Notes under the pieces: generated by a model
Seen by the model: only the letters and a program-made list of their open reading frames with translations
Database searches by the model: none
Told to the model about the DNA's origin: nothing
IMG/VR virus record: IMGVR_UViG_3300045000_000068
Coordinates: 1-52,377 of that record
DNA length: 52,377 nucleotides
Direction: 5' to 3' (one strand)
Source: a virus
Lineage: Duplodnaviria; Caudoviricetes
Position numbers and translations under genes: made by a program
Shown: positions 1 through 52,377 of the stretch, one piece after another
Layout of the letters: every line of letters begins with the position of its first letter
Position numbering within the stretch: position 1 is the first letter of the stretch

Positions 1-15
1 TTTCCGGATCTTCCC
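1..15. repeat. 15-nt terminal direct repeat (copy at 52363..52377); probably circular-assembly overlap
   Basis: TTTCCGGATCTTCCC at both ends. Confidence 0.85.
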
Positions 16-114
16 GGTAGCGACGTCTCAAATGACTTGCCGCGAAGCTTGCCACCGTAGGCATGATCCACACGAGAACGTAACCATACTGTGACCTACC
101 TATATGCGGGTGGC

Positions 115-595
115 CGAGGGGCAGGGGCATGCACCACGCACGCACCACGCACCCGCCTGCACAGGCAGGCCCATGCGCAGGGCAGGGCAGGGCTATGCGC
201 CTCGCCACCCACCTACCCCTATGCGCACCCACCCCCATGGGCAGGGGCAGGGCACAGGGGTGCACAGGGGCAGGGGCACAGGGCAGGGCATGGGTACGCA
301 CACCCCCTACCTACCTACCCCCCATGCATGGGCAGGGGTGCATGGGTGCACAGGGGCATGGGTGCACAGGGGGTAGGGCACAGGGGCATGGGTGCATGGG
401 GCATGGGCAGGGGTGCACAGGGCAGGGGTGCATGGCAGGGCACAGGGCATGGGTGCACCACGGGCAGGGCAGGAGGGCACGAGCCCATGCATGCCAGCTC
501 GACGGCCTGCCCATGCGCAGGGCAGGGGTGCGCAGGCCGATGATCATGGGTGCCTGCCGGCTGATCATGGGCACAAGATCATGGGACACGCGCGT
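115..595. repeat. Low-complexity imperfect tandem repeat tract (GGGCAGGG, GGGCACAGGGG, CATGGGTGCA, CCTACC and GATCATGGG units)
   Basis: Directly visible short units; overlapping ORFs are repetitive and lack an RBS. Confidence 0.85.
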
Positions 596-821
596 ACCGT
601 GATCACTGCCATGCCCTACCCCCGCAGGGTATGCACGCTACCCCACGCTACCCCCGGGGGGTACCCCCCTGCCCCCGATCACTCGGGACCGCTGGGGAGC
701 GGTCTCGGAAGTCCGCCAGGTTCAGAAGGGGGGGTATACGTCGGCCGGGGCGCCAGCGCCGGCCTGGGTGGAGAGCTCCCTGGGTGCCCGCGTGGGACGG
801 CGCCCCACAGCGCCGGACCTG

Positions 822-839
822 TGTCAACCTGGGTTGACA
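822..839. promoter_or_regulatory. Perfect inverted repeat TGTCAACC-TG-GGTTGACA containing TTGACA on both strands
   Basis: Intergenic, upstream of the structural operon. Confidence 0.4.
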
Positions 840-851
840 GTCTCGTCGGCG

Positions 852-873
852 TACTTGCCGCCGCAGGCAAGTA
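852..873. promoter_or_regulatory. Candidate operator TACTTGCC-N6-GGCAAGTA (CTTGC-N8-GCAAG)
   Basis: Same palindrome at 30022, 30600 and 40627. Confidence 0.55.
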
Positions 874-1051
874 TCTAACTGTCGGGACCCGGGTATATAA
901 AGGTGTCTACAATCGGAGCGCCAGCGACGAACTGCGCTTGAGGCCCGTCAGGGCCTCCCGAGGGGTCGGCCCTTCGATTGCATCAGGCTCAGCCCGTCCG
1001 GTTAAGGACGGGTCTGTCTCCCCTCAGCACACCACCCCGGCAGGAGCCCGC

Positions 1052-1375
1052 ATGGTCACGCTCGGCCTCCAGCCCCTGGACGTGAACGTCGTGCTGGCGC
1101 GCGGGGCGGCGTTCGTCGCCGAGCTCGAGGTGACGAGCGGGACGTGGCCGGTGGGTACCGCGATCTCGCTGGTGTTCTCCACCTCCGACGACTCGGTCAC
1201 CCCGTCCGGCCTGACGTGGCCGGCCACCGTGGCCGGCACCACCGCCGCGTGGGATGTAGCCGCGGCCGACGTCACCGCGGTGATCGCCGCGGGCGCCCGG
1301 TACGCGCGCCTGCTCTACACCGAGGGAGCGGCCGCGCCGCTGCTGTGGGGCAAGGGGGAGGTGCGGGTTGCCTGA
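1052..1375 (+). CDS. Hypothetical virion/minor tail protein
   Basis: AGGAG RBS before ATG 1052; beta-rich; coupled to downstream genes. Confidence 0.7.
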   Translation: MVTLGLQPLDVNVVLARGAAFVAELEVTSGTWPVGTAISLVFSTSDDSVTPSGLTWPATVAGTTAAWDVAAADVTAVIAAGARYARLLYTEGAAAPLLWGKGEVRVA

Positions 1376-1724
1376 TCTGGGACTCGGGCTCGGGCCCGTC
1401 GAGATCGCACCGCCGGTCCTTCCGCTGATACGCGTTTTGCGGCCTGCGGCCGCCACCGACGTAGTGGTTCCGCTACGCGGGCCTGCCGGCGCGCAGGGCC
1501 CGCCCGGCATCGCGGGCGACGCCGTCAACCTCTCCCACCTCCACACCCAGGCGGACCCGTCGTCGGTGTGGCTGATCGTGCACGGCCTGACTTTCGTCCC
1601 CTCTGGCGTGGTGGTCACCGACCACGCGGGGGCTCGTCACCACCCCCGTGTCTCGTATCCCGACGACGTGTCCGTGCGCCTCGAGTTCGACGCCGGCGTC
1701 TACGGCACCGCCCGCCTGTCCTGA
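1368..1724 (+). CDS. Putative minor tail protein with short collagen-like GXY run
   Basis: GPAGAQGPPGIAG; overlaps the previous stop. Confidence 0.7.
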   Translation: MPDLGLGLGPVEIAPPVLPLIRVLRPAAATDVVVPLRGPAGAQGPPGIAGDAVNLSHLHTQADPSSVWLIVHGLTFVPSGVVVTDHAGARHHPRVSYPDDVSVRLEFDAGVYGTARLS

Positions 1725-1739
1725 GAGGACCCGCCCTAG

Positions 1740-2291
1740 ATGGCTACCGAGAGATTCCACGCGAAGGTCGCCGTCCAGGCAGGCACGGCCTCGGACGAGG
1801 TGCTGACCAAGTCGCAGGTCGACTCGCTGATCGCCGACGCGAAGGCGCGGGCGAACCACACCGGCACCCAGACCGTGTCGACGCTGTCCGACTTCACCAG
1901 CGCGGTGAACGCGCTCATCGCCGCCGTGATCGATGGCGCCCCCGGCGCGCTGGACACGCTGAACGAGCTCGCGGCCGCGCTGGGCGATGACCCCAACTTC
2001 GCGGCCACCACGGCCTCCACGATCGCTGCCCTGGACACCCGGCTGGACTTGCTGGAGGGCGCGTCGGCTGGCGCCGTGCACAAGGCGAACGTCGGCGACG
2101 CCGTTCTGTCCGCGTTCACCGTCACCCACGGCCTCGCGTCGACCGACCTGCACGTGCAGGTGAAGGAGGTCGCGACCGGGCAGTACGTGCACCCGGTGGT
2201 CGCCACCACCGGCACCAACACGATCTCCGTCGACTTCGGTTCGCTGGTGCCGACGTCGGCCCAGTTCCGCGTCCTGATCCGCACCGTCTGA
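1740..2291 (+). CDS. Tail fibre-like protein
   Basis: GAPGALDTLNELAAALGDDPNFA, typical phage tail-fibre motif. Confidence 0.75.
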   Translation: MATERFHAKVAVQAGTASDEVLTKSQVDSLIADAKARANHTGTQTVSTLSDFTSAVNALIAAVIDGAPGALDTLNELAAALGDDPNFAATTASTIAALDTRLDLLEGASAGAVHKANVGDAVLSAFTVTHGLASTDLHVQVKEVATGQYVHPVVATTGTNTISVDFGSLVPTSAQFRVLIRTV

Positions 2292-2298
2292 TCACCCG

Positions 2299-3792
2299 GT
2301 GGGCACCCACAAGTTCTTCACCCAGGTAGCCCAGGCGGACGTGATCGGTCTGACCGCGGCGCTCGCCGCGAAGGCGCGCGCGGTCGCTCTCGACGTCCGC
2401 GACTTCGGGGCGGTCGGCGACGGCACGGCGGACGACACCGCGGCGATCCAGGCCGCGATCAACGCGCTGCCGGTCGAGGGCGGCCGGGTCGTGTTCCCCG
2501 TCGGCCGGTTCAAGGTCACGGCCATGCTGACCGTGACGAACCACTGCACGGTCCTGGAGGGCGTCGCCCCGGCGAACGAGGAAGACGCCACCCACTGGAT
2601 CGGGGGCACCCGCCTGGAGGCGGGCGGCACGCTCAGCGGCAACCCGATGATCCGGGTGCAGGAGACCGCCAACCTCCAGCCGCTGTTCGGCTGCTCGATC
2701 CGCAACATCACGCTCGACGGCATGGGCGTGGCGACCGGGCGCGGCCTGCACTGGCGCTCTTACCGCTCGCACCTCGAGCGCGTCCACGTCTACCGGTTCG
2801 CGACCCACGGCATCCACGCCGAGGGCTACGGCGGCTGGGACCTGTATGACTCGGTGCTCGCGTACGTGCAGGTGTCGGCGTGCGGGTCGGCCGGACTGAT
2901 GCTCGACGTCGGCGCGTCGGACCTGCACCTGCTGCACTCGGTGCTGTTCAGCTGTGACGTCAACCTGCACATCAAGTCGTCTTCGCTCCAGGTGACCGGC
3001 TGCCACTTCTACGACGGCCGGAACAACATCCTGTTCGACGGGAACGGCTCGCGCTCGAAGTTCACCACGTGCAAGATCGAGGGCTCGAACCAGCACGGCG
3101 TGGTGCTCGACACCACCAACGGTGGCATGTCGGACATCCAGTTCACCGGCTGCAACTTCTCGTCGAACTCCGACACCACGACGAACACCTACGACCAACT
3201 GATCGTGCAGGGGCCGTCCGGCACCGGCTGCTCGCGCGTCCAGCTCGTCGGGTGCGCGTTCACCCACAAGTCGGGCCCGCTGCCGCGGTACCACGTCAAC
3301 CTGGGTGCGGCATCCCAGAGTGCTGTGATCGTCGGCAACAGCCTGGCCGGCACCGACCACTACGGCACGGCCGCGGTCAACGACGCGTCGAACGCCAGCT
3401 TCCCGGCGTACATCGCCGCGAACGGCGGCTACGGCCCGGAGGTGTACCGCAAGTGGAACGCCGCGCCGCGCACGCAGACCGTGTCGGCGGCCACCGCGAA
3501 CGTGGACGTCGGCTCCAACGCCGACCTCCAGGTCACGCTGAACACGGTCACCGCGACCACGCTCACCCCGACGGGCGGCGTCAACGGCCGGACGTGCGCG
3601 GTTGAGGTGTTCGCCGCCACCGGTGCCACCCGGACGCCGACGCTGGCGTCCACGGTGAAGCTGACCGACGGCGTCACCAGCCTGGCGCTGGCGATCCCCG
3701 CCTCGCGGGTGGGCGTGTTCCTGATCCGGTACAGCACGTTGGGCGCGCTCAACCAGTACGAGCTGGTGGGCTCCTACCTCCGGGGGGCGTAA
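2299..3792 (+). CDS. Tailspike / pectate-lyase-like beta-helix protein (putative depolymerase or receptor-binding protein)
   Basis: DVRDFGAVGDGTADDTAAIQAAI motif followed by beta-helix-like repeats. Confidence 0.8.
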   Translation: MGTHKFFTQVAQADVIGLTAALAAKARAVALDVRDFGAVGDGTADDTAAIQAAINALPVEGGRVVFPVGRFKVTAMLTVTNHCTVLEGVAPANEEDATHWIGGTRLEAGGTLSGNPMIRVQETANLQPLFGCSIRNITLDGMGVATGRGLHWRSYRSHLERVHVYRFATHGIHAEGYGGWDLYDSVLAYVQVSACGSAGLMLDVGASDLHLLHSVLFSCDVNLHIKSSSLQVTGCHFYDGRNNILFDGNGSRSKFTTCKIEGSNQHGVVLDTTNGGMSDIQFTGCNFSSNSDTTTNTYDQLIVQGPSGTGCSRVQLVGCAFTHKSGPLPRYHVNLGAASQSAVIVGNSLAGTDHYGTAAVNDASNASFPAYIAANGGYGPEVYRKWNAAPRTQTVSAATANVDVGSNADLQVTLNTVTATTLTPTGGVNGRTCAVEVFAATGATRTPTLASTVKLTDGVTSLALAIPASRVGVFLIRYSTLGALNQYELVGSYLRGA

Positions 3793-4475
3793 TGCCCATC
3801 GCACGCATCGGCGGACAGGGACTGTTCGCAGGTTCCGCGACGCAGGCAACGCTTGCACAGCCGGGAACGGCGCTGGCGGTCGGCGACTTCCGCGTGCTGA
3901 CTCTGTTCAGGTCGCTCGCGTCGGGCACCATCACCCCCCCGGCCGGGGGCACGTGGACCCAGATTCTTGCGCCGACCGCCATTCAGAGTGGGGTTCTCGG
4001 CGTCTGGTATCGCTTCCACCAGGCCGCTGATGCGTCTTTCCTTTGGGACTGGACGTCCACCGGGGGACAGAACGTAGTCGGGCGCTGCACGAACCTTTCC
4101 GGCGTTGACCCGGCAGTCCCGGTCGACTCGGCCGCGGTGACCGGCAACAGCGCAGCCACCACGGCATGGGCGAACGTTCCGAGCGTCGTCACCGCGAATC
4201 CCGACGCCTGGGCTTTCTGGTGGATCGTCCGCGGGACCGGCAACACGGCAGTGGCGCCGACCCTCGGCGCCGGCGGCTGGACCGCCGAGGGCGTGATGAA
4301 CTCCCAGGCTTCCGGGTACGCCGGACTGGGCGCGTACGAAGCGCGCCCGACACCGGGAGCGACGGGCGTGCGCACGGTGAACTCCACGACCTCCCAGGCT
4401 TGGCGCGCCGTGGCGTTCTCGATCAACCCCGTCCCCAGCCCTAGCGGCACCGGCCGCCGACTGATCATGGCGTGA
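3792..4475 (+). CDS. Hypothetical virion protein
   Basis: TAATG overlap; Thr/Ala/Gly/Trp-rich. Confidence 0.65.
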   Translation: MPIARIGGQGLFAGSATQATLAQPGTALAVGDFRVLTLFRSLASGTITPPAGGTWTQILAPTAIQSGVLGVWYRFHQAADASFLWDWTSTGGQNVVGRCTNLSGVDPAVPVDSAAVTGNSAATTAWANVPSVVTANPDAWAFWWIVRGTGNTAVAPTLGAGGWTAEGVMNSQASGYAGLGAYEARPTPGATGVRTVNSTTSQAWRAVAFSINPVPSPSGTGRRLIMA

Positions 4476-4479
4476 CGCC

Positions 4480-4827
4480 GTGCCCACCCGGTACACGGTC
4501 TGCTCCAGACCTGGCTGCCCCGAGCTGAGCTCCCAGGGTGGCCGGTGTGACGGCTGCCGGACCGCGGCCGAGCGCGACCGCGGCTCGGCAGCCCAGCGCG
4601 GCTACGACCACCGGTGGCGCCGCACCCGCGATGCCTACCTGGACGCGCACCCGTTCTGCGTCGACGACGGCTGCCTGACGATCGCTACCGACGTCGACCA
4701 CATCGACGGCAAGGGCCCGCACGGGCCCCGCGGTCACGACTGGTCGAACCTCCGCTCGCTGTGCCACTCGCACCACTCGAAGCGCACCGCTCGAGACCAG
4801 CCGGGCGGATGGCACGCGGGCATCTGA
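4480..4827 (+). CDS. HNH endonuclease (terminase-associated)
   Basis: RGYDHRW, VDHID...NLRSLCHSHHSKRT; lies before terminase. Confidence 0.85.
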   Translation: MPTRYTVCSRPGCPELSSQGGRCDGCRTAAERDRGSAAQRGYDHRWRRTRDAYLDAHPFCVDDGCLTIATDVDHIDGKGPHGPRGHDWSNLRSLCHSHHSKRTARDQPGGWHAGI

Positions 4828-4831
4828 TCAA

Positions 4832-4902
4832 TCCCCGTTCGTCCAATGGCAGGACTCCTGGTTCTGGACCAGGCAATCGAGGTTCGACCCCTTGACGAGG
4901 AG
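4832..4902 (+). tRNA. tRNA-Gln (anticodon CTG), no encoded CCA
   Basis: Acceptor TCCCCGT/ACGAGGA (one C-A mismatch), D arm GTCC/GGAC, anticodon arm CCTGG-TTCTGGA-CCAGG, T arm CGAGG-TTCGACC-CCTTG. Confidence 0.9.
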
Positions 4903-4965
4903 CTCTCCCGGCGCCGCGCAACGCGGCCCCGTCTCCTGACCCGCGCAACGCGGAGAGGTGATCAC

Positions 4966-5421
4966 ATGGTTAGCGGTGGCGCACGTACCCGCTCCGGCCC
5001 TCCGCCGGACCCGAACGCTCTCCGGCGCAACCGCGAGGGCGAGTGGCTTTCGCTCCCGGCCGCCGGCCGTGTCGGCGACGAGCCCCGCTGGCCTCTCCAG
5101 CCCGCGATGACCCCCCGCGAGAACTACATCTGGCGGGAGATGTGGACCAAGCCGCAGGCCGTGGTCTGGGAGCAGAACGGCCTGCACTACGAGGTCGGGC
5201 TCCTGGTCCGGAAGCTGACCGAGGCGGAGCAGGTCGGCGCGAGCGCCGGGCTGTCGACGCTGGTCCGCCAGATGATGGACTCGCTCGGACTCACGGTCCC
5301 CGGTATGCGCGCCAACCGCTGGAAGATCGACGCGGCCGACGAGGCGCCGGACCGGGCCCCGATCTCGCGCGCTGGCTCCGCGCGCGGGCGACTCCGCGTC
5401 GTCCCGCCACCCAGTGAGTAG
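4966..5421 (+). CDS. terS: Terminase small subunit
   Basis: SGGARTRSGPPPDPNALRR N-terminus; GAGGTG RBS; position. Confidence 0.8.
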   Translation: MVSGGARTRSGPPPDPNALRRNREGEWLSLPAAGRVGDEPRWPLQPAMTPRENYIWREMWTKPQAVVWEQNGLHYEVGLLVRKLTEAEQVGASAGLSTLVRQMMDSLGLTVPGMRANRWKIDAADEAPDRAPISRAGSARGRLRVVPPPSE

Positions 5422-7018
5422 TGACGAATACCTCGTCGACTTCCCCACGCTCTGGATCGTCCCGGAGTGGATCGAGCGGCACTGCGTCATCCCCGACGGC
5501 TTCCATATGGGCGAGCCATGGGTGATGTACGACTGGCAGCTCTGGTGCACGGTCAACCACTACCGCATCAAGCCCACGGCCACGCTCGGCCAGCTCGCGC
5601 CGGCGTTCTACTACCGGCGCAGCCTGGTGATCGCGCCGCAGAAGACCGGCAAGGGCCCGTGGTCGGCGACGATCGTGCTGGGCGAGGCCGCCGGGCCGAC
5701 GGTGTTCAACGGGTGGGCGAAGGGCGGCGAGGTCTACGCCTGCTCCGACTGGGGCTGCGGCTGCGGCTGGTGGTACGAGTACGAGGCCGGCGAGCCGATG
5801 GGGCGACCCTGGCCGACGCCCTTGATCCAGTTGACTGCCTCGAGCGTCGACCAGGTGGACAACGTCTACCGGCCGCTCCAGTCGATGGTCAAGAACGGGC
5901 CGTTGGCCGATCAGATGAAGGTCGGCGAGGAGTTCACGCGGATCGGCCAGCTCGGCCGGATCGACGTGGTCACCAGCTCGGCGCTGTCCCGCCTCGGTAA
6001 CCCGATCACCGCGGCGTTGCAAGACGAGAGCGGCACGTACACCGACAACAACAAGATGCGCAGGGTCGCCGAGACCCAGCGCCGCGGCGCCGCTGGCATG
6101 GGCGGCCGGTCGATGGAGACCACCAACCCCCCGGACCCGTCCGAGGACTCGGTAGCTCAGCGCACGCTCGAGTCCCGGCGCCCGGACATCTTCAAGTTCT
6201 GGCGCGAGCCCCCGGCGCACCTGTCGTGGCGGAACAAGGCGGAGCGCCGCAAGATCCTGGTCTACGTCTACCGCGGCTCCACGCACGTCGACCTGGACGG
6301 GATCGAGGCCGAGGCGGCCGAGATCGGCGAGAAGGACCCGGCGCAGGCCGAACGGTTCTTCGGCAACCGCATGGTCTACGGCGCGGGCTCGTGGTGCGAG
6401 GGCGACAAGTGGGACGCCAAGGCGGCGCCCCGCGAGGTCCCGCAGGGCACAGAGGTCGTCGTCGGTTTCGACGGCTCGGACGTGGACGACTTCACCGCGA
6501 TCCGGTGCGAGACCCGCGAGGGCTACCAGTTCACGCCGACCTTCGCGGACGGCAAGCCGATGATCTGGAGCCCGTCCGAGCACAACGGCCAGGTGCCTCG
6601 GCTCGAGGTCGCGGCCGGCCTGGACCGCGTCATGCAGATCTATCGAGTGGTCCGGATGTACGGCGACCCGCCGTACTGGGAGACCGAGCTCGACGCGTGG
6701 GCCGAGAAGTACGGCGACAAGACCGTGCTCCGCTGGGCCACGTACCGGCCGGTGCAGATGCACGCCGCGGCCGAGCGGCTGCTCACCGACATTCACAAGG
6801 TCGACTCGGAGTTCACCCACGACGGGTGCCCGATCACCGCGACCCACGTCCGCAACGCGCGCAAGGCGCCGCGGCCGTCGGAGCGCTACGTGCTCAACAA
6901 GCCGTCCCAGGCTCAGAAGATCGACGCCTGTGTGACCTCGGTGATCTGCCACGAGGCGGCGGGGGACGCGACCGCTGCCGGTCTTTGGACAACGACATTC
7001 GCCGTCTACATGGCGTGA
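5414..7018 (+). CDS. terL: Terminase large subunit
   Basis: Walker A-like APQKTGKG, Walker B QDE, nuclease GFDGS and KIDA. Confidence 0.92.
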   Translation: MSSDEYLVDFPTLWIVPEWIERHCVIPDGFHMGEPWVMYDWQLWCTVNHYRIKPTATLGQLAPAFYYRRSLVIAPQKTGKGPWSATIVLGEAAGPTVFNGWAKGGEVYACSDWGCGCGWWYEYEAGEPMGRPWPTPLIQLTASSVDQVDNVYRPLQSMVKNGPLADQMKVGEEFTRIGQLGRIDVVTSSALSRLGNPITAALQDESGTYTDNNKMRRVAETQRRGAAGMGGRSMETTNPPDPSEDSVAQRTLESRRPDIFKFWREPPAHLSWRNKAERRKILVYVYRGSTHVDLDGIEAEAAEIGEKDPAQAERFFGNRMVYGAGSWCEGDKWDAKAAPREVPQGTEVVVGFDGSDVDDFTAIRCETREGYQFTPTFADGKPMIWSPSEHNGQVPRLEVAAGLDRVMQIYRVVRMYGDPPYWETELDAWAEKYGDKTVLRWATYRPVQMHAAAERLLTDIHKVDSEFTHDGCPITATHVRNARKAPRPSERYVLNKPSQAQKIDACVTSVICHEAAGDATAAGLWTTTFAVYMA

Positions 7019-7030
7019 GGAGACTTCCTA

Positions 7031-8551
7031 GTGACGCCTGTCGACGACGCGGTGGCCGAAGTGGCACTGCTGGAGAAGGCGCTCAGCGGCCGCCGAGCGG
7101 ACATCCAGACGCATAACGACTACTACGACGGCCGGCAGCCGTTGCAGTTCGCTTCCGAGCAGTACCGCCAGTGGTTCGGGGACCAGTACCAGGGCTTCGC
7201 TGACAACTGGTGCGCCCCGGTGGTCGACGCGATGGCCGAGCGGCTGCGCGTGACCGGCGTCCGGCCGCGCGGGGAGCGCAAGGTCGACGAGGAGCTCCGC
7301 CGGTGGTGGGAGGAGTCGGGGGCCGCAGCAGACAGCCCCCTGGCGTTCACCACCGCGGCCACCGCCCGGCGCGCGTTCGCGCTGGTCTGGTCGTCCGACG
7401 ACGAGGGCACGCCCGAGGTCACCTTCGAAGACCCGTCGCAGGCGATCGTGCGGTACGAGGCTGGCTCCCGCCGGAAGCGGCGGTCCGCGCTCAAGCGCTG
7501 GTCTGACGACGAGCACGACTACGCGACGCTGTACCTGCCCGAGTTCGTCTGGAAGTTCCGGCGCCGCATCGGCGGCGCCTCCGGCTCGAGCGGGCTGGTG
7601 CTGCCGGCGACGGTCCGGGAGCACTCGGCAACGACCGGCTGGGAGCCGCGGCCGCCCGCGGACACCGGCGACGACACCTGGCCGATCCCGAACCCGCTCG
7701 GGGTCGTCCCGATGGTCGAGCTCCAGAACCGGGCGAAGCTGCTCGGCGAGCCGCTCTCCGAGATCACCGGTGTGATCGCCATGCAGGATGCGATCAACGC
7801 GTTCTGGAGCTACCTGTTCACCGCGGCCGACTTCGCTGCGCTGCCGCAGCGCGTGATCCTCGGAGCGCAGCTCCCGAAGATTCCGATCCTGAACGAGCAG
7901 GGCCAGAAGATCGGCGAGAAGCCGATCGACCTGCCCGAGGCGAATATCAAGCGCATCCTCAACCTGGAGGGGCCGGACGCCAAGATCGGCCAGTGGGACG
8001 CGGCGAACCTCGAGATGTTCCTCAAGGTCGTCGAGCGCGGCGCCAACCACATCGGCAACCAGTCCCGCACGCCGTTGTATTATTTCGCCAGCTCGATCCA
8101 GAACATCTCGGGCGACACGCTCAAGGCGCTCGAGACCGGGCTGATCTCGAAGTGCGGCGAGCGGCAGACCGGCCACTCCGAGCCGGTCCGTGAGATCCAC
8201 GTCCTGATGGCGCTCGTCGCCGGCAACGTGGCGAAGGCCAAGGCCGTCCGCGGCGGCCGGGTGCTCTGGGCCGACCACGAGTCCCGCTCCGAGGCGCAGA
8301 AGGTCGACGCGCTCGCGAAGCTCAAGGACATCGGCTTCCCGTTCGAGTACATCGCGGAGCAGTACGTCGGCGGCGACGCCGACGAGCTCGAGCGACTGAT
8401 GACGATGTACAAGGCCCAGGTCCGGGAGGACCCGCTGATGCTGCTCGCGCAGCGCGAGCGGGAGCAGGACCGGGACGCGAAGGCCGACAGCGGCGCCGGG
8501 AGCTCGGGTGACAAGCCCGAGCCGAAGGCCAAGCAGGGGTCCGCGGAGTGA
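7031..8551 (+). CDS. Portal protein (SPP1 gp6-like)
   Basis: YYDGRQPL, NWCAPVVD, NPLGVVPMVEL; position after terL. Confidence 0.9.
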   Translation: MTPVDDAVAEVALLEKALSGRRADIQTHNDYYDGRQPLQFASEQYRQWFGDQYQGFADNWCAPVVDAMAERLRVTGVRPRGERKVDEELRRWWEESGAAADSPLAFTTAATARRAFALVWSSDDEGTPEVTFEDPSQAIVRYEAGSRRKRRSALKRWSDDEHDYATLYLPEFVWKFRRRIGGASGSSGLVLPATVREHSATTGWEPRPPADTGDDTWPIPNPLGVVPMVELQNRAKLLGEPLSEITGVIAMQDAINAFWSYLFTAADFAALPQRVILGAQLPKIPILNEQGQKIGEKPIDLPEANIKRILNLEGPDAKIGQWDAANLEMFLKVVERGANHIGNQSRTPLYYFASSIQNISGDTLKALETGLISKCGERQTGHSEPVREIHVLMALVAGNVAKAKAVRGGRVLWADHESRSEAQKVDALAKLKDIGFPFEYIAEQYVGGDADELERLMTMYKAQVREDPLMLLAQREREQDRDAKADSGAGSSGDKPEPKAKQGSAE

Positions 8552-9498
8552 CCGTCGAGGCCGTGGCCCGTCGGCACTACACGCTGATGCAGCGGATCAA
8601 GGCCGCGGCCGTGGCCGTCGCCCGGCGCGAGTGGCGGAAGCTGCCGCGCGGGGGCTACTACGAGGTTCAGCGGGCGTACGCGCAGTCGGTCGGGCCGCAG
8701 GTGCTGGCCACCGTGGTGCTCGCGCAGCTCGCGGCAGCCGACCAGGCTGACGGCTACGTGGGCGAGATCCTGGCCCAGCAGCTCGGACCAAACCGTGAGG
8801 CCCCCCGGGAGGGCCGGATCAATCCCGACGCGTTCGCGGGCACCGCGGCCGACGGGCGGCCGCTCGATTCACTGCTCTGGCTGCCGGCGGCGCGCACCCT
8901 GAGCGCGCTACGGCGCGGCGACAGCGTGGCACGGGCGCTGGACATCGGCGAGACCGCACTGTCCCAGATCGTGGCGACCGAGACCGCCGACGCGGGCCGC
9001 ACCGCCGACGGTGTGGCGGTCACCGCCCGGCGGCAGCTCACCGGCTACGTGCGGATGCTCACCCCGCCGTCGTGCCCGCGGTGCGTGATTCTGGCCGGCC
9101 GGTTCTACCGGTGGAACGCGGGCTTCGAACGCCACCCGCTGTGCGACTGCATCCACGTCCCGGCGGCCGAAGACACGCTCGACGACATCCGGACCAACCC
9201 GCGAGACGCGGTGCTGCTCGGCCAGGTCGAGGGTCTGTCGAAAGCCGACGAGCGGGCGATCCACGACGGCGCCGACGTCAGCCAGGTGATCAACGCGCAC
9301 CGCGGGATGTACACCGCGGACGGCCGGAAGTTCACCCGCGAGGGCACCACCAAGCGCGGATACGCAGCCGCTCGATTCCGGGGCCAGACCGGCCGCCGAA
9401 TTCGGCAGAGGCTGCGCCCCGAACAGATCTATCGCGAGGCGAACGGGAATCGCGACGAGGCCCTTCGCCTGCTCGAACTGCACGGCTACCTGCTCTGA
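8548..9498 (+). CDS. Head morphogenesis / capsid maturation protein (MuF-like)
   Basis: CPRCVILAG...RHPLCDC motif; between portal and scaffold. Confidence 0.75.
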   Translation: MTVEAVARRHYTLMQRIKAAAVAVARREWRKLPRGGYYEVQRAYAQSVGPQVLATVVLAQLAAADQADGYVGEILAQQLGPNREAPREGRINPDAFAGTAADGRPLDSLLWLPAARTLSALRRGDSVARALDIGETALSQIVATETADAGRTADGVAVTARRQLTGYVRMLTPPSCPRCVILAGRFYRWNAGFERHPLCDCIHVPAAEDTLDDIRTNPRDAVLLGQVEGLSKADERAIHDGADVSQVINAHRGMYTADGRKFTREGTTKRGYAAARFRGQTGRRIRQRLRPEQIYREANGNRDEALRLLELHGYLL

Positions 9499-9555
9499 AT
9501 GGCGGCGCCGCAACGGCCCGCCTGAATCGCCACCCGCAATGGGAGGAACACCCGC

Positions 9556-10206
9556 ATGACCGCGCCCGTTCTGCCTGACCCGAACAAGCCCGCCGGCGCC
9601 CCCGAGGGCAAGCCGGACCCCACGCCGAAGGGCGAGGAGAACAAGGGCGAGGAGGGCGACCCGCCCGGTGCCGAGCACCTCGGTGATCCCGGGAAGAAGG
9701 CGCTCGACACGATGAAGGAAGAGCGCCGGCTCGCCCGCGAAGAGGCCGCCAAGTACAAGGCCCAGGCCGAGGCGCTCCAGGCGGAGAGGGACGGCAAGCA
9801 GGCCGAGCACCAGGCCGAGCTGGCGAAGCGCGAGACCGAGCAGGCCGCGCTGGGCAAGGCGAACGAACGCATCTTGAAGGCGGAACTCCGCGCGGCGTCG
9901 GCCGGCAAGCTGGCCGACCCGAAGGACGCACTCCTCTTTCTCGACATCACGAAGTTCGAGGTCGGAACGGACGGCGAAGTCGACTCCGACGCGATCGCTT
10001 CGGCGATCGACGACCTCGTCAAGAACAAGCCCTACCTCGCCGCGCAAGGCGAAAAGAGGTTCCAGGGCGGTGCAGACGGAGGGGCTCGCAACGGGTCCGA
10101 GAAGTCGATCGACGATCAGATCATCGAGGCCCAGAAGGCCGGAAACCTCCAGCTCACGATCGCGCTCAAGCAGCGGCGGTCGGCCGAGCTCGCAGCCAAG
10201 AAATAA
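9556..10206 (+). CDS. Scaffolding protein
   Basis: Charged coiled coil, LGDPGKKAL, KPYLAA; GGAGG RBS. Confidence 0.85.
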   Translation: MTAPVLPDPNKPAGAPEGKPDPTPKGEENKGEEGDPPGAEHLGDPGKKALDTMKEERRLAREEAAKYKAQAEALQAERDGKQAEHQAELAKRETEQAALGKANERILKAELRAASAGKLADPKDALLFLDITKFEVGTDGEVDSDAIASAIDDLVKNKPYLAAQGEKRFQGGADGGARNGSEKSIDDQIIEAQKAGNLQLTIALKQRRSAELAAKK

Positions 10207-10218
10207 GGAGCCCCCCGT

Positions 10219-11412
10219 ATGTCCGGAATCACCGCAATGGGGACCACGTACAACCTCCCCAACTACCACGGCGAACTGTTCGCCGTGTCCCCCGCGGACA
10301 CACCGCTGCTCTCCGCCACAGGCGGACTGGGCGGCGGCAAGTCGGTCACCGACACCACGATCGAGTGGTCGAAGTACGACCTGCGCGACCCCGAGATCCG
10401 GACCCGGCTCGAGGGTGCTGACGCGCCTTCCGCCGAAGCTCGCGTCCGGGCCAACGTGACGAACCGGGTCCAGATCTTCCACGAGGCGGTGTCGACCAGC
10501 TACACCAAGCAGGCCGCGACAGACCGCTTCGCCGGCACCAACACGGGCTCGTCCGGCGGCAACGTCGTGCAGGACGAGCACTCGTGGCAGGTGCTCCAGT
10601 CGCTCAAGCAGATCGCGCGGGACGCGAACTTCGCGTACTGGCACGCGGTCCGGAACGACCCGGCCGACAACACCACGGCCCGCCAGATGAACGGGCTGTT
10701 CGCCGCGATCACCACGAACCGCGTCGAGAAGAAGGCCGACATCACCGGCGCGAGCGCCGCGACCGACACGATCACCGTCACCCACGACCTGGCCGTGGGC
10801 GACAAGGTTGTGTTCACCGACGTGGGCGCGTCGACCACGATCAAGCCTCACCGCGCGTACTGGGTGACCTCGATCAGCACCACGGTGTCGTTCAAGGTCG
10901 CGCTGACCTCTGGCGGGTCGGCCATCACGGTCGGCACGGCCACGGTCGCGTTCTACCCGCTCAAGGCGGCGAACGTCGTGGGCGTCGATGACGTCAACGG
11001 CCTGCTCCAGATGGCGTTCGACAACGGCGGCATCACCGAGCAGGCGACGGCGACGCTGTTCGTCCCCTCCGGCCAGAAGCTGCGCCTCTCGAAGGCGTAC
11101 GCCTCGGCCTACGGCCAGACGGACCTGATGGGCGGGACCCGGAACGTCGGTGGCCTGGACCTCCAGACGATCGTCACGGACTTCGGCACGCTGAACATCG
11201 CCGTCGACCGCGCACTGCCCGCCGACGCGCTGGCCGTGCTCTCGCTCGAGCAGATCGACCCGGTCTTCCTGTCGATCCCCGGCAAGGGCGTGCTGTTCGA
11301 GGAGGAGCTGGCCAAGACCGGCGCCTCCGACAAGACCCAGATCTACGGCGAGATCGGCCTGGCCTGGGGCAACGAGGCAGCCCACGCGATCGCGCGCGGT
11401 TTCTTCGCCTGA
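10219..11412 (+). CDS. Major capsid protein with an internal inserted domain
   Basis: NLPNYHGELF, RLEGADAP, ELAKTGASDK; AAGGAG RBS; followed by a strong hairpin. Confidence 0.85.
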   Translation: MSGITAMGTTYNLPNYHGELFAVSPADTPLLSATGGLGGGKSVTDTTIEWSKYDLRDPEIRTRLEGADAPSAEARVRANVTNRVQIFHEAVSTSYTKQAATDRFAGTNTGSSGGNVVQDEHSWQVLQSLKQIARDANFAYWHAVRNDPADNTTARQMNGLFAAITTNRVEKKADITGASAATDTITVTHDLAVGDKVVFTDVGASTTIKPHRAYWVTSISTTVSFKVALTSGGSAITVGTATVAFYPLKAANVVGVDDVNGLLQMAFDNGGITEQATATLFVPSGQKLRLSKAYASAYGQTDLMGGTRNVGGLDLQTIVTDFGTLNIAVDRALPADALAVLSLEQIDPVFLSIPGKGVLFEEELAKTGASDKTQIYGEIGLAWGNEAAHAIARGFFA

Positions 11413-11422
11413 TCCACCCCGG

Positions 11423-11456
11423 AGCCCGGGGCTGCCGTTCGCGGTGGCCCCGGGCT
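11423..11456 (+). terminator. Stem-loop after the capsid gene
   Basis: AGCCCGGGGCTGCCG-TTCG-CGGTGGCCCCGGGCT. Confidence 0.65.
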
Positions 11457-11488
11457 ATCGGCACGTTCCCCGAGTAGAGGAGTACCGC

Positions 11489-12265
11489 ATGGCAGCCACG
11501 TGGCTTGCCGACGCACTACGCGCTGGCGGACTGCCGGTTGTCGAGCACGCCGGCTGGAAGACCAGAGGCCGGCCAGGGACGTTCACGCCGAAAGGCGTGC
11601 TCGTGCACCACACCGCCGGTGCTCGCACCGGTGACCTGCCGTCGCTCAGCTACGTGATCAGCGGCTCGTCGGCCCTGCCGGGCCCGCTGTCGCAGCTCAT
11701 GCTCAGCCGGAGCGGCGTGTTCCACGTCGTCGCGTCCGGCCGCTGCAACCACGCCGGCGCCGGGTGGGCGAGCTGGGTCGGGAACAACGGCAACAGCAAC
11801 CTGATCGGCATCGAGGCAGAGTCGGTCGGTTCCCGCGACGACTGGACGCCGGCGCAGCGCGCGGCCTACCCGAAGGGCGTCGCCGCCCTGCTCCGGTACA
11901 TGGGACTCGACGAGTCTCGCTGCCTGGCCCACAAGGAATGGGCGCTCCCGCGGGGGCGCAAGACCGACCCCGCGTTCTGGGAGATGAACCAGTTCCGCGC
12001 CAGCGTGCGCGCTCACCTGCGGGGCACAGCCCCGCCCCCTCCGGAGGATGACGACTTGTCCGCTGCGGCAGAAAAGATGATCAACGAGATCCACAGCAAG
12101 GTGGTGCGCGAGCGGTACGACGCCAGCGACCACAACGCGCCCGCGAAGGAAGACCTCCTGGGCCACGTGATGACGGTCCGCAAGGTGCTGAGCCGGCTCT
12201 CCGCCGAGGTGGACCAGATCCTCGCGCGCCTGCCGGAGGCCCCGGCCGCCGACGACGCCGCCTGA
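11489..12265 (+). CDS. Endolysin, N-acetylmuramoyl-L-alanine amidase
   Basis: LVHHTA, CNHAG, IGIE, AHKEW...KTDP Amidase_2 motifs; GAGGAG RBS. Confidence 0.88.
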   Translation: MAATWLADALRAGGLPVVEHAGWKTRGRPGTFTPKGVLVHHTAGARTGDLPSLSYVISGSSALPGPLSQLMLSRSGVFHVVASGRCNHAGAGWASWVGNNGNSNLIGIEAESVGSRDDWTPAQRAAYPKGVAALLRYMGLDESRCLAHKEWALPRGRKTDPAFWEMNQFRASVRAHLRGTAPPPPEDDDLSAAAEKMINEIHSKVVRERYDASDHNAPAKEDLLGHVMTVRKVLSRLSAEVDQILARLPEAPAADDAA

Positions 12266-12287
12266 CCAACCACTCGCAGGAGGACCG

Positions 12288-12905
12288 ATGCCGCTCACCC
12301 CGCTGGCCACGGCCGACCAGCTCGCGGCCCGGCTCCGACTCGCGCCGTACGCCGGCGCCGAGCTTGACCAGGTCGAGGCGCTGCTGCTTGACGCGTCCTC
12401 CGAGATGCGCTCGATCATCGGCTCGCCGGTCACCCGGCTCACCAGCACGCTGACGCTCTGGCCGGACCGGCCGGGACGCGTGGAGCTGCCGGTGGTCCCG
12501 GTGATCTCGATCGCCTCGGTCGCCGTCAGCGGCGTCGAGCTGGCCACCACCGAGTGGACGCTCCGGTACCGGACCCTCCGCCTGCCCACCTCGGCCGGCA
12601 AAGAGGACGAGGTCACGGTCACGCTCACCCACGGCTGGGACCCGATCCCGGACGACATCGTGAAGTGGACGTGTGTGCTCGCCGCGGCAGCCAAGGCCGC
12701 GGCGGATGACGGGACGCTGGGCATGACGGCCGGCGTCGTCTCGGGCAGCGAGGCGATCGACGACTACCAGCACTCGTGGCAGGGCCCGGAGGCCAGCGGC
12801 GGTGACGGTGCGGCAGGGATGACCCTCCCGCCGCGCATCGCGGACCGGCTGCGGGCCACGTACGGCGGCTCCGGCCTGATCGACTGGCTGGAGGTGGACG
12901 GGTGA
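12288..12905 (+). CDS. Head-to-tail adaptor
   Basis: PLATADQL...LLLDAS, THGW...PDDIV; position. Confidence 0.75.
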   Translation: MPLTPLATADQLAARLRLAPYAGAELDQVEALLLDASSEMRSIIGSPVTRLTSTLTLWPDRPGRVELPVVPVISIASVAVSGVELATTEWTLRYRTLRLPTSAGKEDEVTVTLTHGWDPIPDDIVKWTCVLAAAAKAAADDGTLGMTAGVVSGSEAIDDYQHSWQGPEASGGDGAAGMTLPPRIADRLRATYGGSGLIDWLEVDG

Positions 12906-13330
12906 GCGTGGACTCGATCCTCCGACGCGGCCGCCTCCGGCGCGAAGCCCTGATGCGGTCCACCTGTCGCATCGAGCGGCCGGGCGGGGAGCCGGTGTGG
13001 AACCCCACCACGGGGACCTACACCACCCCGGCCAGGACCGTGATCTACGAGGGTCCGTGCCAGATCAAGCCGACGTTCTCCCCGGCGGAGCGCGACGGCA
13101 GCTCGGCGGAGCGCGAGCTCGTCACCCAGTCCTACACGCTGGCGCTGCCGTGGGCCGAGTCGAACGCGGCCGACCGCGTGGACGTCGCCGACAAGGCGAT
13201 CATCTTGTCCGGTGACGACACCTGGGCTGTCGGTAAGACGTTCCCGGTCGGCTGGGTGGAGTACGCCGACGCGCGCACCCACCGCCGGCTGACGGTCTGG
13301 GCCGAGGACAGGGGGATCTCGAATGGCTGA
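12902..13330 (+). CDS. Head-to-tail stopper
   Basis: EALMRSTCRI...IYEGPC; position. Confidence 0.7.
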   Translation: MSVDSILRRGRLRREALMRSTCRIERPGGEPVWNPTTGTYTTPARTVIYEGPCQIKPTFSPAERDGSSAERELVTQSYTLALPWAESNAADRVDVADKAIILSGDDTWAVGKTFPVGWVEYADARTHRRLTVWAEDRGISNG

Positions 13331-13700
13331 CGACGACCTGTTCGAGCTCGGCCGGCGCCTGCGCGCCGCGGCGGCGCTCGCCCCGGACAAGTGCCTCGAG
13401 ATCGTCAAGAAGGGCGCCCAGGACGTCAAGAAGGACTGGGCGGGCCGGATGCGGGGCCGCGAGAAGCACGGCCACATCCCACACTTGCCGAAGTCGATCG
13501 GCTACGACGTGCGAGAGACGGTGCACGGAGCCATCGCGACGGTCGGCCCGAACAAAGAGAGCCGCCAGGGCCCCCTGGCCCACCTGCTCGAGTTCGGTTC
13601 GGTGAACAACGCGCCGCACCTGGACGGGGCGGGAGCTCTGCTCACCGAGGCCCCGAAGTTCTACGCGGCGATCGTGAAGGCCGAGAGGGAGTCGCTGTGA
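13323..13700 (+). CDS. HK97 gp10-like neck protein
   Basis: LLEFGSVNNAPH; position. Confidence 0.7.
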   Translation: MADDDLFELGRRLRAAAALAPDKCLEIVKKGAQDVKKDWAGRMRGREKHGHIPHLPKSIGYDVRETVHGAIATVGPNKESRQGPLAHLLEFGSVNNAPHLDGAGALLTEAPKFYAAIVKAERESL

Positions 13701-14113
13701 TCCCCGAGGCTGAACCGCACGTCCGGGCGGTGCTGGCGAAGCTCAAGGCCGGGCTGCCTGTGACCGTCGCCGCGGCGCTGGGCATCGGCCCGGCGGTCGC
13801 CCCGCCGTACGTGGCGCTCTACCCGGACCCGGGCGACATCGCGGATGCGTTCCTCTCCGGCGACCGCTCGCAACTAGTGATCCACTTCACGGTGAACGCG
13901 GTGGGCGTGGGCCCCGAGCAGGCGATCTGGGCGGCCGACAAGGCCCGCGTGGTGATGCTCGACATCACGCCGGTGAGCGTGGTCGGGCGCAGGGTCCACC
14001 GGATGACGCAGGCCCCCGGGTCGTCGCCGCCGGTCATCCGCGACGAGAGCGTCCAGCCCGCGCTGTACATCGCGACCGCCGGCTACCGGCTGATGTCGCA
14101 GCACGCCAGCTAG
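13697..14113 (+). CDS. Tail terminator
   Basis: GTGA overlap; PPYVALYP; position before the major tail gene. Confidence 0.7.
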   Translation: MIPEAEPHVRAVLAKLKAGLPVTVAAALGIGPAVAPPYVALYPDPGDIADAFLSGDRSQLVIHFTVNAVGVGPEQAIWAADKARVVMLDITPVSVVGRRVHRMTQAPGSSPPVIRDESVQPALYIATAGYRLMSQHAS

Positions 14114-14538
14114 AAGCCGAGGCTCAGCTCAAGCGGGGCCCCCGCCTCGGCGGCAGACACGGTCATCTCGCCGCGGCCCTCCCGCCCGACCTGCACGCCG
14201 TAGAACTCGTGGCCAGCCGGGACGTCGGCCACCACGAACGCGTACCGGCACCCGTACGGCGCGACCTCTTGGAACGCCCCGGTGGAGAGCTCACCGAGCG
14301 CGACCGTCTCTCCGGAGGCGTCGGTGATCTTCACCGCGCCCCCTGACCGGATGTCGCTGTACCCGCTGGACGGGTCGTCGCACGCCGACCGGACCAGGAC
14401 CGCCCCGCGCACGGTGATCGTCTCGACCGGCGCGACGCCGGCAGGCGCTGGCTGGTCCACCCAGAACAGGACGGCCCCGGTCGTCAGCGCGGCCGTCAGC
14501 GCCACGGCGCCGAGCCAGTGAGCAAGTTTCGTTCGCAC
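14110..14538 (-). CDS. Antisense moron: small secreted or membrane-anchored protein
   Basis: N-terminal hydrophobic helix, two Cys, GYSDI motif; fills the gap in the tail operon. Confidence 0.7.
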   Translation of the reverse strand: MRTKLAHWLGAVALTAALTTGAVLFWVDQPAPAGVAPVETITVRGAVLVRSACDDPSSGYSDIRSGGAVKITDASGETVALGELSTGAFQEVAPYGCRYAFVVADVPAGHEFYGVQVGREGRGEMTVSAAEAGAPLELSLGF

Positions 14539-14666
14539 GGTTCCCCAACCCTTAATCCGAAGTCGCAGGCCCGGCACCGTACCACGATGCTTGCCGCCAT
14601 GACTACCACGCGAAAGCAACGCCGGGTCCCGGCGGAGCCATTCCCCCACAGACAGAGGAGACGCCG

Positions 14667-15167
14667 ATGTCGGAACTTCCCGGCTTGGTGCACGACGGCA
14701 ACTACAAGGTCACCTGGGTGACCACGATCGCCAACCAGAACGCGCCCACCGTGGCCGAGCTGAACGCGGGTCTCGACCTGGAGTGCCAGGTCACCCCCGA
14801 CGGCCTGAGCCGGGAGGCGTCGGACGAGTCGGTCGACACGTCCCGCCTGTGCAGCGTGTTCACCACGACGCAGGTTGGCCGCACAGGCTTCGAGTGCTCG
14901 GTCACGCTGGTCCGGCTCGACGAGTCGGTGGTCGGCGTCGTCGACACCGCGTACCACACGATCGTCAAGGGCACGCGCGCGTACCTCGTGGTCCGCGACG
15001 ACCTGCCCTCTGGTACCGCGTTCGCCGCGGGCCAGGAGCTCGAGGTCTACCCGGTCCAGGCCGGCACCCGCTCGAAGGCGACCCCGGCAGCGAACGAGCT
15101 CCAGACGTTCACCCTGCCGCTGATGGTCACCGCTGACCCGTCGCTCGCGGCGGAGGTGGCTGCCTGA
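14667..15167 (+). CDS. Major tail protein
   Basis: APTVAELNAG...VYPV; GAGGAG RBS. Confidence 0.85.
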   Translation: MSELPGLVHDGNYKVTWVTTIANQNAPTVAELNAGLDLECQVTPDGLSREASDESVDTSRLCSVFTTTQVGRTGFECSVTLVRLDESVVGVVDTAYHTIVKGTRAYLVVRDDLPSGTAFAAGQELEVYPVQAGTRSKATPAANELQTFTLPLMVTADPSLAAEVAA

Positions 15168-15499
15168 TGTCTCTCCGGACCCCGGTTCAGGCGCAGATCA
15201 CCGGTGCCGTCTCCACCAAGACGGCAGCAGCTTCGGGTGGCGACACGTTCGCGCCCGGTGACCTCACGTTCGACGTGGCGAACGGCCACGCGACCCTGCC
15301 GCGCACCGTCACGGTGGCCGTCCCTGGCAACTCGAAGTACGGCCAGGCGAACCCGGACGTCGCGGTCGTCATCGCGGCCCTCACCTCGAAGGCCATCGGC
15401 CCGTTCCCGGCCGACCTCGCCGACCCGACCGACGGGCTGGTGCACGTCACCTACTCGGACGCCGCGGCCGATCTGACGGTCTCGCTCGTCCGGAACTGA
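15167..15499 (+). CDS. Small virion-associated protein
   Basis: TGATG overlap; AASGGDTF...IGPFP. Confidence 0.65.
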   Translation: MSLRTPVQAQITGAVSTKTAAASGGDTFAPGDLTFDVANGHATLPRTVTVAVPGNSKYGQANPDVAVVIAALTSKAIGPFPADLADPTDGLVHVTYSDAAADLTVSLVRN

Positions 15500-15509
15500 C
15501 CCCACGAAC

Positions 15510-15551
15510 TCGGCGGGGCGGTGGGCCCCTGACCTCCCACCGCTCCGCCGA
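15510..15551 (+). promoter_or_regulatory. Stem-loop whose loop is complementary to downstream AGGTCAGGG(G) copies
   Basis: TCGGCGGGGCGGTGGG-CCCCTGACCT-CCCACCGCTCCGCCGA. Confidence 0.6.
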
Positions 15552-15593
15552 CCTATTCCTGCCCCAAGGTCAGGGGGCCTGGAGATCGAGAAC

Positions 15594-16694
15594 GTGAAGC
15601 GCAGAATCCTGACGATCGTGTCGCTGGTGGCGGCAGCCCTGCTGGGGCTGGCCGCGTGCGCACCGGTGGCGGCGCAGGCGCAGAGCACCACGCTCTACGT
15701 CTCGACGACCGGCAACGACAACAACGACGGCAGCTCGCCGCTCCTGGCGTTCGCCACGATCGAAGAGGCCGACGCTCACGCGACCCCGGGGACTCTGGTC
15801 CTGGTCGCGGACGGCACGTACAACGTCACGGACTTCGGGACCACCGCGGACGGGTCCGTCGGGTCGCCGATCGTGTTCGCCGCGGAGAACCCGCTCGGAG
15901 CGGTGATCGTCGGCTCGAATACCGCGGGCCCCGCGGTCTGGCGCTCGTACGGCGACCACGTGGTCATCGACGGCTTCGAGCTGTCGGGCGCGAACGACGA
16001 CGGCCTGATCGTCAGCGGGTCCCACACCCAGATCCTGAACAACCGCGCGGAGAGCTTCACCAACACCTGCATGTCGGTCTACACCTCGGCCTACGACCAG
16101 GTGAACATCGACTTCATCGGCAACGTCGCCGCGTGGTGCGGATCGTCCAATCAGGACCACGGGATCTACGTGGCGCACACCGGCGGGATCGTCGCGAACA
16201 ACATCGCCTACGGCAACCGCGGCTACGGCATCCACTGCTGGCACGCGTGCGACAGGTTGCAGATCGTCAACAACCTGGTGTTCAACAACGACGAGGGCGG
16301 AATCGTCGTCGGTCAGGGCGACGACCCGAACAACGGGGCCGTGCCGGCCGACTACATGTTGGTCGCCAACAACATCGCCGTGGGCAACGGGACGCACGAG
16401 GGCATTCGCGAGAGCGGCGCCACCGGCCCGAACAACCTCTACCTCAACAACCTGGTGAACGGCAACGCCATCGGCGGGGTCGACATCATCGGCGGCGGGG
16501 CGGAGCGCGGAACGGTGACGAGCTCGCCGGGCTTTGTGAACTACCAGTCCAACGGATCGGGTGACTACCACCTCGCCGGCGGCAGCGCGGCCCGGAATAC
16601 CGGACACCCGCACGTCGCGCATCCGGTGGCGGTCGACGGCACCGTTCGCCCGCAGGGATCTGCGCCGGACATGGGTGTCTACGAACAGAACTGA
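15594..16694 (+). CDS. Moron: secreted right-handed beta-helix (pectin-lyase-like) protein
   Basis: Signal peptide; YVSTTGNDNNDGS...ATI, Asn-rich repeats, RPQGSAPDMGVYE C-terminus. Confidence 0.8.
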   Translation: MKRRILTIVSLVAAALLGLAACAPVAAQAQSTTLYVSTTGNDNNDGSSPLLAFATIEEADAHATPGTLVLVADGTYNVTDFGTTADGSVGSPIVFAAENPLGAVIVGSNTAGPAVWRSYGDHVVIDGFELSGANDDGLIVSGSHTQILNNRAESFTNTCMSVYTSAYDQVNIDFIGNVAAWCGSSNQDHGIYVAHTGGIVANNIAYGNRGYGIHCWHACDRLQIVNNLVFNNDEGGIVVGQGDDPNNGAVPADYMLVANNIAVGNGTHEGIRESGATGPNNLYLNNLVNGNAIGGVDIIGGGAERGTVTSSPGFVNYQSNGSGDYHLAGGSAARNTGHPHVAHPVAVDGTVRPQGSAPDMGVYEQN

Positions 16695-16734
16695 GCACGG
16701 CAAAGGTCAGGGCAACGAAAGGTCAGGGATCAGA

Positions 16735-17304
16735 GTGAGTGCATTCTCGATTGACGACGTCATCGCCGACGCCACCCCGGTAGAGCGGGTGGTGCCGGTG
16801 TGTGTGGCCGGCAAGCTGGTCGGCGAGTACGAGCAGCTCAAGGCCGAGCTGGAGCGGGTGCAGGGCGCCATCACCGGTCGACTCGGCGGCAGCGCAAGCC
16901 GGGAGATCATCGCCCGGCTGCGCGAGCTCGAGGGCCAGATGAAGGCGAAGACGTACGACTTCCGGTTCCGGGCGCTGCCCGCGAAGGGCTGGTCGGACCT
17001 GATGTCCGCGCACCCGGACAAGGCCGGGAAGCTGCGGTTCAACGCCGACACGTTCCCGGCGGCCGCGATCTTGGCGTGCTGCGTCGAGCCGGCCCTGGAC
17101 GACCCGGCGAAGGCTGAGGCCCTGCTCGCCAGCCTGTCCGCCGCGCAGCAGAACGAGCTGTTCGACGGCGCCTGGGAGGTCAACTCCAGCGCCCCAAAAG
17201 GCATGAACTCCTTCACCGCATTCGCCGATCTCCAGGACTTCGCGAAGAGCTCCGACTCTGCGCCGGGCACGGAATCCCCCGCAGCCGATTCCTCGGCCGC
17301 GTAG
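16735..17304 (+). CDS. Tail assembly chaperone (gpG-like)
   Basis: FRFRAL...HP, FNADTFP; precedes the tape measure. Confidence 0.8.
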   Translation: MSAFSIDDVIADATPVERVVPVCVAGKLVGEYEQLKAELERVQGAITGRLGGSASREIIARLRELEGQMKAKTYDFRFRALPAKGWSDLMSAHPDKAGKLRFNADTFPAAAILACCVEPALDDPAKAEALLASLSAAQQNELFDGAWEVNSSAPKGMNSFTAFADLQDFAKSSDSAPGTESPAADSSAA

Positions 17305-17567
17305 CCGAGCCGGGCGAGCCGGAATGGACCGATGAAGATCGGGACTACGCGCTCGCCTGGCAGGAGTTCCTAGCCGACCTGTGTAGCGGGTGTGGCCATT
17401 CGCTTTCGGTGACGACCAAACCCGAGAGTCAGTTCGCCTACAGCACGGAAACCGTGCGGTGCCACGCCTGTGCCGCCCAGTCCCGGACCGTCGAGAAGTT
17501 CGGGAAAGACGGCGGAGACCAGGCGGGAATCCTTTCCCGCTTCACCAAGGCGCCGCCTCTCGAGTAA
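17193..17567 (+). CDS. -1 frameshift extension of the tail assembly chaperone (gpGT-like)
   Basis: Slippery C CCA AAA at 17193-17199; -1 frame open to TAA 17567, encoding WTDEDRDYALAWQ...CSGCGH...CHAC. Confidence 0.8.
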   Translation, partial: PKRHELLHRIRRSPGLREELRLCAGHGIPRSRFLGRVAEPGEPEWTDEDRDYALAWQEFLADLCSGCGHSLSVTTKPESQFAYSTETVRCHACAAQSRTVEKFGKDGGDQAGILSRFTKAPPLE

Positions 17568-17584
17568 AGGAAAGCGGGGAACCC

Positions 17585-20500
17585 GTGGCCGACCGCGTTG
17601 TCAACGTCAAGCTGAGCGCCAACGTTCGCGACTACAGCTCGTCGGTCAACAAGGCCGCGCGGGACACCGAGGATCTCGCCAACAAGGCCGAGAAGTTCTC
17701 CGGCAAGACCTACCGGGCCAAGGTGGCGGTCGACGGCGCGGCGACGGCGTCCGCCGAGGTGGCCCAGCTCCGGGCCAGGCTCGAGAAGGTCCAGGGGCGC
17801 TACAGCGCGTCGGTCCGTGTCGACCACCGGGGCGCGTCGCGGGACACCGCGGCGATCATGAACTCGATCATGGCGCTCGGGCCGGCGGCGATTGCCGCTG
17901 GCGCTGCCGCGTCCGGCGCGATGATCGCGCTCGGCTCCACGCTCGGCGTTCTCGCCGGCGGCGTCGGAGTCAGCATCCTGGCGTTCTCCGGCCTGGGTGA
18001 CGCGCTCGAGGCGATGGGCCAGGCAGAGCTCCGCTCCGGCGTGAACGCGCAGAAGTCTGCGCAGGACCGCGCGGCCGCTACTCGCCAGGTCGACGCCGCC
18101 CGTACCGCCGTGGTGCGCGCGGAGCAGGACCAGGCGCAGGCCGCCCAGCTCGGCGAGCGCCAGATCCGTGACGCGAAGTCGGCTGTCTCGAAGGCGTACG
18201 GCGAGGCCGCATCGGCCAACTCGAAGGCCGCGGCCGAGGTTGAGGACTCCGAAGACGACCTCGCGACGGCCCACCAGAAGGTCCGGTACGCGCTCGAGGA
18301 TCTGTCAATCGCCCGGCAGAAGGCCGTGCGGGATCTCGACGACATGCGGGAGCGCGGGCGTGACAACGCGCTCGACGAGGAGCAGGCCGAGATCCGGCTG
18401 ATCGAGGCCCGGGACAAGCTGGTCGAGCTCAACAAGACCGGCGCGGCCAGCGAGATGGACCTCCGGAAGGCCCGCCTCGCCGTCGCCCAGGCTGACAACG
18501 CACTCAAGGACGTTCGCCGCGACGCGGCGCGCAACGCGTCGGATCTCAACGCCGCGGAGGCCGCGGGCGTCGAAGGCATGCCTGGTGTGGTGTCCGCGAA
18601 GGGCGACCTCGCGCAGGCGGAGGCCGGCGTTGAGCAGGCACGCCGGGACCTGATCAAGGCGCAGGCCGAGGTCGTCACGTCCGAGCGCGAGGGCAACGCC
18701 AAGATCGCGGCGGCCGTCCAGGATCTCCAGGACACCCGCGACGACGCTGCCCGGCGCAACGCCGATGCCGCGCTCAGCGTGAGCGACGCGGAGGCCCGCG
18801 TTCAGCAGGCCGTGGCCGACGCCACGATCAAGATGTCCGAGCAGTCCACCGAGGCGAAGAAGCTCGCCGAGGAAATGTCCAAGCTCGGCCCGGCCGGGCA
18901 GTCGTTCGTCTCTTATCTGCACGCTCTCAAGCCGCAGATGGAGGAGCTCCAGGCGCTTTCGCAGGCCGGCATGTTCCCGGGCATGGAAGCCGGGATCGAC
19001 AGCCTGATGCTCATTTTCCCGGACATAATCTATTTCGTCGATAAGACGTCGCTAGCGCTGGGCGATATGGCCCAGCAGGCCGGCGACGCCTTGAACGACC
19101 CATTCTGGCGCGGGTTCATTCGCTTTCTTGCGGATGAGGCCGGGCCTATGTTCGAGTCGTTCTTCCGCATTGCGGAGGGGCTCGCGCGTGGGCTTGCCGG
19201 AATGCAGATGGCCTTCAACCCGATGGCGCGGGACATCGTCGGCGGGCTCGAGGAAATGGCGACGAAGTTCGCCAAGTGGGGGGCCAGCCTCTCAAGCAAC
19301 GACGGTTTCGAGAAGTTCATCCAGTACGTCCGCGAGGTCGGACCGCAGGTTATGGGCACGCTCGGCTCGATCGCGGACCTGATCGGCTCGGTCGCGGTGG
19401 CCGCGGCCCCGCTGGGGCCGGTCGTGCTCGGCGGGATCAAGCTGCTGGCCGACACGCTGGCGTTCATCGCCGGCATCCCCGGCGTGGGCACCACGCTGAT
19501 CGCTGTTGCGGCGTCGATCGGCGTTATCAACATCGCGATGCGCGCGATGGACATCGCCAAGTTCTCCCACTTCGGGCTGTTCCTGGCCGGCCTGCCGGCG
19601 AGGGCGGGCTCCGCGAGCACCGCTATGGGCGTCATGGCGCTGAACATGGGCGCCAGCGACAAGGCCGCGACGCGGATGGCGGACTCCGGTGACCGCGTGG
19701 GCCGCGCGATGAGCGGGCTCGGGAGCGCCATTCCGATCGCCGGAATTGCTCTCGTCGGACTGGGCATGGCCTACGAGGAGTTCGGCTCGAAGGCGGAGGA
19801 GAACGCCGGCAAGGCGGTGACCGGCTCGATCTCGCTGCGCGAGGCGATCGCGCTGGAGCAGCAGCAGGTCGAGAAGAACGTCATCTGGTGGGGCCTCGGA
19901 CTCAACAAGCAGGACGAGTACGCGGACGCTGCCGACCGGGTCACGCAGGCGTACCACGACCAGTTCGCGAAGCTCGACCCGCTGGAGCAGGCGAACTCCC
20001 GGGTCTCGCTGGCCCAGGAGCACCTGAACGACATGATCGAGCGGTTCGGGGCGTACAGCCCTGAGGCGCGCTCCGCGACCGAGGGATTGACCTGGGCCTC
20101 CAAGGACCTGGAGATCCAGCAGCTCATGACGGAGGAAGGCATCGACCGCGCCACCGCGGCGATGCTGCGGCAGAAGGACGCGGCTATCGAGGCGGCCAAC
20201 GCCGACGTGTCGTTCGAGCGCGCGAAGATCGGCGTCGAGTCGGCGGTTGAGCGCGCCCGGGAAGCGACCGAGCGCTACGGCGCGGAGTCCTGGCGGTCTC
20301 GTGACGCCACGCTGGCCGTGGAGGACGCCGCCCACCGCTCGGCCGCTGCCGCGCGCGACAAGGCGATGGCCGACGGGGAGGCGAACGGCGCCAGCAACAT
20401 CGCGGAGCTCGGCGCGAAGGCGCAGAAGGACGAGTACCTCCGCCTGGCGGACATGGTGAAGGAGCCTCTGCGTGCGGAGCTCTTGACCCTCGCGCAGAAC

Positions 20501-21958
20501 ATCAAGGACATCCCGGACGGCAACTTCTCCGTCACCGGCACCGGCGTTACGCAGTTCAAGTTCTCATCGTCCGGCGAGGTGACGGGCGGCCCGCCCGGCA
20601 CCGACTGGCTGGGCTTGGCGACCGGTGGTTACGTCTCGGGCCCCGGCACGCCGACCAGCGATTCGATCAACGCTCGGCTGTCCAACGGCGAGTACGTGGT
20701 TCGGGCGGCAGCGACGCGCGACGTCGGTGTCAGCACGCTCGAGCACATCAACCGCACCGGCGAGCTGCCGGCGTTCGCCGAGGGTGGCGTGTTCATGAAC
20801 GGCGGCGGTTCCCGCCCGCTGAACAAGACGCTGACCGAGTCCTACCGGGGCGACGCCAAGGACATCGTCGCGAAGCTGCGCCCGCAGCTCCAGGCCCAGG
20901 TGAAGTTGATCGACTCCGGCGGCAACGTCGGCGGGGCGCTCGACTGGGCCCGCGCCCAGCACGGCAAGCCGTATGTGTGGGGGGGCGTCGGACCGCGAGG
21001 CTACGACTGCTCCGGGTTCATGGCGGCGATCATGAACGTGATGGCGGGGAAGAACCCGCACTCGCGTCGCGGCACCACGGCCACGTTCCCGTGGCCGGGC
21101 ATGCAGCCCGGCATGGGGCCGGGCCTGTCGGTCGGCAACACCAAGAACGCCGGCGGCGGCATCGGCCACATGGCCGGCACCCTGGCTGGCGTCAACGTGG
21201 AGGCCGCCGGCGGCGGCAAGGGCGTGCGCGTCGGGCCCTCTGCCCGCGGCGCGCAGGACCGGCTGTTCAACACGATCTGGCACATGCCCGGCCCGGCCAA
21301 CTTCGCGCCCGGCGGCGCCGCCGGCGGCGACCTCGGCATCGGCGGTAGCGGTGTTCAGCGGTGGCGCGGGGTGGTCAACCAGGCGCTGGCGTTCATGCGT
21401 CAGCCCGCCTCGTACGCCGACCTGACGCTGCGCCGGATGAACCAGGAGTCCTCTGGCAATCCGAGCATCGTCAACACCTGGGACTCGAACGCCAGGCGGG
21501 GCACCCCGTCTGTCGGCCTGATGCAGGTGATCCGCCCGACGTACGCCGACAACCGGCCCCCGCCCGGGATGGACAGGGGCCCGTATCTGCACGGCGTCTC
21601 GATCGACCCGATGGCCAACATCGTCTCGTCGATGAAGTACGCGCTCAAGCGCTACGGCTCCCTGCCGGCCGCCTACAACAAGGCGGGCGGCTACGACGAG
21701 GGCGGCCTTGCCACCGGCAAGGGCCTGCTCCCGAAGTACACCGTCGCCCCTGAGCGGGTGCTCAGCCCGCGGCAGACAGCCGCGTTCGAGCAGCTTGTCG
21801 ACGACCTGACCCGGCCCCGGCCGATCTCGTCGCTGATGAGCGGCGGCGGCGGCTCGACGGTGGTCAAGAACTTCAACCTCACGGTGCTCAACGCCGGCAA
21901 CTCGCAGGTGGACCTCCAGGCGCAGTTCTCGCGTCTCGAACTGACGGCAGGAGTGTGA
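17585..21958 (+). CDS. Tape measure protein with NlpC/P60-like and lytic transglycosylase domains
   Basis: Long Ala-rich helical ORF; YVWGG...DCSG; QESSGNP...GLMQVI. Confidence 0.92.
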   Translation: MADRVVNVKLSANVRDYSSSVNKAARDTEDLANKAEKFSGKTYRAKVAVDGAATASAEVAQLRARLEKVQGRYSASVRVDHRGASRDTAAIMNSIMALGPAAIAAGAAASGAMIALGSTLGVLAGGVGVSILAFSGLGDALEAMGQAELRSGVNAQKSAQDRAAATRQVDAARTAVVRAEQDQAQAAQLGERQIRDAKSAVSKAYGEAASANSKAAAEVEDSEDDLATAHQKVRYALEDLSIARQKAVRDLDDMRERGRDNALDEEQAEIRLIEARDKLVELNKTGAASEMDLRKARLAVAQADNALKDVRRDAARNASDLNAAEAAGVEGMPGVVSAKGDLAQAEAGVEQARRDLIKAQAEVVTSEREGNAKIAAAVQDLQDTRDDAARRNADAALSVSDAEARVQQAVADATIKMSEQSTEAKKLAEEMSKLGPAGQSFVSYLHALKPQMEELQALSQAGMFPGMEAGIDSLMLIFPDIIYFVDKTSLALGDMAQQAGDALNDPFWRGFIRFLADEAGPMFESFFRIAEGLARGLAGMQMAFNPMARDIVGGLEEMATKFAKWGASLSSNDGFEKFIQYVREVGPQVMGTLGSIADLIGSVAVAAAPLGPVVLGGIKLLADTLAFIAGIPGVGTTLIAVAASIGVINIAMRAMDIAKFSHFGLFLAGLPARAGSASTAMGVMALNMGASDKAATRMADSGDRVGRAMSGLGSAIPIAGIALVGLGMAYEEFGSKAEENAGKAVTGSISLREAIALEQQQVEKNVIWWGLGLNKQDEYADAADRVTQAYHDQFAKLDPLEQANSRVSLAQEHLNDMIERFGAYSPEARSATEGLTWASKDLEIQQLMTEEGIDRATAAMLRQKDAAIEAANADVSFERAKIGVESAVERAREATERYGAESWRSRDATLAVEDAAHRSAAAARDKAMADGEANGASNIAELGAKAQKDEYLRLADMVKEPLRAELLTLAQNIKDIPDGNFSVTGTGVTQFKFSSSGEVTGGPPGTDWLGLATGGYVSGPGTPTSDSINARLSNGEYVVRAAATRDVGVSTLEHINRTGELPAFAEGGVFMNGGGSRPLNKTLTESYRGDAKDIVAKLRPQLQAQVKLIDSGGNVGGALDWARAQHGKPYVWGGVGPRGYDCSGFMAAIMNVMAGKNPHSRRGTTATFPWPGMQPGMGPGLSVGNTKNAGGGIGHMAGTLAGVNVEAAGGGKGVRVGPSARGAQDRLFNTIWHMPGPANFAPGGAAGGDLGIGGSGVQRWRGVVNQALAFMRQPASYADLTLRRMNQESSGNPSIVNTWDSNARRGTPSVGLMQVIRPTYADNRPPPGMDRGPYLHGVSIDPMANIVSSMKYALKRYGSLPAAYNKAGGYDEGGLATGKGLLPKYTVAPERVLSPRQTAAFEQLVDDLTRPRPISSLMSGGGGSTVVKNFNLTVLNAGNSQVDLQAQFSRLELTAGV

Positions 21959-21961
21959 CCC

Positions 21962-22831
21962 GTGGCGGTGCTTGAGCCCATCGAGTGGATCTCTCCGGGC
22001 GGCACGGCGACCGAGCTGCACGTGCAGCCCGGCGTCTCCGGCCGCTTCGCACCGCCGGTGGTCATCCAGGAGGACGAGGTCCCGGGGATCCCGGGGTCTC
22101 GCTTCCGGGAGGCCCGGCACGGGCCGCGGGAGTTCCCGCTCCCGATCTTCTACGAGGCAGTGGACGAGGCGACGAAGCGGCTCGGGCTGCGCACGCTGAT
22201 CCGGGAGATGGATCCGGTCGCGGGCACCGGCAAGCTCCGGGTGTACAGCCCGGTCGGCGACCAGCGGGAGATCAACTGCCGGGTGGTCGCCGGCCTGGGG
22301 CTGGACGAGGGCACCGACAGCGCCTACCCGGGGTGGCAGAAGGCCGTCGCCATGTTCCGGGCGTTCGACCCGTACTGGTACGACACCAGCGACACGATCG
22401 AGACGTTCACGTCCGGCGCCGCGGCCTCGTTCTTCCCGATCTTCCCGATCCGGCTGTCGAGCTCCGAGGTGTTTATCGACGCCACGGTGAACAACACCGG
22501 CGACCTCGAGACCTGGCCGGTGTGGGAGATCACCGGGCCCGGCTCGGACATCCGAATGCTGGACCTCAACACCGGCGCCGTGACCGACCTGACGTCCGGC
22601 GCGGGCACCGTCACCGTCGGCTCCGGCGAGGTGGTCACGCTCGACACCCGGCCCGGGGCGAAGACCGTCACCCTGTCCGACGGCACGAACCTCTGGCCGT
22701 ATCTGTCGACCGACTCCACGCTCTGGCCGCTCGCGGTGGGCCCCAACTCGGTCCGCGTGGAGATGGGCGGGGCGGTGACCGGCGAGTCCTCTGTCCGGCT
22801 CACCTACCGACCGAGGTACCTCACGCCATGA
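21962..22831 (+). CDS. Distal tail protein (Dit-like)
   Basis: DPYWY, NTGDLETWPVWEITGP; position. Confidence 0.8.
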   Translation: MAVLEPIEWISPGGTATELHVQPGVSGRFAPPVVIQEDEVPGIPGSRFREARHGPREFPLPIFYEAVDEATKRLGLRTLIREMDPVAGTGKLRVYSPVGDQREINCRVVAGLGLDEGTDSAYPGWQKAVAMFRAFDPYWYDTSDTIETFTSGAAASFFPIFPIRLSSSEVFIDATVNNTGDLETWPVWEITGPGSDIRMLDLNTGAVTDLTSGAGTVTVGSGEVVTLDTRPGAKTVTLSDGTNLWPYLSTDSTLWPLAVGPNSVRVEMGGAVTGESSVRLTYRPRYLTP

Positions 22832-23961
22832 CCGGCCCGACGATCTACGTCCGGGATCCGGCGCTCAACCGGATCGGCCAGCTCGATGATTTCGCCCGGC
22901 TGCACGTGGACCCCAAGTTCAACGACGTCGGCTCGTGGGAGCTCGAGCTCGACCGGCGCGTCCCGCTGGCGGCGGAGCTGGCCCGGCCCGGCTACGGGCT
23001 CCAGGTCATCTACAACGGCAACACGCTGACGTCCGGGCCGACCGTGGCCCGGCGGCTGGAGCGCCAGAACGGCACCAGCAAGCTGGCGATCCGCGGGGTG
23101 GACGACAACGTCTGGCTGGCCCGCCGGTTCGCGCACATGCAGCCGGCCAGCCTGGCCCCGCCCTACTCGACGAACGAGCACGACGTCCGCACCGGGCGGT
23201 GCTCGACGGTGCTGCGGCAGTACGCCGACGTCAACGCCGGCCCTGGGGCGATCGTGCCCCGCCGGGTGCCCGGCCTGGTGATCGGCACCGATCCGCTGGT
23301 CGGCACCAACCCGGTGACCGGCCGGGCGCGGCTGCAGGTGCTGATCGAGTTCATGCGGGAGCTCGCGGCCGGCGGCGGCGGGCTCGGGTTCCGGGTCGTG
23401 CAGGTCGGGCTGACCCTCGAGTTTCAGGTGTACCTGCCGGTGGACCGCTCGCAGTCGGTCAAGTTCAGCGAGGCCCTCCAGAACATCGGCGACTACACGT
23501 TCGAGTCCTCGGCCCCCGAAGCCAACTGGATCATCTGCGCCGGCGGCGGCGAGGGCACCGCCCGGACGTTCGTGGAGGGCGGCGACGGCCTCTCGCAGGC
23601 GGACTGGGGCCGGATCGAGCTGATGCGGGACCGGCGCGACACCACGGTCACCGCCGAGATGCAGCAGACGATCACCGAGGAGCTGGCCGAGAAGGCGGCC
23701 CCGGTGTCGCTGACCATCTCGCCGTTCGACACCACCCAGCAGCGCTACGGCGAGCACTACGGCCTGGGCGACCGCGTGACGGTGATCGTCGAGGGCGAAC
23801 CGATCGTCGAGTCGATCCGGCAGGTCTCGCTGACCTACGACGCCAGCGGCCCGCTGAACATGCGAAGCACCGTCGGCACCCCCGGGCGCGGCGACATCTT
23901 CCGGGTCTTCAAGGCCCTGCGCGATCTGCGCTACCGGGTTACAGACATCGAGCGGAGATAA
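22828..23961 (+). CDS. Minor tail / baseplate hub protein
   Basis: FNDVGSWEL, GGGEGTAR, YGLGDRVTV; ATGA overlap. Confidence 0.8.
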   Translation: MTGPTIYVRDPALNRIGQLDDFARLHVDPKFNDVGSWELELDRRVPLAAELARPGYGLQVIYNGNTLTSGPTVARRLERQNGTSKLAIRGVDDNVWLARRFAHMQPASLAPPYSTNEHDVRTGRCSTVLRQYADVNAGPGAIVPRRVPGLVIGTDPLVGTNPVTGRARLQVLIEFMRELAAGGGGLGFRVVQVGLTLEFQVYLPVDRSQSVKFSEALQNIGDYTFESSAPEANWIICAGGGEGTARTFVEGGDGLSQADWGRIELMRDRRDTTVTAEMQQTITEELAEKAAPVSLTISPFDTTQQRYGEHYGLGDRVTVIVEGEPIVESIRQVSLTYDASGPLNMRSTVGTPGRGDIFRVFKALRDLRYRVTDIERR

Positions 23962-23967
23962 GACCAC

Positions 23968-24882
23968 ATGGCCAACCTGGACATTTACGCCCCGTTCGAC
24001 TCCGGCCCCGGCGCGAACGTCACCGAGGACACCTGGCGCCTGATGATGCGCCACATGCTCGGCTCGGCGTCCGGCATCATCCGCGCGTTCGAGAACGAGT
24101 TCGCGGTGACCGCGAACGCGTCCGGCATGCAGGTGTTCGTCGACTCCGGCGAATGCTGGATGCGCGGCCACTTCGGCCGCAAGACGACATCGACGACGCT
24201 GCCGATCGCGGCGGCGCACGCCACGCTCCCGCGCAAGGACCGGGTGATCCTGCGCGCCGACTTCCTCAACAACGTCATCTCGCTGGAGGTGCTGACCGGC
24301 ACGGCTGCGGCGTCGCCGACGGAGCCGACGCTCACCCAGAACACCACGGTGTGGGAGACGGCGCTCGCGGTTGTCGACGTCACCGCGGCGGACGTGACCA
24401 TCGCGGCCAACCAGGTCACCGACGACCGGCGGTACACGCAGGGGAACGCCCGGTACCTGCGCGTGGGCAACCAGTTGATCCCCGACGTCACCGCGACCAA
24501 GGTGATCTGGGACCTCCCCTCGGTCACCAGCCCCGGCAACATCCGGCTGCTGGCCGGCGGAACCGACTTCGAGTTCCAGCACGACGGGCTGTACCTGGTC
24601 AGCTTCGGTGTCGCCTGGGCCATCTCCGACATCGCAGCGTCGACCCGCTCGGCGTGGATCTCCAACTCGGCCGGGACCGTTCGGTTCGCGTCCGCGGAGG
24701 CGTCCACCGCCGCGGCACGGTTCCCCGCTGCGAGCGTCTCGTTCACCCGTCGCTGGCTCGCCGGCGAGAAGATCAGCGCCTACGTGTTCGACGCCGGCGA
24801 CTCCGGGTCGGACAACATCCAGGGCCACAGCGGGGCCCAGGAGGGCACGTACTTCGACATCACCTGGATCGGTCACTCGTGA
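23968..24882 (+). CDS. Minor tail protein
   Basis: PFDSGPG, LPRKDRVILR; position. Confidence 0.75.
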   Translation: MANLDIYAPFDSGPGANVTEDTWRLMMRHMLGSASGIIRAFENEFAVTANASGMQVFVDSGECWMRGHFGRKTTSTTLPIAAAHATLPRKDRVILRADFLNNVISLEVLTGTAAASPTEPTLTQNTTVWETALAVVDVTAADVTIAANQVTDDRRYTQGNARYLRVGNQLIPDVTATKVIWDLPSVTSPGNIRLLAGGTDFEFQHDGLYLVSFGVAWAISDIAASTRSAWISNSAGTVRFASAEASTAAARFPAASVSFTRRWLAGEKISAYVFDAGDSGSDNIQGHSGAQEGTYFDITWIGHS

Positions 24883-25280
24883 CCCGCCCGGACCCGCGGC
24901 CGCGGCCGGAGCCGCGGCTCGCCGACGACCCGACCGCGCTGCTCGAGCGGCTGCTGGTCCTGTTCGGCCGCCGGCCGGACCGGCGCGACGAGCTGGTGCG
25001 CACGTTCCTCGCGCTGCACGACGGCTTGTCGTCGGGGGAGATGCACGTCCCGCAGCAGTGGACGGCGGCGCAGCCGGCACCGGTGGTGCTCCCGGCCGAC
25101 GCTGATGCCGAGCTCGCGGCCGCGCGTGCGGCGGTGGAGGCGGCACAGCTCGAGCTGGCGAACGCCGACCACACCGCGCTGACCGCGCAGGCTGACCGGG
25201 ACGCGCGTGCGCGCGCGGTCGGTGAGGCCCGGAAGAAGTTCTACGACCTCGCGCGCGTGCGCGACCTGTCGAGGCCGTGA
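24879..25280 (+). CDS. Hypothetical protein
   Basis: GTGA overlap with the upstream gene; overlaps the downstream start. Confidence 0.6.
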   Translation: MTRPDPRPRPEPRLADDPTALLERLLVLFGRRPDRRDELVRTFLALHDGLSSGEMHVPQQWTAAQPAPVVLPADADAELAAARAAVEAAQLELANADHTALTAQADRDARARAVGEARKKFYDLARVRDLSRP

Positions 25281-25723
25281 TGGCAGCGGCAGCAGCGGCA
25301 GACGCGTCGCCGCACTTCATCCTGACCGCCCGGCACTCCCCGTTTGAGCTCGCGGTGCTGGCGGTGGCGCTGATCACCGGGGTGATCAACCTGGTGGCCA
25401 ACTCGACCAGCCCGAGCTTGCAGGCGGTCGCCGCGGCCATCCCGTTCTACCCGCAGGTCTGGGGCGCCGGTCTGGTGCTCGGCTCCACGGCCGGGCTGGT
25501 CAGCGTGTTCCTCAAGATCCCGATGTCGCTGATCCTGGAGCGAATCGGCCTGAGCCTGCTCGCCACGCTGTTCACCAGCTACGGCATCGCGATCGGACTC
25601 GCCGCCGGCGGCCGGGGCATCGGCTCGGTGCTGCTGGTCGGCAGCTTCGCCATCGGCTCGGTGCTGCGGATCCTCGCGATCAACCGGGACATCCGCCTGA
25701 TAGGGAAGGCAGCAGCGGCATGA
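25277..25723 (+). CDS. Membrane protein, about 4 TM (lysis-cassette-like)
   Basis: Four hydrophobic segments. Confidence 0.7.
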   Translation: MMAAAAAADASPHFILTARHSPFELAVLAVALITGVINLVANSTSPSLQAVAAAIPFYPQVWGAGLVLGSTAGLVSVFLKIPMSLILERIGLSLLATLFTSYGIAIGLAAGGRGIGSVLLVGSFAIGSVLRILAINRDIRLIGKAAAA

Positions 25724-26079
25724 CCCTCGAGACCGTCATCCTGCTGCTCACGACGTTCGGCGGTCTCAGCGGTACCGCGGTGCTCCTGTACAAGGCCAAG
25801 GCCGACAAGCGCCGGCTGACCACCGAGACCGGGAAGATCTCCGCGGACGCCGCGGCCGTCATCTCCGATTCCGCCGTCGCGCTGCTCAAGCCGATGAAGG
25901 ACGCGCTCTCCGACATGGAGAACCAGGTCCAGGGCCTCAAGGGCCAGCTCGCCGCGGTGACCCAGCGAGCCGACTCGCTGGACCGCCAGCTCAGGGCCGC
26001 CACCAAGCAGCTCGGTGCGATCCGCGCCGGGCTCGGCGACCTCGAATTCGAACGCATGCTCGAGAGGGGCCCCTCTTGA
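25720..26079 (+). CDS. Membrane-anchored coiled-coil protein
   Basis: N-terminal TM plus heptad repeats. Confidence 0.7.
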   Translation: MTLETVILLLTTFGGLSGTAVLLYKAKADKRRLTTETGKISADAAAVISDSAVALLKPMKDALSDMENQVQGLKGQLAAVTQRADSLDRQLRAATKQLGAIRAGLGDLEFERMLERGPS

Positions 26080-26102
26080 GCAGCTCAACCGAAGGAGTGC
26101 AC

Positions 26103-26282
26103 ATGAAGGTTTCCACGTACGCCAAGAGCATTATCGGCGCCCTCGCCGCGGCTGCGATCGTCGCCAAGGCCGTCGTCACCGACGGCGAGGTCACACCGGC
26201 AGAGGGCGTGGAGATCGTGCTCGCCGTCCTGGCCGCGTTCGGCATCTACCAGGTGCCCAACGCCCCGGCCGAGCGGGCCTGA
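26103..26282 (+). CDS. Putative holin (2 TM)
   Basis: AAGGAG RBS; YAKSIIGAL...GIYQVPN. Confidence 0.7.
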   Translation: MKVSTYAKSIIGALAAAAIVAKAVVTDGEVTPAEGVEIVLAVLAAFGIYQVPNAPAERA

Positions 26283-26297
26283 CCGGCCCCCGAACAC

Positions 26298-26336
26298 GAA
26301 GAGAGCCCCTCACCCTGCTGGGTGGGGGGCTCTTTC
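26298..26336. terminator. Intrinsic terminator between convergent genes
   Basis: AGAGCCCCTCACCC-TGCT-GGGTGGGGGGCTCT followed by TT. Confidence 0.8.
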
Positions 26337-26416
26337 CGTTCCCGGGATCCTCGGGGCTGTTGGCCACTCGTCCGGGACGAAAGCGAACGTAGCACCGCGC
26401 CCCGACGGCCGGACCC

Positions 26417-26656
26417 CTACACGTCGCCGTCGATCACCAGGTACGGCCCGCGGGCCGCGCCGTCGAGCGTGCCGCCCGGCGCCCCCTGGGCGTGCTCCAG
26501 GATCTCGGCGAGCGTCTTGGTGCGCTGGCAGTCGCGGCACACCGCGACGCTGTGGTCTTCGATCGAGTTGGCCCATCGACAGGGCTCAACGTCGGGTGGC
26601 AGTTTCTTCGGATCGGACACTCGGCCGCACACGTCGCAGGCCAACACCTCGGCCAT
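26417..26656 (-). CDS. Small Cys-rich (CxxC...CxxC) protein
   Basis: CDVC, CRDC; directly downstream of the recombinase. Confidence 0.6.
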   Translation of the reverse strand: MAEVLACDVCGRVSDPKKLPPDVEPCRWANSIEDHSVAVCRDCQRTKTLAEILEHAQGAPGGTLDGAARGPYLVIDGDV

Positions 26657-26668
26657 GGGTCCTACCCT

Positions 26669-27691
26669 CTATCGGTTCAACATGGATCTACCACGCAGGG
26701 CCCGGTCGCGCTCGCGGCGCCCGGACTCTACCCCGATGTACCGTTCGGTCATCGCCCGGCTCGCGTGGCCCAGGAGCGCCTGTACGACCCCGATCGGGTC
26801 CGGGTGTCGCTCCGCGCAGAGCTGCTCGTACAGCGCCCGCGCGATGCTGCGCCGCACGGTGTGCACGCCCTCGCCGCGCAGCTCGGACGGGTCGACGTCC
26901 AGCACCCGCGCGAGGTGTTTCTTCACGATGATGTAGCAGCCCGCGGTCCGGCCCTGGGTCGGCACGTACTCGATCCGGCCGGTGGGGCCGACGCTCCGGC
27001 GGCGCGGGATCAGGTGCCAGTCGGGCCGCAGCGGCCCGCACGCATCCTCGTAGATCTTGAACCACAGCCGGAGCTCGTCGGCCAGCTCGGACACCACCGG
27101 CAGGACGTCGCCGTCGTCGCCGGTCTTGTGCCGGGTCCAGTCGATCTCGCCGGCGTCCAGGTCGACATCGTCCACGCGCAGCGTCAGCAGCTCGCCACCC
27201 CGGCCGCCGGTGTACGCCGCGAGCGCACACATCACGCGCTCGTACGGATCTTCGGCGCCCTCGCACAGGTCTCCGAGCTGGTCCACCGTGAGCCGCAGCC
27301 GCCGGACGCGGCGGACCTTGACGCGGGCACGGGTCGGCTGCACCACCTCGCCGGGGACGAGCCCGTTGCGGAACGACCACTCGAGGAACTGACCGAGGCT
27401 CCCGGCACGGACGTTGTACGTGCTGCCGGCCATCGAGTCGCGCAGCCCGGCCCCGTGGTGCTCCCGGCCGCGACACCCCGGGGTGCACGTGTGGCGACCC
27501 CACAGGTAGCGCTCAACGTCCGCCTCCCGCAGGTTCTTCGGAACCTTGCGGGTCGAGTCCCACCAGCTTGCGAAGCGCATCACCGTCACACGCATGTTCT
27601 TGAGCGTCTGCGGCCCGATGTGGCCGGACAGCCGCGATAGGTACACGTCAGCGTGCTGGCGCATCGTGGTCCGAGGGCCGTGGGTCGGCAT
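26669..27691 (-). CDS. int: Tyrosine recombinase/integrase
   Basis: TGGRGGEL (Arg), HTVRR, LLGHAS...TERY catalytic residues. Confidence 0.9.
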   Translation of the reverse strand: MPTHGPRTTMRQHADVYLSRLSGHIGPQTLKNMRVTVMRFASWWDSTRKVPKNLREADVERYLWGRHTCTPGCRGREHHGAGLRDSMAGSTYNVRAGSLGQFLEWSFRNGLVPGEVVQPTRARVKVRRVRRLRLTVDQLGDLCEGAEDPYERVMCALAAYTGGRGGELLTLRVDDVDLDAGEIDWTRHKTGDDGDVLPVVSELADELRLWFKIYEDACGPLRPDWHLIPRRRSVGPTGRIEYVPTQGRTAGCYIIVKKHLARVLDVDPSELRGEGVHTVRRSIARALYEQLCAERHPDPIGVVQALLGHASRAMTERYIGVESGRRERDRALRGRSMLNR

Positions 27692-27915
27692 GATTGCCAC
27701 TCTCCGCTTGCGCCCGTACCTTGTCAACCGCGAAGCTTGCAAACGGACTTATCTACGAGTATGACGGCACCCGTGACCTGCAAGTTAGCGGTGGCAAGTA
27801 TGGGGTATCTCCCCGGTTCGGCGCCGCCGTAGCTTGCCCGATTTGCTCGCGGAGAGCAAGCATGGCAAGATAGCTGCTGCTCGCCGTCACGCGGAGATCA
27901 AGGAGGGCCCAGACC

Positions 27916-28371
27916 ATGCCCGCCCAGAGGCGACTGCCGCCGCGTCCGAAGCTGCTACAGCTTCGCGACCAGAACCTCACCCACCAGCAGATCGCCGACA
28001 TGTACGGCGTACGTCGGCAGGCAGTGACGCTCGCACTCAAGGGCGTGGAGGCGCCGAAGGCCCGCCAGCGAGACTGGCCGTGGGACGTGCAGGGCCGGCA
28101 CAAGACCGGGTGGCTGTACGAGGCCATCTCGTTCTACTCGGTCGCGATGAGCAAAGAGCGCCCGCTCACCGAGCGGCAGCGCCAGCGGCTGGCCGCGTTT
28201 ATGACCATGGTCGACCGGCTACCCGGCGATTTCGTCGTGGACTACTACCCGGACACCGCGGCCGGGTTCCGGCTGCGCGAGCGTCGCGACACCGACGACG
28301 AGGATTCGCTGCTGGGCTCCCCGTCGGAGTCGACAGCCCGAGAGCAGGCGTTCTCCAACCGCGGCTGGTAG
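27916..28371 (+). CDS. Immunity repressor (L5 gp71-like)
   Basis: HTH THQQIADMYGVRRQAV, then WPW...H and VVDYYPD...GF...R..TD; AAGGAGG RBS. Confidence 0.75.
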   Translation: MPAQRRLPPRPKLLQLRDQNLTHQQIADMYGVRRQAVTLALKGVEAPKARQRDWPWDVQGRHKTGWLYEAISFYSVAMSKERPLTERQRQRLAAFMTMVDRLPGDFVVDYYPDTAAGFRLRERRDTDDEDSLLGSPSESTAREQAFSNRGW

Positions 28372-28397
28372 GACGCGCCGGGCGCCCCCCGGCACGC

Positions 28398-28432
28398 AAG
28401 AGCCCCCTCACCCGTGTGGCGAGGGGGCTCTT
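28398..28432. terminator. Bidirectional terminator
   Basis: AAGAGCCCCCTC...GAGGGGGCTCTT between convergent genes. Confidence 0.8.
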
Positions 28433-28442
28433 CGCTGTGCTC

Positions 28443-28664
28443 TTACCGCTCCGGCTCGAGGTCCGCGGGATCGAACCACGCGCCGACCAGGGACCCGCGC
28501 CCCCCGTACCCGGCAGGGCTGTCGAACTTGAACTCAAACTCGATGTAGTGGGTCCGCTCCGGTGCGTGGGGGAAGCCGGTGTCCCGCGTCCTGCTCAGCG
28601 TCCCCGCTTTCGTCAGCCACGGGGAGTTCCCCCGCTCGACCCTCACCCGGTCGCCGATCTTCAT
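28443..28664 (-). CDS. Hypothetical protein (SH3/KOW-like MKIGDRVRV start)
   Basis: ATGA overlap with the upstream gene. Confidence 0.6.
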   Translation of the reverse strand: MKIGDRVRVERGNSPWLTKAGTLSRTRDTGFPHAPERTHYIEFEFKFDSPAGYGGRGSLVGAWFDPADLEPER

Positions 28665-29125
28665 GCCGCCCCCTGCTCGTCCGATTCGCCGCTTTCGCCG
28701 GCCCATTGTGCCACGCGCACGTCCGGCCGGTTCTCGTGGTGAATCGCCTGGGCGACGGTGAGGTACGGCAGGCCGTTGGCGAGGCACCACGCCTTGACCG
28801 CTCCGGCGCGCAGCCCGAAGCCGTCGAGCTCGCTTACGCTGATCCTGGTGTTCCCGCGGATCCACCGGACGGCCTCGGTCTCGCTCAGGCCGAGGTCCCG
28901 CTGCACCGTGGCGACCGCGCAGGCCACCTCGTACGTCGTCAGCGCCCGCAGCACCGGCTGCCCGCGCAGCGCGGTGCGGACGTGCGCCCAGTCCAACCAG
29001 ATGTCCGGCGGGGGCGGGGGCACCTTGAGGTTCCGGCCGAACACGTGCCGGTAGCACAGGGCGCAGTAGCCCCGGGCCCGGTGCTTCCCCTGGCACCGCG
29101 GCATCATGCACCCGCGGGGCCTCAC
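28661..29125 (-). CDS. Cys-motif protein, paralogue B
   Basis: C..C...H.ARGYC..CY followed by the PPPPDIWLDW domain. Confidence 0.65.
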   Translation of the reverse strand: MRPRGCMMPRCQGKHRARGYCALCYRHVFGRNLKVPPPPPDIWLDWAHVRTALRGQPVLRALTTYEVACAVATVQRDLGLSETEAVRWIRGNTRISVSELDGFGLRAGAVKAWCLANGLPYLTVAQAIHHENRPDVRVAQWAGESGESDEQGAA

Positions 29126-29697
29126 GCTGCATCCTCGTCGAGCTCGTCGAGCTCGCCCGCGCAGGCGGCCACGTAGGTGTCTGGCTCGTTCACCCAGACG
29201 ACCGCCTCGGAGACGGTCAGCGCCCGCAGCCCGCGGCGGCGTGCCCACACCAGGGCCAGGAACTCGCCGTTGTCGGCGGGGATCGCGATCTCGGTGTTCT
29301 CGCGGAGCCACCCGGCCGCCTCGGCCCGGTGCACCAGGTTCCGCCGGGCCACCGTGGTGAGCGCGCACAGCGTCTCGTACTTGGTCAGCGGCCGCACCAG
29401 CGGGCCGCCCTGGAGGGCTCGGTGCACCGCGGCCCAGTCCAGCCAGATGTCCGGCGGGGGCGGGAGCCGGGGCCCCTCTCCGGCCGGGGCCGCGCACTCC
29501 ACGCAGGAGCCGTCCGGGGCCACGCCCTCGCCGATCAGGCCGTGGCCGTTCGGGCACAGCGGCGCACCGACCGAGCGCGCGTACCACCGGGTCTGGGCCA
29601 GCTTGCGGCACCGCTTGCACTTCCCGAGCGGGGTCACGTTGTCCAGGGTCCGGTAGTGGAGATCGGCGCGGCACCTCTCGACGAGCTCGCCGGTCAC
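29122..29697 (-). CDS. Cys-motif protein, paralogue A
   Basis: CKRC, CPNGH, CVEC followed by the PPPPDIWLDW domain. Confidence 0.65.
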   Translation of the reverse strand: MTGELVERCRADLHYRTLDNVTPLGKCKRCRKLAQTRWYARSVGAPLCPNGHGLIGEGVAPDGSCVECAAPAGEGPRLPPPPDIWLDWAAVHRALQGGPLVRPLTKYETLCALTTVARRNLVHRAEAAGWLRENTEIAIPADNGEFLALVWARRRGLRALTVSEAVVWVNEPDTYVAACAGELDELDEDAA

Positions 29698-29927
29698 GCG
29701 GCGTCCCGCAGCGCCTGGGCCAGGCCGGTGTACACCACGGCCATCACCCCGCACATGCACGCGTCTTCCTGGCAGTCACCGAGGCTGGCGCCCATCGCGG
29801 CGACCAGCACCGCGGCGTCGTTGACGCCGGCTTCGATCACGATGTCCACGGTCCTGCGGTCGGCCTCGTGGCCGGCGCGCCGCAAGCGCGTCGCCACCTC
29901 GGCCTGGAGGATCTCTCTGCTGTTCAC
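29694..29927 (-). CDS. Hypothetical protein
   Basis: Preceded by the GGAAGGGTGA motif (29931-29940). Confidence 0.6.
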   Translation of the reverse strand: MNSREILQAEVATRLRRAGHEADRRTVDIVIEAGVNDAAVLVAAMGASLGDCQEDACMCGVMAVVYTGLAQALRDAA

Positions 29928-30021
29928 GTCTCACCCTTCCGTCGCGCATACGCTGCGTCGCGTGATGCGGCTGCCGCACGGTCGTTCCCCCGAACGCCGA
30001 CAGGGCCAACCTTGCACCATG

Positions 30022-30039
30022 CTTGCCACGATGCGCAAG
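30022..30039. promoter_or_regulatory. Candidate operator CTTGC-N8-GCAAG
   Basis: CTTGC-CACGATGC-GCAAG upstream of the leftward operon. Confidence 0.5.
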
Positions 30040-30412
30040 GGGTAGTTGCACGCTCACCGGCATGTGCTGCCACTCGCGGCTGACGTACGTCGCGCGTCGC
30101 GCGCGTCTCGCGCGCGCGCAGTCGAACTGCCCAACCTGGGTGAGATCCAATGGCTTGCACCTTGTCGGCCGCCCTTCGGGGGGCGGCCCAACCAGTGACA
30201 TCGGATGTCAACCGCAACCCATGCAGCCCAACCGCATGCCCCCCCGTAGGTCCCCCAAGCTACAGCCCGCTTCCGACGGGATCTAACGCTCGGCCATCTG
30301 GGCGTATGCAAATCGGACCTGTTGACGAGGGCTGGACCTTTCGGGCACGTCGGGTACCTTAGAGCGTCCGCGCCGCGATCGGTGTGGTAAGGCCCCCCGG
30401 GAGGCGTGCACG

Positions 30413-30568
30413 ATGCTGGGCACCACGAGTGATCAGACCTTCGCGTTGATCGTCACTGCTGACGGAATGCTCGAGATCGAGCTTGGCGCACGGTTCAGTG
30501 ATGCCGACATTGACCTGACCGTGGCCTCCGCCAGGGCTGTCGCCGAGGCGCTCGACCACCGCAACTGA
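30413..30568 (+). CDS. Small hypothetical protein (51 aa)
   Basis: GGAGG RBS; MLGTTSDQTF...; not in the ORF track. Confidence 0.45.
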   Translation: MLGTTSDQTFALIVTADGMLEIELGARFSDADIDLTVASARAVAEALDHRN

Positions 30569-30596
30569 TCTTTAGATCCCGTCGGCAGGGGGTTGT

Positions 30597-30620
30597 AACC
30601 TTGCCACTGTGGGCAAGGTT
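30597..30620. promoter_or_regulatory. Candidate operator AACCTTGCC-N6-GGCAAGGTT overlapping a TAACCT -10-like box and the GTG start
   Basis: 9-bp perfect arms. Confidence 0.6.
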
Positions 30621-31154
30621 GAGCTGTATCCGCTCGTCGGGCTCGTTGGGCCGGCTGGAGCAGGCAAGGACACGACGGCCGGGCTGCTCGTCGTGGAGCA
30701 CGAGTTCTTCCGCGTGGCATTTGCCGAGCGGCTCCGCGCGTTCGTACGAGCGATCGACCCCGCGTGGGCCATCGCCGAGCGGGCGTTCGGCGGATACGAG
30801 AACGCGAAGCGCAACCTCAACGGGTTCCGCGAGCGGCTGATCGAGGTCGGCGACGCCGCCCGCGCGGAGATCAGCCCGCACGTCTGGGTGGACGCGCTCG
30901 AGCCCGAGGTGGAGCGGCTGCGCGCGACCCGCGCGGTTGTGATCAGCGACGTCCGGAAGGCCGTTGAGGCCGAGTGGATCAGAGACTGCGGCGGCTCCCT
31001 GGTCGCGGTCTACCGGCAGGGCTTCGAGCCCGACAACGCCGAGATCGCCCGGCTGATGCTCGACGGCGACTTCGAGCTGAACAACTCCGGCACCCCGGAA
31101 GCTCTCGCCGGGGCGGTGGCCGAGCTCGTCTCGTGGCTGGCGGACGAGAACTGA
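30609..31154 (+). CDS. Deoxynucleoside monophosphate kinase
   Basis: GPAGAGKDT P-loop, FAERLR, VISDVR. Confidence 0.85.
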   Translation: MGKVELYPLVGLVGPAGAGKDTTAGLLVVEHEFFRVAFAERLRAFVRAIDPAWAIAERAFGGYENAKRNLNGFRERLIEVGDAARAEISPHVWVDALEPEVERLRATRAVVISDVRKAVEAEWIRDCGGSLVAVYRQGFEPDNAEIARLMLDGDFELNNSGTPEALAGAVAELVSWLADEN

Positions 31155-31621
31155 TGGGCCTCCGCGCGTATAGGGACCCCGAGAAGCGGCGCGCCCAGCG
31201 TTGGCGGGAGAAGGCCAGGGCCCGGCTTGTCATGTACGGCCACCCGCCGGTGCTTGAGACCTTCACCAGGGCGGATGTCGTGGCGCTCTACGGCGACCGG
31301 TGCCGATATTGCGCCAATGGGCCGTTCGAGCACCTGGATCACGTGGTCCCTCTCTGCGTGGGGGGGCACCACACTCTGATCAACGTCCGCCCGTCCTGTG
31401 CGGCGTGCAACAACCGCAAGCAGGGAGTCGAAGCGAGGATTCGCGGCGCGGCGCCGCTCGGGTCTGCGGCCGAGGCTGTCGCGTACTTCGTCGCCGAGCT
31501 GGCCGGGGACGGCCCAGGCCCCCACACCCTCGCCGAGCGCCCCACGCTGCGCCCCACGCTGCTCGCCCGCATCGCCGAGCTGGAGGCCGAGAACGCTCGG
31601 CTGCGAGAGGACGCCGCATGA
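31154..31621 (+). CDS. HNH endonuclease
   Basis: CRYC...DHVVPL..GG.H...N...SC..CN..K. Confidence 0.85.
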   Translation: MGLRAYRDPEKRRAQRWREKARARLVMYGHPPVLETFTRADVVALYGDRCRYCANGPFEHLDHVVPLCVGGHHTLINVRPSCAACNNRKQGVEARIRGAAPLGSAAEAVAYFVAELAGDGPGPHTLAERPTLRPTLLARIAELEAENARLREDAA

Positions 31622-31968
31622 CGCCGCGCGTGGTGCTGCTGTCCAACTCCCCGGGCCTCCGCAAGGCGGTGCGCAACGCGCTCGCGCCGCTCAAGGTGAC
31701 CGCGCAGCGGGTCACGCCGACAGAGGCCGGCCGGGTGGGACTCAAGGCCGACGCGATCGCGACGACCACAGCGCTGACCAGCCAGGTGGCGTGGCTGTCG
31801 ATGCGCCTCGGCTGCCCGCTGGTGTTTGTCCTCCCCGAGGCGGCCCAGGCGCTGACCGACTTCGTGGCGAAGAACCCCGGCGCGGTGCTCGCGGGCAACG
31901 ACCTGGCCCGCGCCGACTCGCTGTTCCGCGCGGAGACCGCTGGTGGCGAACAGGAAGTGATCTTGTGA
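31618..31968 (+). CDS. Hypothetical protein
   Basis: Coupled overlaps. Confidence 0.6.
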   Translation: MTPRVVLLSNSPGLRKAVRNALAPLKVTAQRVTPTEAGRVGLKADAIATTTALTSQVAWLSMRLGCPLVFVLPEAAQALTDFVAKNPGAVLAGNDLARADSLFRAETAGGEQEVIL

Positions 31969-32813
31969 CGGAGGCAGCGAGCGTGACCCTGATCCTTCCC
32001 CCCTCGGTGGACCCCAAGCGGGACTGGGTGAAGCGGCCCCTGGTCTACCCGGTGGGCTCCGACCCGGCCAAGGACAAGACCAAGGCGTACACCCGGGTCA
32101 CGACGTTCGTCGGGGCGCTCGAGGACAACTTCAACCTGACCAAGTGGCAGCTCCGGCAGGCGATGATCGGCCTCGCCGACCGGCCGGACCTGCTGCTCTC
32201 GGTCAGCGCGCACCGCGACGACAAGGACGAGCTCAACGCCATCGCCGAGAAGGCGATCGAAGCGTCCAAGGCCGGTGCCTCGGCCGTGTCCGGGACCGCG
32301 TACCACCTGCTGACCGAGAAGATCGACCGGGGCGAGCCCCTGCCGTTCCTCCCCGAGTCCGCACGGCTGGACCTGGAGGCGTTCCGGATCAGGACCGCCG
32401 GCCTGACGGTGTGCGAGATCGAGCGGTTCCTGGTGAACGACGAGCTCCAGGCCGCCGGTACCACGGACCGGATCTACGACGTGCCCGGCTTCGGCCGGGT
32501 GATCGGTGACACCAAGACCGGCAAGAGCGTCGAGCTGGGCATCTTGAAGATCGCCATGCAGCTCGCGACCTACTCGCGGTCCAAGGCGTACTGCGTCGAC
32601 TCCGGCCAGCGGTTCGACATCGACGTGTCCCAGGACTGGGGCCTGATCGTCCACCTGCCCGCCGGCACCGGGGCCTGTCACCTGTGGTGGGTGAACCTCC
32701 AGATCGGGTGGGCCGGCGTCCAGCTCGCCAAGGCCGTCCGCGAGTTCCGAAAGATCAAGTTCAAGGATCTCACGCATGAGATCCCCCCCGCAGCCGTGGA
32801 GGCAGCCGCATGA
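31965..32813 (+). CDS. PD-(D/E)xK exonuclease (Cas4/RecB-like)
   Basis: YTRVTT, GTAYH, GTTDRI...IGDTKTG...QLATY. Confidence 0.85.
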   Translation: MTEAASVTLILPPSVDPKRDWVKRPLVYPVGSDPAKDKTKAYTRVTTFVGALEDNFNLTKWQLRQAMIGLADRPDLLLSVSAHRDDKDELNAIAEKAIEASKAGASAVSGTAYHLLTEKIDRGEPLPFLPESARLDLEAFRIRTAGLTVCEIERFLVNDELQAAGTTDRIYDVPGFGRVIGDTKTGKSVELGILKIAMQLATYSRSKAYCVDSGQRFDIDVSQDWGLIVHLPAGTGACHLWWVNLQIGWAGVQLAKAVREFRKIKFKDLTHEIPPAAVEAAA

Positions 32814-33355
32814 CCGAGTCCCCCTTCTCAATCCAGGTCCGCTCGGACACCGTCTGGCTGACGGTCAAGGGCTCCGACTTCGACGACTTCTGGGGCAACC
32901 TGGTGATCGCCGTGGGCGAGGATGAGGCCGAGGTGGCGATCGCCCGGTTCCGTGCCCGGCAGACCCTCGCCGACGCCGGGATCACCGGGAGGATCGTCGC
33001 CCCGCCGGCGGCCGCGAACGAGCAGCCGGCCGCACCGGCCGCGCCCCCCGCGGCACCGCCCGCACCGCCGGCTCCGCCGACGTGGACACCCCCGCCCGCT
33101 GCCGCCCCCCCGGCGCCCCCGGCGTACCAGCCCCCGGCTGCCCCGCCCGCGCCTGCCGCGGCCCCCGCGGCGGGTGACCCGGACGCGTGGAAGGCCAACC
33201 CGCCGTACTGCGACCACAAGCTGCCGCGGTCCCCGTACTCGGGCACCAACTCCCGCGGTGAGTACTTCGTGTTCTTCTGCGGCGCCCCGAAGACCACGCC
33301 GAAGGACCAGAAGTGCAAGCCCGTGGACGCGATCACCGGCGCTGAGTGGAAGTGA
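32810..33355 (+). CDS. Pro/Ala-linker protein with C-terminal Cys/His domain
   Basis: PAAP repeats; CDH...FFC...C. Confidence 0.7.
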   Translation: MTESPFSIQVRSDTVWLTVKGSDFDDFWGNLVIAVGEDEAEVAIARFRARQTLADAGITGRIVAPPAAANEQPAAPAAPPAAPPAPPAPPTWTPPPAAAPPAPPAYQPPAAPPAPAAAPAAGDPDAWKANPPYCDHKLPRSPYSGTNSRGEYFVFFCGAPKTTPKDQKCKPVDAITGAEWK

Positions 33356-33825
33356 TGTCGATGCAGGTCGGCGACACGCTCGACGCGGCCCAGGTCAACA
33401 CCCTGCCGGTCGGGGCCATCGTGCGGCACGAGCGCCCGTCGGGCAGCTACGCGACCGTGGTTGTCCGCGTGGGCGCGGGCTTCCACTGGTCGGACTCGGA
33501 ATCCAGCCACCCGGCGTTCGAGGACAAGATCTACGCGCGGGGCCCGTGGACGCTGGTGTTCCTGCCGCCGGTCAAGCCGCTCAAGGTCGGCGACATCATC
33601 GACACCGAGGAGCAGGCCGCGCGCCTGCCGATCGGCTCGGTGGTTGTGGACACCGCGGACCACGACGCCGCACGCCGGCCCGCGATCAAGATCCGAAGCG
33701 ACCTCTGGCTGTTCGAGGAGGAAGGGCCTCGCTACCTCTCGACGAGCGAGATCGACTTCGAGGGGTCGGACGTCCTCGTCTACCTGCCCGATGCAGACAC
33801 CGGCTCAGGCCGCACGGCGGCGTGA
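33355..33825 (+). CDS. Hypothetical protein with a two-fold internal repeat
   Basis: VGDTLD...LPVGAIV and VGDIID...LPIGSVV. Confidence 0.6.
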   Translation: MSMQVGDTLDAAQVNTLPVGAIVRHERPSGSYATVVVRVGAGFHWSDSESSHPAFEDKIYARGPWTLVFLPPVKPLKVGDIIDTEEQAARLPIGSVVVDTADHDAARRPAIKIRSDLWLFEEEGPRYLSTSEIDFEGSDVLVYLPDADTGSGRTAA

Positions 33826-34603
33826 CGATTCCGGGGCGCGGCTACCGCAGCCGTGGGCCAGCGCGGCGGCGCAGTCTGTGTTCTTCCGCCGCGGCCAGCT
33901 CGCGATGCTGGTGGCCGCCCCCGGGGTCGGCAAGTCGGTCGTCACCACCGCGTACGTAGTCCAGTCCGGGGCCCACACGCTCTACCTGAGCATGGACACC
34001 GACGCCTACACAACGTCGGTCCGGCTGATCGCCTCGGAGCTCGGCTGCACCCTCTCGGAGGCCGAGGCCGGCCGGTCGGCGCGGGCCCCGTGGGCGCTCG
34101 AAGCGCTCGGCAAGATCCGGAACGTCCACTTCGGCTTCCCGTCGTCTCCCGACGAGCGGGAGATCGCGGAGCGGCTGCTCGCCTACCGCGAGGCCGAGGG
34201 GGAGTATCCCGAGCTCCTGATCCTGGACAACCTGAGCAACATCGCGTTCGACGACGAGGAGTTCACCGGGTTCCGCCGGCTGATGCGGGAGCTCCAGACG
34301 GTGGCGTCACGCACCGGGACCGCGATCCTCGTTCTGCACCACGCGGTCGGCGAATACGAGAACGGCGACAAGCCCATTCCGATGGGCGGCGTTTCCGGGA
34401 AGCTCTCGAAGTTCCCCGCGCTGATCCTGACCGCCTACCGGCAAGAGGGAAACGCGCTCGGCTTCTCGGTGGTGAAGAACCGTTTCGGTCCCGCGAGCCC
34501 GTCGGGAGGCGGTGTTATGTTCTCTTTGCAGGCGGACATGGAACGCGTGCAGATCCGCGACAATCCGCACCCCACACTCTGGAGACGAAACGGTGAGCAG
34601 TAA
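33791..34603 (+). CDS. DnaB/RecA-like replicative helicase
   Basis: AAPGVGKS Walker A, LILDNL, VLHH, VKNRFG. Confidence 0.85.
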   Translation: MQTPAQAARRRDDSGARLPQPWASAAAQSVFFRRGQLAMLVAAPGVGKSVVTTAYVVQSGAHTLYLSMDTDAYTTSVRLIASELGCTLSEAEAGRSARAPWALEALGKIRNVHFGFPSSPDEREIAERLLAYREAEGEYPELLILDNLSNIAFDDEEFTGFRRLMRELQTVASRTGTAILVLHHAVGEYENGDKPIPMGGVSGKLSKFPALILTAYRQEGNALGFSVVKNRFGPASPSGGGVMFSLQADMERVQIRDNPHPTLWRRNGEQ

Positions 34604-34781
34604 CGGACACGAGCCCGGACTCATTGATCGGGACACCCATGATGAGCTGGACTCCGCGGTTCGGACTTTCGCCGAGACGCTCTACGAGGCCGGCTTCCCC
34701 CCGGAGCTGGCGCTCGACATCGCATGGTCGCTGACCACGCTCCCCGCACTGACCAAGCGAGTGACGGAGGACGACTGGTGA
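34593..34781 (+). CDS. Hypothetical protein
   Basis: GGAG RBS; coupled. Confidence 0.5.
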   Translation: MSSNGHEPGLIDRDTHDELDSAVRTFAETLYEAGFPPELALDIAWSLTTLPALTKRVTEDDW

Positions 34782-34987
34782 GCGCCATCATGAGCGGTTA
34801 CGGAACCCCTGTCGTGACCAGCGATCGCCCGGTGCTGGGGCTTCGCTACGGGGTTCACCTCGCGTACGTCGGGCCCGGCGGTCGGATGCTCCGGCGCGAC
34901 GAGGTAGGCCCGAGGCACCTCGCCGGATTCCTGTTCAACACGCCCCGGGGCGCGTTGTGGCTGTACTTCCGGCGGTGGGCTAGATGA
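34778..34987 (+). CDS. Hypothetical protein
   Basis: GTGA overlap, GGAGG RBS. Confidence 0.5.
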   Translation: MSAIMSGYGTPVVTSDRPVLGLRYGVHLAYVGPGGRMLRRDEVGPRHLAGFLFNTPRGALWLYFRRWAR

Positions 34988-35157
34988 GCGAGCCCGACGG
35001 CTACTCCGTGCTGATCCTGGGCGCGCTGAACTTCCGCAGCGTCGCCGGTGTCCGGATGTACGAGGGCACCGCTCCGGAGAAGGACGTGGCCGACCGCCGA
35101 AAGCAAAACCGGGCGGCCCGGAAGTCACGCCGGATCAATCGCAGGAGGTCCGGATGA
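34984..35157 (+). CDS. Small basic protein (57 aa)
   Basis: MSEPDG...YEGT...RRKQNRAARKSRRINRRR; ATGA overlaps. Confidence 0.6.
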   Translation: MSEPDGYSVLILGALNFRSVAGVRMYEGTAPEKDVADRRKQNRAARKSRRINRRRSG

Positions 35158-35303
35158 AGTGTCCCGAGTACGGCGAATGCCGGGACGCCGAGCACTGCCA
35201 GGCGGGTGGTCTCTGCTGCCTGGCGGTGGCGCCGAGCGACACCGGGCCCCTGGAGGCGGCGATCACCGCCGCTGCGCGGAGGCTCACGGAGGCGGACCGG
35301 TGA
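35154..35303 (+). CDS. Small Cys-rich protein (49 aa)
   Basis: AGGAGG RBS, ATGA overlap. Confidence 0.5.
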   Translation: MKCPEYGECRDAEHCQAGGLCCLAVAPSDTGPLEAAITAAARRLTEADR

Positions 35304-35539
35304 CCCGCGGGCCCTGGCCGGCGTGGCTGGTCGCCGTGGTCGGCAGCTTCGCGGTGCTGGAGTACGCCGCGGTGGGCCGCGGGTGGCACCCGTCGCTGTC
35401 GATGTACCTGCGCAGCGTGATGGGCATCCACCCGAAGACGCGGCTCGGCCGGGTCACCCCGGTTGCGTTCGCCGCGTTCTGGCTCTGGGTGGTCATCCAC
35501 CTGGTGGCGGACGTGGTCCACGAGGCGGCCGAGTCGTGA
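35300..35539 (+). CDS. Small membrane protein
   Basis: Two hydrophobic segments. Confidence 0.6.
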   Translation: MTRGPWPAWLVAVVGSFAVLEYAAVGRGWHPSLSMYLRSVMGIHPKTRLGRVTPVAFAAFWLWVVIHLVADVVHEAAES

Positions 35540-35697
35540 ACCGGAAGGCGCGCATCTGGGCCACGTGGAGCTGGCTCGGCAGCAGGTGGCTCTGGAACTA
35601 CCGGGTTCCCCGACTCGACGGGGCGGACTACGCGGGCACCGCCAAGAGCTGGGAGGCCGCGATGTTCCAGGTCTCGATGTTGCGGGAGGCGCTATGA
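35536..35697 (+). CDS. Small Trp-rich hypothetical protein
   Basis: Coupled overlaps. Confidence 0.45.
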   Translation: MNRKARIWATWSWLGSRWLWNYRVPRLDGADYAGTAKSWEAAMFQVSMLREAL

Positions 35698-36158
35698 GGG
35701 TCGGGTTCACCGGCGCCCGCGCCGGCATGACGACGGATCAGGGGCTCGCCCTGCGCGGCATGCTGGTCCAGGTCCGCCGGGAGTACGGCGCCTACGCGTT
35801 CCACCACGGCCAGTGCGTGGGCGCGGACGAGCAGGCCGCGAGCATCGCCGACGAGCTCGGCTTCCTGGTCGTCTCCCACCCGCCGACGGACTGGGTCCTG
35901 CGGTCGACGTACCCGGCGCACATCACCCGGGACTCGCTCGGCTACCTGGAGCGGGACCGGGAGATCGTGCACGAGTCGACGGCCCTGATCGCCTGCCCGG
36001 CGAGCGACGTCGAGCAGCCGCGCGGCGGCACGTGGTACACGATCCGCTACGCGCGCAAGGTGCGGCACCCGCTGACCGTGATCGGGCCGGGGGGCGCGGT
36101 CATCGAGCAGTCGAACTGGCCGATCGCCCCGGTCGTCCCGCGTGCCGACACCGGCTAG
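35694..36158 (+). CDS. SLOG-family (DprA/YspA-like) protein
   Basis: VGFTGAR, HHGQCVGAD, RDREIV, GGTWYTIRYA. Confidence 0.75.
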   Translation: MRVGFTGARAGMTTDQGLALRGMLVQVRREYGAYAFHHGQCVGADEQAASIADELGFLVVSHPPTDWVLRSTYPAHITRDSLGYLERDREIVHESTALIACPASDVEQPRGGTWYTIRYARKVRHPLTVIGPGGAVIEQSNWPIAPVVPRADTG

Positions 36159-36621
36159 GCGCTGCTGCAAGGACTGCCCGCCCGGCTCGAAGCGGCCCGC
36201 CCCGCACCGGGGGCCGCGGTGCTCCACGCATCACGACACCGAGCAGGCCCGGCTCCGTGAGGCCGAGTGGGGGCGGCACATCTGGACGACGTACCGCCTG
36301 ACCCCCGCGCAGTACTGGGCGATCCACGCCAAGCAGGGCGGGGCGTGCGCGATCTGCCAGCGCGCGAAGGGCCGGCCGCCCGGCGCGACGGCGAAAGACA
36401 AGCGGAAGCGGCTGTCCGTCGACCACAACCACCGGTGCTGCAAGACCACACCGACCTGCGGCCGGTGCACACGGGGGCTGTGCTGCACGACCTGCAACAA
36501 GCGGGTCCTGGGCCACCTGCGTGACGACCCGGAGGCGTTCCTCCGAGGCGCTGAGTACATCACCAATCCACCCGCGAGGGAGATCGTCTGTGGAACAGGC
36601 CAAGAGGGTCACGCTGCCTAA
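36142..36621 (+). CDS. Endonuclease VII (Holliday junction resolvase)
   Basis: YRLT...Q.G.CAIC...VDHNH...RGLCC..CN..LG. Confidence 0.85.
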   Translation: MPTPARRCCKDCPPGSKRPAPHRGPRCSTHHDTEQARLREAEWGRHIWTTYRLTPAQYWAIHAKQGGACAICQRAKGRPPGATAKDKRKRLSVDHNHRCCKTTPTCGRCTRGLCCTTCNKRVLGHLRDDPEAFLRGAEYITNPPAREIVCGTGQEGHAA

Positions 36622-36868
36622 CGGAACCGAGCTGGACATCAGCCCGGAGCGGCCGTTCTCCCGCTTCCTCAAGGTGACCGCGCAGAACGTCACGGTGCGG
36701 TATTCGCTCAACGAGGCGGGGGAGATCTACGAGCTGCTCCGCGGCTACTTCGAGAACCAGCCGGCTCACCCGGCGGAGGCCGTCCACGGCATCCCGCCGC
36801 TGGACCCGCGCGCCGCGTTCAGCGAGGACGAGATGCGCCAGGTGATGAGCAAGGGGCGCGAGCTGTGA
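36590..36868 (+). CDS. Hypothetical protein
   Basis: GGAG RBS; coupled. Confidence 0.55.
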   Translation: MEQAKRVTLPNGTELDISPERPFSRFLKVTAQNVTVRYSLNEAGEIYELLRGYFENQPAHPAEAVHGIPPLDPRAAFSEDEMRQVMSKGREL

Positions 36869-37191
36869 TCGACTACCAGCGGTTCACCCGCGACACAGCG
36901 ATCTACCCCGGCGCGATGACGGGCAGCGTCCAGGCGCTCACGTATCTCGCGCTCGGCCTGACCGGCGAGGCCGGCGAGATCGCGAACAAGGCGAAGAAGC
37001 TGCTCCGCGACGGCGACACCCCGGAGCTCCGCTACGCCCTGACGGGCGAGCTCGGCGACGTGCTGTGGTATCTGACGCGCCTCGCGGACGAGCTGTACAT
37101 CTCGCTCGAGTCGCTGGCGGCGAGCAACGCGGCGAAGCTGCGCGACCGCCAGGTGCGCGGCGTGCTCGGCGGGTCGGGTGACCACCGGTGA
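36865..37191 (+). CDS. MazG-like nucleotide pyrophosphohydrolase
   Basis: GLTGEAGE...KK..RD...ELGDVLWY...GSGD.R. Confidence 0.88.
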   Translation: MIDYQRFTRDTAIYPGAMTGSVQALTYLALGLTGEAGEIANKAKKLLRDGDTPELRYALTGELGDVLWYLTRLADELYISLESLAASNAAKLRDRQVRGVLGGSGDHR

Positions 37192-38283
37192 GCGGGGCCA
37201 CCAGGGTGTACTACCGGCCCGCCCACTGGGTTGGGCCGCAGTCGGTCCTGCGGCTGATGGTGAACGACGTCGACATGTCGGGCATCGTCTCGAAGATCGT
37301 CGTCGAGTCGAACGGTTCGCACTCCACGGTCACGCTGACGCTGCCCGCGTGCGACGTCCAGGTCGATTCGATCGGGACGGAGAGCTGGTGAGCGCCGAGA
37401 CCCGGAGTGCGGACTACCTCCAGGGCTGGGCCGAGGCGCTGGAGTACACGGCCAAGTTCCCCAAGGTCCGGGACCTGCTCGGCGACGTGGCCCTACAGGC
37501 GGCGTTCACCGGCACCGAGTGGGCGGAGCTTCCCGCGCTCGTCGCGAAGCTCCGCGCGGACCGCGAGCTCGTGCTCTCGCTGTGCAAGCGGGACGTCGGC
37601 AGCGACCGGGCCGCGTACCAGCTCGCCTACGACATCATCCGCGCACTGGAGAGCCCATGACCCAGACGACCGAGTTGCCGAATTTCATCGGCGGCCCGTG
37701 GTGTGGGCGGCCGGTCACCGTGACCGGCGCGCTGCACGACGAGATCGAGCTGGAGGGCGGCGCCGGCAGCTATCACAAGCTGGCCGCGGTGCCGAACTGG
37801 CTGGTCGACATCCCGTTCCGGCCCAGCTACCCGGTCTACCTGTGGGAGCCGGTCTACCACGACCTGGGGGCAGCGTGAACGGCCACCAGCACCACCTCCG
37901 GATCGTGGAGGACGTGCCGCCGGACATCGACGACGACGACGGCGGCGGCGGTGACGACGGCGAGGACATGGTCATGATCGAAGTCGGGATCTCCGGATCC
38001 GACGACGTGTTCCACGGGGCCCGCGTGCTCCTGCCTGCCGGGGCCTCACCAGAGGCGGTCGCGCAGGAGCTGCTGATGACGATGCGCGGCGCCGTCGCCG
38101 CGTACGACGTAGACGTTCAGCTCGCGCTCGAGCGTCGCCTGCTGCACTGGGGAGACCAGAGTGAGCGCTGACCTGATCCAGTTCGCTGCCGAGCTGTTCG
38201 CCGCGTTCCTCGGTGCCGTCGGGGGCTGCTTCGCCGGTCAGCGCATCGTCGACTGGGTGCAGCGGTACCGCGGGCCGCGGTGA
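37188..38283 (+). CDS. Five coupled small hypothetical genes (37188-37391, 37388-37660, 37657-37878, 37875-38171, 38161-38283)
   Basis: Chain of mostly GTGA/ATGA overlaps. Confidence 0.5.
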
Positions 38284-38624
38284 GCGGCCGGGAGTTCGAC
38301 GAGACTCCGATCTTCCCGATCCTGGACATCCTCCACCACTACGGCGGAGACGGCCCGTCGTCGCAACGGCAGTGGGCGCCGTGCCGGTGCCCGTTCCACG
38401 GGGACGACCGGAATCCCAGCGCCACGGTGAACGTGCAGGCCCAGAGGTTTATGTGCCACGTATGCATGGAGCGAAGCGAAGATGCGATCGGGCTGGTGAT
38501 GCAGAATGAGCAGCTCGAATTCAAGGACGCTGTCGAGTTCTGCCAGGGCATCTCTACAGCTATCAACGATCCGCTACGCGGAAGCGCTCGCAAACAGCGC
38601 GGAATCTCTTCGCTATTTGAGTGA
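38280..38624 (+). CDS. DNA primase zinc-binding domain
   Basis: CPFHGDDRNPS...CHVC. Confidence 0.85.
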   Translation: MSGREFDETPIFPILDILHHYGGDGPSSQRQWAPCRCPFHGDDRNPSATVNVQAQRFMCHVCMERSEDAIGLVMQNEQLEFKDAVEFCQGISTAINDPLRGSARKQRGISSLFE

Positions 38625-39186
38625 GCGCGGCATCCATATCGACCCGGAGATGCCGGAAGAGATCGGCAACCCGTGGATGCTGGGGCTGGTCGCCCAGCCG
38701 GACCCGGAACACGAGGGGTTTGCCGGCCGGCTCGCGATCCCGTACACCACGCCGCGCGGGCCGGGCCCGGTCGGGATGAAGTTCAGGTGCCTGCGGCACA
38801 CCGACTGCAAAGCGGTCGACTGCCCGAAGTACCTCGCCCACACCGGCATGGGTCAGCGGCTGTACAACGTCGGCGCGTTCCAGGTCGAGTCGGACACCAT
38901 CGGGATCACCGAGGGGGAGTTCGATGCGATCGTGGCGTCCGAGGCGGGCATCCCGTCGGTGGCGGTGCCCGGAGTGAAGGGCTGGCACGACGCGTGGCAG
39001 TTCTGTTTCGAAGGCTATTCGCGTGTGCTGGTGTTTGGTGACGGCGACGACGCGGGTCGCCCGTTCGCCGAGAAAATCTGCGCACTGGTTCAAAACGCGC
39101 AGGTGGTGCACTTCCCCGACGGTCACGACGTCACGAGCTTCGTGATCGAGCACGGGGCTGACGCATTGAGAGAGAGAACAGCATGA
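38506..39186 (+). CDS. DNA primase Toprim domain (start uncertain)
   Basis: ITEGEFDAI, VPG...W, FGDGDDAG, DVTS. Confidence 0.85.
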   Translation: MSSSNSRTLSSSARASLQLSTIRYAEALANSAESLRYLSERGIHIDPEMPEEIGNPWMLGLVAQPDPEHEGFAGRLAIPYTTPRGPGPVGMKFRCLRHTDCKAVDCPKYLAHTGMGQRLYNVGAFQVESDTIGITEGEFDAIVASEAGIPSVAVPGVKGWHDAWQFCFEGYSRVLVFGDGDDAGRPFAEKICALVQNAQVVHFPDGHDVTSFVIEHGADALRERTA

Positions 39187-39386
39187 GTCGTGTCATCGTC
39201 CAGACCGAGCTCACCGCCCGGGTGACGTCTTCCCTCAGCGGCCACTTCGAGCCCGACGACGTGGCCGCGCTGGCCGCCGAGGCGAAGCGCGCTGGCGCCT
39301 GGACGGTGTTCGTGGAGGAGAGGGGCGACGGGGACGGGTACGACCTGGTCTTCCGGGCCCCGGCGGGCGAGCAGGCCCGCCGATGA
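39183..39386 (+). CDS. Hypothetical protein
   Basis: ATGA overlap. Confidence 0.5.
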   Translation: MSRVIVQTELTARVTSSLSGHFEPDDVAALAAEAKRAGAWTVFVEERGDGDGYDLVFRAPAGEQARR

Positions 39387-39637
39387 GCCTGAGTGATCGC
39401 CTGGCCCTTGGGCCTGAGCCTGTGGTGTCCGGCTCGCCGTGCTCGGTGGGTGAGCTGCTGCGCTCGCTCCCCAACGACGAGCGCGAAGCCCTGGAGGCGA
39501 TGCTCGCCGGGGCCTGGAGCGCGTCCGCGATCCACGACGCGGTGACCGGTGAGGGCTACGACGTCGGCCGGCAGACGATCAATCGCCACCGTCGCAGCGA
39601 GTGCCGCTGCGCGAAGAACGACAGGAGCTCCACGTGA
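39383..39637 (+). CDS. Small HTH/Zn-like protein
   Basis: CSVG...TINRHRRSECRC. Confidence 0.6.
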   Translation: MSLSDRLALGPEPVVSGSPCSVGELLRSLPNDEREALEAMLAGAWSASAIHDAVTGEGYDVGRQTINRHRRSECRCAKNDRSST

Positions 39638-40410
39638 GCCTCGCGAATCGCGTTAAGCTGGCGAAGATCAAGAATCCCTCGAAGATCCTGATCGTGGACA
39701 TCGAGCGCCTGCCGGGCCTGGCCAAGGTGTGGCAGCCCAAGGTCGACTACATCGCCCCGCGGAACTTCGTGCAGTGGCCGCGGCTGCTGTGCCTGGCGGC
39801 CCGGTGGTACGGCCAGAAAGAGATGATGTTCGCGGCCGAGTGGGAGGGTCGCGAGCAGATGGTCCGCACGGCCTGGGACTGGTACGACCAGGCCGACATC
39901 GTGGTGACGTTCAACGGCATCCGGTTCGACAACAAGCACCTCAAGACCGAGTGGCTTGAGCTGGGGATGAAGCCGCCCCGCCCGTGGCGGGACGTCGACC
40001 TGTTCCCGGCGGTCAAGACGTTCGGGTTCGAGAGCCGCTCGCTGGACTCGGTGACCCGTCGGCTCGGCCGGCCGGGCAAGGCCATGTTCTACGACATGGA
40101 GATGGCCCAGGCGGCCGTGGACGGCGACGAGAAGGCGCAGCGCCGGCTCCGGCGGTACAACGCCGGGGACGTCGAGCTCACCGAGTGGCTGTACGACCGG
40201 CTGCGCGGCTGGATCCCGACGCACCCGTTCATCGGGGTCGCGGACAACGAGGCGCACTGCAACCAGTGTGGATCAACGCGCCTGGTCCAGCAGCCCAGCA
40301 AGTACCGCGCCGTGGTGATCGACTACAACCTGCTGCGCTGCGCGGACTGCGGCGGGCTGGTGCGCTCCGGCTGGCACTCGCGGGTGGCGAGCACCCGCGG
40401 CGTCCGGTAG
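39634..40410 (+). CDS. DnaQ/RNase H-like 3'-5' exonuclease with C-terminal zinc ribbon
   Basis: IVDIE, FNGIRFD, YN.GDV; CNQC...CADC. Confidence 0.8.
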   Translation: MSLANRVKLAKIKNPSKILIVDIERLPGLAKVWQPKVDYIAPRNFVQWPRLLCLAARWYGQKEMMFAAEWEGREQMVRTAWDWYDQADIVVTFNGIRFDNKHLKTEWLELGMKPPRPWRDVDLFPAVKTFGFESRSLDSVTRRLGRPGKAMFYDMEMAQAAVDGDEKAQRRLRRYNAGDVELTEWLYDRLRGWIPTHPFIGVADNEAHCNQCGSTRLVQQPSKYRAVVIDYNLLRCADCGGLVRSGWHSRVASTRGVR

Positions 40411-40417
40411 CCGCGCC

Positions 40418-40582
40418 GTGGCCCGTGACGAGTCCGGCGATCGGTACGTGTGGCACGCGTACATGCTCGGCTGGCGCCGGCTGGTGCCCGGCCCGATGGA
40501 CCTGACGATCATCGCCCGGGAGATCTCCGAGCTGCTGGAGGCCGAGATCTACACCTACATCTACGGCCTGGAGACCCCGTAA
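40418..40582 (+). CDS. Possible small protein (54 aa)
   Basis: Open frame with high GC3; no clear RBS. Confidence 0.35.
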   Translation: MARDESGDRYVWHAYMLGWRRLVPGPMDLTIIAREISELLEAEIYTYIYGLETP

Positions 40583-40626
40583 GGGTCCGAGCCGTCGGGC
40601 CGCCGTGGTACCAACTGCCGAGCAAC

Positions 40627-40644
40627 CTTGCGGAAGGCGGCAAG
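40627..40644. promoter_or_regulatory. Candidate operator CTTGC-N8-GCAAG
   Basis: CTTGC-GGAAGGCG-GCAAG just before ATG 40646. Confidence 0.5.
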
Positions 40645-40645
40645 C

Positions 40646-41354
40646 ATGGCGGCAACAATGAACTGGCACCCCGCCCGGGGTGACGAGATCTGCATGGACT
40701 GCAAGGACCCGCTGGACTTCTACGTCCAGTACCCGACGAGCAGCCCTGACGTCGTCGATCTGGTCTGCCTGACGTGCGCGGTCGTCCGCGGCGTGAACGA
40801 GGTGGGCGCGTGATCAAGCAGGCGATCATGACCGGGACCGACGTGATGGCCCTGCCGTCCGGGTCGGCCGTGGTGCTCCACGCCACCGACAACGGCGCGC
40901 TGGTCCGCCGGCCGTGGTCCGCGCAGATCGTCATCCGCTGCGGCATCGACAACAAGCGCACCGAGCTGCTGGGCACCGCGAACACGCGAGACGTCGTCCA
41001 CCCCGCCTGGCGCTACCGGCTGCTCTACCGACGGGACTGGGACTCGCGATGAAGCTCACCAAGATGGCCGACGGCCGGTACCTGCTGGAGCACGACTCCG
41101 GCGTGGTGCTGCCGCTGACCGTGGCAGAGCTCGACGGGCTGATGGTCCGCGGTGCGCACCGGCTGACCGTGGAGCGCGTGACGTCGAGCGGCTCCGGCGT
41201 GGGCCTGGAGGTCAGCACCGAGTTCTCCGGCCGCGCCGTGCTGCACCTGTGTTTCTCGAACGAGGCCGTGGCGACGGCTCAGGCCGTGCTCAACGCGGCC
41301 ATGTGGCCCGCCGACGAGTACCACGTCACACGGAAGGACGGCACGCCCGAATGA
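40646..41354 (+). CDS. Three coupled hypothetical genes (40646-40813, 40810-41052, 41049-41354)
   Basis: GTGA/ATGA overlaps; the first has CxxC pairs. Confidence 0.5.
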
Positions 41355-41860
41355 GAATCATCGGACCCCCCTCGGCCACGCTCGAGGTCACCAGGGCCAA
41401 CCTGACCCGGTTCACCCCGCACGTCCGGTTCCTGAACGAGATGTTCCCCGCGCTGTGGGGCGCGGGCGTGCGGTACCTGGTGGACCCGGTGGGCATGGTC
41501 GCGCAGGCGCTCAAAGAGACCGGCAACGGTAACTTCCGCGGGCTGATCCGCCCCGAGTTCTACAACACCTGCGGATTGAAACTACGACACCTCTCGCTGT
41601 TCCCCGAGACGACAGGGGAGAAGCCGCTCGCGCACTCCGCGTTCGCGAGCTGGGACGTCGGGGCCGAGGCCCACGCGCAGCACCTCCGGGCGTACGCCGG
41701 GTTCCCCGTGACGGACCGGCTGATCGTCGACCCGCGGTACTGGCTGGTCGTCGGGCAGCACCGGGAGACGTGGGCGGAGCTGTCCGGCGGGTGGGCGCCC
41801 GGCGCTGCGTACGGCGCTGAGATCGAGTCCGCGATGGCCCGACTCCAGGGGGCGGCATGA
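41351..41860 (+). CDS. Glucosaminidase (GH73-like) domain protein
   Basis: AQALKETG...NTCGLK...FASW..G..AH..HL..YA. Confidence 0.75.
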   Translation: MRIIGPPSATLEVTRANLTRFTPHVRFLNEMFPALWGAGVRYLVDPVGMVAQALKETGNGNFRGLIRPEFYNTCGLKLRHLSLFPETTGEKPLAHSAFASWDVGAEAHAQHLRAYAGFPVTDRLIVDPRYWLVVGQHRETWAELSGGWAPGAAYGAEIESAMARLQGAA

Positions 41861-43472
41861 GCGACACGATGCCGCTCGCCGATGCCCTGGCGTACCGCAC
41901 GTGGCTCGACCACCAGGACCCGACCGACGTGGACGTGGCGCTGCGCGTGCTGGCGGCCGCGGTTGACCGGCTGAGCCAGCCGCCTGCGGCGAGCGACACC
42001 GTGTACCGCGTCGCGGAGCGCCGGCTCGACGGTGACGGGGTGTTCACGCCGACCGAGGGCAACAAGGTCTACAGGTCCGCCGTGACGGCGGGCATCGAGC
42101 TGGAGTTTCAACGGAAGCTGGACGCCGCGTTCGTCGACAGCTTCCCGGCGTGGCTGGGCCGGGAGTTCCGGGTGGAGTCGTGCACGCCCGACTGGCGCGC
42201 GGTGGACGGCTGACGTGGCCGTGTCGTGGACCCGTTGCCCGCTCGCGGACTGCGACCTCGTGGCGCTGGTCGAGTACATCCCGATGGGCGCCGTGAACTG
42301 GCAGGGCGGGGACCTGGTCCGCGTCGAGTGCATCGCCGGGCACGCCCGGCTCCTTACCGGCAAGTCGATCGAGATCAACGAGGTGAAGACCGATGGTTGA
42401 CTTCACGGACCCCCGGGCGATCGGGCCGGAGTTCGCCGCGAAGGTGTCCGAGCTGGCCCGGGTCGTCGGTGAACTGGTGGCAGACGCCCCGGTCACGTTC
42501 GAGTACGCCGGCGACATCATCGAGCGCATCGAATACGAGGGCGACTACCGCACCGAGGTCCACGAGTGCAGCGCCTGCGGCGCGCTGGTCAGGTACCCGG
42601 CGCAGGACAAGCACCGCGACTTCCACGGAGCGGCGCGATGAGCCTGGACAAGCGCGTCACGTGGAACGAGCACGGCGACCCGATCCTCACGATCACCGCG
42701 GCGGGGCACTCCGACGTCTACCGCCTGGCCTGCCACCTCAAGCGGGGGCAGTGCGAGTTCGCAGACCTCGGCCGCCGCATTCAGGACGCGCTCCGGAAGC
42801 GCTGGGGCTCGGAGAAGTACAAGGCGCTGGAGTCTCACTACTGGGGCCCGCAGGGGGAGCGATGACCTGTAGATCCTTCGGCGGCGCCATCGTGTGCGGC
42901 CCGTCGAACGACCGCCTCCGCAAGCTGTACGTGCGGTGCCCGATGTGCGAGTGCATCACCGAGATGGTCTGGCGCGACTCCGGCTGGTACGGGGACGACA
43001 TGATGTGCTGCCGCTGCGGTGACTCGTGGTGCGACGGCGAGTTGATCCCGCGCCCGTTCGCCCGCGGCTGGCGCGACCGTGCTGTCCGGGAGCACCGCCG
43101 TCTCTGGGACCTCGCAGCTCACGGCCCAGGCCCGTCGCACGTAGACCTGTTCGGCCCTGCGGACGAGGACGTGAGATGACTGTTTCCCGCCAAAATCTCG
43201 GCACGGGTTCAAACCGTCCGCCCCGTGCACAGCCGGTCTTCCGCGCCCGCGCGTGCGCGTGGTGCACCGCGACGTTCACCCCGCTGGCGCCGCGCGAGCA
43301 GCGGTGCGAGGACTGCCGGCAGCTCACCCCGGCGCAGGCCGGGCGGTGCGAGGAGTGCGGCTCGATCGTCTCTGGCCGCGCCCGGTGGGGTGCCGCGTGG
43401 GGCGGTGGGTGCGACCGGGTGGAGGAGCGCATCTCCGACCTGATGGACCGGCTCCCGGCGGTGATCCGGTGA
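41857..43472 (+). CDS. Six small hypothetical genes (41857-42213, 42215-42400, 42393-42641, 42638-42865, 42862-43179, 43176-43472), several Cys-rich
   Basis: Tightly packed or coupled ORFs. Confidence 0.5.
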
Positions 43473-43674
43473 GCACGGTGCGAGGGCTGCTGCACGGCGT
43501 GCTGATCTCGTTCGCGCTCTGGTGCGCACTGCTCGGTGTGGCGCTGCTGATCGTGTTCAGCGTGGCCGAGCTGGCCGGGGCGGTGATCCGGTGAGCACGG
43601 TGCGAGGGCTGCTGTATGTGTCTTGGGTCGCGCTGTTCGCCGTGGCCCTGCTGGCCGAGGCGGTGATCGGGTAG
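43469..43674 (+). CDS. Two tandem tiny membrane peptides (43469-43594, 43591-43674)
   Basis: Both begin MSTVRGLL; hydrophobic. Confidence 0.55.
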
Positions 43675-43889
43675 TGCCCCCGCCGCGTCGCAAGGCCAAG
43701 CCGCACCCCGAGGGCCGGAGCGGCAAGTCGACCGGGCGGTGCGAGCGGTGCGGCAAGGTCGCCCACTCGTCGCGCTCGAAGGCGAAAAGGGCGATGCGCA
43801 ACGGCCACGGCCACGAGTTCGCCGCGGTCACCGTCTACCCCTGCGGCCAGTACTTCCACGTAGGGCATCACCGAGGAGCGAAGCGATGA
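43674..43889 (+). CDS. Small Zn-finger-like protein
   Basis: CERCGK...YPC...FHVGH. Confidence 0.6.
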   Translation: MPPPRRKAKPHPEGRSGKSTGRCERCGKVAHSSRSKAKRAMRNGHGHEFAAVTVYPCGQYFHVGHHRGAKR

Positions 43890-44470
43890 CCGAGGCAGTA
43901 GACACCCCGCGGCTGCGGAAGACGCTGGAGTGGGCGCTCAGCGAGCACCGCAAGGCGGAGCGCGGCGAGCCGTCCGAGTGGAACCAGGAGGAGTGGCTGG
44001 GAACGCTCAGGGCTGCGACGTGGAATCGGCTGTTCACCGACACCGACATGAGCCCAGGCGAGACGGACAGGGCGGTCGAACAGCTCAACCTGTCGACCGC
44101 GTGCGGCACGGCGTGCTGCCTCGCCGGGAAGATCGTGCTCGACGCCGGAATGCAGCCTGCTAGCGCCACCGGGTCGGACGGCCACGTCGTCACCGCCAGC
44201 GGCGTCGAGCGGAGTGTCCCCACTGTCGCGCTGGAGCTGCTCGGCGGGGACCCCGAGGAGGTCACCCGGCTGTTCCGCGGGGACAACACGATCCGCGACC
44301 TGTACCGCATCGCCGGGGAGTTGACCGGCGGTGACATCGAGATGCCGGCCGAGCTGGCCGAGGCGACGCCGGCGACACCGTTGCGGGGGGTCAGGTGGTC
44401 GACGCCAGCGGCGAGGAGCGCGACGTCCCGACCGCCGACGCCAGCCGAGCTGGGCGAGCCGACACGGTGA
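43886..44470 (+). CDS. Hypothetical phage protein (W.Q..W...CGT.CC.AG motif)
   Basis: GAGGAG RBS, ATGA overlap. Confidence 0.65.
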   Translation: MTEAVDTPRLRKTLEWALSEHRKAERGEPSEWNQEEWLGTLRAATWNRLFTDTDMSPGETDRAVEQLNLSTACGTACCLAGKIVLDAGMQPASATGSDGHVVTASGVERSVPTVALELLGGDPEEVTRLFRGDNTIRDLYRIAGELTGGDIEMPAELAEATPATPLRGVRWSTPAARSATSRPPTPAELGEPTR

Positions 44471-44826
44471 GCGCCACTGCGATGGTCGCCCCGGGGAGTC
44501 TCATCGCCTGGCAGGCGATCGACCGGTTCGCGCGGGTGTCGGCGACCGGCAAGCCGACGCGCAGCTACTCGCCGGACGCGCTGCTACTGGCCCGGTGGGT
44601 GGCCAACCACCGCGACGGCATCTCGGTCCGGCGCACGGCCACCGCGCTGGAGTGGTACCCGGCCAAGGTCGGGGCGGTGGCTGTGCGGCTCGTCGAGCAT
44701 CATCTGATCACCAGCCGGCCGATGCGGTGCGAGAGCTGCGCGCACCTCGGCAGGGATCGGCGGCTGCGGCTCACCCGGGCGGGCAGCGTTTTCGTGAGGA
44801 TGATCGACAAGAGGGGTGCGGTATGA
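44467..44826 (+). CDS. Winged-HTH-like DNA-binding protein
   Basis: ISVRRTATAL...RLVEHHLI...DRRLRLT..G (MarR-like pattern). Confidence 0.55.
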   Translation: MSATAMVAPGSLIAWQAIDRFARVSATGKPTRSYSPDALLLARWVANHRDGISVRRTATALEWYPAKVGAVAVRLVEHHLITSRPMRCESCAHLGRDRRLRLTRAGSVFVRMIDKRGAV

Positions 44827-45486
44827 GCGCGATCACCAGCGCCGTGCTGGACAACCGGCTGTACTGGGCGCGCGTCACCCTGGCGGCCGGCGTCGGCCGC
44901 CCGCACGCGGTGGACCTCTACGTGGAGGGCCTCACCAAGGCGCCGCGCTACGTACTGGCGTGGCACCTGGCGCGCATGGCGTGGCGCCTGGCGCTCGGTC
45001 GGGGGGCGGTGTGACGCCCGACGAGCGGGAGCGCCTCGCGCTGGAGCTGGAGCGGGCGGCCCGGCTGGTGCGCACGTTCGAGCCGCACGCGTGGGCGGCA
45101 GAGGTCCGCGACGACGTCCCCCTGATCGAGGTCGGAGTCCGCGGGTACGCCGAGTACATCGAGGGTCGACGGTCGCCGGAGCTGCGCTCGTTCAGGATCG
45201 AGTGGTGAGCGGCGTGCACGAGCAGCGGGCGATGACGCCGGAAGAGGTCGCCGAGCATCCGGCACCACCCAGCTTGCCGCCGGTGATGGACCACGGCGCG
45301 CGGACCCGCGCGCGCACGGCCGCGTTCCGCGTCGGCCGGCTGTACCCCGGCCCGGTCGGCGAGGTGCTCGCGCTGGAGCTGCGCACGTGGGAGCAGTTCG
45401 GCTACCGGCTGGGCGGCGACAGCATGATCGCCCGGCTCGTCGAGCACGTCATGGGCCTGGACCTCGAAGACGACGCGGCCGCCTGA
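44823..45486 (+). CDS. Three coupled hypothetical genes (44823-45014, 45011-45208, 45205-45486)
   Basis: Overlap chain ending at a terminator. Confidence 0.5.
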
Positions 45487-45496
45487 CCCCGGACAC

Positions 45497-45537
45497 AAAA
45501 AAAGCCCCCGTCCTGCGCGATGCAGGCGGGGGCGTTT
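45497..45537. terminator. Bidirectional intrinsic terminator
   Basis: A7-GCCCCCG(T)CCTGC-loop-GCAGGCGGGGGC-GTTT at the convergence of the two arms. Confidence 0.85.
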
Positions 45538-45725
45538 GTCGTTCTCGGCCGGGTGACTCTCGGTCCGCAGCGGGCGGCCGGGTGGCACGCTCGCCGCATG
45601 CTGTACCAGCTTCGCTTGATCGTCGCGTGGTATCTGTCGCTGCCACACGGTAAGGCGCGGACGCGCCGGAGCCGAGAGGAAGGGTGAGTAACGCCCGACT
45701 CCGACGCATCCGCAAGTCTACATGA

Positions 45726-45962
45726 TCACTGCTCGTCTCCGTCCTCCGCCCCGCTGGCGAACACCGCGGTGCTGCGGATCAGGATCATCCGCGCGCGCGC
45801 GCCCTCCAGCTCGCCGCCGCGGTGCGGCGGTTCGAGCAGCACTTCACCGGCGGACGCGAGCATCCGGACCTGGCGCAGCCGCGCGTCCATCTCGATGATC
45901 GCCTGTCGCAGGCGGGCCAGCTCGGCCAGCAGCGCATTCCACTCGTGGTCGTCGACTTCCAT
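45726..45962 (-). CDS. Hypothetical coiled-coil protein
   Basis: GAAGGGTGA motif before the ATG. Confidence 0.6.
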   Translation of the reverse strand: MEVDDHEWNALLAELARLRQAIIEMDARLRQVRMLASAGEVLLEPPHRGGELEGARARMILIRSTAVFASGAEDGDEQ

Positions 45963-46046
45963 CGTCACCCTTCGCCCTCGGCTGAACGCCGGACCCCGAA
46001 CCGGAACGCTGCCGCTCCGGACCGAGGCTCACCCGTTCAGTCTGTC

Positions 46047-46187
46047 CTACTCGTGCCCGGTCGTCACCACCTGTGCCGGTGATGTCGCCGCCAGTGAGTC
46101 GTACGCCGTGCTGTCGTCGGCGCACGCGCCGACCACCAGGATGATCGTCCCGACGATCGCCGCGAGCACAAACCGCGCTGGGCTCAT
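46047..46187 (-). CDS. Small lipoprotein
   Basis: Hydrophobic signal with VGAC lipobox. Confidence 0.5.
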   Translation of the reverse strand: MSPARFVLAAIVGTIILVVGACADDSTAYDSLAATSPAQVVTTGHE

Positions 46188-46961
46188 GACTCGCCCTTGT
46201 CCGTCGGCGGCCACGTGAGGACGGCCGCGTGCTCGCCGCCCCCGGGGGTCCAGACAAGCGCCTCCTCGTCCGGGCCGCCCAGCTCGACCACCGCCACCGG
46301 CGGCGCATGCCGGCACGCGCCCTGCCGGATGGCTGCGAGCTTCGCCGCCTGGTAGCTGTCGAACTGCTCGCCGACGTGGTTGTCGCTCGTGTCGACGAGC
46401 ACCCAGCGCAGGTCGTCGCCGCTCATGACTCGCCCTCGCCGAGGCTGCCGTAGCAGTACGGCGCGCACTCCTGGCCTCGCCCCGCCCCGCAGTCGTCGCA
46501 CCCTGGCGCCGCGCTCTCGGGTTCGAGAACAACGGCCTGCCCGCCGAACCTGGCCGCGAGCATCCGGGCTCGGTTCTCGCCCAGGATCCCGGCCCGCTCG
46601 ACGTCTCCGTTGGGGTAGCGGACCCCCCACTCGCCGCCGCTCATGACTCGCTCTCGCCGCCGGTGACGTCGACATCCGCGACGAACAGCAGTCCCGGGAT
46701 CGCGTCGTCCACCTCGGACGTGACGGCCCAGATCTCCGGCCCGTCCGCGTCGAGAAACACGATGCGCCGGTGGCCCTCGCCCTCGGCGATCAGCCGCCCG
46801 ACGGTGGCGTACAGCTCGTCGAGCGTGGCACCCTGCGGCTCGCCTGCATCGGCCGCGCACATCGGACACCCGTCCTCGGCTGCGCCGAAGTGGTAGGCGT
46901 TCTGGTGCTCGGCCTCCAGTCGTTCTGTCCGTTCGGTGGCCGTCTCTTCCGTGGTCATCAT
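46184..46961 (-). CDS. Three coupled hypothetical genes (46641-46961, 46423-46644, 46184-46426)
   Basis: ATGA overlaps with the repeated junction GCGAGTCATGAGC. Confidence 0.6.
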
Positions 46962-47044
46962 CTCTCACCCTTCCCTGATCCAATCCCGGTTGAGCACCGG
47001 TGGCCCGGTCGGAACCTTGCGGCTCCGGCCGGACCGTCGTGCGC

Positions 47045-47401
47045 TCACTCCTCGTCGTCGCCGCGCGGGTCGCAGTCGCAGTCCTGCGTGATCGCGCCGC
47101 CGTGCTCGTCGCACGTGCGCCAGTCGCCGTTTTCGTCGAGCGCCGGATTCGGCGGCTCGGGGTGGGTGCCCTCGCCGCGTGCGAACGCGTCGAGCGTGGC
47201 CCGGTCGTAGTCCTCCGTGTCACCGGTTCCCCCGTCCTGCTCGGACGGGTGCGTGATCTCCAGGCCCAGTGCATCGAACGTCTGGGTCACCAGGTCGACG
47301 ACGTCCCCGCCGTTCCATCCGCCGGACGAGTCTTCGATCTCCCAGCACGCCGCCAGCAGGTCCAGCAGTGCCCGGCCCTCGCGCGTGGTCTTGTTCACCA
47401 T
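47045..47401 (-). CDS. Acidic hypothetical protein
   Basis: Start motif; WNGGDVVD. Confidence 0.65.
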   Translation of the reverse strand: MVNKTTREGRALLDLLAACWEIEDSSGGWNGGDVVDLVTQTFDALGLEITHPSEQDGGTGDTEDYDRATLDAFARGEGTHPEPPNPALDENGDWRTCDEHGGAITQDCDCDPRGDDEE

Positions 47402-47484
47402 GATCTTTCACCCTTCCTAGTTGATCTCCGGTTGAGCACCGGTGCCCGGCCAGGGACGTGCGCCCCTGGCCCAGCGTCGTGCGC

Positions 47485-48423
47485 TCACTCCGCCGCGCTC
47501 TCCAGGTCCGCGAGGACGCCGTGAGACACCTTGGTGACCAGCTCTGCGATCGCGCGCAGCGTCTCGACGTTCCCGCCGGACCAGCCGGCCACGTACGGAA
47601 CCGAGTAGCTCGACGTGTCCGCCCCGAGCGCACCCAGCACGACGTACGCCACCGACTCCGCCTCCGCCTCCATGCGGCCGCGGTGCAGGCGGTACTCGTC
47701 GAGATCCGCGACGTGATCCGCGCGGATATGCGCCAGCTCGTGCAGCGCCGTCTTGGACGCCTGCATGTTGTCGACGTCGGCGCGCACCCGAACGGTCTTG
47801 GTCTCCGGACTGGTGGTGCCGTTCGCCCCGCCGCAGTCGCCGCGCTCGAAGCTGTAGCCGTGGCCTTTGATCAGCCGCTCGAACGCGTCGAGCGTGTTGG
47901 TCACGTCCTCCCCGGTGAGCAGCGACGGGACGGCCGGATTCACCGGCAGCTCCTCGCCCTCGGTCTGCGAGAGGTCGAACACGTGCTCGATCTTGAAACC
48001 GCGCATGACCTTGATCGGCTTGTCGTCCGGGCCGTATGCCCGCTTGCCCTGCCGCGCGAAATCCTCGGCCTCGGCCTCACTCAGGCGTCGGGGGAGCGGT
48101 GCGAAAACCTGGAGTCCCCACGGTCCCTTGTGTCCCTCGGGACGCTTGAGGACCGACCGGCCGCGCTTCGCCCATGAGCCGTAGCTCGCGACCGCGGACA
48201 ACGTCATGCCGCGCTCCTGGGCCTGAGCCCAGAGCAACACCGTGTTGCCGAACGAGTAGCGGGTACCGAGTCCAGCGGTGAACCGCAGGTACGCGCCCCA
48301 CTCCTCGGAGCTTGCCAGCGACTCGACGGCGCTGTTCAGCTTGTTCTTCAACGCGTCGACCTTTGCCGCCCGCTCCTCCGGAGAGACCGTCGGACGCTTG
48401 CGCGTTGCCACCTTGCTTCCCAT
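47485..48423 (-). CDS. ArdC-like ssDNA-binding antirestriction protein with HExxH metallopeptidase-like domain
   Basis: YSFGNTVLL...SW...GR.V, VFDLSQTEG, LHELAH, EAESVAYVV, YVAGW. Confidence 0.8.
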   Translation of the reverse strand: MGSKVATRKRPTVSPEERAAKVDALKNKLNSAVESLASSEEWGAYLRFTAGLGTRYSFGNTVLLWAQAQERGMTLSAVASYGSWAKRGRSVLKRPEGHKGPWGLQVFAPLPRRLSEAEAEDFARQGKRAYGPDDKPIKVMRGFKIEHVFDLSQTEGEELPVNPAVPSLLTGEDVTNTLDAFERLIKGHGYSFERGDCGGANGTTSPETKTVRVRADVDNMQASKTALHELAHIRADHVADLDEYRLHRGRMEAEAESVAYVVLGALGADTSSYSVPYVAGWSGGNVETLRAIAELVTKVSHGVLADLESAAE

Positions 48424-48495
48424 GATCGTCACCCTTCTCTGTTGATTCTGCATCGGAGGATGCAATAGAACGCGCGTACGAGACGCGCGCTCGAT

Positions 48496-48726
48496 TCACT
48501 CTCCGCTTAGTTGACTCAGAACGACGTCACACAGCCGTGTGGCCCACGCGAGGATTTCCTCCCGGTTGCCCTCCACGGCAAGCCCCCCGCCACCCGCCCC
48601 GCCAAGGAACAGGACGTGCGTCCCGTCGATCGGCTCGTCCGGCGACAACTCGTCGTCAGCCTCGCTTGCGGTCATCAGGCGGACCTCCTGCGCCGATGCC
48701 GCAGACCACTCAACATGCATGCTCAT
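48496..48726 (-). CDS. Hypothetical protein
   Basis: Start motif. Confidence 0.6.
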   Translation of the reverse strand: MSMHVEWSAASAQEVRLMTASEADDELSPDEPIDGTHVLFLGGAGGGGLAVEGNREEILAWATRLCDVVLSQLSGE

Positions 48727-48805
48727 CGTTCTCACCCTTCTCTGTTGATTCCCGCCTGATCAGCGGCGGCCACGGCTGGTGCAAGACCAGCCGGACCGTG
48801 ATTGA

Positions 48806-48991
48806 TCAGTCCTCCTCTACTTGCAGCGTCCACGTGCCGACGCGGTGACCGTTGGCGTCACGGATGACGCGTTCGGTGCGCATGTCGTCGACATCGCCCG
48901 CGACCTCGCGTAGCAACGCTGCGACCTCGCCGAACGGGTTTTCGACGACCGCAGCGTTGCCGGTCTCAATCGTCAGATTGAGCTTGACCAT
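48806..48991 (-). CDS. Small phage protein (ETGNAA...EVA.LLR...DANG..VG pattern)
   Basis: Start motif. Confidence 0.65.
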   Translation of the reverse strand: MVKLNLTIETGNAAVVENPFGEVAALLREVAGDVDDMRTERVIRDANGHRVGTWTLQVEED

Positions 48992-49066
48992 TGCTCTCAC
49001 CCTTCCTTGGTTCCCGGTGAACACCGGCCGCGCGTGCAGGTACAAGACCTGCACGACGGTTGCTGT

Positions 49067-49659
49067 TCACTTCCGCACGCGTGCGCCGATCTCCGCCGTA
49101 GCGGTCCACAGTTCGTCAACCACGCCGTACGCCCATCGGGCCACGTCCTCGGTTGTGTTCCAGCCGCCGTTGTCCTCCTGGCCTCGCAGCGCGGAGTAGA
49201 AACGCTCTCCGTCCGCGGCCAGGAACGTAACGAGCCCGCCCAGCATCTCGACCGGCGTCGCGTTCGGACCCTTGAGCCCGCCCCCCGCGTCGAGCAGGTT
49301 GCCGTTGGCCCAGAGCTGCCAGACGTAGTGCCGCTGGTCCCCGGACGTGACCGTGTGCCGCACGTTCAGCGCGTACCGGCCGGACTCGTCCGCGTAAGCC
49401 GCGGTCCCGCGGCCGGCGATGATCAGTCCCATGACGCCACTAGGCTTCCGTCACGGTCGCTCGCGAGGCTTTCGCGCGCGTCCGCTACCAGCTCGCCGAG
49501 CGCGCGCAGCGCACGCGGAGACAGATAGAGGACGACCTCGCTGTGATCGCCGAACGAGAGTTCGACGTACGGCCTGCCGAACACGCCGGCCGGGCGCGTG
49601 CGCGCGTCGATCGGGTCGCCGTCCTCCACGTGCACACTCGTTGTGGTGCGTACTGCCAT
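49067..49659 (-). CDS. Two-gene cassette (49423-49659, 49067-49432)
   Basis: Start motif at 49665; overlapping ORFs. Confidence 0.6.
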
Positions 49660-49758
49660 TGCCCTCACCCTTCCTTGTGGTTCTGGCCGAATAGCCATCA
49701 CCCCGCACGTGCGTTCCGCACGCACATACGGGGGCAAAGCGATTCGGATAGATCGGGG

Positions 49759-50180
49759 CTAGCTGGTGCTCGGGAGCAACTCCGGATACACCCGCAACGC
49801 CGTTGCGCGTGGCGCGAGCCACACCGCGTTGAGCACGTGTTCCGGCGGGCAGTGCATGAGTCCGGCCCGGATATCGGGCGCCTGGTATCGCAGCACGGTT
49901 CCGGTCGACAGGCTTTCCGCGTCCGTGCGGATCGTTACCGGCCGGTCGCGCACCATGAGTACGTCGTCCTCGCGCGCCTCGCGCGCCCGAATGGTTTTCA
50001 CGTCGTCACCCGGCCCTTGTTCCACGCGGCCGGCAGGAAGCCACCGCGTGACAACCACTCGTCCAGCGCAGCGAAGTGCCCCGACATGAGATCCAGCGCT
50101 TCCAGCCGTTCGGCCTCCACCATGCCTTCCCGGTGTTCGACCAGCGACCTGATCAGCGACAGTGTTGCGTTCACGTCCAT
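49759..50180 (-). CDS. Two-gene cassette (49998-50180, 49759-50001)
   Basis: Start motif at 50188; GTGA overlap; LDEWLSRGGFLP.AW. Confidence 0.6.
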
Positions 50181-50270
50181 GATCTATTCACCCTTCCCTG
50201 TGGTTCTGCATCGGAGGATGCAACAGAACGGCCGGACCATTTCGGCCCGACCGCTCGATTCACGCTCCGA

Positions 50271-50756
50271 TCACCCGAAGATCAGCACCAGGTCACCCGG
50301 GTGCAACGCGTGCGGGTAGTCGCGGAAGCCGTTGTCCCGCTTGATCTTGGCTACCGTCGTGCCGTACAGCCGCGCGACCTGTGAGAGTTGCTGTCCTGGC
50401 CTCACCAGGTGGACGCGCAGCGTCGGCGCTCCTGCCCCGCCGCGTGCTGCGGCGGCCGCTGGGTTCCGTGTCCAGCTCGGGACGTACGTCCCATCCGCTA
50501 GGCGCCCGTTCGGCCACGTCGTGACCGCGCCCCGGATATATGGCAGCCGGCCCCATCCGTAATAGACGTTGTGCGCCGTGGTGTTCGGCCCGTGGCCTGG
50601 CCCGCACACCCGGTTGCCCTGGCGTGCACAGTTCCAACTCACGCTGTCTTCTCTGGGTTGGGCGTGAGCCGCCGCAACCGTGGTGAGAGACAAAGTGCCG
50701 AGCATGACCGTGGCGCCGATCAGCGCCAGCGCCACGCGCACCAATAGGTTTCGCAT
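50271..50756 (-). CDS. Secreted LysM-domain protein
   Basis: Signal peptide (AHA); WNC...GNRVCG; HLVRPGQQLSQVARLYGTTVAKIKRDN...LHPGDLVLI. Confidence 0.8.
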   Translation of the reverse strand: MRNLLVRVALALIGATVMLGTLSLTTVAAAHAQPREDSVSWNCARQGNRVCGPGHGPNTTAHNVYYGWGRLPYIRGAVTTWPNGRLADGTYVPSWTRNPAAAAARGGAGAPTLRVHLVRPGQQLSQVARLYGTTVAKIKRDNGFRDYPHALHPGDLVLIFG

Positions 50757-50842
50757 GATCCATCACCCTTCCTAGGTACCGCCGTTCCCGCCTGATCAGC
50801 GGCGGCCGCACACGGCGCTAGTCCGTGTGCCACCGTGATTGA

Positions 50843-50995
50843 TCAGTGCCGATCCTGGTCGTACCAGGCCGCGCGGTCGGTGCACGTCTCGCAGTAGCAC
50901 TCACCGCGTCTTGCGGCCGATTCGTCGTGATCGCTGTTGACTGCGGCCGCATCCTCGCGCGCCCAATCGGCGTGCGGGTCATATGCCTGTGTCAT
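50843..50995 (-). CDS. Small Cys-motif protein
   Basis: Start motif; CYCETC. Confidence 0.55.
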   Translation of the reverse strand: MTQAYDPHADWAREDAAAVNSDHDESAARRGECYCETCTDRAAWYDQDRH

Positions 50996-51077
50996 GGTGC
51001 TCACCCTTCCTAGGTTCCGTACGCGGCTAAGCGTCGGCGGCACCGGCTGGTATCGAGACCAGCCGGACCGTTGAAGC

Positions 51078-51341
51078 TCAGGGCTTGACGTGTTCGAGCA
51101 TCGTGCCGAACTTCTCCGTGTGACGGCGCAGCTCATCGCGCCCGTTGACCTCCGCCGACTCCCGATCGCCGCACTTGCCCTTTGCAAGTCGTGTCCAGCC
51201 GTAGCGCGTGAGGACCGATACCGAGTAGCGGTAGTAACCGGTCGGGCCGTGTCCGGCGAACCAATCGTCTTCCACGAGTAGCAGGAACGTCACGCCATCG
51301 CGCGTGCGCGTGAGTTGGTCTGCGACATAGCAGGTACCCAT
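51078..51341 (-). CDS. Hypothetical protein
   Basis: Start motif. Confidence 0.6.
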   Translation of the reverse strand: MGTCYVADQLTRTRDGVTFLLLVEDDWFAGHGPTGYYRYSVSVLTRYGWTRLAKGKCGDRESAEVNGRDELRRHTEKFGTMLEHVKP

Positions 51342-51426
51342 GATCGTCACCCTTCCTTGTGGTCCCGCCTGATCAGCGGCGGCACCGGCTGGTATCGAGA
51401 CCAGCCGGACCGTTAGTGATCAGCCG

Positions 51427-51675
51427 TTAGCGGGGCGTGAGCCATGCGTTGGATGCCACGAACGCGTCCCCGGTCTTCCAGCCGTACCGAGCAACCGAAC
51501 GCGAGGTGACCCGCACGGGCGTGTAGTTCGGTTCCATCGCCTGGCCCGGCCCGGTCGCGACTACCGCGAACCGGATTCCGTTGATCGCCTGGTACGTGAG
51601 CTTCTCGCCCGCCTCGTAGCGGGTGACGCTGTGTTCGCGCCCAAGGTGATCTGTGAACTCCGTTGTGTGTGCCAT
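51427..51675 (-). CDS. Hypothetical protein
   Basis: Start motif. Confidence 0.6.
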   Translation of the reverse strand: MAHTTEFTDHLGREHSVTRYEAGEKLTYQAINGIRFAVVATGPGQAMEPNYTPVRVTSRSVARYGWKTGDAFVASNAWLTPR

Positions 51676-51776
51676 GATCGTTCACCCTTCCTTGTGGATC
51701 TCCGTGCTCCGCCTGATCAGCGGCGGCGATGGCTGGTCAATGACCAGCCCCACCGTTGTTGATCAGGTTTTCATGA

Positions 51777-52019
51777 TCAGCCGGCGGACCGGGTGACCGT
51801 GACCGACAGGCCAGGGTGGACGTCGAAAGCACTTCCGTCTGACCACTCGATCAGGAACGAGTCCCCGTAGTTGTTGTCCAGCTTGCCGACGACCGTTACG
51901 TCCGAGCCTGTGTAGCTGGCGGGTACGTCAACCCAGCTCGCAAGCAACTGCTGTGCGTCGAGCGACACCGCGTCGCCGACCAGCAACTCGCGGGTTGTGA
52001 TCGTGTGTAGCGAAGTCAT
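51777..52019 (-). CDS. Hypothetical protein, first gene of the leftward array
   Basis: Variant motif GGAAGGGACA. Confidence 0.6.
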   Translation of the reverse strand: MTSLHTITTRELLVGDAVSLDAQQLLASWVDVPASYTGSDVTVVGKLDNNYGDSFLIEWSDGSAFDVHPGLSVTVTRSAG

Positions 52020-52377
52020 GGTGTGTCCCTTCCTTGGTTGGCACTCCCCGCGGCACCCGGCAACCCTGCGAACAGGACGACCGGATGCCACGGCCAATGC
52101 CAGGACCGAAGTCCAAGCACCAGTGGAAGTTGTGGTGATCCCACCCCTTGCGAGGTGGGTTGTTCTATGCGGTAAGTCGATCACCCTGGCGCTACACGGC
52201 CCCTTGTCCTACTGCCTGTCGCGGGTGCTTCCGAGAGGTTCGCTCTCGACCGGGCTACCTGAGCCATGATCGGCTCTGTATCTCCCATCCGGTGATGTTG
52301 CTACCGGGCCTGTGCCCCCGCGGGGGGAGTGATGATCGACTCTGTTGTCCGTCTCCGAGGGCTTTCCGGATCTTCCC

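What the first reader, a model, noticed from the sequence alone, without database searches (positions are those of the whole stretch)
46641..52102. Modular gene-cassette array: ~12 cassettes separated by sequence-divergent, structure-conserved hairpins
Seen: almost every 1-2 gene unit in this leftward arm is separated by a ~60-nt imperfect palindrome with one architecture: outer stem (~7 bp), short mismatch, CGGYGG/CCGTYG-type stem, small internal loop, 8-9 bp inner stem. At least three sequence families exist. A: CCGCCTGATCAGCGGCGG...TGATCAG at 48751, 50787, 51364, 51709, plus relative 51017. B: CCGGTTGAGCACCGG...GCGCTCA at 46986, 47428, plus relative 49014. C: TTCTGCATCGGAGGATGCAA...CTCGATTCA at 48446, 50203. 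Stems covary: outer CTGATCA/TGATCAG vs GTGAACA/TGTTCAC; middle CGGTGG/CCGTCG vs CGGTGC/GCGTCG; inner stems differ completely. In 7 elements the upstream TGA stop lies at the element end (47045, 47485, 48496, 48806, 49067, 50843, 51078). Inference: a standardized expression or exchange chassis for early host-takeover/anti-defence genes; cargo includes ArdC-like and LysM proteins.
Basis: partly seen in the sequence, partly recalled or inferred. Interest (0 to 1): 0.9.

Follow-up and report, generated by a model that had tools for sequence, protein, structure and literature searches.

The report
Repeated hairpin spacers between phage genes
A high-GC phage separates the small genes of one leftward operon with a repeated spacer of about 80 bases, made of a long RNA hairpin that starts at the stop codon plus a fixed ribosome-binding leader; this is a new variant of the intergenic repeats already known in phages, and its function is untested.

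Summary
In the leftward arm (45726-52019, 18 genes), 12 of 12 non-overlapping intergenic gaps (72-101 nt) hold one module. Each module has a long hairpin (outer stem P1, inner stem P2), then an A-rich leader, then the extended Shine-Dalgarno GGAAGGGTGA and the start codon. A thirteenth hairpin lies upstream of the first gene.

The stems covary: 12 of 20 pairs show double changes, matched by 0 of 500 shuffles. In 7 of 12 modules the UGA stop lies inside P1. I also found a third helix, P3, in 12 of 12 modules. It encloses the 3' arm of P1, so P1 and P3 exclude each other.

The modules are mosaics of four blocks (5' block, P2 core, 3' block, leader). A covariance model finds the element nowhere else in this genome, in about 1.8 Mb of loci (most from related phages and prophages), or convincingly in 156 actinomycete genomes. 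No relative shares the arm, so gene exchange at the elements could not be tested.

The modules lack promoters, U-tracts (11 of 13 hairpins), attC cores and an integron integrase. My best reading is mRNA punctuation: processing, stability and standardised translation starts. The closest analogues are T4 PeSLs, actinophage SAS/ESAS and T7 RNase III sites. This is a new variant of a known kind.

The parts
45726..52019 (-). Leftward operon-like arm of 18 small genes (g1 52019-51777 down to g18 45962-45726). The cargo is mostly ORFans, plus g12 (ArdC-like, 48423-47485) and g5 (LysM, 50756-50271).
   Evidence: ORF map and translations; Pfam and PHROGs scans.
52036..52104 (-). Hairpin U upstream of g1, followed by AACCAAGGAAGGG and the g1 ATG. 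It has no P3 and no stop codon in the stem.
   Evidence: z = -4.71. MFE -46.1 kcal/mol on the minus strand against -32.2 on the plus strand.
51676..51779 (-). Module g1->g2 (type A4). Hairpin at 51707-51768; P3 is CCGCC/GGCGG. The g1 TGA stop lies 5' of P1.
   Evidence: z = -4.46; R1 score 69.0 bits; P3.
51342..51429 (-). Module g2->g3 (type A3). Hairpin at 51362-51425. The g2 TAA stop lies 4 nt 5' of P1.
   Evidence: z = -4.04; R1 score 78.2 bits. Shares a 38-nt identical core with Ax.
50996..51080 (-). Module g3->g4 (type Ax). Hairpin at 51015-51083. The TGA stop is inside P1. Both arms of the outer stem and P3 differ from A3, although the core is identical.
   Evidence: z = -3.20; R1 score 69.8 bits.
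50757..50845 (-). Module g4->g5 (type A2). Hairpin at 50785-50848. The TGA stop is inside P1. The flanks are identical to A1 but P2 is different.
   Evidence: z = -4.01; R1 score 59.7 bits.
50181..50273 (-). Module g5->g6 (type C2). P2 hairpin plus P3 (UGCAUC/GAUGCA) at 50201-50258. The g5 stop lies 12 nt 5' of the P1-type arm. The tail after P2 is partly U-rich.
   Evidence: z = -5.08; flagged as terminator-like; 4 U in the 8-nt tail.
49660..49761 (-). Module g7->g8 (type E). Hairpin at 49680-49754; P3 is UGGC/GCCA. The TAG stop lies 5' of the stem.
   Evidence: z = -4.27. Not detected by model R1.
48992..49069 (-). Module g9->g10 (type B3). Hairpin at 49011-49072. The TGA stop is inside P1.
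   Evidence: z = -3.17; R1 score 70.3 bits.
48727..48808 (-). Module g10->g11 (type A1). Hairpin at 48749-48811. The TGA stop is inside P1. Its 20-nt leader is identical to that of C1.
   Evidence: z = -3.29; R1 score 77.4 bits.
48424..48498 (-). Module g11->g12 (type C1). P2 plus P3 at 48444-48500. The TGA stop is inside the P1-type arm.
   Evidence: z = -3.13; 4 U in the 8-nt tail.
47402..47487 (-). Module g12->g13 (type B2). Hairpin at 47426-47489. The TGA stop is inside P1. P3 is CCGGU/ACCGG.
   Evidence: z = -5.15; R1 score 51.4 bits.
46962..47047 (-). Module g13->g14 (type B1). Hairpin at 46984-47049. The TGA stop is inside P1. The flanks are identical to B2 but P2 is different.
   Evidence: z = -4.12; R1 score 63.3 bits.
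45963..46049 (-). Module g17->g18 (type D), outside the finding's range. Hairpin at 45968-46042. The TAG stop lies 5' of P1. P3 is CGGC/GCCG.
   Evidence: z = -2.07; R1 score 54.5 bits.
45486..45540 (.). Canonical bidirectional terminator closing both the rightward genes and the leftward arm. It is a GC-rich stem with a run of 7 U on the minus-sense RNA.

Best explanation
The elements are paralogous intercistronic modules that act in the polycistronic mRNA of the leftward arm.

Each module runs from the stop codon of one gene to the start codon of the next. It holds:
(i) a 20-27-pair bipartite hairpin, with outer stem P1 (usually containing the UGA stop), an internal loop, and a GC-rich inner stem P2;
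(ii) a short alternative hairpin P3 whose loop is the 3' arm of P1;
(iii) an unstructured A-rich leader;
(iv) the extended Shine-Dalgarno GGAAGGGTGA.

Inferred function. The hairpin punctuates the transcript after transcription. It would act as a nuclease processing site and/or a 3'-end barrier, and as an insulator between cistrons. The fixed leader and Shine-Dalgarno sequence would give every unrelated small gene the same translation start.

Because the modules are direct repeats built from interchangeable blocks, they are also likely substrates for recombination. Exchange among the modules themselves is shown. Exchange of the genes between them is only inferred.
For: Position and orientation. 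All 12 of the 12 gaps have the same order: stop, hairpin, P3, leader, Shine-Dalgarno, start. All are on the coding strand.

Structure. The hairpins fold far better than shuffles. P1 and P2 covary.

P3. It is present in 12 of 12 modules with 6 different sequences. The chance of a Watson-Crick stem of 4 or more pairs at a random site is 0.15. P3 appears on the start-codon side only.
- With the first 18 nt held single-stranded, P3 forms in the six A- and B-family modules g1g2, g2g3, g4g5, g10g11, g12g13 and g13g14.
- With the RNA starting at P3, it forms as a 5'-terminal hairpin in 10 of 12 modules.

Strand. Summed MFE is -476 kcal/mol on the sense strand against -422 on the other. Seven of 13 hairpins favour the sense strand by more than 2 kcal/mol, 2 favour the other strand and 4 are equal.

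Location. The Shine-Dalgarno word is almost private to this arm. The element occurs nowhere else in the genome: the best unrelated R1 hit scores 17.7 bits against 51-78 bits for the 9 copies.

What is absent. There is no sigma-70-like promoter in the arm (0 found). Eleven of 13 hairpins have 0-1 U in the 8 nt after the stem. The arm itself ends in a canonical terminator with a U7 run.

Mosaic structure. A1/A2, B1/B2 and C1/C2 share identical flanks around unrelated P2 cores. A3/Ax share a 38-nt identical core with both outer arms changed. A1 and C1 share a 20-nt leader.

Precedent. Five RNase III signals punctuate the T7 early polycistronic mRNA, and single-strand cleavage at internal loops leaves stabilising 3' hairpins (passages of PMC3867540).
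Against: - No expression data exist. No sequencing run was listed, so transcription, processing and timing are all unshown.
- All the evidence comes from 12-13 paralogues in one genome. Related copies can inflate the shuffle controls.
- Template switching within quasi-palindromes (recalled, not tested) can create compensatory-looking changes in DNA without any selection on RNA.
- The strand test is only modest. Wobble pairs number 32 of 289 on the sense strand and 26 of 287 on the other. Types B3 and A4 fold better on the plus strand.
- In family B the middle stem pairs through G-T on the plus strand but is A-C mismatched in the sense RNA (read).
- Element D is barely better than shuffles.
- No nuclease site can be read from sequence alone.
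Confidence: 0.5

Rival explanations
1. The hairpins are intrinsic terminators or attenuators without U-tracts. They would lower transcription step by step along the arm, as has been claimed for the early region of actinophage phiC31.
For: They are stable GC-rich hairpins placed directly after stop codons. C1 and C2 have 4 U in the 8-nt tail, and C2 is flagged as terminator-like. A paper title reporting rho-independent terminators without poly-U tails in the phiC31 early region was seen only as a reference in PMC2602773; the paper itself is not held. In T4 PeSLs the stem-loop terminates transcription (PMC2839356 passages).
Against: Eleven of 13 hairpins have 0-1 U after the stem. [quoted passage not shown] The same arm ends in a canonical U7 terminator, so U-tract terminators are used where a stop is needed. 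With no internal promoters, 12 serial terminators would starve the distal genes. Termination also does not explain P3 or the conserved leader.
Confidence: 0.15
2. The elements act as DNA. They would be inverted-repeat binding sites for phage regulators (like ESAS or the 17-18-bp start-associated repeats of cluster O and EG phages), or folded single-strand recombination sites that work like integron attC.
For: P3 is a short palindrome 3-19 nt before the Shine-Dalgarno sequence, much like the start-associated inverted repeats reported for actinophages (PMC7302621 and PMC3203893 passages). Conserved arms around a variable centre, a position at the 3' end of each gene, and a uniform orientation all resemble attC (features recalled). 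The wobble-pair count does not favour either strand.
Against: The palindromes have six different sequences in one genome, which would need several different binding specificities. None of the 13 elements has the paired attC core and inverse-core motifs. The only recombinase is an ordinary tyrosine integrase 18 kb away; it scores 24 bits on the integron-integrase model, whose cut-off is 265. The stop codon in P1 and the fixed distance to the Shine-Dalgarno sequence point to mRNA. Total folding energy favours the sense strand.
Confidence: 0.12
3. The module is a ribosome-operated switch. A ribosome that reaches the UGA inside P1 melts P1, P3 then forms, and this changes translation or decay of the next cistron. 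That would be long-range translational coupling.
For: In 7 of 12 modules the stop is inside P1. P1 and P3 exclude each other, and both vary by paired changes. Holding the first 18 nt single-stranded makes P3 appear in the six A- and B-family modules.
Against: The Shine-Dalgarno sequence is mostly unpaired when the RNA is folded from P3 onward (2-7 of 10 nt paired), so no obvious on/off effect follows. In 5 of 12 modules the real stop lies outside P1. Tightly coupled gene pairs in the same arm use ATGA or GTGA overlaps instead.
Confidence: 0.1
4. The elements are selfish or neutral palindromic repeats (REP- or MITE-like) that spread by recombination and have no function for the phage.
For: They are multicopy, palindromic, intergenic and mosaic.
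Against: They are confined to one arm, in one orientation, one per gap, and fused in register to the stop codon and the Shine-Dalgarno sequence. None was found in 5 of 5 actinomycete genomes searched. Only single weak hits of 31-37 bits appeared in 3 of 151 further genomes. There are no terminal repeats, no target duplications and no transposase.
Confidence: 0.08

Closest known systems
PeSL (promoter-early stem-loop) cassettes of T4-type phages (PMC2839356 passages; PMC4122927 abstract)
   Same: [quoted passage not shown] It contains a stem-loop and ends in a Shine-Dalgarno sequence. It flanks small ORFan genes in a plastic region, and its repeats are proposed to act as recombination sites.
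   Different: PeSLs contain a strong sigma-70-like early promoter, and their stem-loop terminates transcription. Here no promoter was found and no U-tract in 11 of 13 hairpins. There is no sequence similarity. PeSL-mediated gene swapping was shown between sister phages; here it could not be tested.
Start-associated sequences (SAS) and extended SAS (ESAS) of cluster K mycobacteriophages and cluster EF Microbacterium phages (PMC3203893 and PMC7302621 passages)
   Same: An unusually conserved motif at the ribosome-binding position. It is restricted to non-structural genes, lies in one orientation a few bases before mostly ATG starts, and is linked to inverted repeats immediately upstream. Its function is unknown.
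   Different: The motif sequence is different: GGGATAGGAGCCC there, GGAAGGGTGA here. ESAS are 17-bp repeats of conserved sequence with a 4-13-bp spacer, and their variation does not support RNA pairing. Here the arms covary, the 'spacer' is itself a 26-35-nt hairpin, and the stop codon is built into the outer stem.
RNase III processing signals of the T7 early polycistronic mRNA (PMC3867540 passages; structural details recalled)
   Same: Irregular hairpins with internal loops lie between the cistrons of a phage polycistronic transcript. Cleavage leaves a protective 3' hairpin. The helix length here (20-27 pairs) is in the range I recall for RNase III substrates.
   Different: Cleavage is untested here. 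T7 has 5 sites, not one per gene. T7 has no reported alternative 5' hairpin like P3 and no fixed leader. The host RNase III is actinobacterial.
Integron attC sites (features recalled)
   Same: Imperfect palindromes of about 60 nt at the 3' end of each gene unit, in uniform orientation, with conserved arms, a variable centre and structure more conserved than sequence.
   Different: The core and inverse-core motifs are absent. There is no integron integrase and no attI or Pc. Each unit here carries its own conserved leader and Shine-Dalgarno sequence.
U-tail-less terminators of the phiC31 early region (only the title was seen)
   Same: Actinophage origin, and hairpins without a poly-U tail.
   Different: I could not read the paper, so no feature-by-feature comparison is possible. 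Later biochemistry argues that actinobacterial RNA polymerase needs a U-tract.

Membership tests
PeSL cassette | Sigma-70-like early promoter inside the intergenic motif | tested here: not met
   0 promoter-like sites in 45300-52377 on either strand. The scan uses a simple sigma-70 consensus, so actinomycete or phage-specific promoters are not excluded.
PeSL cassette | Stable stem-loop between the upstream stop and the downstream Shine-Dalgarno sequence and start, repeated next to ORFans | tested here: met
   12 of 12 gaps. The cargo is ORFan-rich.
PeSL cassette | Gene gain, loss or swap between relatives with breakpoints in the motifs | not testable with these tools
   No relative sharing the arm was found. 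Only exchange among the modules themselves is visible.
SAS/ESAS | The 13-bp SAS consensus of cluster K or cluster EF | tested here: not met
   The motif here is GGAAGGGTGA, not the published consensus sequences.
SAS/ESAS | Conserved asymmetric motif at the ribosome-binding position of non-structural genes, in one orientation, with upstream inverted repeats | tested here: met
   10 of 11 copies of the word are on the minus strand, 9 of them in the arm. Inverted repeats lie upstream in 12 of 12 modules.
SAS/ESAS | Inverted repeats of conserved sequence whose variation does not support RNA pairing | tested here: not met
   Here the variation is compensatory.
Integron attC | Paired core and inverse-core motifs at the two ends of the palindrome | tested here: not met
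   0 of 13 elements have both motifs. B1 and B2 each match one motif per strand (the same site read on both strands), never the two together on one strand. The motifs were recalled from memory.
Integron attC | An integron integrase next to the array | tested here: not met
   The single tyrosine recombinase at 26669-27742 scores 24 bits on TIGR02249, whose cut-off is 265.
Canonical intrinsic terminator | U-rich tract directly after a GC-rich hairpin | tested here: not met
   0-1 U in the next 8 nt for 11 of 13 hairpins, and 4 U for C1 and C2. Only C2 was flagged by the scan.
RNase III processing signal | About two helical turns of irregular duplex with an internal loop, cleaved by RNase III | tested here: inconclusive
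   The hairpins have 20-27 pairs with internal loops. Cleavage cannot be tested here.
Any Rfam family | Score at or above the family's gathering threshold | tested here: not met
   The only hit in the window is a tRNA at 4832-4902. In the arm there are three sub-threshold hits of 21-27 bits against thresholds of 36-47 bits.

The most novel reading that the evidence does not exclude
Each module is a self-refolding processing site.

The long P1+P2 helix would be cut in its internal loop by a double-strand-specific nuclease such as RNase III. P2 then stays as the 3' cap of the upstream cistron. The freed 3' arm of P1 snaps into P3, which becomes a 5'-terminal cap for the downstream cistron, directly ahead of a standard leader and Shine-Dalgarno sequence.

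One 80-nt element would therefore turn a polycistronic RNA into individually protected, equally translatable monocistronic mRNAs. Because the stop codon sits inside P1, a terminating ribosome would transiently block the cut, tying processing to translation.

The mosaic direct repeats would also let the phage swap ORFan genes as ready-to-express units.
Probability: 0.15. Interest if true: 0.75.

Novelty: new variant of a known kind. Interest (0 to 1): 0.5.

Why it matters
Repeated start-associated motifs and inverted repeats have been catalogued in several actinophage clusters for more than a decade without a mechanism. For cluster K ESAS the authors found little support for RNA hairpin formation.

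This genome offers a case in which the structure signal is clear. There are three helices with paired changes, two of them mutually exclusive, a stop codon built into one helix, and a fixed translation leader. That gives concrete mutants to test: break and restore P1, P2 or P3, or move the stop codon.

If the modules do process or insulate mRNA, they would explain how phages express strings of unrelated small accessory genes evenly. They would also be a compact natural part for building operons in high-GC actinomycetes. If they also mediate gene exchange, they would be an actinophage counterpart of T4 PeSLs.

Tried and rejected
Searches for the arm DNA
- Megablast and blastn of the arm against 50,697 phage records gave no match.
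- An 85-nt module as query gave only chance hits of 25-34 nt, mostly inside annotated genes.

Exact-pattern scans
- The family-A 18-mer in IMG/VR gave 6 single hits. None is the element.
- A leader pattern was too unspecific: 107 single hits, discarded.
- The family-A tail plus Shine-Dalgarno pattern in metagenome contigs gave 14 single hits, none confirmed by the model.

Relatives found by terminase
- There were 80 IMG/VR loci and 42 genome loci, from Streptomyces, Micromonospora, Microbispora, Nonomuraea, Amycolatopsis and others, at 26-72% identity.
- They contain no R1 hit better than 22 bits.
- tblastn with 400 window ORFs found only ORFs between 4465 and 21958 in the 80 IMG/VR loci, and nothing from 45.7-52.4 kb in the other fetched loci.
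- They show no enriched Shine-Dalgarno word and no comparable repeated 11-mer.

Arm proteins
- The ArdC-like g12 found no related IMG/VR locus, 8 distant phage hits below 35% identity, and a best non-self homologue at 48% identity among 504.
- g9 and g5 have no phage hits.

Host-repeat idea
- 0 of 5 genomes had a hit, and 3 of 151 had single hits of 31-37 bits. Only 35-150 candidates per genome were scored, so the sensitivity is limited.

Measures that did not discriminate
- A raw MFE sliding scan is useless at 70% GC; about 75 windows per strand reach -38 kcal/mol.
- TGATCA is not over-represented once GATC-rich codon usage is allowed for: 31 observed against 23.9 expected under a third-order Markov model.

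Resources that were not available
- No RNA holder was listed, and no sequencing run at all was listed.
- Ingham et al. 1995 is not held. Paper supplements are closed; the SAS/ESAS alignments in supplementary figures might bear on the comparison.

Full report
What the window is

The window is the whole record: 52,377 bases in one contig, 70% GC. It carries tailed-phage structural genes, a tyrosine integrase at 26669-27742 and one tRNA. Its first and last 15 bases are identical. The contig is therefore circularly closed or terminally redundant, even though the record is classed as linear with an estimated completeness of 69. The terminase has 58-72% identical relatives in IMG/VR contigs and in prophages of Streptomyces, Micromonospora, Microbispora, Nonomuraea, Amycolatopsis and Actinopolyspora. 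The host is thus probably a filamentous actinomycete, but it is not identified.

Checking the observation

From 52019 down to 45726 the minus strand carries 18 small genes. Five junctions overlap (ATGA, GTGA or a 10-nt overlap).

One lies at 45968-46042, outside the reported range. The other, at 49680-49754, is a fourth sequence type.

Folded as sense RNA, 11 of the gap hairpins and a further hairpin upstream of g1 (52036-52104) have z-scores of -3.1 to -5.2, with 0-3 of 200 shuffles as good. The element at 45968-46042 is weaker, z = -2.07.

Four further modules keep a UGA at the same stem position although it is not their stop.

Covariation

Nine copies (A1-A4, Ax, B1-B3, D) align well. RNAalifold gives a 7-pair outer stem, P1, and a 13-pair inner stem, P2. 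Twelve of the 20 pairs show changes on both sides.

On this alignment 88.8% of cells pair, against 72.3% in shuffles. All five measures exceed all 500 shuffles. Sliding the 3' partner by 1-3 columns drops pairing to 27-46% and gives at most 8 double-change pairs.

There are two caveats. The copies are paralogues in one genome, which can inflate the shuffle control. Intrastrand template switching in quasi-palindromes (recalled, not tested) can also mimic compensatory change.

The remaining four hairpins (C1, C2, E, U) have unrelated stem sequences but the same overall form.

More than a hairpin: the whole spacer is a module

After each hairpin comes an A-rich leader of the type GAAYCAMMA, then GGAAGGGTGA, then 2-7 nt and the start codon, which is ATG at all 12 module starts. 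The word GGAAGGGTG occurs 11 times in the genome. Ten copies are on the minus strand and 9 of those are in this arm.

A third helix, P3

In 12 of 12 modules the 3' arm of P1 is flanked by a Watson-Crick stem of 4-6 pairs. Six different sequences are used:
- CCGCC/GGCGG
- CCGGU/ACCGG
- UGCAUC/GAUGCA
- CGGC/GCCG
- ACGC/GCGU
- UGGC/GCCA

The same rule applied to 50,000 random genome positions gives a stem of 4 or more pairs 15% of the time.

P3 uses the 3' arm of P1 as its loop and overlaps the bottom of the inner stem, so P1 and P3 cannot coexist. When the first 18 nt (through 12 nt past the stop) are held single-stranded, as under a terminating ribosome, P3 appears in the predicted fold of six A- and B-family modules (g1g2, g2g3, g4g5, g10g11, g12g13, g13g14). 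When the RNA is started at P3, it forms as a 5'-terminal hairpin in 10 of 12 modules, with the Shine-Dalgarno sequence mostly open. P3 exists only on the start-codon side, so the element is not symmetric. That argues for a strand-specific role.

Mosaic structure

- A1 and A2 share an identical 16-nt 5' block and a 23-nt 3' block around unrelated P2 cores.
- B1/B2 (16 and 17 nt) and C1/C2 (12 and 20 nt) show the same pattern.
- A3 and Ax share a 38-nt identical core, yet differ in both arms of P1, in P3 and in the leader. Pairing is kept in every case.
- A1 (family A) and C1 (family C) share a 20-nt leader.
- A3, A4 and E share a 16-17-nt leader.

The modules have therefore exchanged blocks with each other. 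The longest exact repeat between any two modules is 38 nt, and otherwise at most 23 nt.

RNA or DNA?

The summed MFE is -476 kcal/mol on the sense strand and -422 on the other. Seven of 13 hairpins favour the sense strand by more than 2 kcal/mol, 2 favour the other strand and 4 are equal. Wobble-pair counts (32 of 289 against 26 of 287) do not discriminate. In family B the middle stem pairs better on the plus strand. The strand evidence is modest. The stronger arguments for RNA are positional: the stop codon in P1, the fixed order and the fixed distance to the Shine-Dalgarno sequence.

What it is not

- Rfam has nothing above threshold in the arm.
- No sigma-70-like promoter is present (0 found).
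- Eleven of 13 hairpins have 0-1 U in the 8 nt after the stem. Only C1 and C2 have 4. The arm itself ends at 45486-45540 in a canonical hairpin with a U7 run.
- Mycobacterial RNA polymerase did not terminate at hairpins lacking U-tracts (abstract of PMC3993855).
- The paired attC core motifs are absent from all 13 elements. The only recombinase scores 24 bits on the integron-integrase model against a cut-off of 265.

Distribution

Covariance model R1 was built from the 9 alignable copies. In the window it recovers those 9 copies at 51-78 bits. It also hits the palindromic mirror of A3 at 32.9 bits. The best unrelated hit is 17.7 bits. It does not detect C1, C2, E or U.

Elsewhere the results were:
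- 857,439 bases of 80 IMG/VR terminase-relative loci: nothing above 19.2 bits.
- 20 pattern-derived loci: nothing above 22.7 bits.
- 836,808 bases of 40 prophage loci: nothing above 22.3 bits.
- 5 actinomycete genomes: 0 of 5.
- 151 Actinomycetes-class genomes: single hits of 31-37 bits in 3 of 151. One of these is a long perfect palindrome with similar ends. Few candidates per genome were scored.

None of the arm's proteins has a match in the relatives' loci. g12's best non-self homologue is 48% identical.

Cargo

g12 has an ArdC N-terminal domain; its matches to metallopeptidase families are below Pfam's thresholds, though PHROGs lists an anti-restriction and a metallo-protease family, and its homologues are annotated as ArdC-like. 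g5 is a LysM protein with a hydrophobic N-terminus. g6 matches a PHROG labelled HNH endonuclease. The other seven of the ten proteins scanned have no family.

Interpretation

The best-supported reading (confidence 0.5) is an mRNA-level punctuation module. The hairpin would mark and protect the end of one cistron and insulate the next. The constant leader and strong Shine-Dalgarno sequence would standardise initiation.

Precedents for this reading:
- The T7 early mRNA has five RNase III signals. Single-strand cleavage at internal loops leaves stabilising 3' hairpins (PMC3867540 passages).
- T4-type PeSLs are conserved stop-to-start intergenic cassettes that flank ORFans and mediate their shuffling (PMC2839356, PMC4122927). 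They contain a promoter and a terminating stem-loop, which this element lacks.
- Actinophage SAS/ESAS and related start-associated inverted repeats are the nearest described relatives in kind. For ESAS the authors found no support for RNA pairing; here the support is clear.

The most novel reading still open (probability 0.15) is that cleavage of P1+P2 frees the 3' arm to refold into P3. The upstream cistron would then end in P2 and the downstream one would begin with P3.

Rivals are U-tail-less attenuators (0.15), DNA-level binding or recombination sites (0.12), a ribosome-driven coupling switch (0.10) and functionless palindromic repeats (0.08).

Verdict

The element is a new variant of a known kind of phage intergenic repeat, seen so far in a single genome, with no experimental or comparative evidence for its function.

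Noticed in passing
window 1-15 and 52363-52377: The first and last 15 bases are identical (TTTCCGGATCTTCCC). The contig is therefore probably a closed circle or terminally redundant, and the region upstream of the arm continues into 16-700.
   Followed up: partly
window 120-700: A non-coding stretch of about 600 nt packed with G-rich direct repeats: GGGCAGGGG seven times, CATGGGTGCA four times, TGCACAGGGG three times and GATCATGGG three times. It lies between the leftward arm and the rightward genes. It could be an origin, a packaging region or a regulatory region.
   Followed up: partly
window 46184-46190, 46423-46427, 46641-46645: The three hairpin-free junctions g14/g15, g15/g16 and g16/g17 share a second conserved junction, about 15 nt around an ATGA overlap (GCGAGTCATGAGC). 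All three upstream proteins end in -GES.
   Followed up: no
window 45678-45687 (+): The only plus-strand copy of GGAAGGGTGA lies in the 185-nt gap between the arm's last gene and the terminator. No start codon follows at a usable distance. It may be a relic module.
   Followed up: no
window 29931-29940 (-): One more minus-strand copy of the extended Shine-Dalgarno sequence lies outside the arm. It precedes a 77-aa GTG ORF (29694-29927) beside the large central intergenic region at 29.9-30.6 kb. Model R1 finds no hairpin there.
   Followed up: partly
window 28368-28437 and 33003-33072 (-): These are the two most stable 70-nt windows of the genome (-53 kcal/mol). Other strong windows lie at about 4536-4620 and about 26273. 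Their nature was not examined.
   Followed up: no
window 392-4475 (+): An LtfC-like domain protein and a pectate-lyase/beta-helix protein (tail-fibre or depolymerase type) lie upstream of the terminase. This is an unusual position unless the genome map is circularly permuted.
   Followed up: no
L250 1501-1561 (G061:C1:13198-13258): A 23-bp perfect palindromic hairpin in an unnamed actinomycete genome shares the CTGATCA...TGATCAGGCGG ends of family A (37.3 bits). It is a single copy in that genome as far as the search went.
   Followed up: partly
window 46047-46187 (-), 50271-50756 (-): g17 is a 46-aa protein with a hydrophobic segment followed by GAC, which looks lipoprotein-like. g5 has a signal-peptide-like N-terminus before its LysM domain. 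Some of the cargo is therefore probably exported.
   Followed up: no

Follow-up and report, generated by a model that had tools for sequence, protein, structure and literature searches.

The intercistronic spacers described here are twelve copies of a repeated RNA module, each able to adopt two folds. All twelve belong to a single leftward operon, carried by an uncultured, high-GC actinophage. These folds are present, mutually exclusive and non-random, and their pairing is kept across sequence families. The window, that is, the whole stretch of 52,377 nucleotides that was analysed, carries all the genes of this region on its minus strand, so that the messenger RNA is its reverse complement. 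The operon (45726-52019, minus strand) comprises 15 small genes, among which are an ArdC-N/metallopeptidase-like gene (47485-48423, minus strand) and a gene for a LysM protein (50271-50756, minus strand). Two of its gene pairs lack a module; they have overlapping start and stop codons, and no other pair is without one. A sigma-70 consensus scan, which covers that promoter class, found no promoter-like site in 45500-52377, and no U-tract follows the strong stem-loops, the single, weak terminator match lying inside the central hairpin of module C2. This fits a single polycistronic RNA, and we infer that the block of genes with its twelve modules is co-transcribed. Tight gene packing is the rule in actinophage genomes. 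In this 6-kb operon, twelve structured spacers take up about 1.1 kb, which argues for a selected function.

Eleven of the modules lie in the range covered by an earlier, sequence-only reading (46986-51767), and a twelfth was found at 45978-46042. Read along the message, the module opens with a stop codon, which lies at the base of an interrupted stem of 20-26 bp or shortly ahead of it. It continues with a strong, GC-rich apical hairpin and a conserved internal loop containing A·C mismatches, and ends with a short tail and a CA-rich linker, followed by the extended Shine-Dalgarno (SD) motif, which is conserved and 11 nt long, and AUG. The tail allows the arm next to the ribosome-binding site (RBS) to refold into a local hairpin of 4-7 bp. 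The lower stem is short (6-9 bp). Between the arms, which represent at least seven sequence families, lies a central hairpin of 24-39 nt. Every gene has its own strong SD; the twelve motif copies stand 3-7 nt before ATG, and there are 14 copies of the 8-nt SD core where 0.68 would be expected. The stop codon falls within the stem in eight modules and 3-11 nt upstream of it in the other four, and the long stem juxtaposes stop and SD. In four copies (A3, A4, G and C2) the upstream gene ends at a stop other than the conserved UGA of the stem.

All these features are on the minus strand. Going leftward, the long interrupted stem of A4 occupies 51707-51770 (z -5.56), with its local hairpin at 51709-51723, SD at 51682-51692, ATG at 51673-51675 and the stop codon at 51777-51779, 9 nt upstream of the stem. 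For A3 the stem is at 51363-51426 (z -4.54), the local hairpin at 51365-51379, SD at 51347-51357, ATG at 51339-51341 and the stop, TAA, at 51427-51429, 3 nt upstream of the stem. Module D has its stem at 51015-51084 (z -3.58), a local hairpin of 7 bp plus a bulge at 51017-51037, SD at 51001-51011, ATG at 50993-50995 and an in-stem stop at 51078-51080. A2 follows (stem 50786-50849, z -4.02; local hairpin 50788-50802; SD 50763-50773; ATG 50754-50756; in-stem stop 50843-50845), then C2 (stem 50204-50273; local hairpin 50206-50223; SD 50188-50198; ATG 50178-50180), whose real stop, at 50271-50273, is paired with the tail in the long stem. The stem of E (49682-49747, z -5.76; local hairpin 49684-49697; SD 49665-49675; ATG 49657-49659) lies 11 nt downstream of a TAG stop at 49759-49761. 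The next five modules all have their stop in the stem: F (stem 49012-49073, z -4.01; local hairpin 49014-49027; SD 48997-49007; ATG 48989-48991; stop 49067-49069), A1 (stem 48750-48812, z -3.60; local hairpin 48752-48766; SD 48732-48742; ATG 48724-48726; stop 48806-48808), C1 (stem 48446-48504, z -3.39; local hairpin 48449-48464; SD 48429-48439; ATG 48421-48423; stop 48496-48498), B2 (stem 47428-47491, z -5.27; local hairpin 47428-47442; SD 47408-47418; ATG 47399-47401; stop 47485-47487) and B1 (stem 46985-47051, z -5.18; local hairpin 46986-47000; SD 46965-46975; ATG 46959-46961; stop 47045-47047). The additional module, G, ends the series (stem 45978-46042, z -3.23; local hairpin 45979-45991; SD 45965-45975; ATG 45960-45962), with a TAG stop at 46047-46049, 6 nt upstream of its stem.

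A single long stem is the fold of all twelve modules, each stem being broken by internal loops or bulges, with z-scores from -3.2 to -5.8 against 200 dinucleotide shuffles per module. Covariation was followed in the nine alignable copies, which are paralogues of one genome, so that independent events are few. The outer stem is 95.2% paired, as opposed to 22-41% in slid controls, and three of its pairs have changed on both sides; its covariation score is 0.373, which none of 500 shuffles reaches, against 0.149 after shuffling. RNAalifold gives 19 pairs, with compensatory changes at 11. A U·G wobble in the central stem, kept in eight of nine copies, counts for the sense strand. So does the total stability, which is larger in sense than in antisense (-465.7 vs -425.3 kcal/mol). 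The antisense folds better in five of the twelve modules (A1, A3, A4, D and F), because the A·C mismatches of the sense strand turn there into G·U. No module-bearing relatives turned up in the collections searched, so that the evidence on the element comes from paralogous copies of one contig.

The second fold had been proposed from the sequence alone, as six types of hairpin. RNAfold places all six where they had been described, and the full set extends to twelve modules and seven sequence families. For one of them, at 49014, the hairpin is present, while the 6 bp and 2-nt loop first drawn are sterically impossible: the actual structure has 5 bp and a 4-nt loop. Family A (A1-A4) forms 5 bp, including one U·G, around a 5-nt loop, family B (B1, B2) 5 bp around a 5-nt loop, E 5 bp, and family C (C1, C2) 6-7 bp. 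The mutual exclusion of the two folds, part of the same proposal, holds in all twelve modules, because the hairpin uses the RBS-side arm of the long stem together with the tail: the bases of its 5′ half and loop serve in the other fold as the 3′ arm. For families A and B its first base is, again as proposed, a C of the internal loop that contains the A·C mismatches. The local hairpin follows the central one at a distance of 0-3 nt, ends 3-16 nt upstream of the SD motif, and is the 5′-most structure predicted by RNAfold for the segment behind the central hairpin. In energy, the local and long folds differ by -4.2 to +4.4 kcal/mol.

Is this second hairpin of any consequence? It is rather unlikely, but by no means negligible, that the long stem alone has a function, as a barrier to 3′ exonucleases, a Rho shield or a processing site, and that the hairpin arises incidentally from arms that are GC-rich and in part palindromic. 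The modules would then be ordinary, if unusually regular, intercistronic stabilisers. Single hairpins are indeed weak (4-7 bp, p 0.005-0.23). The local fold is minor at equilibrium, with a pair probability of at most 0.17 in ten modules, and of 0.58 (A1) and 0.41 in the other two. Three of five local pairs are invariant or change only by breaking, the lone double change of the local helix may be a single event, and the predicted accessibility of the SD is the same in either state. Against this stands the recurrence of the hairpin in twelve modules out of twelve, in seven families that differ in sequence. The 3′ segments following the central hairpin are over-structured (1000 mononucleotide shuffles each; Fisher p 2.6e-5 over the seven families, family-median p 0.008-0.11), whereas mirrored 5′ segments of equal length are not (Fisher 0.78). 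The helix is specific to its register: in the nine-copy alignment 88.9% of its cells are paired, against 13-60% when slid, and its covariation (0.311) exceeds the shuffled mean (0.149) and is attained by 0 of 500 shuffles, one pair being altered on both sides in four copies. Finally, D has the same central hairpin as A3 and yet retains a local hairpin that differs entirely in sequence and register.

We lean, tentatively and with somewhat less than even confidence, towards a two-state post-transcriptional element, in which a processing site with its 3′ stabiliser would be followed by a downstream 5′ hairpin. That the module acts as RNA, is cut and stabilises messages is our inference, as is the enzyme named. 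By default the RNA would adopt the long stem, which would serve as processing site and 3′ stabiliser. A double-strand-specific endonuclease, for example host RNase III, might cut in or beside the internal loop. With its partner arm removed by the cut, or occupied by a terminating ribosome, the RBS-side arm would refold as the local hairpin, and the downstream cistron would gain a 5′-proximal stem-loop ahead of a standard initiation region. Were the cut made just after the central hairpin, the local hairpin would stand 0-3 nt from the putative 5′ end. The structures that cleave-and-refold predicts are in place, cleavage itself being a candidate step, and the layout of the spacers suggests that each gene may carry its own built-in means of having its message cut and stabilised.

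The modules are a variation on known intercistronic stem-loop modules. Phage T7 and Bacillus phages of the SP82/SPO1 type use repeated, related stem-loops of about 60 nt as RNase III processing sites between early genes. The likeness is in the repetition of related stem-loops of such size in the spacers of a phage polycistronic message, and in a stem that an internal loop divides into two segments; cutting at this loop leaves the upstream message with a 3′ hairpin. As at the T7 sites, the modules are intercistronic, in twelve spacers between same-strand genes that are presumably co-transcribed. According to the accessible part of one source (PMC3867540), the ideal RNase III substrate has 22 bp, about two helical turns, and loops or mismatches at the target lead to single-strand cuts that leave stabilising 3′ hairpins; the stems of 20-26 bp, interrupted in 12/12 modules, match the interrupted stem of about 20-22 bp described there. 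The geometry, two helical turns with a conserved A·C internal loop and a local hairpin 0-3 nt behind the central one, is compatible with a T7-like RNase III site. The antideterminant rules in that same part of the source (PMC3867540) are those of the Escherichia coli enzyme. Unlike the T7 and SP82 sites, the modules have a conserved alternative hairpin in the RBS-side arm; a stop codon is embedded in the stem, and the extended SD that follows is fixed. The setting is a high-GC actinobacterial host.

If the two-state reading is true, it offers a testable design by which one phage transcript yields separately stabilised messages, and compact natural operon parts for high-GC hosts (stop, hairpin, 5′ hairpin, SD). 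A bolder version, to which we give appreciably less credence, has the whole operon insulate itself: cuts by a double-strand-specific nuclease at the A·C loops of twelve bistable modules would divide one early transcript into individually stabilised, uniformly translated monocistronic messages. Each upstream message would retain the GC-rich hairpin as a 3′ cap, and each downstream message would cap itself, its new 5′ end refolding before the CA-rich linker and SD. The RNA-processing insulators of synthetic operons would then have a natural counterpart.

The sequence-only reading also considered that a ribosome terminating at the embedded stop could flip the switch. On this view, the ribosome would melt the outer stem at the stop of the 5′ arm, the local hairpin would form, and (re-)initiation on the next cistron would be aided. 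The positions of the stops, in or close to the stem, fit this, as do the proximity of stop and SD in the long stem and the start/stop overlap peculiar to the gene pairs without a module. Yet freeing or blocking the 5′ arm leaves the predicted accessibility of SD and AUG unchanged (means of about 0.53 and 0.52, respectively), with no consistent direction, so that unmasking of the RBS is unsupported; the in-stem UGA goes unused as a stop in four copies, and every gene has a strong SD of its own. We consider this switch improbable.

An equally poor prospect, in our opinion, is that the modules are boundaries of DNA-level cassettes, acting as recombination substrates that shuffle small genes, in the manner of the T4 PeSLs, or as single-stranded DNA folds, RNA folding being secondary. 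The neighbours D and A3 have an identical 24-nt central hairpin with different outer arms, and the neighbours A1 and C1 an identical 20-nt linker plus SD with different hairpin families; this mosaic sharing of sub-modules suggests that copies may have recombined. Searches of the collections covered found no relatives for the genes between modules, and the five modules that fold better in antisense would also suit DNA. But recombination needs homology, not pairing, and it is pairing that is retained while sequences differ. The conserved U·G pairs are specific to the sense strand, and the operon lacks the sigma-70 promoters of PeSL-like cassettes and, one weak match in C2 apart, their U-tract terminators. 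Recombination would account for the spread of the module, not for the keeping of two alternative helices.

A bacterial SECIS or other UGA-recoding signal, with a UGA before a hairpin and a frame that runs on into a coding sequence, does not match the nine modules considered: the frame offset to the next ATG is 0, 1 or 2, eight of the nine (F is the exception) meet an in-frame stop after 6-123 nt, and two of the real stops are not UGA.

Other repeated elements invite comparison. Enterobacterial REP sequences have a role in message stability and in stalling near stop codons. Neisseria Correia elements can bind RNase III and be cleaved or protected by it, in the portion of the source available (PMC2649163). 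Both resemble our modules as repeated imperfect palindromes within operons; they are dispersed repeats of host genomes, often mobile, whereas the modules are restricted to this single phage operon and fused to a translation-initiation module. The T4 PeSLs (promoter-early stem-loops), in the extract at hand (PMC2839356), are small repeated cassettes with a sigma-70 promoter and a terminator, in a plastic region of small genes; the modules too are small regulatory repeats in a plastic region, among small genes without assigned function, with an SD in the repeat instead of a promoter (none in 45500-52377 by the sigma-70 scan) and no U-tract behind the stem-loops. The SAS and ESAS of cluster K mycobacteriophages are a further parallel; their function, in the available parts of the sources (PMC3203893, PMC12699233), is still unexplained. 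There, too, a conserved SD-containing motif precedes many starts, in one orientation, in a non-structural arm, and the ESAS adds upstream a variable spacer flanked by the arms of an imperfect inverted repeat. The SAS has a 13-nt consensus 3-8 bp upstream of the start codon, in the part consulted (PMC12699233); our twelve motif copies are similarly placed and differ from that consensus. ESAS arms, by the same partial accounts (PMC3203893, PMC12699233), form imperfect inverted repeats of 17 bp that share a cluster consensus, the spacer being mostly of 4-13 bp, and the authors saw little support for them as mRNA hairpins; the arms here flank a central hairpin of 24-39 nt, in at least seven families, their pairing covaries, and a second hairpin is nested within them. 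If true, the two-state reading may illuminate these mycobacteriophage elements.

None of the modules reaches the gathering score of a family in Rfam 15. The sole Rfam 15 match in the window is a tRNA, at 4832-4902.

The twelve intercistronic spacer modules of the minus-strand operon at 45726-52019 are built in an identical order of parts (12/12), read here along the mRNA, that is, the minus strand. The stop codon of the preceding gene lies within the base of a stem in eight modules; in the remaining four it precedes the stem by 3-11 nt. This stem is long and interrupted (20-26 bp) and is topped by a strong GC-rich hairpin of variable sequence. On the 3' side of the hairpin come an internal loop, a short tail and a CA-rich linker, then an 11-nt motif with the Shine-Dalgarno (SD) sequence and, after 3-7 nt, the ATG. 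The 8-nt core of the SD motif is present 14 times in the window, for 0.68 expected, and 12 of these 14 occurrences belong to spacers. Seven families were recognized: A (n=4; A1 48750-48812, A2 50786-50849, A3 51363-51426, A4 51707-51770), B (n=2; 46985-47051 and 47428-47491), C (n=2; C1 48446-48504, C2 50204-50273) and the singletons D (51015-51084), E (49682-49747), F (49012-49073) and G (45978-46042). Nine copies, those of families A, B, D, F and G, are mutually alignable, and this nine-copy alignment shows an invariant A in the 5' strand of the internal loop and an invariant C in its 3' strand. Each of the twelve modules folds far better than its own dinucleotide shuffles (z -3.2 to -5.8).

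The main observation is that a second, local hairpin, placed before the SD, is nested in each of these modules. The sequence-only reading had drawn it for several families, and every hairpin of its list is present; one more was found at 45979-45991. Two drawings were amended. The hairpin at 49014 had been given a 2-nt loop, which is impossible, and it becomes 5 bp with a 4-nt loop; that of family A exists, but according to RNAfold it consists of 5 bp, one of them U·G. Because the 5' half and loop of the local hairpin are at the same time the 3' arm of the long stem (12/12), the two folds exclude each other in every module, as had been proposed. It also holds true that in families A and B the local hairpin begins at the C within the A·C-mismatched internal loop.

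Is this more than chance pairing? The stretch between the central hairpin, the top of the long stem, and the SD was set against 1000 mononucleotide shuffles. The p values, as medians per family, ranged from 0.008 to 0.11, giving a Fisher value of 2.6e-5 over the seven families, while the mirrored 5' segment of equal length gave 0.78. Pooling the alignable families as one lineage leaves four independent instances and a combined p of about 4e-4 (hand calculation). In the nine-copy alignment 88.9% of the cells of the local hairpin are paired (13-60% in slid controls), and 95.2% of those of the outer stem (22-41%). In a shuffle test where kinship alone can let related sequences outscore shuffles, structure being absent, covariation was 0.311 for the local hairpin and 0.373 for the outer stem, with a shuffled mean of 0.149 in both cases, and each score was reached by 0/500 shuffles. 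One pair of the local helix is C-G in four copies and G-C in four; in the outer stem three pairs have changed on both sides, and an independent RNAalifold prediction of the long stem has 11 of its 19 pairs compensated. Independent changes are few, as the aligned copies are paralogues from a single genome. Module D is telling: its 24-nt central hairpin is identical to that of its neighbour A3, yet its outer arms differ and still pair, and its local hairpin is unlike that of A3 in both sequence and register. The local hairpin is confirmed as a non-random feature.

Folded in isolation, 11 of the 12 pieces adopt the long stem as their minimum-energy structure; the twelfth, C2, was folded from a piece shortened at its 5' end. 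Within the spacer the energy gap between the two states extends from -4.2 to +4.4 kcal/mol. At equilibrium the local pairs form with a probability of 0.58 in A1 and 0.41 in D, and in none of the remaining ten modules does it exceed 0.17. The local hairpin is therefore not the resting state but the fold that the arm takes up while its partner is missing or occupied. Two points argue for sense RNA: the sense strand is the more stable one in seven of the twelve modules and over all twelve together (-465.7 vs -425.3 kcal/mol for the antisense), and a U·G wobble is retained in 8/9 copies. The antisense folds better in A1, A3, A4, D and F, since there the A·C mismatches of the sense strand turn into G·U. 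Either these mismatches are purposely held open, or there is a role for DNA or antisense RNA.

Stem-loops at the 5' end protect this end of mRNAs. With a cut directly 3' of the central hairpin, 0-3 nt would separate the new 5' end from the local hairpin, and another 3-16 nt would separate this hairpin from the SD downstream, a placement that could offer 5'-end protection without blocking initiation. The module's predicted size and shape, two helical turns and an internal loop, are consistent with an RNase III site, and irregularities in RNase III substrates steer single-strand cuts, leaving stabilizing 3' hairpins (PMC3867540). The cleave-and-refold reading is plausible and its predicted geometry consistent, with cleavage as a putative step. 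The sequence-only reading had also offered a variant in which a ribosome terminating at the upstream stop flips the fold; the stop positions suit it, but the predicted accessibility of the SD and AUG is the same with the 5' arm blocked. A single DNA-binding protein and its operator are unlikely, given families that differ in sequence while pairing is conserved. Masking of the ribosome-binding site was rejected on unchanged predicted SD/AUG accessibility, UGA recoding or a SECIS element on the reading frames of nine modules, and a GATC/methylation signal is uninformative, GATC being found genome-wide at 8.3 per kb. This tetranucleotide immediately precedes the ATG in six of the twelve post-module genes (starts at 51673, 51339, 50754, 50178, 48421 and 47399), and in two spacers a second, upstream GATC could pair with it, leaving the SD in the loop.

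No Rfam family matches the modules. Among systems already described, T7-type RNase III sites, the SAS/ESAS of cluster K, the PeSLs of T4 and Correia/REP-type repeats come closest; each has some features in common with the modules and differs in others. For SAS/ESAS, the authors report little support for hairpins (PMC3203893). A limited search of the literature turned up no actinophage spacer described as a nested two-state element.

In the collections searched, from which records very close to the window may be missing, no relative carries the element. Against cultured phages, megablast and blastn of the region gave a single 50-nt coding match, to Rhodococcus phage Jflix2. A 50-aa Cys-rich protein of the window (50843-50995, minus strand) has a counterpart of its C-terminal part in Jflix2, where a small unannotated reading frame lies between genes 48 and 49 (OQ938594.1, around 34341-34390); this looks like a small gene that the record misses. 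The exact family-A pattern had six matches in viral contigs, all in chance contexts, and none in metagenome contigs when combined with the SD. The SD-plus-ATG pattern was met in at least 119 stretches, with single chance matches only among the approximately 80 matches listed. Scans for the ArdC-like protein (viral, metagenome and genome contigs) and for the 121-aa and LysM proteins (viral contigs) returned none. Among the best 80 of 102 large terminase relatives, the 21 on contigs of at least 27 kb were examined, and the 10-nt SD motif is absent from all 21. A covariance model of the nine copies found only these training copies (50.8-77.5 bits; next sense-strand match 16.5 bits) and, in the 21 relatives, no credible match, the best one, at 20.9 bits, being apparently coding sequence. 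One IMG/VR relative (G018, terminase about 61% identical) carries an array of hairpins, all very strong, at about 45.2-51.0 kb, with -27 to -34 kcal/mol per 36-nt window, about 300 nt apart and some followed by T-runs; these are different, terminator-like intergenic hairpins, and the array was rejected as the same element.

The record itself is linear, 52,377 bp long, about 70% GC and estimated to be 69% complete. Its structural genes are of siphovirus type, and its large terminase shares no more than 57.5% identity with the counterparts in cultured Streptomyces, Arthrobacter and Gordonia phages. Fifteen small genes run on the minus strand between about 52.0 and 45.7 kb, joined by 12 spacers of 71-101 nt and by two start/stop overlaps without spacer (49423-49432 and 49998-50001), where the module is absent; two modes of joining genes thus coexist in the operon. 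No sigma-70-like promoter interrupts the block, nor does any U-tract terminator apart from one weak hit within the central hairpin of C2. The leader of the first gene (52020-52377, minus strand) reaches the contig end, which is why the operon promoter is not seen. It is strongly structured (-152.6 kcal/mol over 358 nt; z -2.29), matches no Rfam family, and bears a variant of the common SD motif with no module upstream. Pfam recognized two of ten operon proteins tested, a LysM protein and an ArdC-N/metallopeptidase-like protein. The latter (47485-48423, minus strand) combines an ArdC N-terminal domain with weak metallopeptidase-like matches, its closest cultured-phage relatives, from Gordonia phages, being only 32% identical; it suggests that the operon is an early one with a role in anti-restriction.

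Finally, some copies are mosaics. The 24-nt central hairpin is identical at 51043-51066 and 51385-51408 (D and A3), the remainder differing, and a 20-nt linker with its SD is identical at 48429-48448 and 48732-48751 (C1 and A1, of different hairpin families). Such sharing of sub-modules between neighbours points to ongoing recombination or gene conversion, with modules being exchanged among spacer copies. Exchange of this kind explains the spread of the module, not the upkeep of both helices. At the exact meeting point of the leftward operon and the rightward genes, the 11-nt SD motif recurs in inverted orientation beside a small GC hairpin (45650-45690, plus strand); this site may represent what is left of a module, or else a bidirectional terminator.
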